From: Flectonema sp. DT1601
Lineage: Eukaryota
Reading direction: 5' to 3'
Assembly (NCBI GenBank): GCA_964019425.1
Contig: OZ025780.1
Coordinates: 930,001 to 994,000, forward strand
Length of the DNA: 64,000 nucleotides
The translations under genes and the position numbers were made by a program. Position 1 is the first letter of the stretch, and the number at the start of each line of letters is the position of its first letter. Below are positions 1 to 64,000 of the stretch, piece after piece. The notes under the pieces were generated by a model that was given only the letters and a program-made list of their open reading frames with translations, did no database searches and was not told the origin of the DNA.

Positions 1-3000
1 AAAAAAAATAAAAAGATACCAACAGGTGGGGTGATGGGTTGCGCCACTGCAATCCAGTCACAAAAAGAAACAAAGGTAATCTCAAGGGTTCTCGACCCTT
101 GGCTCTCCCTGCGCAAGCATCGCATGGAGGGTGACGCTAAGCACCCGGGGGGTACGAAACAAACTTTCCCCCTGCTGTCCTGTTTGAAATAAAAAAAAAA
201 AACAAAGGGATAGAAGTAAACAGAATACGTTACACCTCAACAGGTGACGCTAAACACCCAGGGGATACAAACCAAACTTTCCCCCTGTTGCCCTGTTTGA
301 AATAAATTAAAAAAAGAACAAGAAAACAGAATACAATACTCAGCAATCAGACTCGTTCACTCGCTTCGCCAGAGCCGTTCGAGCCGATGCTCATGTAAAG
401 TTACCTGTTTTCTTTTAACAAATTAAATAAAATAAGATAAATAAAAATAAAGAAGCGCAACGGAGAGGAATACATAACACCTCGACTCTTGCGCTAGCAT
501 CGCAAGGGGGGTACCCGGGAGATACAAACCAAACTTTCTCTGGAATACAATACCTAACAATCAGTGCGTTCACTGGCCTTAGGGCTGTTCGGACTTATGC
601 TTTGGACTGTTCCCTTGCAGAAAAAAAAAGTAAAATAAACCAACTTTGGGACATTAGAAAAGCATAAAATAAAAGTTGCTACAACCAAAAGACAACTGCA
701 AAAAAAAAAGGTTTTTGTAGGGGAGCTACAATGTAGCAATAATGTCACACAGTCATGTGGCAAGCTGGATAAGAGATTTGGGAGAGGAATAGGGGCAGTG
801 AACTTTTGGTTCAGGCCCTTCCCATCGAACAGGACGAAGACTTCTAAAACCTGAGATGAACCAATTGAGTTGAAACAAACAAATAACAGAGACGCAACAC
901 ATACCGGAACATCATCGCAAGCAATGCTTCGGACCTCCGTCGACCTTCGTTCTTCCGGCGGCAAAGGGAAACAAGAAAGAACGGGCAATGAGACAAACCT
1001 GTTAGTTGGTGTTGTGTTGTTGTTAAAAACAAAAACATAAACGCCAGGAAGTTCGACAACGAAGACATCGACATCGATCGCTGCTCTGCAGATGTCCGGC
1101 GGGTGTTTGTCTACACTGTGTTTATTGTTTGTTTTTTTCCCAAGGTTCAACCTTGGGAAGAGAAGTAAAAAATTCCGTCAATGTTGGCCTTCCTGTTCGA
1201 AGGTGCGCACCAATGACGATAAATAGAGTGGGGGGGAGAAAACCTTTGATCCAACTGGATCCCTTCACGAGCCGACATTGCCATGTGAAGTTAAATATTC
1301 TGGCGATGCCAGCTCAGGCGACTTAGCCTGCTTTTTTCTTTAAATAAAAAAAATAAAAAGATACCAACAGGTGGGGTGATGGGTTGCGCCACTGCAATCC
1401 AGTCACAAAAAGAAACAAAGGTAATCTCAAGGGTTCTCGACCCTTGGCTCTCCCTGCGCAAGCATCGCATGGAGGGTGACGCTAAGCACCCGGGGGGTAC
1501 GAAACAAACTTTCCCCCTGCTGTCCTGTTTGAAATAAAAAAAAAAAACAAAGGGATAGAAGTAAACAGAATACGTTACACCTCAACAGGTGACGCTAAAC
1601 ACCCAGGGGATACAAACCAAACTTTCCCCCTGTTGCCCTGTTTGAAATAAATTAAAAAAAGAACAAGAAAACAGAATACAATACTCAGCAATCAGACTCG
1701 TTCACTCGCTTCGCCAGAGCCGTTCGAGCCGATGCTCATGTAAAGTTACCTGTTTTCTTTTAACAAATTAAATAAAATAAGATAAATAAAAATAAAGAAG
1801 CGCAACGGAGAGGAATACATAACACCTCGACTCTTGCGCTAGCATCGCAAGGGGGGTACCCGGGAGATACAAACCAAACTTTCTCTGGAATACAATACCT
1901 AACAATCAGTGCGTTCACTGGCCTTAGGGCTGTTCGGACTTATGCTTTGGACTGTTCCCTTGCAGAAAAAAAAAGTAAAATAAACCAACTTTGGGACATT
2001 AGAAAAGCATAAAATAAAAGTTGCTACAACCAAAAGACAACTGCAAAAAAAAAAGGTTTTTGTAGGGGAGCTACAATGTAGCAATAATGTCACACAGTCA
2101 TGTGGCAAGCTGGATAAGAGATTTGGGAGAGGAATAGGGGCAGTGAACTTTTGGTTCAGGCCCTTCCCATCGAACAGGACGAAGACTTCTAAAACCTGAG
2201 ATGAACCAATTGAGTTGAAACAAACAAATAACAGAGACGCAACACATACCGGAACATCATCGCAAGCAATGCTTCGGACCTCCGTCGACCTTCGTTCTTC
2301 CGGCGGCAAAGGGAAACAAGAAAGAACGGGCAATGAGACAAACCTGTTAGTTGGTGTTGTGTTGTTGTTAAAAACAAAAACATAAACGCCAGGAAGTTCG
2401 ACAACGAAGACATCGACATCGATCGCTGCTCTGCAGATGTCCGGCGGGTGTTTGTCTACACTGTGTTTATTGTTTGTTTTTTTCCCAAGGTTCAACCTTG
2501 GGAAGAGAAGTAAAAAATTCCGTCAATGTTGGCCTTCCTGTTCGAAGGTGCGCACCAATGACGATAAATAGAGTGGGGGGGAGAAAACCTTTGATCCAAC
2601 TGGATCCCTTCACGAGCCGACATTGCCATGTGAAGTTAAATATTCTGGCGATGCCAGCTCAGGCGACTTAGCCTGCTTTTTTCTTTAAATAAAAAAAATA
2701 AAAAGATACCAACAGGTGGGGTGATGGGTTGCGCCACTGCAATCCAGTCACAAAAAGAAACAAAGGTAATCTCAAGGGTTCTCGACCCTTGGCTCTCCCT
2801 GCGCAAGCATCGCATGGAGGGTGACGCTAAGCACCCGGGGGGTACGAAACAAACTTTCCCCCTGCTGTCCTGTTTGAAATAAAAAAAAAAAACAAAGGGA
2901 TAGAAGTAAACAGAATACGTTACACCTCAACAGGTGACGCTAAACACCCAGGGGATACAAACCAAACTTTCCCCCTGTTGCCCTGTTTGAAATAAATTAA

Positions 3001-3360
3001 AAAAAGAACAAGAAAACAGAATACAATACTCAGCAATCAGACTCGTTCACTCGCTTCGCCAGAGCCGTTCGAGCCGATGCTCATGTAAAGTTACCTGTTT
3101 TCTTTTAACAAATTAAATAAAATAAGATAAATAAAAATAAAGAAGCGCAACGGAGAGGAATACATAACACCTCGACTCTTGCGCTAGCATCGCAAGGGGG
3201 GTACCCGGGAGATACAAACCAAACTTTCTCTGGAATACAATACCTAACAATCAGTGCGTTCACTGGCCTTAGGGCTGTTCGGACTTATGCTTTGGACTGT
3301 TCCCTTGCAGAAAAAAAAAGTAAAATAAACCAACTTTGGGACATTAGAAAAGCATAAAAT
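1..3360 (-). repeat. Family B tandem repeat, 1345-bp unit, ~2.5 copies (continues off the left edge; interrupted at 3360 and resumes at 11181)
   Basis: Identical ORFs recur at 554/1899 and 1129/2474 (period 1345). The unit sequence ...AGCATAAAAT|AAAAGTTGCTAC is broken at 3360. Strand assigned from intron-like segments and hairpin orientation. Confidence 0.95.
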
Positions 3361-5010
3361 GCAAGTTTTATAAAAGATGGTAAAGAAATCTTCCCTGTGG
3401 AAGAAGTCAAAATCCACAAAGTAACAAAACTGAAAACGATCGAAAAGCTCACCATTGAAAGATCGTGGCTTGAGAAATGTTTTATCTGGCAAACTTGTTA
3501 CGCATCGGCTCTTTCTATTCTACTTATTGCCAATGGTTCTTCCTCCCCGGCCCCTTCTGTTTTGTTAGATGAGGATGAGCTCACTGGACTCTCCTTGTCA
3601 TTCTCTTCTATTTCTTCCATCTCTTTCCAGACTCCCCCACCTGAACTCATGTCAACGGGATCGCAAACACTTCCTGCTGATTTCGCTATAGTGATAAGAA
3701 CTCAATCTGACATGGGTTCTCAAACCCCCTTGTACAAAAAAAAAGAAGGAAAATTAAGGCTGAAACTTTCCTTGAAATGCCAGATTTTAGAAAACGAATT
3801 AGAGCAAATGAAAGAACGAATTTTTTATGTTCTATTTTTATTTTACTTTAATGCGATGTCAGCCTCCCTCGAGAAAGACAAGCAGTTACTAAATGGATTA
3901 CCTGTTGAGATCAAAGCTACCAACCAGGATCCATCCTCACTTCCTCCTGCGCCCCCTGTTTTAATTATTGAAAAAGATAGAAAAGAATATGAACTTCTGG
4001 AAGGAGTAATTCAACGGTTAACAGCAGAACGCGATGAATCGAAGACTTCTCTTTCTGCACTAGTTCGACAATATGACTTAGTGGAAGATTACAGGAAACG
4101 TGAGCTCGCAAATCTGACTCAGAGAGCAGACCTATCGGAAATGGCGCTCTTTAATTACCATCAAAGGTTTGTTCTTCTGTCGAACGAATTGGAGACCAAA
4201 TGTAATGAGGAAAGAGAAAGTAAAATAAGACTTTTCTATACTCAACAGGAGGTCGAGAGTTTGCGTGCCGCGCGTCCCCGTATGACCCACTTTAGTCAAC
4301 AAGTTTCCCCCCGAACCCCCGTTCTATATGAATCTGTTGCTATGATGAAGATAGCAAAGAACTACCTCTCGCTCTTTACAACTACGAGTAGTCTTTTTAC
4401 TCCTCTTATTAAACCCCTTATCCCTACCCTTAATTATATCACCCCTCTTTGTCCTCTAGCCTCAATTCCTCCGACAATGCCGCAGAGTGAAGCTCTCGAC
4501 CGCACGCCGACCAAGATTTTACGACAAGAGAGTCACGTTATCTCCGTTAAAGAGAATACACCTATTGCGAGACAATGGTCCGAGGGTAGGATTGACTTAC
4601 TCGAGAATTACTGTCGAGCAGTAGATGACTCTCTCGAAACAAACGAGAAAGCGGCAGAGCTCTCAGAACAACTTCTGGATGCCCAACTTCGCCTCTCGGA
4701 GCTGAATCACCAACGGTGTACAACTCACGCAGAGCAGCTTGAGCAATCCATGATGTTAACGGGACTGGCGAGCGATTTAAATGCTCAACTCGCCTTGGCA
4801 CGGTCTCAAATTGCGGCCCTGAAGTTCCAATTAGCTTCATGGGCAGAAGGTTTGAGTCCGCCAGACACAGAAGAACATGAGGAAAATGAAACTCCGCCGA
4901 GAAAGTCTGAGCGTTCAACTCTGAAAAAACGAACCCCTCCATCAAGATATCGTTACAATCGAAGGAGATGTTCTGCTGATGACGTTCACGGTGACTCCAC
5001 CCCCTTGTAA
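3361..5010 (+). CDS. Family A-encoded coiled-coil-rich protein of unknown function, 5'-truncated
   Basis: 537-aa ORF from GTG 3397; the frame is open back to the insertion junction at 3361. Heptad-like E/L/Q-rich segments and a basic, TP-rich C-terminus. A diverged homolog of the C-terminus lies at ~29350-29485 (-). Confidence 0.6.
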   Translation, partial: ASFIKDGKEIFPVEEVKIHKVTKLKTIEKLTIERSWLEKCFIWQTCYASALSILLIANGSSSPAPSVLLDEDELTGLSLSFSSISSISFQTPPPELMSTGSQTLPADFAIVIRTQSDMGSQTPLYKKKEGKLRLKLSLKCQILENELEQMKERIFYVLFLFYFNAMSASLEKDKQLLNGLPVEIKATNQDPSSLPPAPPVLIIEKDRKEYELLEGVIQRLTAERDESKTSLSALVRQYDLVEDYRKRELANLTQRADLSEMALFNYHQRFVLLSNELETKCNEERESKIRLFYTQQEVESLRAARPRMTHFSQQVSPRTPVLYESVAMMKIAKNYLSLFTTTSSLFTPLIKPLIPTLNYITPLCPLASIPPTMPQSEALDRTPTKILRQESHVISVKENTPIARQWSEGRIDLLENYCRAVDDSLETNEKAAELSEQLLDAQLRLSELNHQRCTTHAEQLEQSMMLTGLASDLNAQLALARSQIAALKFQLASWAEGLSPPDTEEHEENETPPRKSERSTLKKRTPPSRYRYNRRRCSADDVHGDSTPL

Positions 5011-5504
5011 TTCTCTTTTCCTTACTTTCACATCACTTTGTTTATTTAGTTTTTTAGCTTATTTATTATTTATTGTTCGTTTTTGTTTGTATTATTTTAT
5101 CGATATGTTTATGTCCGTCAGATCATAACGTTAATCAGGTTAATTGTTAATTGTTAATTATAAATGGTCTAAACCCCAATCCAAGTTCCCAAGGCTTGGC
5201 ATAGATTTGAGTGACGCCTTACTGGCCTCCTCATCCTCTATGAGTGGTGAGGGGGCCAGCAATGGTTTTTTTTTTTTTTTTTTTTTCTCTTATTTCTTTT
5301 TTTCTTTTTCTTTTACTCTAATATGAAATATTTTTGAACAAAATGTGATTATTAATTTAAAAAAAAAAAAAAAAATAATAATGTAAATGAATAATAAAAA
5401 AAAAAAAAAAAAAAACATGCCTTGGGAATACAATCAAAGCCCCAATTAATCGGTCCTTTCTTTTTCCTTCTTGTCAAGTGATCGCTCCACTCGTCGATCA
5501 CCAA

Positions 5505-6345
5505 AACCGATTGTATTTATATCTGTTCTTTTCTCAACGATCGGCTATACCGACCATTTTTTTTTATAAATAATTGTTTTCTTCTTCTCGACGATCAGAT
5601 CCAATTGATCGACCTTTTTTTTTTTTTTTTTTCCTTTATTCCTTCCATCCCTCCCGCTCCCCTAATTTTAAAAAAAACAAGATCAGCTCAGCTTGATCGT
5701 TAATCTTTTTTTCTTTTTTTAATTTAAACTGATTGTATTTATATCTGTTTATTTTTCTCGACGATCGGCTATACCGATCAACCTTTAAAATAATTTCTTC
5801 TTCTCGACGATCAGATCCAATTGATCAACCTTTTCTTTTTTTTTTTCCTCTATTCCTTCCATCCCTCCCGCTCCCCTATTTGTAATAAAAACAAGATCAG
5901 CTCAGCTTGATCGTTAATCTTTTTTTCTTTTTTTAATTTAAACTGATTGTATTTATATCTGTTTATTTTTCTCAACGATCGGCTATACCGATCAACCTTT
6001 AAAATAATTTCTTCTTCTCGACGATCAGATCCAATTGATCAACCTTTTCTTTTTTTTTCCTCTATTCCTTCCATCCCTCCCGCTCCCCTATTTGTAATAA
6101 AAACAAGATCAGCTCAGCTTGATCGTTAATCTTTTTTTCTTTTTTTAATTTAAACTGATTGTATTTATATCTGTTTATTTTTCTCAACGATCGGCTATAC
6201 CGATCAACCTTTAAAATAATTTCTTCTTCTCGACGATCAGATCCAATTGATCAACCTTTTCTTTTTTTTTCCTCTATTCCTTCCATCCCTCCCGCTCCCC
6301 TATTTGTAATAAAAACAAGATCAGCTCAGCTTGATCGTTAATTTT
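5505..6345 (+). repeat. ~212-bp tandem repeat (4 copies) inside family A
   Basis: Units start AAAC(T/C)GATTGTATTTATATC at ~5505, 5726, 5940, 6152; identical ORFs at 5947/6159. Only two copies in the element copy at ~24797-25220. Confidence 0.9.
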
Positions 6346-6670
6346 TTTTTCTTTCTTTTTTGTTGGTCCTAGTCAAGACCTTAAACTGACTAACCGGTCT
6401 TAATTTTAAATAAGTGTTAACCTAGTTTCTCTTTTCCTTTTCAATTTCCTTTTAATACTCTCTATCTGGTCTGTTATGTCATATTTCTCATTTAATTTTA
6501 TCATCCATTTTACTTTTCACTGTTTCCCATCTACATTTTATTTTCAAATAGTTACGGTCTGTTAAAAAAAAAAAAAAAAAGTTTAAATAAGTTAAATTGA
6601 ACATGTTAACTCAATTCCTCAATTCTTCCGTCATGGTCATGACATTCTTTTTCGCTTCTCTAATGCACAA

Positions 6671-6765
6671 GAGATACCATCACTCATGAGATACCAACGC
6701 ACATACGAGATACCAGCACTCCAGAGATACCGACACGCTAGAGATACCAAGTCACTTGAGATACC
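6671..6765 (+). repeat. Six GAGATACC direct repeats with 9-11-nt variable spacers (iteron-like)
   Basis: GAGATACC at 6671, 6688, 6707, 6724, 6741, 6758; also at 17445-17539 and, diverged, at 25507-25601. Confidence 0.9.
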
Positions 6766-7007
6766 TCCTTGTAAATTAATTCCCGGTATTTCAAATTTGA
6801 ATTGATAGTGTCAACTCTGCTTGCTGCTCTTGTTAATGTGTTGTCTCCTGAAAGTGATCTTAACTCCTGTAAAAAGAAAAAAAAAAAGAAATCAAAAAAG
6901 AAGAATTTTCAAACGAAGTTATAACAACCCCTACCACCCATTATGATCAATTCCGCTTGTTTTTTTTTTTTTTTTAAAACAAAAAAAAAAATAAAAAATT
7001 ATAAAAG

Positions 7008-8504
7008 ATTAAACAATGTTATCATTGTATTTTTATCGATCGACTATGTCGATTACTTTCTATTTTCCGTCCTGGTCAAGACGCTAAACTGATTGTTTTT
7101 TTTTTTTTTTTCAAAATTAATAAAAAAGAATATAAAAAAAAAAATAAAAAAAAGAATAAACAATGTTATCATTGTTTTTTTATCGTTCGACTTTGTCGAC
7201 TAATTTCTATTTTCCGTTTTTCTTCTTAAAAAATAAATAAAAAGAATTTAAAAAAAAAAAAAAAAAAAGAATAAACAATGTTATCATTGTTTTTTTATCG
7301 ATCGACTATGTCGATTACTTTCTATTTTCCGTCCTGGTCAAGACGCTAAACTGATTGGTTTTTTTTTTTTTTTCAAAATTAATAAAAAAGAATAAAAAAA
7401 AAAAATAAAAAAAAGAATAAACAATGTTATCATTGTTTTTTTATCGTTCGACTTTGTCGACTAATTTCTATTTTCCGTTTTTTTTTCTTAAAAAATAAAT
7501 AAAAAGAATTTAAAAAAAAAAAAAAAAAAAAAAGAATAAACAATGTTATCATTGTTTTTTTATCGATCGACTTTGTCGACTAATTTCTATTTTCCGTCCT
7601 GGTCAAGACGCTAAACTGATTGTTTTTTCTAAATAAATAAAAAGAATAAAAAAAAAAAAAAAAAAAAAAAGATTAAACAATGTTATCATTGTTTTTTTTA
7701 TCGATCGACTATGTCGATTACTTTCTATTTTCCGTCCTGGTCAGGACGCTAAACTGATTGTTTTTTCTTTAAAAAATAAATAAAAAGAATAAAAAAAAAA
7801 AAAAAAAAAAAAAAAAAAGAATAAACAATGTTATCATTGTTTTGTTATCGATCGACTTTGTCGACTAATTTCTATTTTCCGTCCTGGTCAAGACGCTAAA
7901 CTGATGTTTTTTCTTTAAAAAATAAATAAAAAGAATTAAAAAAAAAAAAAAAAAAAAAAAAAAGAATAAACAATGTTATCATTGTTTTTTTATCGATCGA
8001 CTATGTCGATCACTTTCTATTTCCCGTCCTGGTCAGGACGCTAAACTGATTGTTTTTTCTTTAAAAATAAATAAAAAGAATAAAAAAAAAAAAAAAAGGA
8101 ATAAACAATGTTATCATTGTTTTTATTTTATCGATCGACTATGTCGATTACTTTCTATTTTCCGTCCTGGTCAAGACGCTAAACTGATTGTTTTTTCTTT
8201 AAAAAATAAAAAGAAGGATTTAAAAAAAAAAAAAAAAAAAAAAAGAATAAACAATGTTATCATTGTTTTTTTATCGATCGACTATGTCGATCACTTTCTA
8301 TTTTTCGTCCTGGTCAAGACGCTAAACTGATTGTTTTTTCTTTAAAAATAATAAAAAGGATTTAAAAAAAAAAAAAAAAAAAAAAAAAGAATAAACAATG
8401 TTATCATTGTTTTATTTTATCGATCGACTATGTCGATCACTTTCTATTTTTCGTCCTGGTCAAGACGCTAAACTGATTGTTTTTTCTTTAAAAATAATAA
8501 AAAG

Positions 8505-8552
<48 letters not shown>

Positions 8553-8921
8553 ATAAACAATGTTATCATTGTTTTTTTATCGATCGACTATGTCGATCAC
8601 TTTCTATTTTCCGTCCTGGTCAAGACGCAAAACTGATTGTTTTTTTTCAAAATTAATAAAAAAGAATACAAAAAAAAATAAAAAAAAAAGAATAAACAAT
8701 GTTATCATTGTTTTTTTTTATCGTTCGACGTTGTTGACTAATTTCTAGTTTCCGTTTTTTTTTTTTCTTTTTAAAAAATAAATAAAAAGATTTAAAAAAA
8801 AAAAAAAAGAATAAACAATGTTATCATTGTTTTTTTTATCGATCGACTATGTCGATTACTTTCTATTTTCCGTCCTGGTCAAGACGCTAAACTGATTGTT
8901 TTTTCTTTAAAAAAAAAAAAG

Positions 8922-8956
<35 letters not shown>

Positions 8957-9734
8957 TAAACAATGTTATCATTGTTTTTTTTTATCGATCGACTATGTCG
9001 ATCACTTTCTATTTTCCGTCCTGGTCAAGACGCTAAACTGATTGTTTTTTTTTCAAAATTAATAAAAAAGAATATAAAAAAAAAAAATAAAAAAAAAAAA
9101 GAATAAACAATGTTATCATTGTTTTTTTTTTATCGTTCGACTTTGTCGACTAATTTCTATTTTCCGTTTTTTTTCTTTTTAAAATAAAAAGAATTTAAAA
9201 AAAAAAAAAAAAAAAGAGTAAACAATGTTATCATTGTTTTTTTTTATCGATCGACTATGTCGATTACTTTCTATTTTCCGTCCTAGTCAAGACGCTAAAC
9301 TGATTGTTTTTTTTTTCAAAATTAATAAAAAAGAATAAAAAAAAACAAAAAAAAAAAGAATAAACAATGTTATCATTGTTTTTTTTTTATCGTTCGACTT
9401 TGTCGACTAATTTTTATTTTCCGTTTTTTTTTCTTTAAAAATAAATAAAAAGAATTTAAAAAAAAAAAAAAAAAAAGAATAAACAATGTTATCATTGTTT
9501 TTTTATCGATCGACTATGTCGATCACTTTCTATTTTCCGTCCTGGTCAAGGCGCTAAACTGATTGTTTTTTCTTTAAAATAATAAAAAGGATTAAAAAAA
9601 AAAAAAAAAAAAAAAAAGAATAAACAATGTTATCATTGTTTTTTATCGATCGACTATGTCGATCACTTTCTATTTTCCGTCCTGGTCAAGACGCTAAACT
9701 GATTGTTTTTTCTTTAAAAAATAATTAAAAGGTT

Positions 9735-9765
<31 letters not shown>

Positions 9766-10770
9766 AGAATAAACAATGTTATCATTGTTTTTTTATCGAT
9801 CGACTATGTCGATCACTTTCAATTTTCCGTCCTGGTCAGGACGCTAAACTGATTGTTTTTTCTTTAAAAATAAATAAAAAGAATAAAAAAAAAAAAAAAA
9901 AAAAAGGAATAAACAATGTTATCATTGTTTTTTTTTTATCGATCGACTATGTCGATTACTTTCTATTTTCCGCCCTGGTCAAGACGCTAAACTGATTGTT
10001 TTTCTTTAAAATAATTAAAAGGATTTAAAAAAAAAAAAAAAAAAAAAAAAGAATAAACAATGTTATCATTGTTTTTTTTCTATCGATCGACTATGTCGAT
10101 CACTTTCAATTTTCCGTCCTGGTCAGGACGCTAAACTGATTGTTTTTTCTTTAAAAATAAATAAAAAGAATAAAAAAAAAAAAAAAAAAAAAAGGAATAA
10201 ACAATGTTATCATTGTTTTTTTTCTATCGATCGACTATGTCGATCACTTTCAATTTTCCGTCCTGGTCAGGACGCTAAACTGATTGTTTTTTCTTTAAAA
10301 ATAAATAAAAAGAATAAAAAAAAAAAAAAAAAAAAAAGGAATAAACAATGTTATCATTGTTTTTTTTCTATCGATCGACTATGTCGATCACTTTCAATTT
10401 TCCGTCCTGGTCAGGACGCTAAACTGATTGTTTTTTCTTTAAAAATAAATAAAAAGAATAAAAAAAAAAAAAAAAAAAAAAGGAATAAACAATGTTATCA
10501 TTGTTTTTTTTCTATCGATCGACTATGTCGATCACTTTCAATTTTCCGTCCTGGTCAGGACGCTAAACTGATTGTTTTTTCTTTAAAAATAAATAAAAAG
10601 AATAAAAAAAAAAAAAAAAAAAAAAGGAATAAACAATGTTATCATTGTTTTTTTTCTATCGATCGACTATGTCGATTAATTTCTATTTTCCGTCCTGATC
10701 GAGACGCTAAACTGATTGTTTCTTTTTTTAAATAATAAATAAAAAAAAAAAGAAAAAAAAAAAAAAAAAA
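7008..10770 (+). repeat. Satellite array of family A, ~120-bp long and ~90-bp short units separated by T-tract/A-tract linkers
   Basis: Core AATAAACAATGTTATCATTG(T)nATCGATCGACTATGTCGATTACTTTCTATTTTCCGTCCTGGTCAAGACGCTAAACTGATTG repeated roughly 30 times. Confidence 0.97.
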
Positions 10771-10955
10771 AGAGCATCTCCCTGCTATCCTCATATCCCC
10801 ACAATAATATTATACCTTTTCATTTTCTCTTTCCTTTTCTGGTCTTTTTTTTTTCTTTTTTTCCTTTTTCATACAACGTTTTTTATTTATATTTTATTTT
10901 TTTTTTTTTTTTTTCATGTTTGATTATTTCCTCTTCATATTTTTTTTCTATTCTT

Positions 10956-10986
<31 letters not shown>

Positions 10987-11180
10987 CTCTACCTCTCTCT
11001 TAATTCTGTTCGTTTCTTTGAAACGAAAATTCATTTGAATATTATTCCTTGGTCAGCAACCATCATTGTCGCCCTTTGGGCCTGTTAAAAAAAAAAAAAA
11101 AAATAAAAAGAAAGTTTACATCGGGAATAGGGCAGGAGCCAAAAGCTCCCAGTCCGTTACTTCCCACCTTTTCGAAATTC

Positions 11181-12270
11181 AAAGTTGCTACAACCAAAAG
11201 ACAACTGCAAAAAAAAAAGGTTTTTGTAGGGGAGCTACAATGTAGCAATAATGTCACACAGTCATGTGGCAAGCTGGATAAGAGATTTGGGAGAGGAATA
11301 GGGGCAGTGAACTTTTGGTTCAGGCCCTTCCCATCGAACAGGACGAAGACTTCTAAAACCTGAGATGAACCAATTGAGTTGAAACAAACAAATAACAGAG
11401 ACGCAACACATACCGGAACATCATCGCAAGCAATGCTTCGGACCTCCGTCGACCTTCGTTCTTCCGGCGGCAAAGGGAAACAAGAAAGAACGGGCAATGA
11501 GACAAACCTGTTAGTTGGTGTTGTGTTGTTGTTAAAAACAAAAACATAAACGCCAGGAAGTTCGACAACGAAGACATCGACATCGATCGCTGCTCTGCAG
11601 ATGTCCGGCGGGTGTTTGTCTACACTGTGTTTATTGTTTGTTTTTTTCCCAAGGTTCAACCTTGGGAAGAGAAGTAAAAAATTCCGTCAATGTTGGCCTT
11701 CCTGTTCGAAGGTGCGCACCAATGACGATAAATAGAGTGGGGGGGAGAAAACCTTTGATCCAACTGGATCCCTTCACGAGCCGACATTGCCATGTGAAGT
11801 TAAATATTCTGGCGATGCCAGCTCAGGCGACTTAGCCTGCTTTTTTCTTTAAATAAAAACAATAAAAAGATACCAACAGGTGGGGTGATGGGTTGCGCCA
11901 CTGCAATCCAGTCACAAAAAGAAACAAAGGTAATCTCAAGGGTTCTCGACCCTTGGCTCTCCCTGCGCAAGCATCGCATGGAGGGTGACGCTAAGCACCC
12001 GGGGGGTACGAAACAAACTTTCCCCCTGCTGTCCTGTTTGAAATAAAAAAAAAAAACAAAGGGATAGAAGTAAACAGAATACGTTACACCTCAACAGGTG
12101 ACGCTAAACACCCAGGGGATACAAACCAAACTTTCCCCCTGTTGCCCTGTTTGAAATAAATTAAAAAAAGAACAAGAAAACAGAATACAATACTCAGCAA
12201 TCAGACTCGTTCACTCGCTTCGCCAGAGCCGTTCGAGCCGATGCTCATGTAAAGTTACCTGTTTTCTTTT
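11181..12270 (-). repeat. Family B unit, remainder of the copy interrupted at 3360
   Basis: Matches the unit sequence from 672 onward; ORF 11063-11659 shares its N-terminal part with 554-1150. Confidence 0.9.
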
Positions 12271-12290
12271 AAGGAGCTGAAAAGCAAAAA

Positions 12291-14890
12291 AAGTTCACTG
12301 CCCCTATTCCTCTCCCAAATTTCTTATTCAGCTTGCCACATGACTGTGTGACATTATTGCTACATTGTAGCTCCCCTACAAAAACCTTATTTTTTGCAGT
12401 TGTCTTTTGGTTGTAGCAACTTTTATTTTATGCTTTTCTAATGTCCCAAAGTTGGTTTATTTTACTTTTTTTTTCTGCAAGGGAACAGTCCAAAGCATAA
12501 GTCCGAACAGCCCTAAGGCCAGTGAACGCACTGATTGTTAGGTATTGTATTCCAGGGAAAGTTTGGTTTGTATACTTTATTTTTATTTTATTTTATTTAA
12601 TTTGTTAAAAGAAAACAGGTAACTTTACATGAGCATCGGCTCGAACGGCTCTGGCGAAGCGAGTGAACGAGTCTGATTGCTGAGTATTGTATTCTGTTTT
12701 CTTGTTCTTTTTTTAATTTATTTCAAACAGGGCAACAGGGGGAAAGTTTGGTTTGTATCCCCTGGGTGTTTAGCGTCACCTGTTGAGGTGTAATGTATTC
12801 TGTTTACTTCTATCCCTTTGTTTTTTTTTTTTTTTTTTTATTTCAAACAGGACAGCAGGGGGAAAGTTTGTTTCGTACCCCCCGGGTGCTTAGCGTCACC
12901 CTCCATGCGATGCTTGCGCAGGGAGAGCCAAGGGTCGAGAACCCTGGAGATTACCTTTGTTTCTTTTTGTGACTGGATTGCAGTGGCGCAACCCATCACC
13001 CCACCTGTTGGTATCTTTTTATTTTTTTTATTTAAAGAAAAAAGCAGGCTAAGTCGCCTGAGCTGGCATCGCCAGAATATTTAACTTCACATGGCAATGT
13101 CAGCTCGTGAAGGGATCCAGTTGGATCAAAGGTTTTCTCCCCCCCCACTCTATTTATCGTCATTGGTGCGCACCTTCGAACAGGAAGGCCAACATTGACG
13201 GAATTTTTTACTTCTCTTCCCAGGGTTGAACCTTGGGAAAAAAACAAACAATAAACACAGTGTAGACAAACACCCGCCGGACATCTGCAGAGCAGCGATC
13301 GATGTCGATGTCTTCGTTGTCGAACTTCCTGGCGTTTATGTTTTTGTTTTTAACAACAACACAACACCAACTAACAGGTTTGTCTCATTGCCCGTTCTTT
13401 CTTGTTTCCCTTTGCCGCCGGAAGAACGAAGGTCGACGGAGGTCCGAAGCATTGCTTGCGATGATGTTCCGGTATGTGTTGCGTCTCTGTTATTTGTTTG
13501 TTTCAACTCAATTGGTTCATCTCAGGTTTTAGAAGTCTTCGTCCTGTTCGTTGGGAAGGGCCTGAATCAAAAGTTCACTGCCCCTATTCCTCTCCCAAAT
13601 TTCTTATTCAGCTTGCCACATGACTGTGTGACATTATTGCTACATTGTAGCTCCCCTACAAAAACCTTATTTTTTGCAGTTGTCTTTTGGTTGTAGCAAC
13701 TTTTATTTTATGCTTTTCTAATGTCCCAAAGTTGGTTTATTTTACTTTTTTTTTCTGCAAGGGAACAGTCCAAAGCATAAGTCCGAACAGCCCTAAGGCC
13801 AGTGAACGCACTGATTGTTAGGTATTGTATTCCAGGGAAAGTTTGGTTTGTATACTTTATTTTTATTTTATTTTATTTAATTTGTTAAAAGAAAACAGGT
13901 AACTTTACATGAGCATCGGCTCGAACGGCTCTGGCGAAGCGAGTGAACGAGTCTGATTGCTGAGTATTGTATTCTGTTTTCTTGTTCTTTTTTTAATTTA
14001 TTTCAAACAGGGCAACAGGGGGAAAGTTTGGTTTGTATCCCCTGGGTGTTTAGCGTCACCTGTTGAGGTGTAATGTATTCTGTTTACTTCTATCCCTTTG
14101 TTTTTTTTTTTTTTTTTTTATTTCAAACAGGACAGCAGGGGGAAAGTTTGTTTCGTACCCCCCGGGTGCTTAGCGTCACCCTCCATGCGATGCTTGCGCA
14201 GGGAGAGCCAAGGGTCGAGAACCCTGGAGATTACCTTTGTTTCTTTTTGTGACTGGATTGCAGTGGCGCAACCCATCACCCCACCTGTTGGTATCTTTTT
14301 ATTTTTTTTATTTAAAGAAAAAAGCAGGCTAAGTCGCCTGAGCTGGCATCGCCAGAATATTTAACTTCACATGGCAATGTCAGCTCGTGAAGGGATCCAG
14401 TTGGATCAAAGGTTTTCTCCCCCCCCACTCTATTTATCGTCATTGGTGCGCACCTTCGAACAGGAAGGCCAACACTGACGGAATTTTTTACTTCTCTTCC
14501 CAGGGTTGAACCTTGGGAAAAAAACAAACAATAAACACAGTGTAGACAAACACCCGCCGGACATCTGCAGAGCAGCGATCGATGTCGATGTCTTCGTTGT
14601 CGAACTTCCTGGCGTTTATGTTTTTGTTTTTAACAACAACACAACACCAACTAACAGGTTTGTCTCATTGCCCGTTCTTTCTTGTTTCCCTTTGCCGCCG
14701 GAAGAACGAAGGTCGACGGAGGTCCGAAGCATTGCTTGCGATGATGTTCCGGTATGTGTTGCGTCTCTGTTATTTGTTTGTTTCAACTCAATTGGTTCAT
14801 CTCAGGTTTTAGAAGTCTTCGTCCTGTTCGTTGGGAAGGGCCTGAATCAAAAGTTCACTGCCCCTATTCCTCTCCCAAATTTCTTATTCA
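12291..14890 (+). repeat. Family B, inverted orientation, 1280-bp variant, two units plus short terminal redundancy, ending 38 nt after the CAAAA loop
   Basis: ORFs at 13226/14506 and 12818/14098 (period 1280); reverse complement of the 1-3360 unit with an internal deletion. Confidence 0.9.
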
Positions 14891-14994
14891 AAAAAGGAAA
14901 CAATCAGTTTAGCGTCTCGATCAGGACGGAAAATAGAAATTAATCGACATAGTCGATCGATAGAAAAAAAAAAACAGTGATAACATTGTTTATT

Positions 14995-15030
<36 letters not shown>

Positions 15031-16317
15031 TTTTTAATTATTTTAAAGAAAAAACAATCAGTTTAGCGTCTTGATCAGGACGGAAAATAGTAAGTAATCG
15101 ACATAGTCGATCGATAAAAAAAAACAATGATAACATTGTTTATTCCTTTTTTTTTTTTTTATTCTTTTTATTTATTTTTAAAGAAAAAACAATCAGTTTA
15201 GCGTCCTGACCAGGACGGAAAATAGAAAGTAATCGACATAGTCGATCGATAAAAAAAACAATGATAACATTGTTTATTCTTTTTTTTTTTTTAATTTAAT
15301 TCTTTTTATTAATTTTTAAAAAGAAAAAAAAATGGAAATAGAAATTAGTCAACAAAGTCGAACGATAAAAAAAACAATGATAACATTGTTTATTCTTTTT
15401 TTTGTATTTTTTTATATTCTTTTTTATTAATTTTGAAAAAAAAACAATCAGTTTAGCGTCTTGACCAGGACGGAAAATAGAAAGTAATCGACATAGTCGA
15501 TCGATAAAAAAAACAATGATAACATTGTTTATTCTTTTTTTTTTTTTTTTTTTTTTAATTCTTTTTATTTATTTTTTAAAAAGAAAAAAAATGGAAAATA
15601 GAAATTAGTCAACAAAGTCGAACGATAAAAAAAAACAATGATAACACTGTTTATTCTTTTTTTTTTTATTTTTTTTATATTCTTTTTTATTAATTTTGAA
15701 AAAAAAAACAATCAGTTTAGCGTCTTGACCAGGACGGAAAATAGAAAGTAATCGACATAGTCGATCGATAAAAAAACAATGATAACATTGTTTATTCTTT
15801 TTTTTTTTTTATTTTAAATTCTTTTTATTTATTTTTTAAAGAAAAAAAAACGGAAAATAGAAATTAGTCGACAAAGTCGAACGATAAAAAAAAACAATGA
15901 TAACATTGTTTATTCTTTTTTTTGTATTTTTTTATATTCTTTTTTATTAATTTTGAAAAAAAAAACAATCAGTTTAGCGTCTTGACCAGGACGGAAAATA
16001 GAAAGTAATCGACATAATCGATCGATAAAAAAAACAATGATAACATTGTTTATTCTTTTTTTTTTTTTTTTTTTTTTTTAAATTCTTTTTATTAATTTTT
16101 TAAAGAAAAAAAACGGAAAATAGAAATTAGTCAACAAAGTCGAACGATAAAAAAAAACAATGATAACATTGTTTATTCTTTTTTTTTATTTTTTTTTTTT
16201 AATATTTTTTTTTTATTTTGAAAAAAAAAACAATCAGTTTAGCGTCTTGACCAGGACGGAAAATAGAAAGTAATCGACATAGTCGATCGATAAAAAAAAC
16301 AATGATAACATTGTTTA
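14891..16317 (-). repeat. Family A satellite array, minus orientation (left part; continues at 23444-24359)
   Basis: Reverse-complement units; begins with the terminal-unit variant CGTCTCGATCAGGACG. Confidence 0.95.
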
Positions 16318-17042
16318 CTGTAAAGGGAAATATTCTTGTGGGGAAAAACCCGCGAGTTTTTCTCATTTTTCCTAAATCCGCGAGAATATTTCCCCGCGAG
16401 AATATTTCCCTGCTAACAAACATTTTGCCCAGCCATTTTTTTTTTCCCCTTGTGAAAGAAAAGGTGTGAAAATACAATAAACTAGGAAAATTTATTTAGT
16501 GCAGTTATATTTTATTGGTGTGCTGTAAGTAGAAAAATATAATTAGAAGTGAACATATAAATTGAATCATTCAAATTGCTGTGAGGGAACTTATACAAAA
16601 GAGAGAAGAAAACAAAATTAAAAGTAAATAGAAACAAGCTAAGGGAATTTATAAAATAGGGAGAAAAATATACTGTAAAGGGAAATATTCTTGTGGGGAA
16701 AAACCCGCGAGTTTTTCTCATTTTTCCTAAATCCGCGAGAATATTTCCCCGCGAGAATATTTCCCTGCTAACAAACATTTTGCCCAGCCATTTTTTTTTT
16801 CCCCTTGTGAAAGAAAAGGTGTGAAAATACAATAAACTAGGAAAATTTATTTAGTGCAGTTATATTTTATTGGTGTGCTGTAAGTAGAAAAATATAATTA
16901 GAAGTGAACATATAAATTGAATCATTCAAATTGCTGTGAGGGAACTTATACAAAAGAGAGAAGAAAACAAAATTAAAAGTAAATAGAAACAAGCTAAGGG
17001 AATTTATAAAATAGGGAGAAAAATATAGGGGAAAACATAGAT

Positions 17043-19478
17043 TTAATCAATGTTGATAACTTCAGGTCCTACTTCAATTTCAGGTACTTCTTCAAAATCC
17101 TGAACACTGTTAGGATTAGGAACTGAAGAAATTGAAGAATCTGGGTCAGAATAGTAGCCTGAAAGATCATCAACATCAATAGTGGTTTGGGAGCCATCAA
17201 CTGCATAAAAGCTAGTTGTGTCTGAAATTGACTGGGATTCACCTAGATGATAAGGGGTAAGTGCCCTGTTAAAGCCAGCAATAATAGTCTCCTTTGGTGT
17301 TTCATAGTAAGACTCAATAACCCAAATAGTTACGGTCTGTTAAAAAAAAAAAAAGTTTAAATAAGTTAAATTGAACATGTTAACTCAATTCCTCAATTCT
17401 TCCGTCATGGTCATGACATTCTTTTTCGTTTTTCTAATGCACAAGAGATACCATCACTCATGAGATACCAACGCACATACGAGATACCAGCACTCCAGAG
17501 ATACCGACACGCTAGAGATACCAAGTCACTTGAGATACCTCCTTGTAAATTAATTCCCGGTATTTCAAATCTGAATTGATAGTGTCAACTCTGCTTGCTG
17601 CTCTTGTTCATGTGTTGTCTCCTGAAAGTGATCTTAACTCCTATAAAAAGAAAAAAAAAAAAAAAGAAATCAAAAAAGAAGAATTTTCAAACGAAGTTAT
17701 AACAACCCCTACCACCCATTATGATCAATTCCGCTTGTTTTTTTTTTTTTTTTAAAAACAAATAAAACAAATAAAAAAAAAAAAATTATAAAAGATCAAA
17801 CAATGTTATCATTGTTTTTTTTTATCGATCGACTCTGTCGACTAATTTCTATTTTCCGTTTTTTTTCTTTAAAAAATAAATAAAAAGAATTTAAAAAAAA
17901 AAAAAAAAAAAGATTAAACAATGTTATCATTGTTTTTTTATCGATCGACTATGTCGATTACTTTCTATTTTCCGTCCTGGTCAAGACGCTAAACTGATTG
18001 TTTTTTTCAAAATTAATAAAAAAGAATATAAAAAAAAAAATAAAAAAAAAAAAAAAGAATAAACAATGTTATCATTATTTTTTCTATCGTTCGACTTTGT
18101 CGACTAATTTCTATTTTCCGTTTTTTTTCTTTAAAAATAAATAAAAAGAATTTAAAAAACAAAAAAAGAATAAACAATGTTATCATTTTTTTTTTTTTAT
18201 CGATCGACTATGTCGATCACTTTCTATTTTCCGTCCTGGTCAAGACGCTAAACTGATTGTTTTTTTTTTTCAAAATTAAAAAAGAATATAAAAAAAAAAA
18301 AATAAAAAAAAAAAAAGAATAAACAATGTTATCATTGTTTTTTTTATCGATCGACTCTGTCGACTAATTTCTATTTTCTTTTTTTTCTTTAAAAAATAAA
18401 TAAAAAGAATTTAAAAAAAAAAAAAAAAAAGAATAAACAATGTTATCATTGTTTTTTTATCGATCGACTATGTCGATTACTTTCTATTTTCCGTCCTGGT
18501 CAAGACGCTAAACTGATTGTTTTTTTCAAAATTAATAAAAAAGAATATAAAAAAAAAATAAAAAAAAAAGATTAAACAATGTTATCATTGTTTTTTTTAT
18601 CGTTCGACCTTGTCGACTAATTTCTATTTTCCGTTTTTTTCTTTAAAAATAAATAAAAAAGAATTTAAAAAAAAAAAAAAAAAAGAATAAACAATGTTAT
18701 CATTGTTTTTTTATCGATCGACTATGTCGATTACTTTCTATTTTCCGTCCTGGTCAAGACGCTAAACTGATTGTTTTTTTCAAAATTAATAAAAAAGAAT
18801 ATAATAAAAAAAATAAAAAAAAAATAAAAAAAAAATAAAAAAAAAATAAAAAAAAAAAGATTAAACAATGTTATCATTGTTTTTTTTTATCGTTCGACCT
18901 TGTCGACTAATTTCTATTTTTTTTTTCTTTAAAAATAAATAAGAAAGAATTTAAAAAAAAAAAAAAAAAAGAATAAACAATGTTATCATTGTTTTTTTTA
19001 TCGATCGACTCTGTCGACTAATTTCTATTTTCTTTTTTTTCTTTAAAAAATAAATAAAAAGAATTTAAAAAAAAAAAAAAAAAAGAATAAACAATGTTAT
19101 CATTGTTTTTTTATCGATCGACTATGTCGATTACTTTCTATTTTCCGTCCTGGTCAAGACGCTAAACTGATTGTTTTTTTCAAAATTAATAAAAAAGAAT
19201 ATAAAAAAAAAAATAAAAAAAAAATAAGAAAAAAATAAAAAAAAAAAGATTAAACAATGTTATCATTGTTTTTTTTTATCGTTCGACCTTGTCGACTAAT
19301 TTCTATTTTTTTTTCTTTAAAAATAGATAAAAAAGAATAAAAAAAAAAAAAAAAAAAAAGAATAAACAATGTTATCATTGTTTTTTTATCGATCGACTAT
19401 GTCGATTACTTTCTATTTTCCGTCCTGGTCAAGACGCTAAATTGATTGTTTCTTCTTTAAAAATAAATTAAAAAAAAA

Positions 19479-19515
<37 letters not shown>

Positions 19516-19883
19516 AATAAACAATGTTATCATTGTTTTTATCGATCGGCTTTGTCGACTAATTTCTATTTTCCGTCCTGGTCAAGACGCTAAACTGATT
19601 GTTTTTCTAAAAATAAATAAAAAGAATAAAAAAAAAAAAAAAAAAAAAAAGAATAAACAATGTTATCATTGTTTTTTTATCGATCGACTCTGTCGACTAA
19701 TTTCTATTTTCCGTTTTCTTTTCTTTAAAAAATAAATAAAAAGAATAAAAAAAAAAAAAAAAAAAAAAAGAATAAACAATGTTATCATTGTTTCTTATCG
19801 ATCGACTTTGTCGACTAATTTCTATTTTCCGTCCTGGTCAAGACGCTAAACTGATTGTTTTTTCTTTAAAAATAAATAAAAGA

Positions 19884-19916
<33 letters not shown>

Positions 19917-20259
19917 AATAAACAATGTTATCATTGTTTTTTTATCGTTCGACTCTGTCGACTAATTTCTATTTTTTTTTTCTTTAAAAAATAAATAAAA
20001 AGAATAAAAAAAAAAAAAAAAAAAAAAAGAATAAACAATGTTATCATTGTTTTTTTATCGATCGACTCTGTCGACTAATTTCTATTTTCCGTTTTCTTTT
20101 CTTTAAAAAATAAATAAAAAGAATAAAAAAAAAAAAAAAAAAAAAAGAATAAACAATGTTATCATTGTTTCTTATCGATCGACTTTGTCGACTAATTTCT
20201 ATTTTCCGTCCTGGTCAAGACGCTAAACTGATTGTTTTTTCTTTAAAAATAAATAAAAG

Positions 20260-20294
<35 letters not shown>

Positions 20295-23055
20295 AATAAA
20301 CAATGTTATCATTGTTTTTTTTTATCGATCGACTTTGTCGACTAATTTCTATTTTCCGTCCTGGTCAAGACGCTAAACTGATTATTTTTTTCTTTAAAAA
20401 ATAAATAAAAAGAATAAAAAAAAAAAAAAAAAAAAAATGAATAAACAATGTTATCATTGGTTCTTATCGATCGACTTTGTCGACTAATTTCTATTTTCCG
20501 TCCTGGTCAAGACGCTAAACTGATTGTTTATTCTTTTAAAAAATAAATAAAAGATATAAAAAAAAAAAAAAAAAAAAAGAAATAAACAATGTTATCATTG
20601 GTTTTTTTTATCGATCGACTTTGTCGATTACTGTCTACTTTCCGTCCTGGTCAAGACGCTAAACTGATTTTTTTTTTTTTTTTTAAAAATTAATAAAAAG
20701 AATATAAAAAAAAAAAAAAAAAAAAAATGAATAAACAATGTTATCATTGTTTCTTATCGATCGACTTTGTCGACTAATTTCTATTTTCCGTCCTGGTCAG
20801 GACGCTAAACTGATTGTTTTTTCTTTAAAAAATAAATAAAAAGATAAATAAAAAAAAAAAAAAAAAAAAAGGAATAAACAATGTTATCATTGTTTTTTTT
20901 ATCGATCGACTATGTCGATTACTTTCTATTTTCCGTCCTGGTCAGGACGCTAAACTGATTGTTTTTTCTTTAAGAAATAAATAAAAAGTTAAAAAAAAAA
21001 AAAAAAAAAAAAAAAGGAATAAACAATGTTATCATTGTTTTTTTTTTATCGATCGACTATGTCGATTACTTTCTATTTTCTGTCCTGGTCAAGACGCTAA
21101 ACGGAAGTTTTTTCTTTAAAATAATTAAAAGGATTTAAAAAAAAAAAAAAAAAAAAAAAAAGAATAAACAATGTTATCATTGTTTTTTTTTCTATCGATC
21201 GACTATGTCGATTGATTTCTATTTTCCGTCCTGATCGAGACACTAAACTGATTGTTTCCTTTTTTTTTAAATAATAAATAAAAAAAAAAAAAATAAAAAA
21301 AAAAAAAAAAAAGAGCATCTCCCTGCTATCCCTCATATCCCCACAATAATATTATACCTTTTCATTTTCTCTTTCCTTTTCTGGTCTTTATTTTTTTTTT
21401 TCCTTTTTCATACAACGTTTTTTTATTTATATATTTTTTTTTTTTTTTTTTCATGTTTGATTATTTCCTCTTCATATTTTTTTTCTTTTTTCTTTTCTTT
21501 CTTTTTTTTCTTTTTTTTCTCTGCCTCTCTCTTAATTCTGTTCGTTTCTTTGAAACGAAAATTCATTTGAATATTATTCCTTGGTCAGCAACCATCATTG
21601 TCGCCCTTTGGGCCTGTTAAAAAAAAAAAAAATAAAAAGAAAGTTTACATCGGGAATAGGGCAGGAGCCAAAAGCTCCCAGTCCGTTACTTCCCACTTTA
21701 TCGAAATTGCTTGCCTGTCTCTTAGGGAAGATGTTCGCAAATCAGGTAAAACTGGGATTTTAGGGATTTGAGAATCATCAAAGTTCTGTCCAGTTTCCTG
21801 TGCAGCCCTTTGAAGTTCCTCAATCTCCTTTTGCCTTTTTTTTTGTTTTGTTAAAATAGAATTTATCTCTTCAGAATACCAATTACAAAACTTGTTTCTA
21901 AATCTTTGCTTCAAACCAGCAAAAACTGAAATGTCCAGTGGTTGTAGCTTACCTGTCCAACCAGCTGGTATAAATATTGGCAGGTAGCCAAAGGATAAAA
22001 AGAAATCAAACATGGTACAATCATCCTGGCCACTAAAATGATCAAGAAGGATAATAAATATTTGGTTTTCATCAAGATTGTTACTCTCAACAATCTTAAG
22101 TCTGATTGGGTGAAGGTGAAATTCAATGTACTGCCTGGTTAGTTGTTTATTGGCAAAATGGTTTGTTGAACCAGAGGATAATATAAAACATTTGCCCTGA
22201 AGATTAGGAGATAGCTTTGGTTGACTGCGAGTAGTTTTGCCAGGTACAATCAAACAGAAGGGGTGGATATCACCTGCCTGTGAAACACAAGCAATACCTG
22301 TGATCTGCCTTTTATCATTGGCACAAGTAATTGGGACTTGAGTGGCCCCCCTTTGTTCCAAGGTCTTCTTTGGTGCTGGTGTTAACTGTAGCCCTGTGTG
22401 ATCAATATTTAATACACAGCAGGGTGGAACTTCACAGTCATGTATTGCCTGTTTTAGTTCCATTGTAAACTCCCTTTGTGCTTCAAGGAGATTCTTCTCT
22501 TGAAGGGGTTTACTTGCAGTTGCTGAGCGCCAAACAAATCCTCTTGCACCCATAAACTTCTTTGCCCATTCAGTTGTGAATGTAATTTCCCTTTGTGGGT
22601 CATTTCTGTAGTATATGGCCTTGGCTGTGGCCTTAACTACCAGACTGTTGATTGAAGCACCAAACCTTCTTAAGTTCCTTAGGTGTGCTAAGACCTCTTC
22701 TTCATTTGTTTCTGAAAGGTGGGAAGGTCTTCCAGCTTTTCGCTTGACTGCCTGCATACTGTTCCTTTCTCTATAAAGCTTAACTGCATGTCTTGCAGTT
22801 GTCTCTGCAAGTCTCTTTCCCTTCACCTTGGTTCCACACCCTGATCCCTGCTGCTAAGTTGGTGGCCACTGACATCCTCCTACCTATCTCTATCAGTTCT
22901 TCTTTTTCCCACTTCACCTGATTTCTCTTTCCCTTTTCCTCTCTTACTTGCCTAGCAATGCTTCTTACTATTGGTCCAGGTAGGTTGAATCTTGGTGGTG
23001 GTGTATTTCCATCCTTCTTTAGGAAGGAAGTAATAAGTGGCTGTTCCTTTGGCAT
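17043..23055 (-). pseudogene. pogo-family transposase (CENP-B-like HTH + DDE_1) in pieces: 23055-~22826, frameshift, 22826-21704, then 17327-17043
   Basis: Motifs VLNIDHTG, KRQITGI, IILLDHFSGQ, IPAGWTGKLQPLDISVFAGLK. Rejoining across the insert reads ..SSLRDRQAIWVIESYYETPKETIIAGFNRA..EVINID*. Confidence 0.9.
17328..21703 (+). mobile_element. Family A element, 5'-truncated copy inserted in the pogo transposase
   Basis: Starts at the equivalent of 6550, has its own satellite array (~17795-21310) and the same 3' end; AAAT on both flanks. Confidence 0.9.
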
Positions 23056-23443
23056 TGTTGTTTTGTTTGCTGGTTTAAATAACTTTTTTAACTTGATGAT
23101 GTACACACACAGAAATCTAAATCATTGCAGTAAAATTCTTTAGCAATTATTACTAGTTGTTCCCTTGGTATGTTTGTTTTTGTTTGCTAAGTTCAAATAA
23201 ATTCCTTTAACTTTTGGTTCCAACCATGATTGCACTTGATGCAGGACATAAAAATAATAATCCTTACATAAACTCTGCAATAAATTTTTTTTGTTGCAGG
23301 GAAATATTTCTTACAGCAGAAATCCTCTGTGGCAGGGAAATATTCTTGTGGGGAAAAACCCGCGAGTTTGAAAAAAAATCCCCAAATCCGCGAGAATATT
23401 TCCCCGCAAGAATATTTCCCCGCGAGAATATTTCCCTTTACAG

Positions 23444-24359
23444 TATTCTTTTTTTTGTATTTTTTTATATTCTTTTTTATTAATTTTGAAAAAAAAACAA
23501 TCAGTTTAGCGTCTTGACCAGGACGGAAAATAGAAAGTAATCGACATAGTCGATCGATAAAAAAAACAATGATAACATTGTTTATTCTTTTTTTTTTTTT
23601 TTTTTTTAAATTCTTTTTATTTATTTTTTAAAGAAAAAAAACGGAAAATAGAAATTAGTCAACAAAGTCGAACGATAAAAAAAAAAACAATGATAACATT
23701 GTTTATTCTTTTTTTTTTTTTTTTTTTTAAATTCTTTTTATTTATTTTGAAAAAAAAAACAATCAGTTTAGCGTCTTGACCAGGACGGAAAATAGAAAGT
23801 AATCGACATAGTCGATCGATAAAAAAAAACAATGATAACATTGTTTATTCTTTTTTTTTTTTTTTTTTTTAAATTCTTTTTATTTATTTTTTAAAGAAAA
23901 AAAACGGAAAATAGAAATTAGTCAACAAAGTCGAACGATAAAAAAAAAAACAATGATAACATTGTTTATTCTTTTTTTTTTATTTTTTTTTTTTTTAATA
24001 TTTTTTTTTATTTTGAAAAAAAAAAACAATCAGTTTAGCGTCTTGACCAGGACGGAAAATAGAAAGTAATCGACATAGTCGATCGATAAAAAAAAACAAT
24101 GATAACATTGTTTATTCTTTTTTTTTATTTTAAATTCTTTTTATTCATTTTTTAAAGAAAAAAAACGGAAAATAGAAATTAGTCGACAAAGTCGAACGAT
24201 AAAAAAAAAAACAATGATAACATTGTTTATTCTTTTTTTTTTTGTATTTTTTTTAATATTCTTTTTTATTAATTTTGAAAAAAAAAAACAATCAGTTTAG
24301 CGTCTTGACCAGGACGGAAAATAGAAAGTGATCGACATAGTCGATCGATAAAAAAACAA
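23444..24359 (-). repeat. Family A satellite array, minus orientation (right part)
   Basis: Reverse-complement units continuing across the pogo TA site. Confidence 0.93.
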
Positions 24360-24639
24360 TTTTTATTAGTATTTATTTATTTGTATTATTTTGTCGATAT
24401 GTTTATGTCCGTTAGATCATAACGTTAATCAGGTTAATTGTCAACTGTTAATTGTAAATGGTCTAAACCCCAATCCAAGTTCCCAAGGCTTGGCATAGAT
24501 TTGAGTGACGCCTTACTGGCCTCCTCATCCTCTATGAGTGGTGAGGGGGCCAGCAATGGTTTTTTTTTTTTTTTCTCTTATTTCTTTTTTTCTTTTTCTT
24601 TTACTCTAATATGAAATATTTTTGAACAAAATGTGATTA

Positions 24640-24674
<35 letters not shown>

Positions 24675-26895
24675 TAAATGAATAATAAAAAAAAAAAAAA
24701 AAAAAACATGCCTTGGGAATACAACCAAAGCCCCAATTAATCGGTCCTTTCTTTTTTCCTTCTTGTCAAGTGATCGCTCCACTCGTCGATCACCAAAACC
24801 GATTGTATTTATATCTGTTCTTTTCTCAACGATCGGCTATACCGATCATTTTTTTTAAAAATAATTGTTTTCTTCTTCTCGACGATCAGATCCAATTGAT
24901 CGACCTTTTCTTTTTTTTTCCTTTATTCCTTCCATCCCTCCCGCTCCCCTTATTTTAATAAAAACAAGATCAGCTCAGCTTGATCGTTAAACTTTTTTTA
25001 TTTATTTATTTATTTTTTTTTTTATTTAAACTGATTGTATTTATATCTGGTTATTTTTCTCAATGATCGGCTATGCCGATCGACCTTTAAAATAATTGTC
25101 TTCTTCTTCTCGACGACCAGATCCAATTGATCGACCTTTTCTTTTTCTTTCCTTTATTCCTTCCATCCCTCCCGCTCCCCTTATTTTAATAAAAACAAGA
25201 TCAGCTCTGCTTGATCGTTATTTATTTATTTATTTATTTATTTTTTTTTTTTTTTGTTGGTCCTAGTCAAGACCTTAAACTGACTAATCGGTCTTAACTT
25301 TAACTAAATGAATGAACCCTTTCCGTTTTCCTTTTTCTCTTTATTACTCTCTATCTGGTCTGTTATGTCATAAATCTCATTTAATTTTATCATTCATTTT
25401 AATTTTCACTGTTTCCCATCTACATTTTATTTTCAAATAGTTCCGGTCTGTCTTTAATTTTAAATAAAACTGATCATGTTAACTCAATATTTTTTCTTAT
25501 GTGCAAGAGATACCAACACGCAAGAGATACCAACGCACATACGAGATACCAGCACTTCCGAGATACCGACACAAAAGAGATACCAAGACACTTAAGATAC
25601 CAGAAATGACAGTGAGAGGTAGAATGAACTCTCCTCCTTGTGTCCGATCCTGATTATTTTTTGTTGAATTGGTAGTGTTACCTCAGTTTGCTACTCTCGT
25701 ATCTGTGTTGTGTTAACTCATGTAAGTGATCTTAACTCCTGTTAAATAAAAAAAAAATTTCAAAAAAAAAGAAATTAAAAAAGAAGAATTTTCAAATGAA
25801 GTTGTATCAACCCCTGCCACCCATTATGATCAATTCCGCTTGTTTTTTTTTTTTTTTTTTTTTTCTTCTTTCTTTTCTTCAAATTTAAAAAATATAAAAG
25901 ATGAAACAATGTTATCATTGTTTTTTTTATCGATCGACTATGTCGATTACTTCCAGTTTTCCGTCCTGGTCAAGACGCTAAACTGATTGTTTTTTTTTTT
26001 TTTTAAAAAATTAATAAAAAGAATATAAAAAAAAAAAAAAAAAAAGAATAAACAATGTTATCATTGTTTTTTATCGTTCGACTTTGTCGACTAATTTCTA
26101 TTTTCCGTTTCTTTTCTTTAAAGAATAAATAAAAAGAATTTAAAATAAAAAAAAGAATAAACAATGTTATCATTGTTTTTTTATCGATCGACTATGTCGA
26201 TTACTTTCTATTTTCCGTCCTGGTCAAGACGCTAAACTGATTGTTTTTTTTTTTTTCAAAATTAATAAAAAAGAATATAAAAAAAAAAAAAAAAAAAAAA
26301 AAAGAATAAACAATGTTATCATTGTTTTTTTTTATTGTTCGACTTTGTTGACTAATTTCTATTTTCCGTTTTTTTTCTTTAAAAAATAAATAAAAAGAAT
26401 ATAAAATAAAAAAAAAGAATAAACAATGTTATCATTGTTTTTTTTATTGTTCGACTTTGTTGACTAATTTCTATTTTCCGTTTTTTTTCTTTAAAAAATA
26501 AATAAAAAGGATTTAAAATAAAAAAAAAGAATAAACAATGTTATCATTGTTTTTTTGTCGATCGACTATGTCGATCACTTTCTATTTTCCGTCCTGGTCA
26601 AGACGCTAAACTGATTGTTTTTTTTCAAAATTAATAAAAAAGAATATAAAAAGAATAAAAAAGAATATAAAAAAGAAAAAAAAAGTGAAAAAAAAATAAT
26701 CCCACCGCGTAAAATGAGAGATTGGGGCCGAACCTTTCCACCTCGTAAAAAATCTCGAAAAATGGATGCATTTTTGACCAACGGCTGCTCGAAGCAAAAC
26801 TGGTTTTCGCGGCCGGTTATTTTTGGAATGACTAATATATATTTTTTTTTTTTTTTTTCATGTTTGATTATTTCCTCTTCATTTTTTTCTTTCTC

Positions 26896-26926
<31 letters not shown>

Positions 26927-27113
26927 TCTCTGCCTCTCTCTTAATTCTGTTCGTTTCTTTGAAACGAAAATTCATTTGAATATTATTCCTTGGTCAGCAA
27001 CCATCATTGTCGCCCTTTGGGCCTGTTAAAAAAAAATAAAAATAAAAAGAAAGTTTACATCGGGAATAGGGCAGGAGCCAAAAGCTCCCAGTCCGTTACT
27101 TCCCACTTTATCG
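24360..27113 (+). mobile_element. Family A element, diverged subfamily copy, 5'-truncated just after the ORF
   Basis: Colinear with ~5070-7000 with substitutions; two 212-bp units, GAGATACC array, short satellite array, tail and terminal hairpin. Confidence 0.85.
26690..26835. mobile_element. One end of a TIR element related to the 32.8-34.4 kb MITE
   Basis: Unique ~140 bp ending GGAATGACTAA|TATATA at the same tail position where the MITE ends GGAATGACTGA|TATATA. Confidence 0.55.
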
Positions 27114-28561
27114 AAAAAAAAAAAAAAAAAAAAGAATAAACAATGTTATCATTGTTTTTTTTTTTATCGTTCGACTTTGTCGACTAATTTCTATTTTCCG
27201 TTTCTTTTCTTTAAAGAATAAATAAAAAGAATTTAAAATAAAAAAAAGAATAAACAATGTTATCATTGTTTTTTTATCGATCGTCTATGTCGATCACTTT
27301 CTATTTTCCGTCCTGGTCAAGACGCTAAACTGATTGTTTTTTTTTTCAAAATTAATAAAAAAAGAATATAAAAAATACAAAAAAAAGAATAAACAATGTT
27401 ATCATTGTTTTTTTTATCGATCGACTATGTCGATTACTTTCTATTTTCCGTCCTGGTCAAGACGCTAAACTGATTGTTTTTTTTTCAAAATTAATAAAAA
27501 AGAATATAAAAAAATACAAAAAAAAGAATAAACAATGTTATCATTGTTTTTTTTATCGATCGACTATGTCGATTACTTTCTATTTTCCGTCCTGGTCAAG
27601 ACGCTAAACTGATTGTTTTTTTTTTCAAAATAAAAAAAAAATATTAAAAAAAAAAAATAAAAAAAAAGAATAAACAATGTTATCATTGTTTTTTTTTATC
27701 GTTCGACTTTGTTGACTAATTTCTATTTTCCGTTTTTTTTCTTTAAAAAATTAATAAAAAGAATTTAAAAAAAAAAAAAAAAAAAAAAAAGAATAAACAA
27801 TGTTATCATTGTTTTTTTTATCGATCGACTATGTCGATTACTTTCTATTTTCCGTCCTGGTCAAGACGCTAAACTGATTGTTTTTTTTTTCAAAATTAAT
27901 AAAAAAGAATATAAAAAAATACAAAAAAAAGAATAAACAATGTTATCATTGTTTTTTTTTATCGTTCGACTTTGTCGACTAATTTCTATTTTCCGTTTTT
28001 TTTTCTTTAAAAAATAAATAAAAAGAATTTAAAATAAAAAAAAAAAAAAGAATAAACAATGTTATCATTGTTTTTTTATCGATCGACTATGTCGATTACT
28101 TTCTATTTTCCGTCCTGGTCAAGACGCTAAACTGATTGTTTTTTTTTTCAAAATTAATAAAAAAGAATATAAAAAAAATAAAAAAAAAAAGAATAAACAG
28201 TGTTATCATTGTTTTTTTTTATCGTTCGACTTTGTTGACTAATTTCTATTTTCCATTTTTTTTCTTTTTAAAAAATAAATAAAAAGAATTAAAATAAAAA
28301 AAAAAAAAAAAAGAATAAACAATGTTATCATTGTTTTTTTTATCGATCGACTATGTCGATTACTTTCTATTTTCCGTCCTGGTCAGGACGCTAAACTGAT
28401 TGTTTTTTCTTTAAAAATAAATAAAAAGAATAAAAAAAAAAAAAAAAAGGAATAAACAATGTTATCATTGTTTTTTTTTTATCGATCGACTATGTCGATT
28501 ACTTACTATTTTCCGTCCTGGTCAAGACGCTAAACTGATTGTTTTTTCTTTAAAATAATTA

Positions 28562-28596
<35 letters not shown>

Positions 28597-28921
28597 AATA
28601 AACAATGTTATCATAGTTTTTTTTTCTATCGATCAACTATGTCGATTAATTTCTATTTTCCGTCCTGATCGAGACGCTAAACTGATTGTTTCCTTTTTTT
28701 AAATAATAAATAAGAAAAAAAAAAAAAAAAAAAAAAAAAAGAGCATCTCCCTGCTATCCCTCATATCCCCACAATAATATTATACCTTTTCATTTTCTCT
28801 TTCCTTTTCTGGTCTTTTTTTTTTCTTTTTTTTCCTTTTTCATACAACGTTTTTTATTTATATATATATTTTTTTTTTTTTTTTTTTCATGTTTGATTAT
28901 TTCCTCTTCATTTTTTTTTTC

Positions 28922-28952
<31 letters not shown>

Positions 28953-29141
28953 CCTCTGCCTCTCTCTTAATTCTGTTCGTTTCTTTGAAACGAAAATTCA
29001 TTTGAATATTATTCCTTGGTCAGCAACCATCATTGTCGCCCTTTGGGCCTGTTAAAAAAAAAAATAAAAATAAAAAGAAAGTTTACATCGGGAATAGGGC
29101 AGGAGCCAAAAGCTCCCAGTCCGTTACTTCCCACTTTATCG
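27114..29141 (+). mobile_element. Family A 3' portion (satellite array, tail, terminal hairpin), in tandem behind the previous copy
   Basis: Starts in an A-tract of the satellite and ends ..CCCACTTTATCG|AAATT. Confidence 0.85.
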
Positions 29142-29145
29142 AAAT

Positions 29146-29485
29146 TCTAGAACTTAGCAATCGTCATCTAAAAAGATTCTTCTGCGATCATGAAAGTTCG
29201 TTGAGGTTGGAGTTCGCTTTTTTTTTTTTTTTGATAAGCGCTCAAAGCAATTACAATTAACAATTAATCTGATTGACGTTATGATCGGACAGACATAAAC
29301 ATATCGACAAAATAATACAAATAATTTAATACTAATAGAAACTAGAACTTAGCAATCGTCATCTAAAAAGATTCTTCTGCGATCATGAGGATTCGTTGAG
29401 GGTGGAGTTCGCTTTTTTTGTGATAGGCGCTCCCTCGGACGCTTTGGGGTCTCATTTTCTTCTTGCGCTTCCTTTTCGGGTGGGT
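29146..29485 (-). pseudogene. Inverted fragments of a diverged family A ORF C-terminus and 3' flank
   Basis: Minus strand reads PPEKEAQEENETPKRPRERLSQKKRTPPSTNPHDRRR versus PPDTEEHEENETPPRKSERSTLKKRTPPSRYRYNRRR. 29250-29340 is the reverse complement of ~24362-24455. A ~95-bp piece is duplicated. Confidence 0.8.
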
Positions 29486-29491
29486 TAAAAC

Positions 29492-30061
29492 CAACTCGTC
29501 AGTGACGGGACGTCGAGAGACAAGACAACCATTACTACATCTACTATTGACTCGGGTTCGCACTTTTCACACATGTTCAGCACCACTGAGCACTATCCAT
29601 CAATATTTGGCGCTGCTAAACAATGTAAGTATCACAATACTCGAGTGAGGACTACTTATGGATGCCAGGGGTGTAAGGTTTTTATGTGTCCTGCACCCTG
29701 TTTTGGCAAATACCACTTAAATCTTACAAAGGGGAGAACATTTGCGTCCCATACCACTACCTCTGTGTCGGGAGGTGCTATCCGGGAAGAATGTACTAAG
29801 GGGAAGACCCCTGCACTCACAACAACATCAAAATTGAAGAGGCGCAAGGAGTCATAAGAACTGAGCTTATTTTTGTCTTTGGTGGTGTTTTCATTTGTTC
29901 TGTTCACCCTTTAGGTGGTGAATGTGTGTGTATTTTTAACGGGCAGGCAATGGCGGTTCACTTTGTCACATCACCTTTCCGAGCCCCCCTACCCCTTTTC
30001 CCCGTTAGCTCTTTTTTCAAAAAAAGTCAAAAAGCCGGGTTTTACCCCCGTCCGTAATGGG
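29492..30061 (+). mobile_element. piggyBac 3' fragment
   Basis: Near-identical reverse complement of 35282-35848; encodes the Cys-rich tail CKYH..CQGC..CPAPCFGKYH; ends ..CCGTAATGGG|TTAA. Confidence 0.9.
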
Positions 30062-30558
30062 TTAAAAATAAATAAAAAGAATTAAAAAAAAAAAAAAAAA
30101 AGAATAAACAATGTTATCATTGTTTTTTTATCGATCGACTATGTCGATTACTTTCTATTTTCCGTCCTGGTCAGGACGCTAAACTGATTGTTTTTTCTTT
30201 AAAAATTAATAAAAAGAATAAAAAAAAAAAAAAAGGAATAAACAATGTTATCATTGTTTTTTTTTATCGATCGACTATGTCGATTACTTTCTATTTTCCG
30301 TCCTGGTCAAGACGCTAAACTGATTGTTTTTTCTTTAAAATAATTAAAAGGATTTAAAAAAAAAAATAAAAAAAAAAGAATAAACAATGTTATCATTGTT
30401 TTTTTTTCTATCGACTATGTCGATTAATTTCTATTTTCCGTCCTGATCGAGACTAAACTGATTGTTTCCTTTTTTTTTTAAATAATAAATAAAAAAAAAA
30501 AATAAAAAAAAAAAAAAAGAGCATCTCCCTGCTATCCCTCATATCCCCACAATAATAT
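30062..30558 (+). repeat. Family A satellite units and start of tail (tail continues 32722-32807 and 34371-34504)
   Basis: Four satellite units including the terminal CCTGATCGAGAC variant, followed by GAGCATCTCCCTGCTATCC. Confidence 0.9.
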
Positions 30559-30559
30559 A

Positions 30560-32721
30560 ACAAGTCTGGGATAATCCCTGCCAGAGGGGCGAGTATTCTA
30601 CCATGGTTGAAATACTCTGGCAACTGATCTTCAATTTTATGTTGTTTGTTAGCTGCTGGTGTATCTTGATTATGTGTTGATACTTGCATTTTTTTTATTT
30701 GTAATCTTCTATTACAATCCTCTTTCTGTTCTGGTCTGTTTCCTCATTTGTCTTGTTTAACTTCAGTTATATCCATTTTACTTTTTATTGTTTCCCATCT
30801 ACTTTTTATTTTCTATTAGTTCTGGTCAGAAACTCCTGGGCAGCAAGAAGGAAAGTAGTTAAGTACTTCTGGGTGTTTGGCATCACCCCCCATAGTGAGC
30901 AAGTACAACAGGTAGCATTGGTAGTCTGTTGATCCTGAGTGATCCCAGCTACAGTTTTGTTTTTCTTTCTTTTTTTTAGAAGAAGATCAGGACATCCAAG
31001 CACTGCTGGATAGTTGCTGAATGCAGGGCCTGCCTGTGGCATTATAATAACAGGCTAAGTCATTTGTAGTTCATAGTTTACCTTTGATTTTATAACTTCA
31101 CACAGGGTACTATGAACGATGAGAGATCCAGTGGGATCACTCAGGGTCTAGTAGAGACCACCAATGTTGTGCGTTGATAGGCAAGGTGACCAACCTTGAC
31201 ATTCTTTCTTTTCTCTCCTGTTGTGACAAACACAAAATACACACACAGTGTGTTCTTTGTGTATGTTTTCTTCAGGTGTGAGTAGTTTTTTTGTTCTTGC
31301 TCTTCAGGGAGGGCCTTAGCCAAAAGCTAACAGTCCAAATCTCACCTGGTAACTTAACTCATTCTTTGTCAGTTTTGGCATCAAACCTGTAATGGTTACA
31401 TTAACTACCATTTCAACAGGTTATTTACTTAATTATTTGTTCTAAAAGTTGCTAAGTATTTCTCACTTAGAAATTTTTTATTTTTTTATTTTCAGCTTAA
31501 TTAGCTACAAATTGTTTCTACTAAGTGTTTCTCACTTAGATTTTTTTTTTGCTTTTCAGCTCCTTAAAAGCTGCTAAGTGTTTCTGCTAAGTGTTTCTCA
31601 CTTAAAATTTTATTTTTATGTTCGTTTTCTATCCCTTCTCCTATCCCTTTTGTTCAAAATAAGCGGGAGGAAATTCTCTCATTCACGCTAAGATGCACTC
31701 TGAACTTTGATTTTTTGATCTGAGTGTGAGGGAATGACCTGTTAGTGCATTGGGCATAAGCTGTGCTGCAGTTTAGATGTCTTAGGTGTTAATAGGGGGT
31801 TCCTCTTAGCATTTTTTCTTTGTTACCACCTTATGATTTTCTTGAAGAAAAAAAATAGAAGTCATAATGGTGCTTCCCTCTGGAGGGGTTGTAAGCCATG
31901 GTGTCCAACTAAATTAAAGGACAAGTCTGGGATAATCCCTGCCAGAGGGGCGAGTATTCTACCATGGTTGAAATACTCTGGCAACTGATCTTCAATTTTA
32001 TGTTGTTTGTTAGCTGCTGGTGTATCTTGATTATGTGTTGATACTTGCATTTTTTTTATTTGTAATCTTCTATTACAATCCTCTTTCTGTTCTGGTCTGT
32101 TTCCTCATTTGTCTTGTTTAACTTCAGTTATATCCATTTTACTTTTTATTGTTTCCCATCTACTTTTTATTTTCTATTAGTTCTGGTCAGAAACTCCTGG
32201 GCAGCAAGAAGGAAAGTAGTTAAGTACTTCTGGGTGTTTGGCATCACCCCCCATAGTGAGCAAGTACAACAGGTAGCATTGGTAGTCTGTTGATCCTGAG
32301 TGATCCCAGCTACAGTTTTGTTTTTCTTTCTTTTTTTTAGAAGAAGATCAGGACATCCAAGCACTGCTGGATAGTTGCTGAATGCAGGGCCTGCCTGTGG
32401 CATTATAATAACAGGCTAAGTCATTTGTAGTTCATAGTTTACCTTTGATTTTATAACTTCACACAGGGTACTATGAACGATGAGAGATCCAGTGGGATCA
32501 CTCAGGGTCTAGTAGAGACCACCAATGTTGTGCGTTGATAGGCAAGGTGACCAACCTTGACATTCTTTCTTTTCTCTCCTGTTGTGACAAACACAAAATA
32601 CACACACAGTGTGTTCTTTGTGTATGTTTTCTTCAGGTGTGAGTAGTTTTTTTGTTCTTGCTCTTCAGGGAGGGCCTTAGCCAAAAGCTAACAGTCCAAA
32701 TCTCACCTGGTAACTTAACTC
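30560..32721 (+). mobile_element. Family C element, 1361-bp unit, ~1.6 tandem copies, inserted in the family A tail
   Basis: ORFs repeat at 30806/32167 and 31141/32502 (period 1361). The host tail AATAATAT|..|ATACCTTTT is restored on removal. Ends ~35 nt after a CAAAA stem-loop. Confidence 0.85.
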
Positions 32722-32807
32722 ATACCTTTTCATTTTCTCTTTCCTTTTCTGGTCTTTTTTTTTCTTCTTTTTTTTCCTTTTTCATACAACGTTTTTTTAT
32801 TTATATA

Positions 32808-33586
32808 TCAGTCATTCCTTTTTTTTGCGAACAAAAAACACCATTTTCTCACCGCCTGAGCAAGGTTACACGATATGTTACTTTTGCTCGATTTTTTATT
32901 TTTTGGAATCGGGGAGGGTGCGATCTGTAAAATTAGGCATAGGGATATACTTTTAAACGTGGTAAGTGCTGCTAAAAAGAGATAAACGTCTCTTTGCAAA
33001 ATTTCCTTGGTACTACTCAATGATAAATATTAATCCCAGACCTGGAATGGAAAGATCGAGAAAATCTGAGTAAAAAACACCCCTAAATTTTTTTTTTTCA
33101 CTATTTTTTCCCCCTTCTCCCGCACTCAAGAGATATGCACCTTTTTACTAACAAATCAACCCTAGTAGCAATTATGTAAGGAAAATGTTGCATCTGTGGT
33201 GGTGATAATGATCATTAAGTATCAAAGTAGGTCCAAAAAGACAGGTAGTAACAATCTGCCTCACCGGCACATGCTTAGTACTCTTTAATATATTTTTGCT
33301 CGATTATTTTTTCTCTGGATCCCGCTGGACCGGCAGTGTAAAATTAGACCCTTCGATTAATTTTTAGTTTTGGTACTTGTCCACGGCTGAGCTGATTTAG
33401 TAAACCACAAAATCTCTTTTCTCAATTCGGGTGACAAGTATGTGATGCCAACCTCCCGATTTCGGACGGAAATGAACCCAATGATGCAGCGCATTAAAAT
33501 GCCGCTTCGATCGAAAATTTTACAATTTTTTTTTGAAAATCTTTTTCAATGTCTAAAATTTGTTCGCAAAAAAAAGGAATGACTGA
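32808..33586. mobile_element. MITE copy 1 (779 bp)
   Basis: TIR TCAGTCATTCCTTTTTTTTGCGAACAAA at both ends, flanked by TATA; no transposase ORF. Confidence 0.9.
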
Positions 33587-33590
33587 TATA

Positions 33591-34370
33591 TCAGTCATTC
33601 CTTTTTTTTGCGAACAAAAAACACCATTTTCTCACCGCCTGAGCAAGGTTACACGATATGTTACTTTTGCTCGATTTTTTATTTTTTGGAATCGGGGAGG
33701 GTGCGATCTGTAAAATTAGGCATAGGGATATACTTTTAAACGTGGTAAGTGCTGCTAAAAAGAGATAAACGTCTCTTTGCAAAATTTCCTTGGTACTACT
33801 CAATGATAAATATTAATCCCAGACCTGGAATGGAAAGATCGAGAAAATCTGAGTAAAAAACACTCCTATTTTTTTTTTTTTTACTATTTTTTTCCCCCTT
33901 CTCCCGCACTCAAGAGATATGCACCTTTTTACTAACAAATCAACCCTAGTAGCAATTATGTAAGGAAAATGTTGCATCTGTGGTGGTGATAATGATCATT
34001 AAGTATCAAAGTAGGTCCAAAAAGACAGGTAGTAACAATCTGCCTCACCGGCACATGCTTAGTACTCTTTAATATATTTTTGCTCGATTATTTTTTCTCT
34101 GGATCCCGCTGGGCCAGCAGTGTAAAATTAGACCCTTCGATTAATTTTTAGTTTTGGTACTTGTCCACGGCTGAGCTGATTTAGTAAACCACAAAATCTC
34201 TTTTCTCAATTCGGGAGACAAGTATGTGATGCCAACCTCCCGATTTCGGACGGAAATGAACCCAACGATGCAGCGCATTAAAATGCCGCTTCGATCGAAA
34301 TTTTTACAATTTTTTTTTGAAAAAAATTTTCAGTGTCCAGAATTTGTTCGCAAAAAAAAGGAATGACTGA
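33591..34370. mobile_element. MITE copy 2, head-to-tail with copy 1
   Basis: Same TIRs; separated from copy 1 by TATA; a few substitutions. Confidence 0.9.
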
Positions 34371-34424
34371 TATATATTTTTTTTTTTTTTTTTCATGTTT
34401 GATTATTTCCTCTTCATATTTTTT

Positions 34425-34458
<34 letters not shown>

Positions 34459-34504
34459 TCTGCCTCTCTCTTAATTCTGTTCGTTTCTTTGAAACGAAAA
34501 TTCA

Positions 34505-34839
34505 CCAGCAAACAAAACAACAATGCCAAAGGAACAGCCACTTATTACTTCCTTCCTGAAGAAGGATGGAAATACACCACCAAAATTTAACAGCAATTTG
34601 AATGATTCAATTTATATGTTCACTTCTAATTATATTTTTCTACTTACAGCACACCAATAAAATATAACTGCACTAAATACATTTTCCTAGTTTATTGTAT
34701 TTTTCACACCTTTTCTTTCACAAGGGGAAAAAAAAAATGGCTGGGCAAAATGTTTGTTAGCAGGGAAATATTCTCGCGGATTTAGGAAAAATGAGAAAAA
34801 CTCGCGGGTTTTTCCCCACAAGAATATTTCCCTTTACAG
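34505..34839 (+). mobile_element. Internally deleted pogo derivative
   Basis: Transposase start (MPKEQPLITSFLKKDGNTPP) fused to the 3' terminal ~250 bp, ending TTCCCTTTACAG|TA in satellite. Confidence 0.85.
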
Positions 34840-37365
34840 TATATTCTTTTTATTTATTTTAAAGAAAAAAAACAATCAGTTTAGCGTCTTGACCAGGACG
34901 GAAAATAGAAATTAGTCGACAAAGTCGATCGATAAAAAAAAAAACAATGATAACATTGTTTATTCTTTTTTTTTTTATATTCTTTTTATTAATTTTTTAA
35001 AAAAAAAACAATCAGTTTAGCGTCTTGACCAGGACGGAAAATAGAAATTAATCGACAGAGTCGATCGATAAAAAAAACAATGATAACATTGTTTATTCTT
35101 TTTTTTTATTTTTTTAATATTCTTTTTATTAATTTTAAAAAAAAAAAACAATCAGTTTAGCGTCTTGACCAGGACGGAAAATAGAAATTAGTCGACAAAG
35201 TCGATCGATAAAAAAAAAAAAAAAACAATGCTAACAATGTTTATTCTTTTTTTTTTATATTCTTTTTATTAATTTTTTTAACCCATTACGGACGGGGGTA
35301 AAACCCGGTTTTTTGACTTTTTTTGAAAAAAGAGCTAACGGGGAAAAGGGGTAGGGGGGCTCGGAAAGGTTATGTGACAAAGTGAACTGCCATTGCCTGC
35401 CCGTTAATACACACACATTCACCACCTAAAGGGTGAACAGAACAAATGAAAACACCACCAAAGACAAAAATAAGCTCAGTTCTTATGACTCCCTGCGCCT
35501 CTTCAATTTTGATGTTGTTGTGAGTGCAGGGGTCTTCCCCTTCGTACATTCTTCCCGGATAGCACCTCCCGACACAGAGGTGGTGGTATGGGACGCAAAT
35601 GTTCTCCCCTTTGTAAGATTTAAGTGGTATTTGCCAAAACAGGGTGCAGGACACATAAAAACCTTACACCCCTGGCATCCATAAGTAGTCCTCACTCGAG
35701 TATTGTGATACTTACATTGTTTAGCAGCGCCAAATATTGATGGATAGTGCTCAGTGGTGCTGAACATGTGTGAAAAGTGCGAACCCGAGTCAATAGTAGA
35801 TGTAGTAATGGTTGTCTTGTCTCTCGACGTCCCGTCACTGACGAGTTGCATAGCGAGCTCCTCTACATACCGTATGTAGGTACCAGTATCCTTACCGCAT
35901 TTCTTTTGAAGGGTAAACGTGTTGAACATTGAAACTTTCAGCAAGTAGTCGAAAACCTTTAGATGCCATCGTTTAGTTTGAAGGTTTCTGTTCGCCCTTC
36001 CCTTCACGCTATCCATCAGGTTAACACCTCCCATCGTTTTGGTGTACCTGTCTACTTGCACGGTAGTTTGATCGGCACTTTTTCTTTTTTATTTCTCTTC
36101 CTAATCCAGCGATATACATCGACACAGTGCTCACGTAAGGGAAGAGTACTGAAAAGATGCACATCCTTTGAGTCTCTCCACTTTATATGGTGGATGCCGT
36201 GCTTGACTGAAGGTAAGAAGTAGAAAGATTCTTCGGTCTTTCTTTCACTTCCGATTTGCTTAGTCGTCCCGGTCCAGGGGTAGCCTTCGGTTTTGTAACA
36301 TCAACAGAACTCCCTTTCTGTTCCGTCAGGCTGTTCCAACACAGTGGAACCCTTTCGCTAACATCAAAACAAGAAATGCGTATGACGGATTGAAATTGTC
36401 AAACGTCACCCAATGCCCTTTATTATTATGGGGTTTAACAAGACTATGAACATAAGAAGCAGGAATGTGTTTGTTAGCAGTGTGGAAATTACGGAGAAAG
36501 CATTTCAGTTCACCAACTTCTAGTGACTTCATGGACGTCTCTTTGTCAATCGGGTAGGCAAGAGTGTGTCGAAATATCATTTTAAGCACATGATCAGTGA
36601 AAATGAGTTGGATGCCTTCAATTCGCTCATTTCATTAAAGTCGCTCACACTCTGGGTAGGTCCTTTCCGTTTTCCCCTGGGGATTCTCTTGGTTTTGCCC
36701 CCCCACTTTAATACCTTTGCTGTGTTGCTGTCAGATGACGACTCCGATACAGAATCCATCATCATCAGACTTTCATAGGACGCCGAACTTGTATCAATTT
36801 CAACAGGCACGAAACTTCTTGTTAGGTGGTAAAATTTCGATTATTAGTTTTGAATTTCATGAATAAAAACACAGCGAATCACGCCATCCCACCCAAGATT
36901 CGTCGCGAAACGGCCTCGATTACACCCCCCCTGGGTAGCGTTAGCCGGATGATACAACACAGTTGTAATTTTTACAAAATCGAACATACATCCCCCCTGG
37001 GTAGCGTTAGCCGGGTTTTCCCCTTAGCGAAAATAAAATTTCAAAATAACCACTATAGTGGACCCCCCGTCCTTAATGGGTTAAAAAAAAAAACAATCAG
37101 TTTAGCTTCTTGACCAGGACGGAAAATAGAAAGTAATCGACATAGTCGATCGATAAAAAAACAATGATATCATTGTTTATTCTTTTTTTTTTTATATATT
37201 TTTTTATTTTTTATATTCTTTTTATTTATTTTTAAAAAAAAAACAATCAGTTTAGCGTCTTGACCAAGACGGAAAATAGAAATTAATCGACATAGTCGAT
37301 CGATAAAAAAACAATGATAACATTGTTTAATCTTTTTTTTTTTTTTTATATTCTTTTTATTTATG
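34840..37365 (-). repeat. Family A satellite array, minus orientation, interrupted by piggyBac
   Basis: Units at 34840-35281 and 37081-37365. Confidence 0.9.
35282..37080 (-). mobile_element. piggyBac DNA transposon (1799 bp) with decayed transposase
   Basis: TTAA|CCCATTACGGACGGGGG ... CCCCCCGTCCTTAATGGG|TTAA. ORF pieces 36810-35483 contain VTFDNF, YTKTMGGVNLMD, KRWHLKVFDYLL and the C-terminal Cys-rich domain. Confidence 0.95.
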
Positions 37366-37628
37366 TAATGAACAGTTCAATCTTCCTGGAAAATGTACTT
37401 TTTCCAGGAAGTCTTACTGTGGGACTTCTCTTGTTGTTGTAAATTTCCCATCCGCCTGAGGGAATCCATAAACCGCGGTCTTTACACTGCTGCCAGTGTG
37501 TTTATGGCCTTCGTCGCTGTTGGAAGTCCCCTCACCGCTCTATGGCATCAACATGCCATAGAGCGGCAAGTGATTAATGGACCATAGCTAAGCCTTGGGA
37601 ACACAGATTGGGGTTTAGACTAAAAAAG

Positions 37629-38006
37629 TTATCGCCATGGCTTTCTTGTAAGAGCTGGCATCAAGCCTGTTTTCTGTGGCGTTTGCATCTTGTAGCACTT
37701 TAGGGGCGTCGGTGTTGCTGTAACCCTCCGAAGCTTCTCCTTCTGCAACTTCCGAGGGAGCAACACTGTCTTTTCTGTCTTTTCCCTTGACTGTTTGGTG
37801 TCATCGGGGGTCGTCTGTTGAAGTAATGGAGTCTGTAGTTGTTCGTGAGACTCTGAAGGTGCATCTGCTTGACGTTTTGGAGTGTCAAACAAGCATCTTC
37901 TGTTTCTTCTGTTTACATCGCTTGTCTCTTCATCTGGTATTGCCGTGCGCTTCCCGTTCTCATTTGGAAAGTCTGTCGGGTGACTTGTGTCTAAGAAGCG
38001 ATTCAC
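37629..38006 (-). CDS. Hypothetical basic, TP-rich protein (125 aa), possibly the ORF end of a distant family A relative
   Basis: The ORF stop is immediately followed by the GTCTAAACCCCAATC..GTTCCCAAGGCTT motif that lies downstream of the family A ORF; similar composition but no clear alignment. Confidence 0.35.
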   Translation of the reverse strand: MNRFLDTSHPTDFPNENGKRTAIPDEETSDVNRRNRRCLFDTPKRQADAPSESHEQLQTPLLQQTTPDDTKQSREKTEKTVLLPRKLQKEKLRRVTATPTPLKCYKMQTPQKTGLMPALTRKPWR

Positions 38007-38040
38007 GTTACCAGATTACATAGTCCACTTCGATGTATGA

Positions 38041-39600
38041 CACGGGTTTCCCAATGGACTTGGCTGCCTCGGTCGCACCGCCCTTCCGCTGGTAAACTTG
38101 AGGGGAAAACTGATGGCTGAAAGTGATAAGATGTTGAAGTGGGTTGAGGCACCACCTGGTTGTGGCAAGACATCTGTCTCCCTTATCCTCGAACAGGAAA
38201 ATGGATACAAGCGCTACTCATGTGAACTGAACGATAACCTAAATATTCTTGTCGAACCACCTGACTTCCTGGTCATCGACGAGGCACAACGATTGTTCAT
38301 CAATGGGATGACAAAACTCCGCGATGCTCTGATTGGAAAAAAGATGAAGAGTGTCATTTGTCTTGGGATAAGTGGTTTTCAACTACGTTGTCCAGCATGT
38401 ACTGCTATTGAGGGCTTTCTATGCGCAAAGTGTCATAAATTCAAGTGCTGTATTCGGGAGGACGAAGAATTGGCGTGTCGGACCCATGAGTGGGTTGAGA
38501 TGGCTTCTATGACCCTTGCTGATGTATCCACTAGCTTTACAGTTGATGAGCTGATTGCACCCCATGAGGAATGCGAGAAATATATAAAGTTAGTGGAAGG
38601 AGATACCCGAAATCCGGCTGTAGTTGATCAGTCTTCTGGAGTTTCTAGAATGCTTCGCGAATTGACGGGTGGTATTGTTGGGCTTGTCGTTGCGGTATTG
38701 AATTTCGCATGTCAAGAATTGCGCACAACATCTGAGCGACATCAGCTAAGCCCAGAATGGCTGGAAAACCTTGTGCTAAACAGGTAAGCTTTTGCAGAAA
38801 TTATCCACCATACGCCTTATCAACCTGAGTAACTTCGGATTGCCTCACACAGAACTATTGGGCCGTCTCTTGTGCCATCCAGGTGTGGAGGCTGTTGACA
38901 GTACATTCTACAACGGTAGTATGCGAAAAAGGTCGATTCTTGATGCTGGTTTTAATTTTAGGTCACCCATCCACAGACAACTAGCAGAGAAAGCAGTACT
39001 TAGCTGCAAAAATACCTGGTCCTTCACCAACCCAATTCTGTGCGTTAGATACCTCCTTGCAGGTCTTTCTATTGACGTAATCAAAGCCAGAAGTGAGGAT
39101 CGCATTAATATGCCTTCGCTGAGCAGTTGAAGAAGGTAGCAAGCACGCACAATTACAAGTACGAACCGTTTGCACATGCTGCAAGAGGACACAAACCCGA
39201 CCATGTTCTGATGATGCCAAATGCTTCTGCTGTTATCCTTGAGACAATGCGATGGAGGAGCGCAGATGAATCAGAGAAAAACATGTCAAACAGTAAAAAT
39301 ATCGTGGTGGAGCATATTGGGCGTTTTCTTGGCAATGAGTATAGAAATAGTGAGCCAATTATCAAAGGAATCATCGTCAACATCGTTCATGGTGTCACAG
39401 TTCAGCAGATTATTGATGAAACAGGTAAGAAGGTCACAATCTTGTTGACACAGATTACTAGTAAGTTTCCAACAGGTTTGCTATCGGGCCTTCAATTATT
39501 CCTGGTTGAAGTGCAACACGTGAATAGTAGCTTGAAGTTTGTCATCTATGAAGCTCACTTTGGGGATGACAGACAATGTAAATTCTGTAAATGCGAGTAG
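38041..39600 (+). pseudogene. P-loop NTPase with possible C-terminal PD-(D/E)xK nuclease (Crinkler/RHS-like architecture), frameshifted
   Basis: Walker A APPGCGKTS, Walker B FLVIDEAQ, Cys cluster, later KPDHVL..VILETMR. Three ORFs joined by a +1 shift (~38785) and a -1 shift (~39118). Confidence 0.55.
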
Positions 39601-40126
39601 ACATAATAAAGACTCACAGCCTTTGCGATGCAACTCGTGTAGGAACGAATCCCCACACCGTACGAATTCAACACCATGTTCCTTAATAATATTTTGATGA
39701 AAGGAAATAAGTTATAGAAAATATGAATCTTGCCTACCTACCCATCTATATTGATGTATATATTTATCACCTTCAGTTATTTATATTTAGTCTGACCATC
39801 TCCTCAGCTTCCTCTTTTTGTCTTTCTACTATAATGTGTTTGTTTATTCCTTTGGTGTACTCGTTGTAAGTACTTCCACATTCACATTCAGTCTTTAATT
39901 TTAATTTTTTGATTCTAAAATAGAAATCTAATTGATATTAAATCGCCTAAACGAAGTAGAAAGTGAACTCAAGAGATGTGATGAAGCAGGAGGGGAGTGA
40001 TAGTAAAAGGAGATCACTGTGGAAGAATGATTCTTGTCCCTAACAAGGAAAAAAACTTTTTACATCTAAGTACATAAAAACTCTTATATTCCTAAACAGC
40101 CTCTTTCAGAAAACTCTATATGACTG

Positions 40127-43100
40127 ATGACTGACGGCCAAGATCATGATGACTCCGGGAACATCACAGTATCCACTGACAAGTCGTTGAATGGTAAGAA
40201 TGGAGCTGTTACTAACTTTATTACTACTTCGAAGTATACACTACTCAACTTCCTGCCGCTTAATATGTTTCAACAAGTATGTCTTCATTCTGTCAATTTA
40301 ATTATTTTCTTTTTTTTGATATAATGAAACAAACCAAAACCAGTTTCGAAAACCGAGTAATATTTATTTTGCTATAAATATGATCATTGCTCTGATTCCT
40401 GACATCAGTCCAATTAGTCCGGCAACAGCCATTATGCCTCTCATTATTGTAGTAGCAGTGGCAGCGATAAAAGACGGGTTAGAAGATTATTATAGACACA
40501 AGGCAGATAAAGAATGGAATTCAGCACCTGGAAAGTATGACTCCAGCGGTAATTCTTCAAGTGGGGTCATATCAAATGGAAAGGTTGACGCTGATGTCTT
40601 AAGTAAAGATGTTAAAGTTGGGGACATGATAAAATTAGTTCGGGGAGAAACCGTGAGAGCTGATGTTCTTTTACTCGCTTCATCTGATCTTGACGAGCAC
40701 ACAGCACACATCCAAACTATGCAGTTGGATGGAGAAACAAACGCTAAAGGAAGACAAGCAATGGCTACGAAGATTCCTGGTGCAGGAGGAGCTCATCGCA
40801 ATTTAACTCATGATTTGATTACACCTGAAGCATGTTCTGCTGCGCGTTTAGATGTTGATACGGTTCAACCATCAGCCGACCTTCACCAGTGGTCAGGAAA
40901 ACTAACATACAAAGGTGTTTCTGAGGGTGTTGGTATTGAGCAATTCTTATTCAGAGGTTGTGTAGTGGTAAACACTGCTTGGGTATATGGTCTTGTTGTA
41001 TACACTGGTATGAATACCAAGATGCAAAAAAATAACAAACCGAAAGTCCCGAAGAAGTCACAGCTCGACAGAAAGTTGACAAAAATGATAGTTTTGGTCT
41101 TCTTCATTCAGCAATTGGTCATCTTTTTGATGTGCGCGTTGGCAGTTGTTCATCAAGTTGATAATGTTGGAAGCGCATGGTACATCTTGACTTACTTACA
41201 AGAGCGTAAGAATGTTGAATTATTCTTTTGGAGGTACGGAACTTACTTCATCCTCGTCAGTTTTATGATTCCAATTTCTCTCTTTGTAACTATCGAGTTC
41301 ACTAAAGCTATCCAAGCCCAACTCATGAAGTACGACAAGCAAATGGAAACAACACTTCTTGACGCCAATGGAGAAGAAATTGGTAGCGATCCAGTCTGCT
41401 GTGAACCCCGTTCGTCAGATTTGAATGAGCAGTTGGCTATCGTAAAATACATTTTTTCGGACAAGACTGGAACCCTTACTGAAAACAGAATGCAGTTTCA
41501 TACCGGGGAGATTGCGAACCCGGAACAAGCATCAGGTCCAAAGAATTCCGGTATCACATACGAGCATCGTGATGCAGAAGATGAAAAGACTATTAACCCA
41601 ATGTTAAGGGAATACCTTGAGCAAACTTGCAGAGGTTCTAATGGTGCAGACCCACCAGGTCCCCAAGATAAGCGTCATACTGACAGGTGTAGTAGTACTC
41701 TTTGGTATCTTATGAACTTAGCGATGTGCCACGAACTTACAATTTTACAAAACGAGGATGACAGTGTTCCTTCGAAGGAACCATCCACTCCAACTTACCA
41801 AGGGGCTTCTCCGGATGAAGTCGCATTGGCCGCCGCGGCGCAGAGCTGCGGTGTGGAATTCATTAGTCGGACAAGCGGCACACTTGCTATTAGCATTTTG
41901 GGCAAAACACACCTGTATCGCATTATTGACACTTTGAAATTCACTTCTAAGAGAAAAATGATGTCAATTGTGTTGGAGGGTCCCTGCACCCAGAGCGATG
42001 GTCAGATTCGACCTATTCCGAAGCTCAGTTCTCGTTTTTGCCTCACGAAGGGAGCTGACTCTGTCATGTTAGATAATTGCGCTGGTGCGGTTACTGCTGA
42101 AAAGGACGCTAAAGGACGTACTGTCATGGTTAAGAAGAATAACAGAAAACCAGATCCGTGGTATACTGATGTCTATCAGGATCGACTTCAAAATGAACTG
42201 AACAAATTAGGAGGAGTTGGGTTGCGAACACTTGTACTCGCTTACAAACCTTTACCTGATGATGGTTGGTTTAATAAGTGGCACAGTACTTACTCTGAGG
42301 CTCAGAAATTAGTAAATCCGGATGCCCGATCATCTGCCATGGAAGAGAGCTGGTCTGAAATGGAAAAAGACTTCTACGCTGTTGGAGCCACCGCTATTGA
42401 AGATAAGCTGCAGGATAAGGTACCGGAAACAGTTGATTTTTTAATTCGTGCCGGGGTAGTGATTTGGATGCTTACAGGTGACAAGCAGGAAACTGCCGAA
42501 ACTATCGCTGGAACAGCTCGTTTAATAGACAAACAATCATGGCAACTGTGTTACTTAAAGGCACAACCCCCACTCCTCTGTACCCCTGATGCTTCCCTTC
42601 CTCCCGATGAAGCCCGTGTTCGTCTTGCAAACTGCGAAGCCTGGGTTATCGGACTGGCGTTCCCTAATAATGTATTCATTTTGTTTTATTTTCTTATGGA
42701 AACCCCCCTTGTTGTAAACAGTTTCTTAATCACACTTCACAATAAAAAAAACAGCCTCCTCCCGCCTCTGTTGCAGCAGATTCTTATGATGCCCACAAGC
42801 AAGGTCAGGCTACTGGAAAGGTGTGTATCGAACTCTATTCTGATGTGGATGGTTATGGTCTGGATTGACAACTAAAATAACAAACAAACACAGGAGTGTT
42901 TCCTACAACTCGCCCTTGAACAATCTCAAAAGGCACGCATTGCTGGTAGGAAGTGCGGATTAGTGACAGACGGTGCTACCTTAGGAGTTATCACCCCTCC
43001 AGGTATCCAGGGAATCAAAAGCCCGGATGCGTTGGCAGCTGTTGAGAAGATGTGGAGCGATTTCATTGAATTATCGCAATTGGTGAACTCTGGTGTTCTG

Positions 43101-44297
43101 TGCAGACTTACTCCTGAACAAAAGGTTCGTATATATTTTTCTTCATTCTTTTAAAAAGTCAACGAGGTGAAGGTTGGCTCTACTCATATTTTAATCTACT
43201 ATTGAGAACTTAATCAACGAATAAAAAAAAAAATAAAAAAACAGGGTAAGATTGTAAAAGTCTTCCAGGAAACAACGGGTGAAACCGCTCTCGCCATCGG
43301 TGATGGTGCCAACGATGTCCCGATGATTAACGTGTGTTCTTTTTTTTCTTTCATGTTAGTTATGTTAAGCAACTCAGTTTAAAAAAGACAAAACCATCAA
43401 CAGGAGTCCTTCGTTGGTATTGGTATCATGGGACTAGAGGGATCACAGGCAGTGTTGGCTTCCGATTACGCAATCCCCCGTTTTAAGCATCTAAGACGTT
43501 TGGTGACGGTTCACGGAAGGTACGCACTATACCGAAATTCTCTCTGCATTATGTTTTCTTTCTATAAGAACTTCGTGTTGGCATTTTTACAAATTTGTTA
43601 CTCTTTTGTGTGCGCATATAGTGGACAAACTCTATTTGATTCTTACTTATTGGTGTTTCAAAATATTGCTTTTACGAGTATACCTCCATTGTTTGTTGGA
43701 ATATTTGAAAAGGATGTCCATGAAGACATGTGTGAGTCCATCCCACTGTTATACGGTGAGCTACGAGGAGGTGTATACTACGACAAGAAGACGATTGCTA
43801 TGTGGTTTGGAGAAGCAATCTTTCACAGTGGGTTGTTATTCTACCTGACTTACAGTACTCAACGAAACGACGATATTGGAGGCGACACTGGTCGAACTAT
43901 CGACCTGCTAGCTCACGGTGCTGTAATTCTTTCGTGTCAAATCTTTTCTGTTTTGGCAAAAATAGCCGTCCATATTAGGTGTTGGAATTGGTTCCAGTTT
44001 GCTGGGATTTGGTTCTCAGTTCTTCTGGTGTTCTTCTGCCTGTTGGTGTATTCAAAGATTGAAATTATATTTTCTGCTTCGTATTTCTATGATACAGGAT
44101 TCTATATTCTCGCTGATGTGAAGTATTGGTTTTGGTCGTTCTTCTTCGTCATTGGAATGATATTAGCCATCGACATCCCTCTGATGTATATTCAAAAACA
44201 ATACTTTCCGACTACTAGAGATCTCGCTCAACGCTTGCACACAAGAAAAATTGCTCTCACAAAACACAAGAAGGCAGAAGACCGTTTGGGAATGTAG
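40127..44297 (+). CDS. P4-type ATPase (phospholipid flippase); exons 40127-40276, 40344-42671, 42755-42820, 42894-43124, 43245-43331, 43404-44297
   Basis: Motifs TSKYT, LDGET, IPISL, DKTGTLT, SPDE, KGAD, LTGDK, AIGDGAND, SFYKN. Five GT-AG introns give one continuous frame. Confidence 0.96.
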
Positions 44298-46061
44298 TTC
44301 GTTTCGTCATTCTTAATCCTACAGAAGATTCTGTTGGATACTTCGAATGTACTGTGGTACCAATAAAATCTAGAACGAATTGGCTTCTTCTTTTCTTATG
44401 AGAGAAGAGAGTCGAAGGGGAAAAAAAAAAAATATAGTAAAACAATAAAGAAAAGAATTTCTTTTGCTCCGGAAAATTAGTTTCGTTTATATATTCGTTC
44501 TTCCCTTCACACCCCCTCCTTCCCTCTGCTCTCCCCCCGCTTCCTAACTAAAATCCGCCGGAATGTTCGTCTTGTATATAAGAAAAAAGGAATGAATGAA
44601 TGATTAGTCACCTCACCCTGCAACACCGGCATTCAGATGCAGAACCACATTGTTTTTGTCAGCCAGAGACGTTTAGCCCACAGAGATAAGAGATCTCCCT
44701 GTCCTTTCCATGCCCATCAGGAAGGCAAGGTTATTCATATTGTTTGTGTTTGTTAGGTGTTCAACAAAGTGAAAACTTGTTAAGGGGCAACTATTTAAAA
44801 AAAAAATCTTTTTTTTTCCCGGAAAAGAGGGATGTGACTTTTCTTCGAAAGCAAATAGCTACCTGGTCACGTCCGTAGTATTAAGATGTTTGTTTACTTG
44901 ATCGAGTGTATTCAGTTCTGTTGTAAATAATAAGACAACATTATTTTTACATTTTTTTTCAGCAAAAAGTTTGTGAGAGCGACCCTTTCTGAAGATTTGT
45001 ACTACTTCAAGTGTTGTAATCATTATCGTTGGTATCATCGATATGGGTACATTTGGTGTACACAAGACTAGGTTAATGTCGTTTCACTTGTAAGACAAAA
45101 TAGACAAAAAATAAAAAAATAAAAAATGGAAAGTCTCTCCATGTTTGTGCGGAATCTGAAAAAAATTGTGGACAAAAAAAAAAAAAACCATAAAACTTGC
45201 ATTCTTGCAAAAAAAGTTTTTGAGAAAAAGTCCGCAAATTTGCTTTTTGCAGTCTGGTACGCGTGTAGAAACAAGAGAACTCGTGTAGGAGTTTTTCTTC
45301 TTCTGTCTTCTTTATTTATTTTTCTTTTTAATCAGCAAATGCGAATTTTCTTTGTCTTTATTTGTCTTTGCTGTCCCCTCGAATGTCGTTGCAGCAGTTC
45401 CCTGCTGAGGATATAGTTCCTAATTATTGTTTAAAATACTAAAGTAAGACTTCTACAACTGAGGTCAATGGATGTTTTTTTTTATTTTTATTTTATTTTA
45501 TTTTTTTATTCTTGCTACACGAAGCTCTTTTTTATTTATTTTTGTTTTATTTTATTTTATGTTTCTCACCAATGTCGTCTGACTGTAGATTTCTTTTTTT
45601 TGCAATTTTATTAAGAAAATGGAAGTCGAAAAAAACAAACAAAAAACAAAGCCTAACTGATATCAATAATTGTTGTTGGAATGCACTTCTGTCGCAGATG
45701 ACCACCAACACTCGTCATTTCTTTGCATATGTGAAAAGGAAAAAAAAAAAAGGAAGGGGGGGTAATTTTTTTTTCTTCATTTTTTTTTCTATTATTTCTT
45801 CGATCTTCTCATCCCCTTATAGAAGTTGGTATTCTTGTAAAAAAAAAAAGAACAGAAAAAAAAAGAAACTCTTTCCGAAAGGATATATTGTCAAAAAAAA
45901 AAAAAAAAAGTTACCAAAAAATTGAGAGGATTCTTATTGATATTTTTTTTGTTAACTACTACTTTTTATCAGATGATGGGAGGGTAATTTTTCATATTCG
46001 TTCATAAATTATAAATTAATATTTTAAAAAAAACAGAGGGGTTATTTGATAGAAACCAACA

Positions 46062-47727
46062 ATGGAAACAATAATACTACTTCTGTTGACTACCTCGATA
46101 TCAAATAGTGAATTGCGAGTGACTCAACCATCTGAAAAGATCCAGGCACAGCTACAAGAGTGGGAAGGGAAAACAACCGGCTGTTGGATTAGCGCAGTCC
46201 GATCCCTTAGAGATGGATGCAATGAAGGTCAGATTCTAAGAGAAGATGATCGAAAAAAACTTGCTTTTATGTTTGCCTCATGTCAGTTGCAAGAGGACGG
46301 AATCGAACCTCAGAAAGATCCTGTAGAGATGGCGCTCAAAGCTAAAGATGGATACCCTCTCGTATATCAAATATATACTGAGTACCTCGTTAATGTTGAA
46401 GTTGTTTGCAACACATTGTCTCAAAGGATATTTCAAAAAGAAACTAGAAATGCAATGGAAGCCCTCAAAGATGCCTCTGTTACTCACTTAAAAGAACTAC
46501 AGGCAATGAAGACATCAATGTCTAATATAAAAGAGATGGCTAATATTATAAAGAGTGAACTGGAATCGAATCAAATTCAAATGTCGGATAACTTTTTAAA
46601 ACTACTACTGGAACAGGATAAGTTAAGTAGTGAATTCGACCGTCACAGTGATGAGATGAGTCAGGAATTCGATCACGTTGGAAAGCATATTTCGCAAAGC
46701 CATCAACGGCTATCTCATTTACAGGATCAAACAGCAAACGTTTCCGTCATGCTGATGAGCGTTGAAACATCAGCTTCGGCAATTAGACAAAATCAAGACA
46801 TCTTTCACTACTACTGGTCAACTGCTGATGACATGCTCAACGTGTTGAATCAAAGCGTCTCATCCATCGCTACTTTAATATTCATCACCTCAACATGTGT
46901 TTTATCATACATTCTAACATCTCCAGTTCGAACCCGTTCTGCTCGATTTCCTATGATGTTATCCTGCATATTGTGTTACCTAACTGAATCTCTGATATCA
47001 TCTTATGCGATACATGTTACACCTGTGGCACGATTAGAGATGATTTGGTTGATTAGGAAGTCTTATGTTATTTTAGCTCTTGGGTGTTTGCTGTACTTCG
47101 CAGTGAAATACGTCGAACCTGAGGTACAAATAGTCAGAAGGTTGAACGAGTTTGAGGGAAGGGTATGAATTTGTAATTTTTTAAAAAAAATGTTTTTTTT
47201 GATTGAGTGAATTTAAAAAAAAAAAAAAAAAAAAAAAACAGTTTTTTGAGCGAATCAAGAACGAACTTCGTGATAGAGTGAGGAGTATAAGTAGAGCACC
47301 AAGTAGAAGGAAGCCTGTCAGCAGATTGCCGTCTGTTGCTGCTGACGATGATGAAATTCATAGCGAGGTGGCATCTGTTAGAAGTGAAGTGGCATCTGTC
47401 AGAAGTAAATCTTTAAAGGAAAGATCTGTTTCTCCAACTCGCGCAGAAAGTCCTGAAGTTGTTCATCCGCAAGTATCCGTCAAAGAGGAAAGAACACCTC
47501 CAACACTTCCATTAACATGGACACCAACTACTTATAGTTCAAATTATTCTTCTTATCGTCGTGGTCTTAAAGAAGAAACGACACGACTTTCTGAATCTGT
47601 TGAGACAGTGCGGAGTGCTCAAAGTAGCTGTTCTCGGACGAGGTATGCTTCCGCATCACCTGCTGCATTTGAGGAGTTTGATAGAATGTTATTAGTATGT
47701 AGTGAAGTTGGGTCTGTTGACTTTTGA
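46062..47727 (+). CDS. GEX1: GEX1/KAR5/Brambleberry-family nuclear membrane fusion protein; exons 46062-47162, 47242-47727
   Basis: Signal peptide, Cys-rich domain CWISAVRSLRDGC..RKKLAFMFASCQL..YTEYLVNVEVVC, coiled coil, three hydrophobic helices, S/R-rich tail after an in-frame intron. Confidence 0.8.
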
Positions 47728-49214
47728 AAAAAAAAAAAAAAAAAAAAGAAACATTATTATTATTTAAGAATATAATAAAATAACAAACAAAGGGAAACCC
47801 ATAATTAAAATATTGATACGTTTCATTGATGGAAGCTTCTCAAAGCTGTTGATGTTGAGGAGGTTGGAACCAATTCTGCTTCCTCTGTGATTACTTTTGT
47901 TTGGGTAATGATGTTGACAATACAAGTATAATTCTTTCTCTCTTATCGTTTGAATGGATTTCTAATTTCTCATTTTTTTTTCATGTTATTACTTTATCTT
48001 ACTCTTTTATTCACATGAAAAAAAAAAAAAAAAAAAAAACACTGTGCTATATAAGAAAGGAAAAAAAAAAAAAAAAAAAAAAGAAAAAATTCCGACCAAG
48101 GAACGAAGAAAATAAAACACACATAAACACAAACACTTGGCGATATCAAGAATAACAAAGGAGTGATTCTCTCGGTCGTTTTTTTTTTGGTTCTTAGAGC
48201 TCTGAAACTGACACTTGTGCCTGCGAGGAGCTTTACGGAAAAAAAAAAGGGTTTTTTTTTTTAGTTTACTTCATTACCATTCCTGCCTCCTCTATTGGGT
48301 CACAACTTGAGGCATCCGTGATTTGTATAATTTAACTAAAAAAAAACTTTTTTTTCGTTATGAGTTTTGAGTAGGACTGGCCCGTAGGCCGCCTGCCCCT
48401 TTGGGGAAAAAAAAAAAAAAAAAAAAAAAACTTAATGTAATGAATGTTTATATTTTCTAACCCTTTTTCTGGTAATGTGACCACTTGCTTTTAATTAATA
48501 GTTTTTTCCTCGCACTGCCCCCTTCCGATCTTGGCGGCGTTTTTCTAGTTTTTCTTTTTTTTTTTTTCTCTCCCTGCTGATTCTCATCAGGCCCAGCACA
48601 TAATATTTTTTATTTAGTTTTTTAATATGTTTTTTTTTTTTTTTTTGTATTTATATTTTTTTTAGTTTACAGGTTGGTTCTTATTTTCATAATGAAATTG
48701 GCTGAAGGTGGCTGAAGATAGATTATTTTTTTATTTTTTGCATTTTAACAAGTATTGTAAAGAGCCAAAAAGGATGTTGGGGCAGCACACGTAAACCTCC
48801 TTTTAGCTTTTCTCAGTTTAAGTCGGTTCACGGGTTTCGTGACACAAACAAAAACATCAACAAAGTGTTATATTACTATTTTCTGTATAGTTTTAGGATT
48901 AAAGCCAATTCGGCTTTTTTTTAATCCGTTTATTTCACAAATATCAGTTGTTTGCAGTCATAATGGAATCCATGTTTTGGTCGCCTCGTCAACGAGACGA
49001 TGTTGAAGATGATACCGACACGAATCTCCCTCGAAGAGCACTTCCAGAAACAGAACTGAGACAGGTCTCTCATAGAAAACATCAGCTTGGTGAGGATCTG
49101 GATGCGGCTCGTCGACAAAGTAAAATACCACTGGGAGGTCCTGGTGGGAGGGTCAGCTGTGAAGGAGTCATCGGTTGGTAGCACAGTGCTTCATTCTGAT
49201 TTATTCCATTTTTT

Positions 49215-50290
49215 TTTTTTTTTTTTTTTTTCGTTGTTTCTTTAGGCCTTTGTGAACTAGCGAGTGGGAAAAAAAAATTAAGAAGAAAAAAAAAAAGATG
49301 TGTTTTATTTTCTTCTTTGCATATACAGTGCTATTTGGGATTCAGTTTTCTTTTTTTTGTTTTTTTGGTCGAATCCAATGTCCCAAATCAGAATATCATT
49401 CCCTTCCTTTTATAACTTTTAATGAGAAAACAATCCATCGGTTTCGTGTGTGTAACACAGCCGAACTCAACAAGTAATCTCTTCGTGAAATAATTTCTCT
49501 CTTATTTATTCTTTTTGCTGCGCTCGCCACGACGCAATGCTCAGAAAATAGGCCTGTTGGAGTTTATTATCTTTGTTGTTGTTATTGTTGTCGTTGTTGT
49601 CTGGTGGGTTTTTCTGCATCCCCATCATACATCAGTCCTCGCGTTAAGCCCGTCAGGTTATTGCGTTTTGGTGATTGTGTTCAGATATGATGTCATGTTT
49701 AAATTAAGGAAATCGACTGTTTTTTTAACCCTCCACTTCATTTGGTCAAAAATCCCAATCTACCTTCCTTCCTTCCTTTTTTTTTTTTTTTTTGTCTTAT
49801 TTTTTTTAGGCCTTTGTGAACTAGCGAGTGGAAAAAAAATCAGGAAAAAAAAGTGTGTTTTATTTTCTTCTTTGCATATACAGTGCTATTTGGGATTCAG
49901 TTTTCTTTTTTTTGTTTTTTTTGGTCGAATCCAATGTCCCAAATCAGAATATCATTCCCTTCCTTTTATAACTTTTAATGGGAAAACAATCCATCGGTTT
50001 TGTGTGTGTAACACAGCCGAACTCAACAAAGTAATCTCTTCGTGTTTCTTATTTGCTGCGATCGTCACGGCGCAAATTCTCAGAAATAGTGTGGCTGTAG
50101 ATCTGTCAGAGCTGTAATCTTTGTTGTTGTTATTTCCTGGCGGGTTTTTCTTCATCCCCATCATACATCATGGAAGGTGGTTTTTATGTCTTCTCTCTGC
50201 GGTAAGCCCATCAGCTTATTGCATTTTGGTGATTAAGGAAATCAACTGTTTTTTTTTTAGCCCTCTTCTTCATTTGCAAAAACGCCCCCC
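49215..50290. repeat. Diverged local tandem duplication, ~560-bp unit x2
   Basis: TAGGCCTTTGTGAACTAGCGAGTGG... at ~49243 and ~49807, with colinear downstream sequence. Confidence 0.85.
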
Positions 50291-51099
50291 CCCCAAAAAA
50301 AGTCACTGTATTTAAAACTAATGTTAAATTATCTTTATGTTTTTATGATACAACACAGTTGTAATTTTTACAAAATCGAACATACATCCCCCCAAAAAAA
50401 AAACCTTCTTCTTCGATAGGTATGATCACTTTTGGTTGCCATTGGAATGTATGATTCAATTTTAGGGGTTTTTTTAATTTATTTTAGTTTTTTTCTCTCT
50501 TTTTCCACTGACACTGGTAGCAATCTAACTGTTTACCCTTGTGCTTTTTCCTGACTTTTTTTTTTTTTTTTTTTTTTTTTTGACTTCCTAGGTTTTTTCG
50601 TGAATAAAATAAAATAAATAACAACCTGACCTGTCAAAATAGTGAGTTATATTGCTAACGATCAATTAATTTGATAAAAAATTATTTTTTTTCAATTCTC
50701 TTCTCGTTACGAGAAGGACCGGAAATAGTGATTTTTTTTCACCTTCCTTACTAACTTAATTCGCCCATTTTTTTTGTTTGTTTAAATTCCTTCCTTTCTA
50801 TTGTCTATTGCGACTAAAGCGAATGTATGCTAGCCCGTCCTGACGAGCTCCGATGGACAATTTAAGAAAAAATCAGTTCTTTTTGAAATAAACGATTTAT
50901 TAATAAACTGGAATGAAGTCCCTTAGAACTTACTTAGTGAGGGCCTGAGAGGGACAAAGTAATATGAGATAGAGGCTACGTATTCCACAGTGAAATAGTA
51001 GAACAAATGTTTTTTTTTTTATATATTTTAATTTTAAAATTTCATATTCTTCCTTTCTTTTATTGGGTGATTTCTTATTATCTATTATAACAACAATAT

Positions 51100-52239
51100 G
51101 AGAGGATGCCAAAAGTAGGGTACAATTTTGGGCCACGGGTATCTGACAGTCCCTAAGTGTGAATCCGACCACTTTTCACAAGATATTTTATACTCAAAAA
51201 ATGCAATTCCGTGTCTGGGAAGTGATTTTACTCACCGCTAGTTTCAAAATTCCATATTTCCTTCACTAAAGACCCCTCTTTGTAGGCTAACAGGCCTTTG
51301 TCCTGTATGAACCATTTTTGCTGCCTTTTTAAATCATGTCGTTTATTTATCTGAAACCAGTTAAATTCCTACAACATCCAGAAACATGCAAGAAAAAGTT
51401 GTTATCTCGCGGTTCAAAGAGATAATGACAGAAATGGGTGAGCAGCTCCAATAGGGGGAGCGAAACAGTGCTAGTGGGTCGACAAAGAGATGGGTGACAT
51501 TAGCGAAACAGCTGCTTGAGTGCCTTTCAGGAGGCGATGTTGACAGCATGCTCAGGGATGTTATTGGCATATCAAGTCTGTGGAAATGTGTTGCTCCCCC
51601 TTGTGTAGGTGAGATGATAAGTAGTTTAGAAGTTGGAAAGAGGAGGAGAGTTTTTAAAACACTTGACAGCAACGGGTGGAAGTTTTAACACTTTGCAGAA
51701 GCCGGTATTAAGATCGGAAGGAAGGCATGGGATGAGAGAAACGTGAGGCTCAGATGCTAGGACGGCCAAGAAAAACCAATGAGGAGATGGCAGAAGTTGT
51801 CGACAGCGAGCACAGGGCAGCATCGGCGGAAACCTCTATCACACTGAAGAGGCTGTCGAAGGTGCGAGACTCAACCGTCACCATCCAGAATGTCTTGCCA
51901 ACTTTCCGGAGCATCTATGAGAGCAGCTCTCTCAGAGATAAGATTTCAATGACAACCTTTCGTAGGATGAGAAAAGAAGAATTCCGCAAACTGGCCCGCC
52001 GAACTGATGTTTGTAACTACTGCCTGGCAGGCCAGTCAATCAGTCAATTCTCCTTATACTACAGGTAAGCTCTTAGGGAAAATATGGAATTTTGAAACTA
52101 GCGGTGAGTAAAATCACTTCCCGGACACGGAATTGCATTTTTTGAGTATAAAATATCTTGTGAAAAGTGGTCGGATTCACACTTAGGGACCGTCAGATAC
52201 CCGTGGCCCAAAATTGTACCCTACTTTTGGCACGTTCTC
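51100..52239 (+). mobile_element. Sola-like DNA transposon deletion derivative (1140 bp)
   Basis: ~160-bp TIRs with GAG...CTC termini; ATAT duplication (51096-51099, 52240-52243); ORF remnant KISMTTFRRMRKEEFRKLARRTDVCNYC. Confidence 0.8.
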
Positions 52240-53326
52240 ATATCCCAAGAATGTATTCTGTATGATGAATTATGGGTATTGTATTGATCACGGTCCTCCA
52301 GTTGGGTCTTCTCAGTAGGTACGTCTATAGATTTTTTTTTTTTTTAATGTTCCCTTTTTTTTTTTTTTTCTTTTCTGAAAAAAAAAAAAAAAGTGAGTAA
52401 CAAAAGCTAATTATTATATAAGGGGACTGTGTTTAATGGTAAAAGAAATAACCATGTTGACATCGTCCCTTTGTTTGAGAAGTGCAAAACGTGATGAGTA
52501 GGACAGGCCTGACACCGCAGTGTTTTCGCTGAAGAGGACTGGGAAAGGGGAATGGTTTGTAGAAAGATTTTTTTTTTTAAAATTTAGCCTCTGAAATCCC
52601 CAACCATTATTTTTGTTTGTTGTCCTGCGATGTTTTTTTTGATCGAATTTTTTTTTTGTTGTTTTTTTTAATTGACTGACAACCATCAACAAACAAACAA
52701 ACAAAACGTCACTCATATTCCCAAAGTGGTATGTTCGGTTGGCTAGTTGGTATCGATCTAACTTTTACCCTTCCTGATTTTCTTTTGGCTTCCTAGGCTT
52801 CGTAAATAACCTTTCTAACTACACTTTTCCTTTTACTTAAGAATCTCTCTTCTCGCTGTTGAGAGTCTTATGTTTGTACTGCCACTGAAATACTTAGTAA
52901 TCAGTACAGATGTGAGATTTTATGATGGGATCTCAATGATCTATTTAGTTTTTTTTTTTTACCCTTTCCGCTGGCTGGTGTGGTTCTTTTTGCCTTTGTC
53001 AACTGGAATTCAATCTGAGAAAAAACTGGTGGTCTTTGAAAGTGGATAACAAGCTTTTCTTGTCGTGTATTTTGCGGGTGGTCAAAAATTAATAACACCG
53101 CTCCAAGCCATCAAGATGCGCTGCTCCACATACGTCAGGTGTACTTCTTTTGTTCTGGCCTTAGGAAACATTGTCACCAGCCCGTAGCCTTCGTTAATTA
53201 TTTTTTTTCTGATCATTGCTTAAGGGGATCTTTGGAAAAGGAATTCTTTTTTTTGTCTTCATTCAGTTTTTCATTCTTTTTTCACAGCCTCATTAAAAAA
53301 GTTCTCAAAAAAAAAAAAAAAAAATA

Positions 53327-53968
53327 ATGGTCGCCGTAACTATTGAGAAGAAAGACGTCACATGTCACGACCCGTACGCACCTTTAGAACCGCTGATGAC
53401 GGGAAAGTCAGGAAGTAGTTTAGCCAGTTTTGAAGAAGAGATTGACGACAGTGAGATGGAAGGTGCTGACACTGTTGGATATGATGAGATTGTCGCAATT
53501 AGAATGAGAAGCGGATCAATTGAAGATTTTTGGACACCAACAGGTGTCGTAAGCAACGGCGACTATGTTGTGGTCGAAGTTGAGCGAGGATTTGACATTG
53601 CTGTGGCGATTGGTGAACCTCGTCATCTACCTGTCGGTAAAACTCAGATTCAATCTCCACAACACTACCTCAGAGTCCTACGTGTTGCTACAGAAATGGA
53701 ATCAACTTACGTAACGACAACTCTGTCTCACATGGAAGACAAAGCTCGTGTTTGTGCTCAGCAACTCTTTACTAGACATGATATTAAAGCAACAGTAGCT
53801 GCGGGTACTCTTCAGTATGATATGAGGAAGTTAACAGTTTCTTATTTTAGTACGTTGGAATACGTTCCGATCCGCCGTGCTATTCATGAATTCTATAAAT
53901 TCTTTGGTACTCGTGTTGTATTTATTAAGGTTAAGTCACCTGAGATCATCACCACAAAACAAAGCTGA
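53327..53968 (+). CDS. PSP1 C-terminal domain protein (family includes kinetoplastid cycling-sequence-binding proteins)
   Basis: GDYVVVEVERGFDIA, LRVLRVAT, LQYDMRKLTVSY, FYKFFGTRV match the PSP1-C pattern. Confidence 0.85.
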   Translation: MVAVTIEKKDVTCHDPYAPLEPLMTGKSGSSLASFEEEIDDSEMEGADTVGYDEIVAIRMRSGSIEDFWTPTGVVSNGDYVVVEVERGFDIAVAIGEPRHLPVGKTQIQSPQHYLRVLRVATEMESTYVTTTLSHMEDKARVCAQQLFTRHDIKATVAAGTLQYDMRKLTVSYFSTLEYVPIRRAIHEFYKFFGTRVVFIKVKSPEIITTKQS

Positions 53969-55374
53969 TCACAAACAACCTTGATTGTCGTTTGTATTTG
54001 GAAAGATGTTTTCTGAACTGCTGAGCGGATTGAAATTAACAAAACTGTTATTGAAATCTCACAAACATAATATGAGCAGGTCCTCACACTCATTGTAAAC
54101 TACCGTTTTTTTATTTTTTTTTTTTTTTTAAAATATATTTTGTGGTAGTTTGCGTGTTCTTAACTGCTCTCACGAAAAAAGAACGGATGATTGTTTTATA
54201 TTTTTTGTTGTTGTATATTGTACGGTCATATGCGATCGATTCTTGCCCTCGGCTAGCTTCCAGGTGCTCTGGTTGTCGTGTTGTCATAAACACCGACAGA
54301 CAGTGGGTCATCGACATATCTGGTCCCATGTAAAGGTTCCGGAAGATACAAATAAAATACAAATATTGAGGGTCTGGTGTTGATGGTTTTTTTTTTTTTC
54401 GTCGTGGAATAATGGCCTGCCTTCAACAGGGACCCAGCCTGTCCTCGTCAATAAATAATTGCGAATAGTCGACCCTTCTCACCTCTGCACTGTTGTGAAA
54501 TTCGAACCTTTATAGCAGTCGAAAACTGTTTGTTTAGGGCAGATCTGTACAATTAGAAAAAAAAAAAAAAACTTGTGTGTCGGGATACCGAACTGCTGAA
54601 CTACTGAAAAAAAAAGAAACTCCAAAAGAAACAAAAATAAGAGAATTGATCCTGCACCCTTATATAAAAAAAAATATTACTTGCTTGGAGAAAGTTGACA
54701 TTTTTAGTGACCCCTTCTACTTTTAATAAAAAAAAGTAATATCACGTCGAAGGGTCTATAGATTGAATTTACATTTTTTAAGGTAGCAGGTCACCTGTTT
54801 AAAGATCTGTGGTCCTCTGTACTGCTCTGCAATACGATCCTTTTTTTGGCAGTCGGGGAAGCTATTGTTAGGGGTCCTCGTCGAGGATGTTACAAAAACA
54901 TAGAATTTATTAGGTTCTTGGTTGCTTAACCAAAGGATTTTATCTCGAAGGTTTCTTTCTTTTTTTTTTTTTTTTTTCTATCTGCCGTTTCATTTTTATG
55001 TGAAGGGCTGTTTTTCTACTTCCTCATGTGAGACTGCTTGCCACTATAGAACAGGAGTTAAAAGACAATATTGTTGTCCTCCTCCTTCCTTTTTTTTTAT
55101 ATTTTTTTGTGTTGTGTTTTATTTCTGTCTGCTGTATTTATTTTTTATTTTTATTATTATTAGCTTAGTTCCTATAGAAGAGAGGTTCTTGGTTAAGTTT
55201 GCCATTCGAATCTCAATAGTTACAATAACTACATCTGCCCATCTGGCGGTTGCATCACGTTCTCTTGTGTTGTGTATTTTCTTTGAAATTCTTGTGTGTT
55301 TTTTTTTTTTCATAGAAAATTGTGAAAAAAAAAAATTTCACTGAAATGATACCCCTACTCATGTGAAAAAAGGG

Positions 55375-55412
<38 letters not shown>

Positions 55413-58400
55413 CTTCTAACTTATTATTCTGGTTTGCATATGGAGGTTCTTAGCTGCTCTGGCTTTTGAATCTCGCATAGCACTACTTGTCCCGCTCATT
55501 GGGTGAAATCCTCTGTTTTCAATAATGGAAATTACTACTTAGGTTGTGGTTGTTTGGTTTTCCTCCCAATTTATGATATCTTCTACTCCCTGTTTGTTTT
55601 GTACTATGAACCGTAAATAAACCTGTAGTGTTTTATTATTCCTTTTGGTTTTCGAGATTTATGGGTTTTTTTTCCCCCTTTTTTTTTTTCTTCTTCGTGG
55701 TTCACACATTCTACATCCGTTGAAATTTAATCTTCGTTGTCCTGACAGTGAACCCGGACAACGCTAACTAACTAAAAACATTAATTTAGATTTCGCAAAA
55801 TTACAAAACGAACCATTTGCAACGAGGATTTCTTTTTTATGAGTCTTCGGGTATTCTCAAAGACTCCTTGTGCGTCCACTTAACTGGTACTCAGGCAAGT
55901 TGGACTCGCTCACTATCTAAGTTTTATTTATTTGTTTTTGTCTTTTATGCACACGGATACTAGCGTGTTATCCTTGACTCTCTTCCTTATAAATTCTGGT
56001 CGATTGGGGATTTCATTTTTTTGCATTTGACAAACTAGCTCTGAGTGCTCTCGGAATGGCAAGCAAAAAAGCTCAGCAGAGGGATATCCGCCGATTTTAT
56101 CGACCCTCAGAGCTTTCGATTATTAACAACATGCTGCCGCCTTTATCTTAAACAAAGCAAGCAACACGAATGTGACACTTCTTTGTATTCCTTATCTCAT
56201 TCGATTCTGTCATCATTCGAGATACACTCAAGGGGAGTAAAACGATTGTCTTTTTATCACTTCGACGGAAATACTTGGGAATGTTATTCCAACAGACGTT
56301 GACGGTGACGAGGACTTTTACTCATTACTGAAAGTAAAGAAAAAAGAAACGCAAGATGGATGACTCAAGTTCGGAAGGAAGTGAAACGCGTCGTGCAAAT
56401 TTATACTATAGCCTGTCCTGAAACCACGTTTTCCACAGTGTTATACGGAACACGGATCAATTCAATTTTTTTTTTCTCGCTTATCTTATTTTCTCAAAAT
56501 GCATTTTTTTTTTATAAATAATCTCATATACAATGAAACCTTTTGAGTTTTTAAAAAGCCGAATTCTATGTTATTATATTTTTTTTTTTTAATTTTAATT
56601 ATTTTGGAGCATCCTCCCATTTCCTGTCCAGCCTTCAGTTGCGCCGACTTTGGATTGGTGAGCCACTGTTATTATCTGTTCTTATCTTAGTTTTTACCCA
56701 AAAAAAAAAACCCCCACCACCTTCAACCTTTTCCAGCTCGTGATTCTTCCCAGAATTTCGCTTCAAATTTAATAGCGCGTAGCTGCGGTTTTAGTACATT
56801 TTTGCTCAAAAAAAAAAAAAAAAAAAAAAAGAAAGTGTTTTTTATTCAGCTGTTCACTATTATTATCTGAATAGACCTTGCACGTTCAATGGATTGTATG
56901 GACAAAGGGGACTACGTTAACGTGCTTTGGTGCATTGGGGACGACCCTTGTCAATTTTCCTATTTTGATTCTTTAGTTCAACCACAGCAATGCTCACTTT
57001 TTCTTACTGTGTCGGTATTGATGCAGCTACGTACGTTTTTTTTCTCTCTCTTGTTCTTTTTTATTTTATTTTTATTTTTAATAGTCAAAGAGGGTATAAC
57101 CCTGATTTAAAAAAAAAAAAAAAAAGGAAAAAAATATCGGCAGCAAGTTCCGATATTGATGAGTTGTTTTGTGCAGCAAATTGTAAAAAAAACACTCTGG
57201 TCGTGGATACTCGCCAAGTTTTTTATTTTTTATTTTTTTTTTTTGCTTTTGCTTTCCCTTCCTCTGCTTTTATATATTTGTTTTTTAATAAAATAATTTA
57301 GGGCTTCTATCAAGGTCAAGGTTCTTTAGAACCTTGACCTCAACAAAGATCTTCTTACTGAACTCAGCAGCTAATGTAAATATCTCATTACATTACAGGT
57401 GAAGAGATTGTGAGCGTTTGTTGCGAAGCTTCTAGCACTCGTTTTTCTTTTTTTTTTTTTTTTGCAAGGTTGAATTCCAAGCTGAATTCCCTTGTGAGGG
57501 TGTTGTTGTTGATTTCCCCTCCCCACTCTTCCTTTTTTTTTTTTTTTTAGGTGTTCATTTCTCCCCATCCTTCCCCAGATCGGTTCATTTCTGTTTTTGT
57601 TACTTTTTTTTTTTCTTTTTTGTTTTTGCATTCCTTTTATATTCCTCATATTGTCAGAATGGCGTTTTTTGGTTATGCGCTTGGTATTTTACGTGTAAGC
57701 GTTTCTCACCTCTCTGCCCCCATGCTTTGTTGATTGTTTTTTTTTTTTTTTTTTTTTTTTATTATTGCACCCTTCCCTTCTCCCCCGCTTGAATCCTTTC
57801 ATGTCAATATTTGGGACGTTACGTAAGACTTGAAAAAGAAAAAAAAAAGGAGGAAGCCTTCAGTCGGTTTCGACCACCTTCAAAAGGTATCGAGTTGCAT
57901 TTGAGGATTTTCAGAGGAGATTTACTTTAGCTTTTCGTTGTCTTTTTTTTGTGCATTAAAAATCGACTTTGTCAAGCCAAATCTTGGAAGGAAAAAAAAA
58001 AAAAATCAAAAACATCTCTTCTCACCCGTTTCACCTAACTTCGTATCAGTGTGAACAAAGTTTTAAGAGTTATCGCTTTTTTGTGAAGCGCAGATTTAAA
58101 AAAAAAAAAAAAATAATATAATTTGGGGAAAGTAAACACCCCACACACATGTATGATACCATCATAGGTTCATCAGTACTTATAATTCTGTTCTTTGTTA
58201 TGCCGCTGACAAAGTAAAAGTACATTTCCATTTCCCGGCCTCTGCAGATATTCAAAGCCGGGGACGGGGGACTCAGCAATTATTAGTTCATTTCATTGAG
58301 TTCAGGGAGACAAGTTAAGTCTCCTTCTTATTACCAATGAGAATACTGTTCCTTTGACAAAACTTCATTATATCGCTTATTTCATCTTTTTTTTTCATCA

Positions 58401-60177
58401 CCAAAATGCCTGTGCTTCTACCAAAACTAAAATCAATCCAGGCAGGTGAAATGAAGTGGAGTGAAATAGTTTTTGAACTTTTGACCTGGAAAATAGTAAT
58501 TTTTCTTTTTTTTTTTTTCATAGATTTTTCTTCACAAGAATAATACGGTAAATTAAAAAAAATTGATTGTGTTTTTTGTGTGCGTGTATTTGGTGTTAGA
58601 TTAAGCTTAAGACAAAAAAAAAAAAAAAAAAAATATTCAAACGATTTTTATTCCTTAACGTGTCTTTTCTGTTTTATTTTTATTTTTCTCTTACTTTCCC
58701 CAGCCTGCTGTCTTTGTCGATAAATTCAAACCCCAGCACGTGTGTTCGGTTATTCTCTTTTTTTTATTTTTATTTTTTATGGTAAATCACAAAAAAAAAA
58801 GGGGGAAGAAAAAAATAAAAATAAAAAAATGCGTAAAAGCCCTATTGCAGATTTCCCCCACGTCTTTTAAGTTGCTTTTATACTTAATTTACAGCAACGA
58901 GTTATCTCTTTCCTTTTTTTTTCCCTTCCCTCCCAGCTTGCGGCCTATCTAATTATTTTCCTTATATTCCCAGCATCTTCTTTGTTGTTTATGAGACACT
59001 TATTGTGTGTCTGCTCGGAGTTCTTTTGGAAGGCCGATTACGTTTTTTTTCTTTTGTTCTTATTCTTCTGATTTATCTCCCTATTTTATTTCTTGAGACG
59101 ATTCATAATTTAATCGTTCTTTGTCGTGTTTTCTCATCCGAAAACGTTTTTTTTTCTTATCAATTCGCCTTTTTTTTATTTTTTTTATTTTTTTTTTATT
59201 CACTTTTTTCTCTCCCCTCCATTTTTTTTATTTCCTTTTAGCAAAGATCGAGCGGTGTCTCGGTTTCTTTTCCCTTTCTCGTTTATAGTTTTTTTTTTCT
59301 CTCTCCCCTTTTCACAGTTTTAGTTGTTTTTTTTTTTTTTTTTTTTTTTGCCTCCTGTGCCTAAAAACTAACAAAATGATCCTTTTTTTTTTAAAATATT
59401 ACTTCTGAAGCTCGATAACTACTTAGCTGGTACTCGGTGATTGGTTGGATTTGATTAGTTTATGGAAGCAGGTCGTCTTAAATTGTTTCCTTTAGTCTAT
59501 ATATTTTTTAAAAAAAAAAAAAAAAAAAACACAATAAAAAACTCAAATAACTACACTAGCAGGTGTTCGTGGCTATTCTCTCTTCTTGTTTTCTTCATTG
59601 AAAAAAGGTAAGAGGGGAGAAATGTTGCTATTTTTTAAGTTCTTTTTCAGAAAAAAAAAAAAAAAAAACTAAAAGAAACTATCGTTGTGTAAGCCTTACG
59701 ATTTATTGATTAACGGAGTGTGGGGGGGTCCTGTGTTTTACTGTGAGTTATCCTCCTTAAATAACTAATGTTATGTAGCTTTTTTTTTTTAATTTTATTG
59801 TTTTGCGATTTTTTTTTATTTGTCTGGCCTTTTGTCTTTAAGTTTTTGCACTAATCAGTAATTGGAATTTGACTCCTCAGGTTCCTTTTAAAATAAGCAA
59901 AGCAAGTAAAAAAAAGTAGACAAACAAATTACCCAATATGAAGCAAAAAACGCAAAAAAATCTCCCCTTTTTGTTTTTATTTTTTTTAAATTACTTTCTA
60001 ATGCCGTGGCTTCACTTTGTATTTTTCTCATGTGAAAAATTCAGTTTTATTGACTTTTTAACTGTGTGTGAGGTGTACATGTGCAAAAAAAAAAAAAAAA
60101 AATGTTGTTTTTATTATGAGGAATCGTTATCCCATTATACTCTGGGGCTTACCGAAAAAATTTAGAAAATGCACTAC

Positions 60178-60212
<35 letters not shown>

Positions 60213-61529
60213 GGCAGCAGATACTCAGCAAGAAATGAAAACAAATTAATAATAATAATTAAGTAGATAATCTCTGATTGCAATATGTCAATCGTTCTTG
60301 CGACTGCGTCTTCTACATGTCGGTGGGTCGCATAATGGGTAACCTTGTATTGCGTAGATATTTAAAAAAAAAAAAAAAAAACAGCCTAAAGATAACATTT
60401 GGCAAAATAATAATGACATTTTCGAAACCCTGTTTCCTTTTTTTTTCCCCCTTAAAAAAAAAACTCTTTAAAAAAAAAAAAAAAAAAAATACAATTCATT
60501 GGCACCAACACGTTATCTCTGTTAGTCATTCCTAATATGGTTAACGATTCGTGCGCAATGGGTTTTTCAAATTTTCAATTTTTTTTTTTTTTTTTTTACA
60601 TTCGAAAAGATGGTGATTGATATCGGAATTTAAGTCTGGTTGCCACTTCTTTTTCTAGTTGCGATACAACTGTGTATATTAGCAACTTATTTTTTTGACC
60701 TGAAAAATAAAAAAAAAGAAAAAAGAAAAAAAATAACACTTCTGACTGCCGCATAGGAAACTTTCTTCTTTAAAAAAGAAAAGGGGCAATTTGAAAAGAA
60801 AAAATAGGAAAAAAGCAAAAAAAAAAACAACAACAACAAGTTCTCTATTTGTTTTATTTTTTCTTTCTTTTCTAGTCTTTCCTCCTTAATGATTGGTTGT
60901 TCGGTGTGAGAGCTAAACCTGTATTTGTGTATTCAAAAAAAAAAAAAAAAAAAAAAAAAGAAGGGGAACACATTGTTATGCAGGTCTAACCTTTGATGTC
61001 GTGTTATGAGTTTCTCTTATACAATCCAACCCTCTGGATGAGTTTTTTTTATTTTATTTTTAAAAATCATTGTTTCCTTTAAAGTTCTTTTTTTAACACG
61101 ACCTTATAAAGTTAAGAAAATTGGTGTTATCAGCCGTCTCTAACGCTGTCTGCTCACGTGGACGGTGGGTTTAGGTAGTCATTTGTTCCAGGCTATTCTA
61201 CGTCTCTTATCGTCTGTGAGAGTCTCACGGTTGCTGGTAGCGATATAACTGTTACTCTGTGAGCTTTTCCTGGCTTTTGGCTTCCTAGGCTTCGTAAATA
61301 AATAAAAAAATAAGTTGGTTTTTTTTTGTTTTGAATTTTTTTTTTTTTTTTTTGAAAAAAAATTTTATAATTCACTATTTTCTTTACAGGTTCAGTGAGA
61401 TTATCGAATCGAGACAACACAAAAAAGGTGAATAGCGTGCTACTGTTTTTTTTTTACGTGTCTTGAAATACTTTTAAAAAAAAAAAAAACAGGAAAAAAA
61501 TAAATAAAACAAAAAACTCACATAAAAAT

Positions 61530-62516
61530 ATGTTTAAAAATACTTTGTTAGTCGGCATGCTGTCATCAGTAGCAAGCAGTTACAATTTTGTTTCTATTGG
61601 TGACTGGGGAGGTGTCAATTTGGGGGGATATCACGAAGTGGCTGAGAAAGCAGTCGCAACACAAATGCAAAAAACGATGGCTGAAATTGATGCAAAGATG
61701 GTTTTAAACGTCGGAGATAACTTCTACTACTGCGGTGTGAAGAGCGTTGACGATCCTTTGTTTAAAACAGACTACGAGGATGTTTTTACTGCTCAGTCGA
61801 CGATGGTAAAATGGTACGGCGTTCTAGGAAACCACGACTACGGCTACAGTCCTGACGCTCAAATCAGCTACAAATCACCAAACAGCGATCGATGGGTGAT
61901 GCCTGACAGATACTACACCGAAAGACTCCAATTGGAAGGTGATAAATACATGACTATGGTCTTCATCGATACTAATCCTTGTATCAGTGCGTACCGTTCT
62001 TCAAACCCAAGCGGATGGGATCCATGTTCAGGAAAGTACATGGATTGCCCAGGATGTAAATTCCATGAAAACATTATCGCACAAAACTGCTCTGCTCAGC
62101 TTACTTGGTTGGAACACACAATGAAGAGTATCGATAAGAATGATTGGGTTCTAGTCATTGGACACCATGCTGCCTGGGAGATTAATGTGGCTGACTTCAC
62201 AACTGTTTTACAACAATACGGATTTGACCTTTACCTAAACGGTCACACTCATGAACTAAACACATACACCATTGACGGTAAGGGAGCTTACCTTACAACT
62301 GGTGCTGGTACAATGGTTGCTATCCCCGGTCATGAAGAAGAGGAAGAACATGAAGATTCACCAAGTCATTCTCTTATTCACTCACACAATTACACTTGGC
62401 ATAATAAGATTGCGGGTTTCACAACTCACAAGTTCAATTCCGACTTTACTACTCTCACAACTTCATTTGTTGCGTTCAACGGGTCTACTATCAAAACACT
62501 TGTTGTTAACAAATAA
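61530..62516 (+). CDS. Secreted purple (tartrate-resistant, ACP5-like) acid phosphatase
   Basis: Signal peptide; metallophosphoesterase motifs GDWG, GDNFY, GNHDY, GHH, GHTH. Confidence 0.95.
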   Translation: MFKNTLLVGMLSSVASSYNFVSIGDWGGVNLGGYHEVAEKAVATQMQKTMAEIDAKMVLNVGDNFYYCGVKSVDDPLFKTDYEDVFTAQSTMVKWYGVLGNHDYGYSPDAQISYKSPNSDRWVMPDRYYTERLQLEGDKYMTMVFIDTNPCISAYRSSNPSGWDPCSGKYMDCPGCKFHENIIAQNCSAQLTWLEHTMKSIDKNDWVLVIGHHAAWEINVADFTTVLQQYGFDLYLNGHTHELNTYTIDGKGAYLTTGAGTMVAIPGHEEEEEHEDSPSHSLIHSHNYTWHNKIAGFTTHKFNSDFTTLTTSFVAFNGSTIKTLVVNK

Positions 62517-63764
62517 AATTGACTTTTTATGAAAGCAGTGGGAGAGAGAGAAATGAAAAGACCAACGCAACTGCCAGGAAGTCCTTTTTTTATGGCTTCT
62601 GGCTCCTTATGGCAGTACCTTGGTTTTTTTTGTTTTCTCTTTTTTTTTCCCGTCATCTGAATGACTGAAAAGGAAAAAAATTTCTACCTGGAGAGCTTGT
62701 TACTTGTTTTGCAATAAATAAATAAAAAATATTTCGAGTGTTTTGAATAAGGTCGACTCGACTTTTTTTTTTTTGTGTTTTTTTGTTTTTTTTGTGTGCA
62801 TATTGTGGAGGGGAACAAAAAAAAAAAAAAAAAACGTTCGACTTTGTCCCATGGCTGTAGAAACTGAGCTTGCTCAAACCTCGTTTTGTAGGCCACGCAG
62901 CGTACCTAAGAAGACGTCTTTACTGTACTCGATGACTGTTATATTGTAGTCTGCGAGTATTCACTCTCTTTGCTTCTTTCTCTTGGGTTTTCCTCGTGTG
63001 CTGTGAAGTACTTTTTTTTTTTTTTTTTTTTCATTCATACTTTTTCAGCTGCGGAGCGATGACGTTACCCAAGTGAGTTAGGCAGACGGAAATCCACTCT
63101 CTTTCTTCCGGTATTTAACAGACAGATCTGTTCAATTTCAATTTTTTTTTTTTTTTTATTCATTTTTATCTATTTAACCTCCGAAGTAACCGAAAAAAAC
63201 TGGAAAAGAAATAATTATTATGAAAATAGAAAAGTTTGGATAGACGAAAGACCAGGTCGGAGAAAAGATTTTTCTACCGCGGACTTAAGCATCTAACTGA
63301 AGGGAAGAAAACACAAAAAAAAAAGGAAAAAACGAAAAATATTTTCTTGGTGAATTGTCGTGTAACTTACTTTAGTATATTAGCAACGCATGGCTGGTGC
63401 CTTAGCTGGGCTTCGGCTGAAAGAGGGAAATTGCTTTCCTAAATTACGAAAGTGATGCCAAACGAAAAAAAAAAAAAAAAAAGAAAATAATAATAAATAA
63501 AAAACACACAAACCACATGACCAACCAACCATGTCTAGAGCTTATAGCACTTTCGGCCTTCTCTCTGCCGACTATTAACCGCTCCTCAGTATTGTACAAT
63601 TTCGTTGTACTCATATTCCCAGTCTCTGGGATGAATCTGACCAGCCTGTAGAGAGCAATGTAGTGGCGACTAGACATTTTGATTTCTTTTTTTTCTCTCC
63701 GTTCTTCCGATTATTTTACTTCTCTCTACTAAGTTGCATCACCACCACAAACCCAAGCACTAAG

Positions 63765-64000
63765 ATGGCCAGAGGATACGTACCAAAGGGAAGAAAGGAG
63801 GGCAAGTCCCGTTCTGACACTGCCTCGATTGAGACAACCATCCACATGCACAAGTACTTGAAGGGAAGGACATTCAAGAAAAGAGCTCCATTCGCAGCAA
63901 AGGTGGTGAGAAACGTAGCCCGTCAGGTTATGGGAACAACTGACAACAGGATTGAAGTGAGATTAAACAAAGCAATCTGGTCGAAAGGTATTAAGGGATG
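63765..64000 (+). CDS. RPL31: 60S ribosomal protein L31 (eL31), partial
   Basis: MARGYVPKGKKGG..ETTIHMHKYLKGRTFKKRAPFAAKVVRNVARQVMGTTDNRIEVRLNKAIWSKGIKG; runs off the window and is absent from the ORF track. Confidence 0.95.
   Translation, partial: MARGYVPKGRKEGKSRSDTASIETTIHMHKYLKGRTFKKRAPFAAKVVRNVARQVMGTTDNRIEVRLNKAIWSKGIKG

Follow-up and report, generated by a model that had tools for sequence, protein, structure and literature searches.

How does a satellite array come to recur between the same flanking modules within the 64,000 nucleotides of contig OZ025780.1 of Flectonema sp. DT1601 analysed here (the window)? The sequence-only reading saw in the satellite the cargo of a mobile element, here called family A, and the module order on which it relied (ORF end, 212-bp repeats, leader, satellite and a tail of ~400 bp) is borne out by the self-matches of the window, whose E values go down to 0, far beyond chance. 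The answer we propose, and which we hold to be very probable, is that family A is a LINE of the restriction-like endonuclease (RLE) class, that the satellite is part of its long 3' UTR, and that target-primed reverse transcription (TPRT) from a fixed 3' end is the likely means of spreading the array.

The class of the element is read from copy 1 (3361..11180, + strand), a 5'-truncated member of subfamily 1 lying within a B repeat unit. It opens with the 3' part of a single ORF (3361..5010, +), which encodes the 549-aa extension following the endonuclease, the RT, the CCHC knuckle and the RLE being cut off here. This frame is identical over 549/549 residues to the last 549 aa of the database protein P0176, whose frame also carries RT, CCHC knuckle and RLE further upstream, and over 545-548/549 to P0179 (545/549) and P0172; this identity leads us to class family A, on sequence grounds, as a 5'-truncated RLE-class non-LTR retrotransposon, an R2/HERO-like LINE. 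Pfam gives a single weak match for the window ORF (E 0.057); the RT domain, absent from the truncated window copy, is present in overlapping database proteins (RVT_1 in P0177, E 6e-26, and in P0179, E 2e-11; zf-RVT in P0179, E 4e-7). The class is defined by a CX2-3CX7-8HX4C knuckle following the RT and by an RLE core PD...(D/E) with a distant KX2KY (PMC5678591). P0179 carries a CX2CX8HX4C knuckle at 401, after the RT, and motif matches to the RLE core residues RHD 430, RPDI 513, ELT 530 and KEKKY 546, and the succession FADD, CX2CX8HX4C, RHD, RPDI, ELT, KEKKY, all ahead of the extension, is found in these database proteins. The N-terminal zinc fingers are represented by two Cys/His patterns in P0181, a protein sharing 99% identity with P0049 where the two overlap, Pfam giving no match to them at 0.01; as judged from sequence, the family proteins would thus combine N-terminal zinc fingers, RT, CCHC knuckle and RLE core. 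In the PDB, R2 proteins match best (E 2.7e-23), ahead of L1 ORF2p (1.1e-5), and the RLE motifs presumably resemble those of HERO. The RT tree returned unnamed relatives only, and the ESM Atlas search with the RT-RLE part returned eukaryotic clusters without a name, 23% of whose members have zf-RVT. The full ORF of ~1,740 aa (zinc fingers, RT, CCHC, RLE, then the 550-aa extension) was pieced together by overlap, as was the chain from RT to tail: the window gives the part from ORF to tail, proteins and contigs give the part from RT to extension, and contigs of runs X1 and X2 extend upstream of 3360 into codons for the residues preceding the window ORF. DNA pattern scans found nothing in JGI metagenomes or viral contigs, and no loci were found for the relative P0050; the host of the window is an intron-containing eukaryote.

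The 3' UTR of family A is 6.2 kb long and includes the 212-bp repeats, the leader, the 115/145-bp satellite and the tail. The four 212-bp repeats (5504..6359, +) contain a palindromic hairpin resembling the second hairpin of the satellite; the leader (6360..6956, +) contains short 17/36-bp repeats at 6666-6765 and a stretch of ~95 bp (6465-6559) that is 80% similar to element C. The AT-rich satellite array of copy 1 (6957..10771, +; 3.8 kb) comprises 27 units in two lengths, L (~145 bp) and S (~115 bp), with 2-3 short palindromes per unit; units 23-26 are identical and the last one is distinct. The conserved tail of ~410 bp (10772..11180, +), the likely region where the RT starts, has a stem-loop followed by the terminal AAATTC. 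Compared with shuffled sequences, folding is better in the L unit (z -5.0) and in the 212-bp unit (z -4.1), and no clear excess of folding was obtained for the S unit and the tail (z -0.9, -1.8 and -0.8); the units differ too little from one another for covariation to be assessed. Of the nine Rfam matches on the UTR with an E value of 1 or less, none came near the gathering score, so that a ribozyme or known RNA is rejected there. Between copies the tails are 94-95% identical, and tails and leaders differ by 4-6%.

Four copies share their 3' end (11180, 21708, ~27113 and 29147) and have different 5' starts, as the earlier reading had seen. Copy 2 (17328..21708, +) is truncated to a start in the leader and keeps 26 units and a complete tail; copy 3 (24360..27113, +) has a subfamily 2 UTR, with a leader 67-78% identical to that of copy 1, and 6 units, a MITE-like end replacing the start of its tail; copy 4 (27114..29147, +) starts inside the array and has 12 units and a complete tail. 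The subfamily 2 ORF end (29148..29492, - strand), accompanied by a partial tandem duplicate, encodes at 29492-29352 a protein 100% identical to the end of P0008 and reads on into the start of copy 3 once 24360-29146 is turned round; copies 3 and 4 were likely inverted in place together. The fifth plus-strand copy that had been counted does not stand beside copies 1 to 4, since 29492-30061 is a piggyBac end (98% to 35848-35286); "copy 5" proper is made of 3 units and a tail interrupted by two other insertions, the units and tail start lying behind the piggyBac end (30062..30558, +) and further tail pieces at 32724-32810 and 34370-34504. Two minus-strand arrays, absent from the earlier list, were also observed. 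The first is separated by a pogo element at TA into a distal part (14879..16316, -; 11 units including the diagnostic last unit, tail-less and joined to an inverted B copy) and a proximal part (23446..24359, -; 6 units); the second has a distal part of 3 units, bordered by a pogo end and by piggyBac (34842..35281, -), and a proximal part of 2 units split off by piggyBac at TTAA (37083..37364, -).

The insertion of the array as a whole is recorded at two clean junction pairs, already recognised from sequence. The B site of copy 1 is found empty four times within the window, and contigs of two public runs (X1 and X2) run through it; the frame of the pogo transposase is continuous once copy 2 is removed, as judged without an intact pogo copy for comparison. 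Copies 1 and 2 are thus single insertions including the whole array, which upholds the dissemination of the satellite within a mobile element, and no TIRs, LTRs or poly(A) tail were seen, as had been stated. The proposal that AAAT is the target duplication is rejected as a rule: the AAAT on the right belongs to the end of the element, AAATT(C) closing copies 1, 2 and 4 as well as a public-run X1 contig that has a different flank, and the AAAT of the two junctions is mostly this end plus microhomology. Insertion of copy 1 in B produced no target duplication and cost 1-2 target bases, and each of the two junctions of copy 2 with the pogo transposase ORF shows 5 nt of microhomology. A precise 3' end combined with 5' truncation at varying points was found in the four window copies, in one public-run contig and at junctions in database proteins, these last being read back from translations of the members listed (15 of 47, 14 of 14 and 15 of 235). 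The 3' end of family A occurs antisense at five different ORF positions (P0024, P0044, P0047, P0173 and P0178), and among 35 foreign segments on the 63 family proteins listed, 15 match the tail or satellite of A (one weakly), 6 element C and 1 B, while 11 have no match in the window. Family A inserts into its own copies and into a small number of repeats nearby; its targets have no fixed sequence, yet cluster strongly in the A, C and B repeats. Among the public-run contigs, none spans the array and none bridges the left junction of copy 1, and run X5 gives almost no cover.

These fixed 3' ends and variable 5' starts fit TPRT, as read from the anatomy of the copies; PMC13580325 and PMC4640811 describe R2-type TPRT together with 5' truncation and the lack of TSDs. 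Copying of a transcript of ~11.4 kb or more would begin at its 3' end and reach the tail and the array before the ORF, which would account for the predominance of insertions made of array and tail. Pairing of a few terminal bases with an AT-rich nick would probably give rise to microhomology and leave no regular target duplication. New copies would often land in older copies and adjoining repeats, and the TA- and TTAA-rich arrays would then gather pogo and piggyBac insertions. Slippage or unequal exchange would be the likely cause of a local turnover of the units.

The two arrays that keep both flanks are nearly equal in size (27 and 26 units), and none in the window is longer than 27. Short arrays result from truncation, so that the copy-specific array lengths noted earlier are real as differences but arise mostly from truncation. 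The expansion and contraction that had been proposed to follow insertion is partly favoured by a unit order that differs between copies 1 and 2, by the four adjacent identical units of copy 1 and by an excess of neighbours, the nearest-neighbour unit lying within the same array in 34 of 87 cases against 18.6 expected by chance; however, the large differences are due to truncation, and the turnover may have taken place either after insertion or already in the donor copy. The leader motif is found in 3/7 window arrays and the tail-start motif in 4/7 (both in 2/7, neither in 2/7), and the special last unit closes 5/7, one of them tail-less. The ORF is joined directly to the tail in the database proteins P0006, P0032, P0043 and P0049, so that the array may be missing from some copies; nested insertions of the tail by itself would give the same picture.

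Could the satellite be an independent host repeat, most of it outside the LINE, with a source LINE copy upstream of it that took up the array along with leader and tail through 3' read-through (transduction)? We regard this as unlikely, and it would alter the origin and the weight of the LINE-satellite association, not the way in which the array spreads. It draws on a 3' UTR far exceeding the 336-409 bp reported for FoTeR in PMC12857005, on the leader segment common to element C, on the two arrays devoid of either flank motif and on the array-free ORF-to-tail joins. It is opposed by the presence of the array in both subfamilies despite the low identity of their leaders, by the recurrence of the same special last unit, even where the tail is missing, and by the ceiling of 27 units. 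Far less probable is a non-autonomous Helitron- or Helentron-type element with a captured LINE fragment, whose array would be moved by rolling circle. Oyster Helentrons have satellite-like central repeats, according to PMC7492417, and one fixed end near a stem-loop, a variable other end and the missing target duplication would suit such an element. Helitrons end in 5' TC and 3' CTRR, or carry sub-terminal inverted repeats, whereas the termini of family A are unlike these and its 3' end differs; moreover many copies have an intact RT-RLE frame, with 98-100% identity among them, co-oriented with the fixed 3' end, the truncation points are spread along the ORF, and no RepHel Pfam match was found among the 14 window ORFs scanned. 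Segmental duplication or mis-assembly of a repeat-rich region, with its heavy rearrangement, apparent inversion of 24360-29146, close relationship of copy 4 and a minus array (98.7% best-hit unit identity) and junctions bridged by no public-run contig, is hardly credible in view of the different flanks and precise empty sites of copies 1 and 2, the 4-6% divergence of tails and leaders and the same 3' end against many other flanks in other contigs.

As an RLE-class LINE, family A resembles CRE, R2, R4, NeSL and HERO in its single ORF with N-terminal zinc fingers, RT, CCHC knuckle and RLE, and in its precise 3' ends, variable 5' ends and little or no TSD, as PMC4640811 describes them; it differs in the 550-aa extension after the RLE and in the three tandem arrays of its 3' UTR. 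The R2 clade inserts in 28S rDNA, and the targets here are the B repeat, the pogo ORF and A itself. Spliced-leader, U2 or tRNA targets characterise NeSL, Utopia and CRE; Rfam found 0 families at gathering score in the whole 64-kb window and one spliced-leader motif had 0 matches, although B may contain an unrecognised RNA gene. The targeting of HERO is mostly non-specific according to PMC4640811, as that of A may be, its insertions having no fixed target sequence but clustering strongly in the A, C and B repeats. The fungal telomeric RLE elements FoTeR and MoTeR, whose TPRT was inferred from asymmetric junctions, share internal variable tandem repeats and truncated copies outnumbering full ones; unlike those of A, their repeats total 0.4-1.4 kb and lie mostly 5' of the ORF, beside the short 3' UTR given above, and their targets are telomere repeats, according to PMC12857005, whereas A has a 3.8-kb array in its 3' UTR. 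No tandem run of four common telomere motifs was found in the window. Satellite-like arrays dispersed between conserved flanks are likewise described for the Cg_HINE Helentrons of the Pacific oyster (PMC7492417) and, as 3' UTR repeats, for Ogre LTR elements (PMC9659126); the former move by rolling circle and the latter by an LTR integrase, whereas A is an autonomous RT/RLE LINE. ZeppL of Chlamydomonas centromeres also forms local nested LINE clusters mixed with other transposons, but is L1-type, and satellite is no major part of its clusters (PMC9940879).

Transposon-borne tandem arrays are thus already known from Helentrons, Ogre and FoTeR; what is new is a multi-kb satellite in the 3' UTR of an RLE LINE. 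As the 3' UTR would be copied first, even short dead insertions would spread it, and family A is a clean case of a satellite sitting where the LINE mechanism favours it. The route from transposon to satellite becomes testable within one genome. Family A would also show an R2-like RT copying ~6 kb of AT-rich, hairpin-rich repeat before the ORF, and such long-repeat copying bears on R2-based gene insertion tools.

The 549-aa extension is predicted to form long helices and a coiled coil. Its two versions share ~50% identity over 350 residues, each with an open frame, and the frame stayed open in 0/2000 neutral simulations; from these sequence comparisons it likely has a function, putatively, and as a guess, that of a targeting or oligomerising coiled coil. 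Its hydropathy, at best 1.4 over 19 residues, points to no clear transmembrane segment; it has no match among 118 RLE relatives, and a search for longer homologs found none, which is weak evidence; the ESM Atlas returned generic coiled-coil proteins with a low recognition score, and an AlphaFold model made with no alignment (pLDDT 44.5) was too poor for a fold search. It is tempting, though doubtful, to suppose that the extension tethers the insertion complex to chromatin on the element's own palindromic arrays, that family A, targeting itself, would with every round of retrotransposition enlarge the same loci by element and satellite alike, building satellite islands that serve as centromeres or as seeds of heterochromatin, and that it belongs to a wider group of RLE LINEs whose exchangeable C-terminal module steers or protects insertion. 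That a C-terminal extension is peculiar to family A was considered and rejected, as 35 of the 105 relatives reaching the end of the RLE continue for over 100 residues beyond it. Our literature searches found no description of accessory C-terminal functions in RLE LINEs; the C-terminal slot of the relatives, occupied by a deubiquitinase or by a DarT-like transferase with a chromodomain where family A has its coiled coil, suggests such functions.

Family A is filed here as a variant RLE-class LINE of unplaced clade, whose window copies are read as 5'-truncated and bearing a satellite array in the 3' UTR. The window frame at 3358-5010 (550 codons) gave no useful match in Pfam, and the initial homolog search with it returned three proteins, one of which reaches upstream into a zf-RVT domain. 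Among the cluster members listed (15 of 47, 14 of 14 and 15 of 235), the C-terminal 549 residues of P0176 are identical to this frame, and P0179 and P0172 match it at 545 and 548 of 549 residues. In this group the RT and the motifs FADD, CX2CX8HX4C, RHD, RPDI, ELT and KEKKY lie, in the same frame, upstream of the extension, the C-terminal part of about 550 residues that follows the RLE. The motif set agrees with the RLE-LINE layout in PMC5678591 and PMC4640811, and the top solved-structure matches are R2 proteins (E 2.7e-23). Overlap of P0181, P0049, P0177 and P0179 yields an ORF of about 1,740 residues, with a predicted start and two finger patterns near the N terminus. By its motifs, we take A to be HERO-like. 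Together with the 6,170-bp 3' UTR of copy 1 (3361-11180), the whole element would measure at least 11.4 kb. In the public runs X1 and X2, one of which may come from the window's own source, contigs depart from the window at 3360 and go on into upstream A coding sequence (2,549 further bases in X1), and contigs of the neighbouring repeat B run straight through the empty copy 1 site.

The sequence-only reading had counted five copies of the same order. Self-comparison with arrays masked and junction extraction recover that order (ORF end, 212-bp repeats, leader, satellite, tail of about 410 bp; leader and tail flank the satellite), and show a single common 3' end, with differing 5' starts, for copies 1-4 (copies 2 to 4 at 17328-21708, 24360-27113 and 27114-29147), whereas the supposed fifth (about 29492-34504) starts with a piggyBac end. 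Two minus-strand arrays had been overlooked. Copies 1 and 4 terminate in AAATTC and copy 2 in AAATT; an X1 contig continues from AAATT plus C into a different flank, and an X2 contig halts at the same A position. Since AAATT(C) recurs across copies and in X1, the right-hand AAAT is part of the element, and the AAAT formerly read at each junction of the insertions does not stand as a general target duplication. The left AAAT of copy 1 is B sequence, the element's own upstream letters sharing at most one base, and one to two target bases were lost; copy 2 has 5-nt microhomology at both junctions, indistinguishable from a 4-bp duplication. TPRT with short 3' pairing would account for these junctions, whose anatomy fits it, and PMC13580325 describes for R2 both 5' truncation and the use of a 3' tail that pairs. 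We regard the mechanism proposed for A as very probable.

The arrays of copies 1-4 hold 27, 26, 6 and 12 units, that of "copy 5" 3, and the minus-strand arrays 17 and 5. L (about 145 bp) and S (about 115 bp) units tend to alternate in the 5' half, the 3' half is mostly L, and a distinct last unit closes five of the seven arrays. Mean L identity is nearly equal within (0.901) and between (0.897) arrays; the nearest neighbour lies solely in the own array for 34 of 87 complete units against 18.6 expected, a count reached in 0 of 2,000 permutations, and units 23-26 of copy 1 are identical. These own-array neighbours and identical units indicate that the units turn over locally on a conserved frame, before or after insertion. 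The proposal that arrays expand or contract after transposition is borne out in part, by this local turnover; the short arrays stop either at a 5' truncation or at another element (a MITE-like end, pogo or piggyBac). The 212-bp repeat (5537-6210) and the satellite units share an 11-bp motif and have palindromic hairpins that resemble each other, one change being present on both arms; they may be of one origin.

Mobile elements with tandem arrays reportedly include SVA/LAVA (PMC4432496), which resemble A in this respect. The likeness extends to oyster Helentrons (PMC7492417), to Ogre and HeT-A, with repeats in the 3' UTR (PMC9659126), and to FoTeR/MoTeR elements (PMC12857005). Going by titles and abstract openings, no LINE whose 3' UTR holds a multi-kb satellite came up, in a literature scope that leaves out Repbase and most subscription papers. 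ZeppL LINEs cluster at centromeres (PMC9940879). It is possible that arrays and extension direct A self-insertion at centromere-like loci.

Two subfamilies, of copy 1 and copy 3 type, share about 99% identity across RT-RLE and 92-100% over the opening 150 residues of the extension; beyond residue 150 identity is just 25-72% per 50-residue block, and the leaders are 67-78% identical. Both extension types are open and none of 2,000 neutral simulations to equal divergence stayed so, which makes selection on the extension likely; its model consists of long helices at low confidence. The ORF end of subfamily 2 lies at 29492-29352 on the minus strand (100% to P0008). Because turning 24360-29146 round joins it to the start of copy 3, both breakpoints rejoining sensibly, this block would have been inverted in place, in the genome or as an assembly effect.

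Among the matches listed are 118 distant relatives (24-35% identity), 105 of which reach the RLE end; the tail thereafter has a median of 19 residues, exceeding 100 in 35 and 200 in 27 of the 105. A USP/UCH (deubiquitinase) domain following the endonuclease occurs in 20 of 120 relatives listed (P0061, P0074, P0083, P0088 and P0090 included), with Cys-box then His-box patterns in 16 of the 20 and a position after the knuckle in the eight scanned. Four of the 120 (P0077, P0094, P0104, P0134; E about 1e-21) carry a DarT-like DNA ADP-ribosyltransferase domain, after the knuckle/endonuclease in all four, one also with a chromodomain. A midpoint-rooted tree, built from 109 of 119 sequences after the other 10 were dropped for coverage, places A with P0050 and P0052 (support 0.985), both of them lacking an extension; DarT-like relatives group together and UCH forms stand in at least two places. 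From the scattered UCH forms and the extension-free partners of A, the C-terminal slot appears to have been filled repeatedly. Clade context came from PMC9004415 and PMC7650587; titles and abstract openings held nothing relevant on C-terminal domains after the RLE in LINEs, and no paper was found on an RLE LINE with a DarT-like domain.

The 63 A family proteins listed contain 35 terminal segments of at least 12 residues foreign to the ORF: A tail 12 (one weakly), satellite 3, element C 6, B 1, frameshift 1, weak unique match 1 and no match 11. Since they are read from translations, among the members listed, and gene callers favour such fusions, the nested share should not be taken as a rate. 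The tail end occurs in antisense five times, each time at another point of the ORF. In four or five cases the ORF joins the tail directly, which counts against an array in every A copy.

Of the first 37.4 kb of the window, 21.1 kb (57%) derives from A and is intermixed with other repeats. B (1-3360, 11181-14878), also found in public runs and without a match in Rfam, is a 1,345-bp tandem repeat with units 99.7-99.9% identical and two inverted copies of about 1,280 bp at 12289-14890. A pogo-type transposon (16317-23445; DDE_1, E 6e-7) sits at TA in a minus-strand array, its left end doubled (355 bp twice) and its ORF split by copy 2; additional pogo pieces lie at 34505-34841. Degenerate piggyBac elements (35282-37082, 29492-30061) have short repeats at their termini and end in TTAA; both were inserted into A satellite arrays, apparently independently. 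Within A tail lie a tandem pair of a 783-bp MITE (32803-34376; 33-bp perfect terminal inverted repeats, TA ends), a related end of which replaces part of copy 3 at 26685-26835, and, inserted without clear duplication, the unclassified element C (30560-32736; two 816-bp direct repeats 1,361 bp apart). Element C has about 95 bp (80%) in common with the A leader, adjoins the A ORF at six database junctions and could be a non-autonomous partner.

Past 37.4 kb the window holds ordinary genes with introns. Three neighbouring open frames occupy 38041-39600, of which the first weakly matches AAA (E 9e-4). All host genes seen at 40320-62516 are on the plus strand: a P4-type ATPase with GT-AG introns, a coiled-coil protein (46053-47168), a PSP1-domain protein (53297-53968) and a metallophosphoesterase (61467-62516). 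A short open frame between 164-bp inverted repeats (97%) at 51096-52243 is possibly another DNA transposon, and a direct duplication of about 460 bp (80%) lies at 49213-50234.

Follow-up and report, generated by a model that had tools for sequence, protein, structure and literature searches.

What copies repeats whose 3' ends share a CAAAA hairpin amid diverged flanks? The question arises from a 64,000-nt stretch of AT-rich, eukaryotic DNA in Flectonema sp. DT1601 (contig OZ025780.1, positions 930,001 to 994,000; hereafter the window), in which three repeat families, named A, B and C, form truncated, tandem and nested copies (Table 1). A sequence-only reading had taken the hairpin for the cis signal of one mobilising enzyme, the three different families for non-autonomous elements, and their autonomous partner for a Penelope-like element or a Helitron.

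Table 1. Coordinates of the features in the window, with 3' ends counted in nucleotides from the last loop base
Feature	Position	Strand	3' end	Remarks
B(-) array, left part	1-3360	-		1345-bp head-to-tail unit; hairpins 793-818, 2138-2163; 3' end left of window
A1	3361-11180	+	+36 (11180)	7.8-kb 5'-truncated R2-group copy; 1 bp of target lost, no duplication
C-terminal 549 codons of ORF	3361-5010	+		extension behind endonuclease domain; P0184 residues 639-1187
Family A 3' UTR	5011-11180	+		6170 bp
212-bp array (x4) in A 3' UTR	5504-6359
~143-bp satellite in A 3' UTR	~6960-10773
A1 outer stem	11123-11127 with 11161-11165	+
A1 core hairpin	11130-11155	+		4 bp, 1x2 internal loop, 5 bp, CAAAA loop
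B(-) array, right part	11181-12272	-		hairpin 11302-11327; 5' junction 12272
C piece, 27 nt	12266-12292	-		bridges B(-) and B(+); 100% match to 31544-31570
B(+)	12289-14889	+	+37/38	two 1280-bp units plus 41 nt starting in loop; end +37
B(+) hairpins	13558-13583, 14838-14863	+
Inverted A satellite stretch	14890-24359	-		target of B(+) and of pogo element 16318-23443
A2	17323-21708	+	+34/35	5'-truncated, inside pogo-type transposase ORF; hairpin 21659-21684
A4	24360-29147	+	+35/36	3' UTR copy; hairpin 29097-29122; inverted A satellite head-to-head on left
A3	26685-27116	+	+30 to +33	nested in A4 satellite; hairpin 27069-27094; 5' junction approximate, inside MITE end; poly-A ambiguity at 3' end
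Second ORF-to-UTR link	29248-29491	-		last 47 codons of sister-subfamily ORF run into family A start
A5	29492-34504	+		starts inside nested piggyBac fragment; hosts C and two MITEs
C	30560-32721	+	+35 to +37	801-bp partial unit plus one 1361-bp unit; end +35
C hairpins	31311-31336, 32672-32697	+
Inverted A satellite stretch	34842-37364	-		contains piggyBac-like element at TTAA
Host gene, P4-type ATPase	40320-44297			short introns
Host gene, coiled-coil membrane protein	46053-47727
Host gene, PSP1-domain protein	53297-53968
Host gene, purple acid phosphatase	61467-62516

The hairpin and its distance to the insertion ends

The pattern GGGC-N6/7-CAAAA-N5-CWGYCC has 11 matches in the window, all of them where a shared CAAAA hairpin had first been placed, and none in 100 dinucleotide shuffles (mean 0.00, maximum 0). 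Pairing is kept in 45 of 45 cells across the five distinct hairpin rows (A1, A2, B(+), B(-) and C), and the nine pairs comprise three changed on both sides, two changed on one side and four that are invariant. The three double-changed pairs lie in the upper stem, in agreement with the claim that this stem varies by compensatory pairs, but 44 of 500 shuffles also reach three; the covariation score as such was matched by one shuffle in 500. As the rows represent three related lineages only, we regard the covariation as suggestive rather than strong. A search with a covariance model returned all 11 copies plus a truncated one (12263-12329), and revealed no fourth hairpin family.

The hairpin was assigned to its strand because this is also the sense strand of the upstream ORF described below. 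G-U wobbles had been said to fix the strand, and although the strand itself was correct, there are two wobble events only, which are insufficient alone. By raw folding energy, the reverse strand is the more stable in three of four cases, whereas z-scores favour the CAAAA strand in all four. Rfam gave no match at gathering score over the window and the B and C units. Pattern scans returned 19 metagenome loci and 58 from viral contigs, which we rejected as chance matches: three of the 77 have a fully paired upper stem, and all three are one Thermus-like coding sequence (GC 0.68-0.70).

The distance from loop to 3' end, reported earlier as 30-38 nt, falls in this range in all six terminal copies of the window, although the junctions 11174, 21703 and 29141 had been placed 5-6 nt too early. 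Modal ends are +36 for A, +37 for B and +35 for C, and no copy ends at the loop. Further ends were found in chimeric gene calls on other contigs (79 proteins in one scan, 149 in another); being derived from protein sequences, they are accurate to a codon, and they presuppose that these contigs come from the same genome, as identities of 93-100% suggest. Eight of them concern family A: four require a terminal C at +36 (P0144, P0146, P0174 and P0267), three are compatible with +36 and one is short by 4-5 nt (P0406). The two off-window C ends (P0121 and P0133) are both compatible with +35. No B end outside the window was detected among the scanned gene calls (0/6 B-derived look-ups found), and the fixed end of B represents one junction only.

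The hairpin is a terminal feature in six of the 11 copies, while the other five (793, 2138, 11302, 13558 and 31311) are read through inside tandem arrays. A break ~130 nt past the 11302 hairpin was rejected as a B end, as it is the split of one B array by insertion A1. Indeed, 3361-11180 represents one insertion, because the B(-) array continues across 3360/11181 with one base missing. At the A2 site, the intact transposase reads Q-A-R-W in four of the seven cluster members (the remaining three are the copy in the window and two that stop before this point). Because intact transposases read across the site, 2-3 bp of target were lost there, and a 7-nt microhomology considered at this junction was rejected. 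Similarly, C is inserted in an A tail with one base lost, one added and no duplication. Target loss at the three rebuilt empty sites (A1, A2 and C) is therefore 1 bp in two cases and 2-3 bp in the third, and neither target duplication nor poly(A) is present at any of them. Insertions have hit a B array, a pogo ORF, satellites and the element's own ORF; the six targets in the window are different, AT-rich and show no target-sequence specificity. DNA transposons in the window have normal TA or TTAA flanks, unlike the retroelement sites. The earlier description of fixed 3' ends with variable 5' truncation (A copies start at 3361, 17323, 24360, ~26685 and 29492) is borne out by the four A ends in the window and the eight outside it, with no LTR.

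Sharp ends without poly(A), sharing A-Y-T-C at all three modal positions, could also arise if the hairpin were an RNA 3'-end formation signal, cut by a host or element nuclease 35-37 nt downstream, with the RT starting at the free end; such sharp cutting would yield unit-length B and C RNAs able to circularise or to template-jump. We consider this unlikely, as five of the 11 hairpins are read through in arrays, searches of the junctions gave no hammerhead core or HDV-like fold, and the B(-) variant has ATCC where the modal ends have A-Y-T-C.

The open reading frame joined to family A

The frame at 3361-5007 has no Pfam match at cut-off and three homologues in the protein collection, in clusters of 47, 14 and 235 gene calls (15, 14 and 15 of them listed). 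It is identical to P0181 over 549/549 aa and 99% identical to P0177 and P0184. Upstream of the shared C-terminus, P0181 carries RT (FADD), CCHC knuckle, RHD and PD..E.T.P motifs; P0177 and P0184 also extend upstream into RT, and P0151 matches RVT_1 (E 2.4e-26) and zf-RVT (E 3.5e-7). All 12 aligned relatives keep the CCHC, RH, PD..E.T.P and K..Y residues without change, and the protein is predicted from these residues to have a restriction-like endonuclease (RLE). We take the motif behind the zinc knuckle to resemble that of HERO. An overlapping N-terminal fragment has two zinc-finger-like motifs, and overlapping records, none of them uninterrupted, suggest a full ORF of roughly 1750 aa.

A sequence search of the PDB gave R2 proteins as the best five of seven matches (top E 2.7e-23), with LINE-1 at 4.5e-6. 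A fold search with a predicted model (mean pLDDT 73) likewise placed R2 at ranks 1-7 (E 3e-36, ~950 columns), followed by LINE-1 (2e-21) and, far behind, telomerase (1e-9). Relatives were found at ~30-35% identity, the nearest atlas clusters being from molluscs, chordates and cnidarians, and none in viral contigs. In addition, there are two sister RT families, 54-70% identical to the main one, of which one (P0347) is joined to A-UTR sequence. The linked ORF was searched for GIY-YIG and helicase motifs, without a match. An RT-endonuclease profile gave nothing significant among 1714 segments of the six-frame translation of the window, in line with the truncation of the copies.

The ORF runs into family A not only in A1 but also at a second place, where 29492-29352 is identical (47/47) to the C-terminus of P0128 and P0127 and the sequence beyond matches 24360-24454. 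Because the ORF-to-UTR link occurs at two places in the window, family A is, on sequence grounds, almost certainly the 3' UTR of an RLE-type non-LTR retrotransposon; the element has the RT type, the CCHC, RH and PD-(D/E)xK motifs, the precise 3' end and the lack of LTRs that define such elements. Family A is thus the 3' UTR of an RT-endonuclease element instead of a non-autonomous repeat, and the partner upstream is neither Penelope-like nor a Helitron, since the linked protein is R2-like with a putative RLE motif.

The 549-aa extension has generic coiled-coil look-alikes only (atlas top match 0.90). It is missing from the relatives P0152 and P0153, its distal part diverges between two subfamilies, and a ubiquitin hydrolase domain stands in its place in P0156, P0159 and P0166. 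In the UTR, the ~143-bp satellite has a palindromic core and alternating ~115-bp variants, and is spread by the retrotransposon as part of this UTR.

Nested DNA transposons also travel in the UTR, because a partial piggyBac copy was carried along with its flank (29492-30062, plus strand) in an inverted A copy. A piggyBac-like element (35283-37080, minus strand) lies at TTAA inside A satellite, and a tandem pair of ~790-bp MITEs, which have long terminal inverted repeats (32803-34369), occupies a TA-rich site in an A tail, for which A3 has a different MITE end (~26685-26835) at the corresponding site. A5 is broken off ~110 nt short of the hairpin. The pogo-type transposon (16318-23443, DDE_1) is flanked by TA; its left end is duplicated in tandem (355 bp), its ORF is interrupted by A2, and intact 544-aa copies exist on other contigs. 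Farther right, a 34-bp A UTR fragment (37587-37620) adjoins a frame-broken gene with weak AAA-domain similarity (38041-39600, plus strand). A diverged ~560-bp tandem duplication (80%, 49213-50282) is followed by a 49-bp piece identical to the piggyBac end at 36949-36997, and the element at 51096-52243 has 164-bp terminal inverted repeats (97%) and a transposase-like frame (51736-52068) without Pfam match. Among the host genes, the phosphatase (61530-62513) has its best named match in Diplonema papillatum (51%), with transcriptome matches of up to 73%, so that the host, judged by this one gene, is likely a diplonemid (a marine protist); the frame at 63579-64000 is presumably ribosomal L31-like.

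A terminal hairpin, tandem arrays, insertion without duplication and nested transposons carried along could also be explained if a Helitron or Helentron copied by rolling circle and the hairpin served as its terminator. However, the linked ORF is an RT, and CTRR is found near the end at one of six junctions, where it is part of the target repeat. Furthermore, directly after the end, five of six junctions have A or G instead of the T expected for insertion between A and T or between two Ts, and an 11-18-nt terminal inverted repeat is present in none of the four cases tested (as judged by the features given in the consulted part of PMC11417382). Rolling-circle copying is largely refuted by these observations, and we consider it extremely improbable. 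A reverse reading, with the fixed end as rolling-circle origin, was dropped after the RT ORF had been linked.

Families B and C

No coding capacity for RT or endonuclease was found in the B and C units of the window; eight ORFs have no Pfam family at cut-off, and B and C gave no match to 31 RT-family proteins beyond chimeric overlaps. A spurious ORF in C belongs to a cluster of 70 gene calls, one member of which is present on 31 contigs. The families are not independent of one another: homology links B with C over ~600 bp (score 92, against a best of 59 in 100 dinucleotide and of 65 in 100 block shuffles) and A with C over ~160 bp (score 138; best dinucleotide and block shuffles 68 and 67, respectively); between A and B, no significant similarity was found outside the hairpin. 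Because of these two homologies, the hairpin was inherited and kept amid diverged flanks, not acquired by convergence.

Exact head-to-tail junctions occur in two B subfamilies, with at least three B units in one array. The two subfamilies are connected by the 27-nt C piece, which is joined to them through short shared A/T runs and is likely a template switch. There are three head-to-head junctions (12272/12289, 24360 and 29491/29492). Simple twin priming fails to account for them, as the inverted portions are not upstream parts of the same unit. A C 5' boundary at ~31892-31895 recurs in three gene calls on other contigs (P0128, P0261 and P0265), 26 nt from the position that matches the 5' junction of C in the window, which hints at a defined RNA start. 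A second recurring C boundary (32193-32196) is found in two gene calls. Just beyond the B and C unit ends (13600-13612 and 31340-31372), a pyrimidine tract plus CAG looks like a splice acceptor and might serve in trans-splicing or circle formation.

Searches for known signals were negative: ARAGORN found no tRNA gene in the window, the hammerhead core CUGANGA..GAAA is absent from the sense strand of A, B and C and from the junctions, and an HDV-like descriptor (our own, run without positive control) gave no match at the ends. As non-coding units with a shared hairpin and A-like ends, B and C are likely non-autonomous passengers, as had been proposed.

Alternatively, B, C or both could be the tandem 3' ends of autonomous sister elements with enzymes of their own. 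The existence of two sister RT families, one of them fused to A-UTR sequence, and the long arrays in A's own UTR fit this possibility, and every B and C copy in the window is truncated at its 5' end, which would hide any upstream ORF. Nevertheless, no ORF adjoins the three 5' junctions of B and C in the window, the recurring C 5' boundary is as in a self-contained unit, and each unit has its own hairpin. We therefore find it quite improbable that B and C are such tails.

Partial tandems, inverted 5' copies and 30-40-nt tails also invite a comparison with Penelope-like elements (PLEs), for which they are described as traits (in the consulted part of PMC8557442). B and C might be moved by a PLE with GIY-YIG and RT, of the Naiad/Chlamys type, located elsewhere; this type is described there without hammerheads, RT start in an AC-rich stem-loop is reported for one PLE (in the part consulted of PMC11167929), and B(+) begins in the loop. 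The last point weighs little, as the loop is one of six runs of at least four As per B unit, and a programmed break in the loop was rejected for the same reason (one event among six A-runs). Moreover, no copy stops at the loop, the same hairpin and end spacing are found on an R2-group element, and the linked ORF lacks the GIY-YIG motif. Mobilisation by a PLE thus seems very unlikely.

A mechanism like that of R2, and known elements

The reading that we favour, and consider probable, is that the hairpin is an RNA structure bound by the R2-group protein for target-primed reverse transcription, with B and C copied in trans. The hairpin is a likely cis signal, as first suggested. The RLE would nick AT-rich DNA without strict target, with two nicks nearly opposite each other, while the protein would hold the stem-loop and bring into its active site the RNA position 35-37 nt past the loop. 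From there, synthesis would proceed 5'-ward until a stop or a template switch, so that early stops would give 5' truncations and near-opposite nicks the 1-3 bp losses. In the arrays of B and C, synthesis could start inside a read-through transcript behind any hairpin, giving partial tandems. B and C would be copied in trans by the protein of the main element or of a close sister; as sister RT families exist, A, B and C may depend on more than one enzyme.

Arrays would not be maintained by truncation alone; this would require template jumping or an RNA that is circular or terminally redundant. The C 5' boundary, ~825 nt before the end, hints at a terminally redundant C RNA. It is thus conceivable, although we advance it only tentatively, that B and C are self-renewing non-coding retroelements with a circular or terminally redundant RNA and no ribozyme, which borrow a non-site-specific R2-type protein and use the 26-nt hairpin as a ruler for the start of reverse transcription within the transcript. 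If so, an R2-type enzyme would make the tandem and inverted architecture so far credited to PLEs and retrozymes.

Several features of this mechanism are known from R2. In R2Bm, a 3'-terminal stem-loop and a single-stranded tail are needed for template placement, the stem tolerates compensatory changes and template jumping takes place (according to the part of PMC11194090 consulted); R2 SIDEs keep their 3' fold through compensatory changes (PMC3414825, consulted in part), and the two nicks of an avian R2 are reported to be offset by 2 nt (as stated in a portion of PMC13708176). As in R2, one ORF encodes N-terminal zinc-finger-like motifs, RT, a CCHC knuckle and a predicted RLE. Like R2 and its SIDEs, the system also combines a 3'-terminal stem-loop and short single-stranded tail with passengers that keep the fold compensatorily, precise 3' and varied 5' ends, and template switching (as presented in the consulted parts of PMC3414825 and PMC11194090). 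In contrast to R2 proper, which has a fixed 28S rDNA site, the element lies outside rDNA (no rRNA match was found in the window) and has no fixed target; it further differs by the 549-aa C-terminal extension and by a 6.2-kb 3' UTR with satellites and nested DNA transposons. Unlike R2 SIDEs, which are defined by a 5' HDV-like ribozyme and an origin through internal deletion, the passengers form head-to-tail and head-to-head arrays of 1.3-kb units without poly(A), in which no HDV-like ribozyme (descriptor and Rfam) and no match to the element's ORF were detected.

An RLE element without target specificity is also known in HERO (PMC4640811), beside which we set ours by description. HERO is listed from animals (PMC4640811, PMC9004415; both consulted in part), and no HERO passenger family or 3' hairpin was found in the literature searched.

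Stringent LINE-SINE pairs (eel and zebrafish L2, plant L1) are comparable in their compensatory stem, their kept loop and flank bases and a tail common to autonomous and non-autonomous elements, but they involve an APE endonuclease, poly(A) or short-repeat ends and short tRNA-headed SINEs instead of 1.3-kb units (as described in part of PMC3747384). B and C lack the tRNA, 7SL or 5S head and the Pol III promoter of SINEs (ARAGORN 0; Rfam none at gathering score). With PLEs and non-LTR retrozymes, they share partial tandems, inverted 5' copies and non-coding tandem units (PMC8557442; bioRxiv 10.64898/2026.07.22.740005), head-to-head inversions and exact tandems being described as typical of PLEs (PMC8557442), in which RT start is tied to a stem-loop as well (PMC11167929; these three sources consulted in part). 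PLEs differ, however, by a telomerase-like RT with GIY-YIG, whereas the linked enzyme is R2-like, and retrozymes by a hammerhead in each unit, of which none was found in A, B and C (core search and Rfam).

The system works like R2 with passengers and falls outside the definitions of R2 proper, SIDEs, SINEs, retrozymes, PLEs and Helitrons. That a LINE can share its 3' stem-loop with passengers is already known (R2 SIDEs and stringent LINE-SINE pairs), while the passengers of this host, which are tandem and inverted, tail-less and ribozyme-less, look like a new form of such sharing. No published description of the element, or of diplonemid PLEs, was found in a search that left aside Repbase, subscription journals and bioRxiv supplements, and SLACS-annotated RT families were the only matches in the D. 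papillatum supplements. In the consulted part of a diplonemid genome paper, rigorous transposon identification is described as yet to come (PMC10161547).

These results turn an orphan motif into a defined pair, namely an R2-group protein that is young, high in copy number and not site-specific, and a ~60-nt RNA tail, in which natural variation reveals the exchangeable and the fixed bases. They also caution against taking a tandem and inverted arrangement with 30-40-nt tails as proof of a PLE. RNA recognition in the RLE group is known mainly from rDNA-specific R2, which is under development for gene insertion (according to the parts consulted of PMC13580325 and PMC13708176), and the minimal trans-acting tail of a non-specific relative would extend this knowledge of R2.
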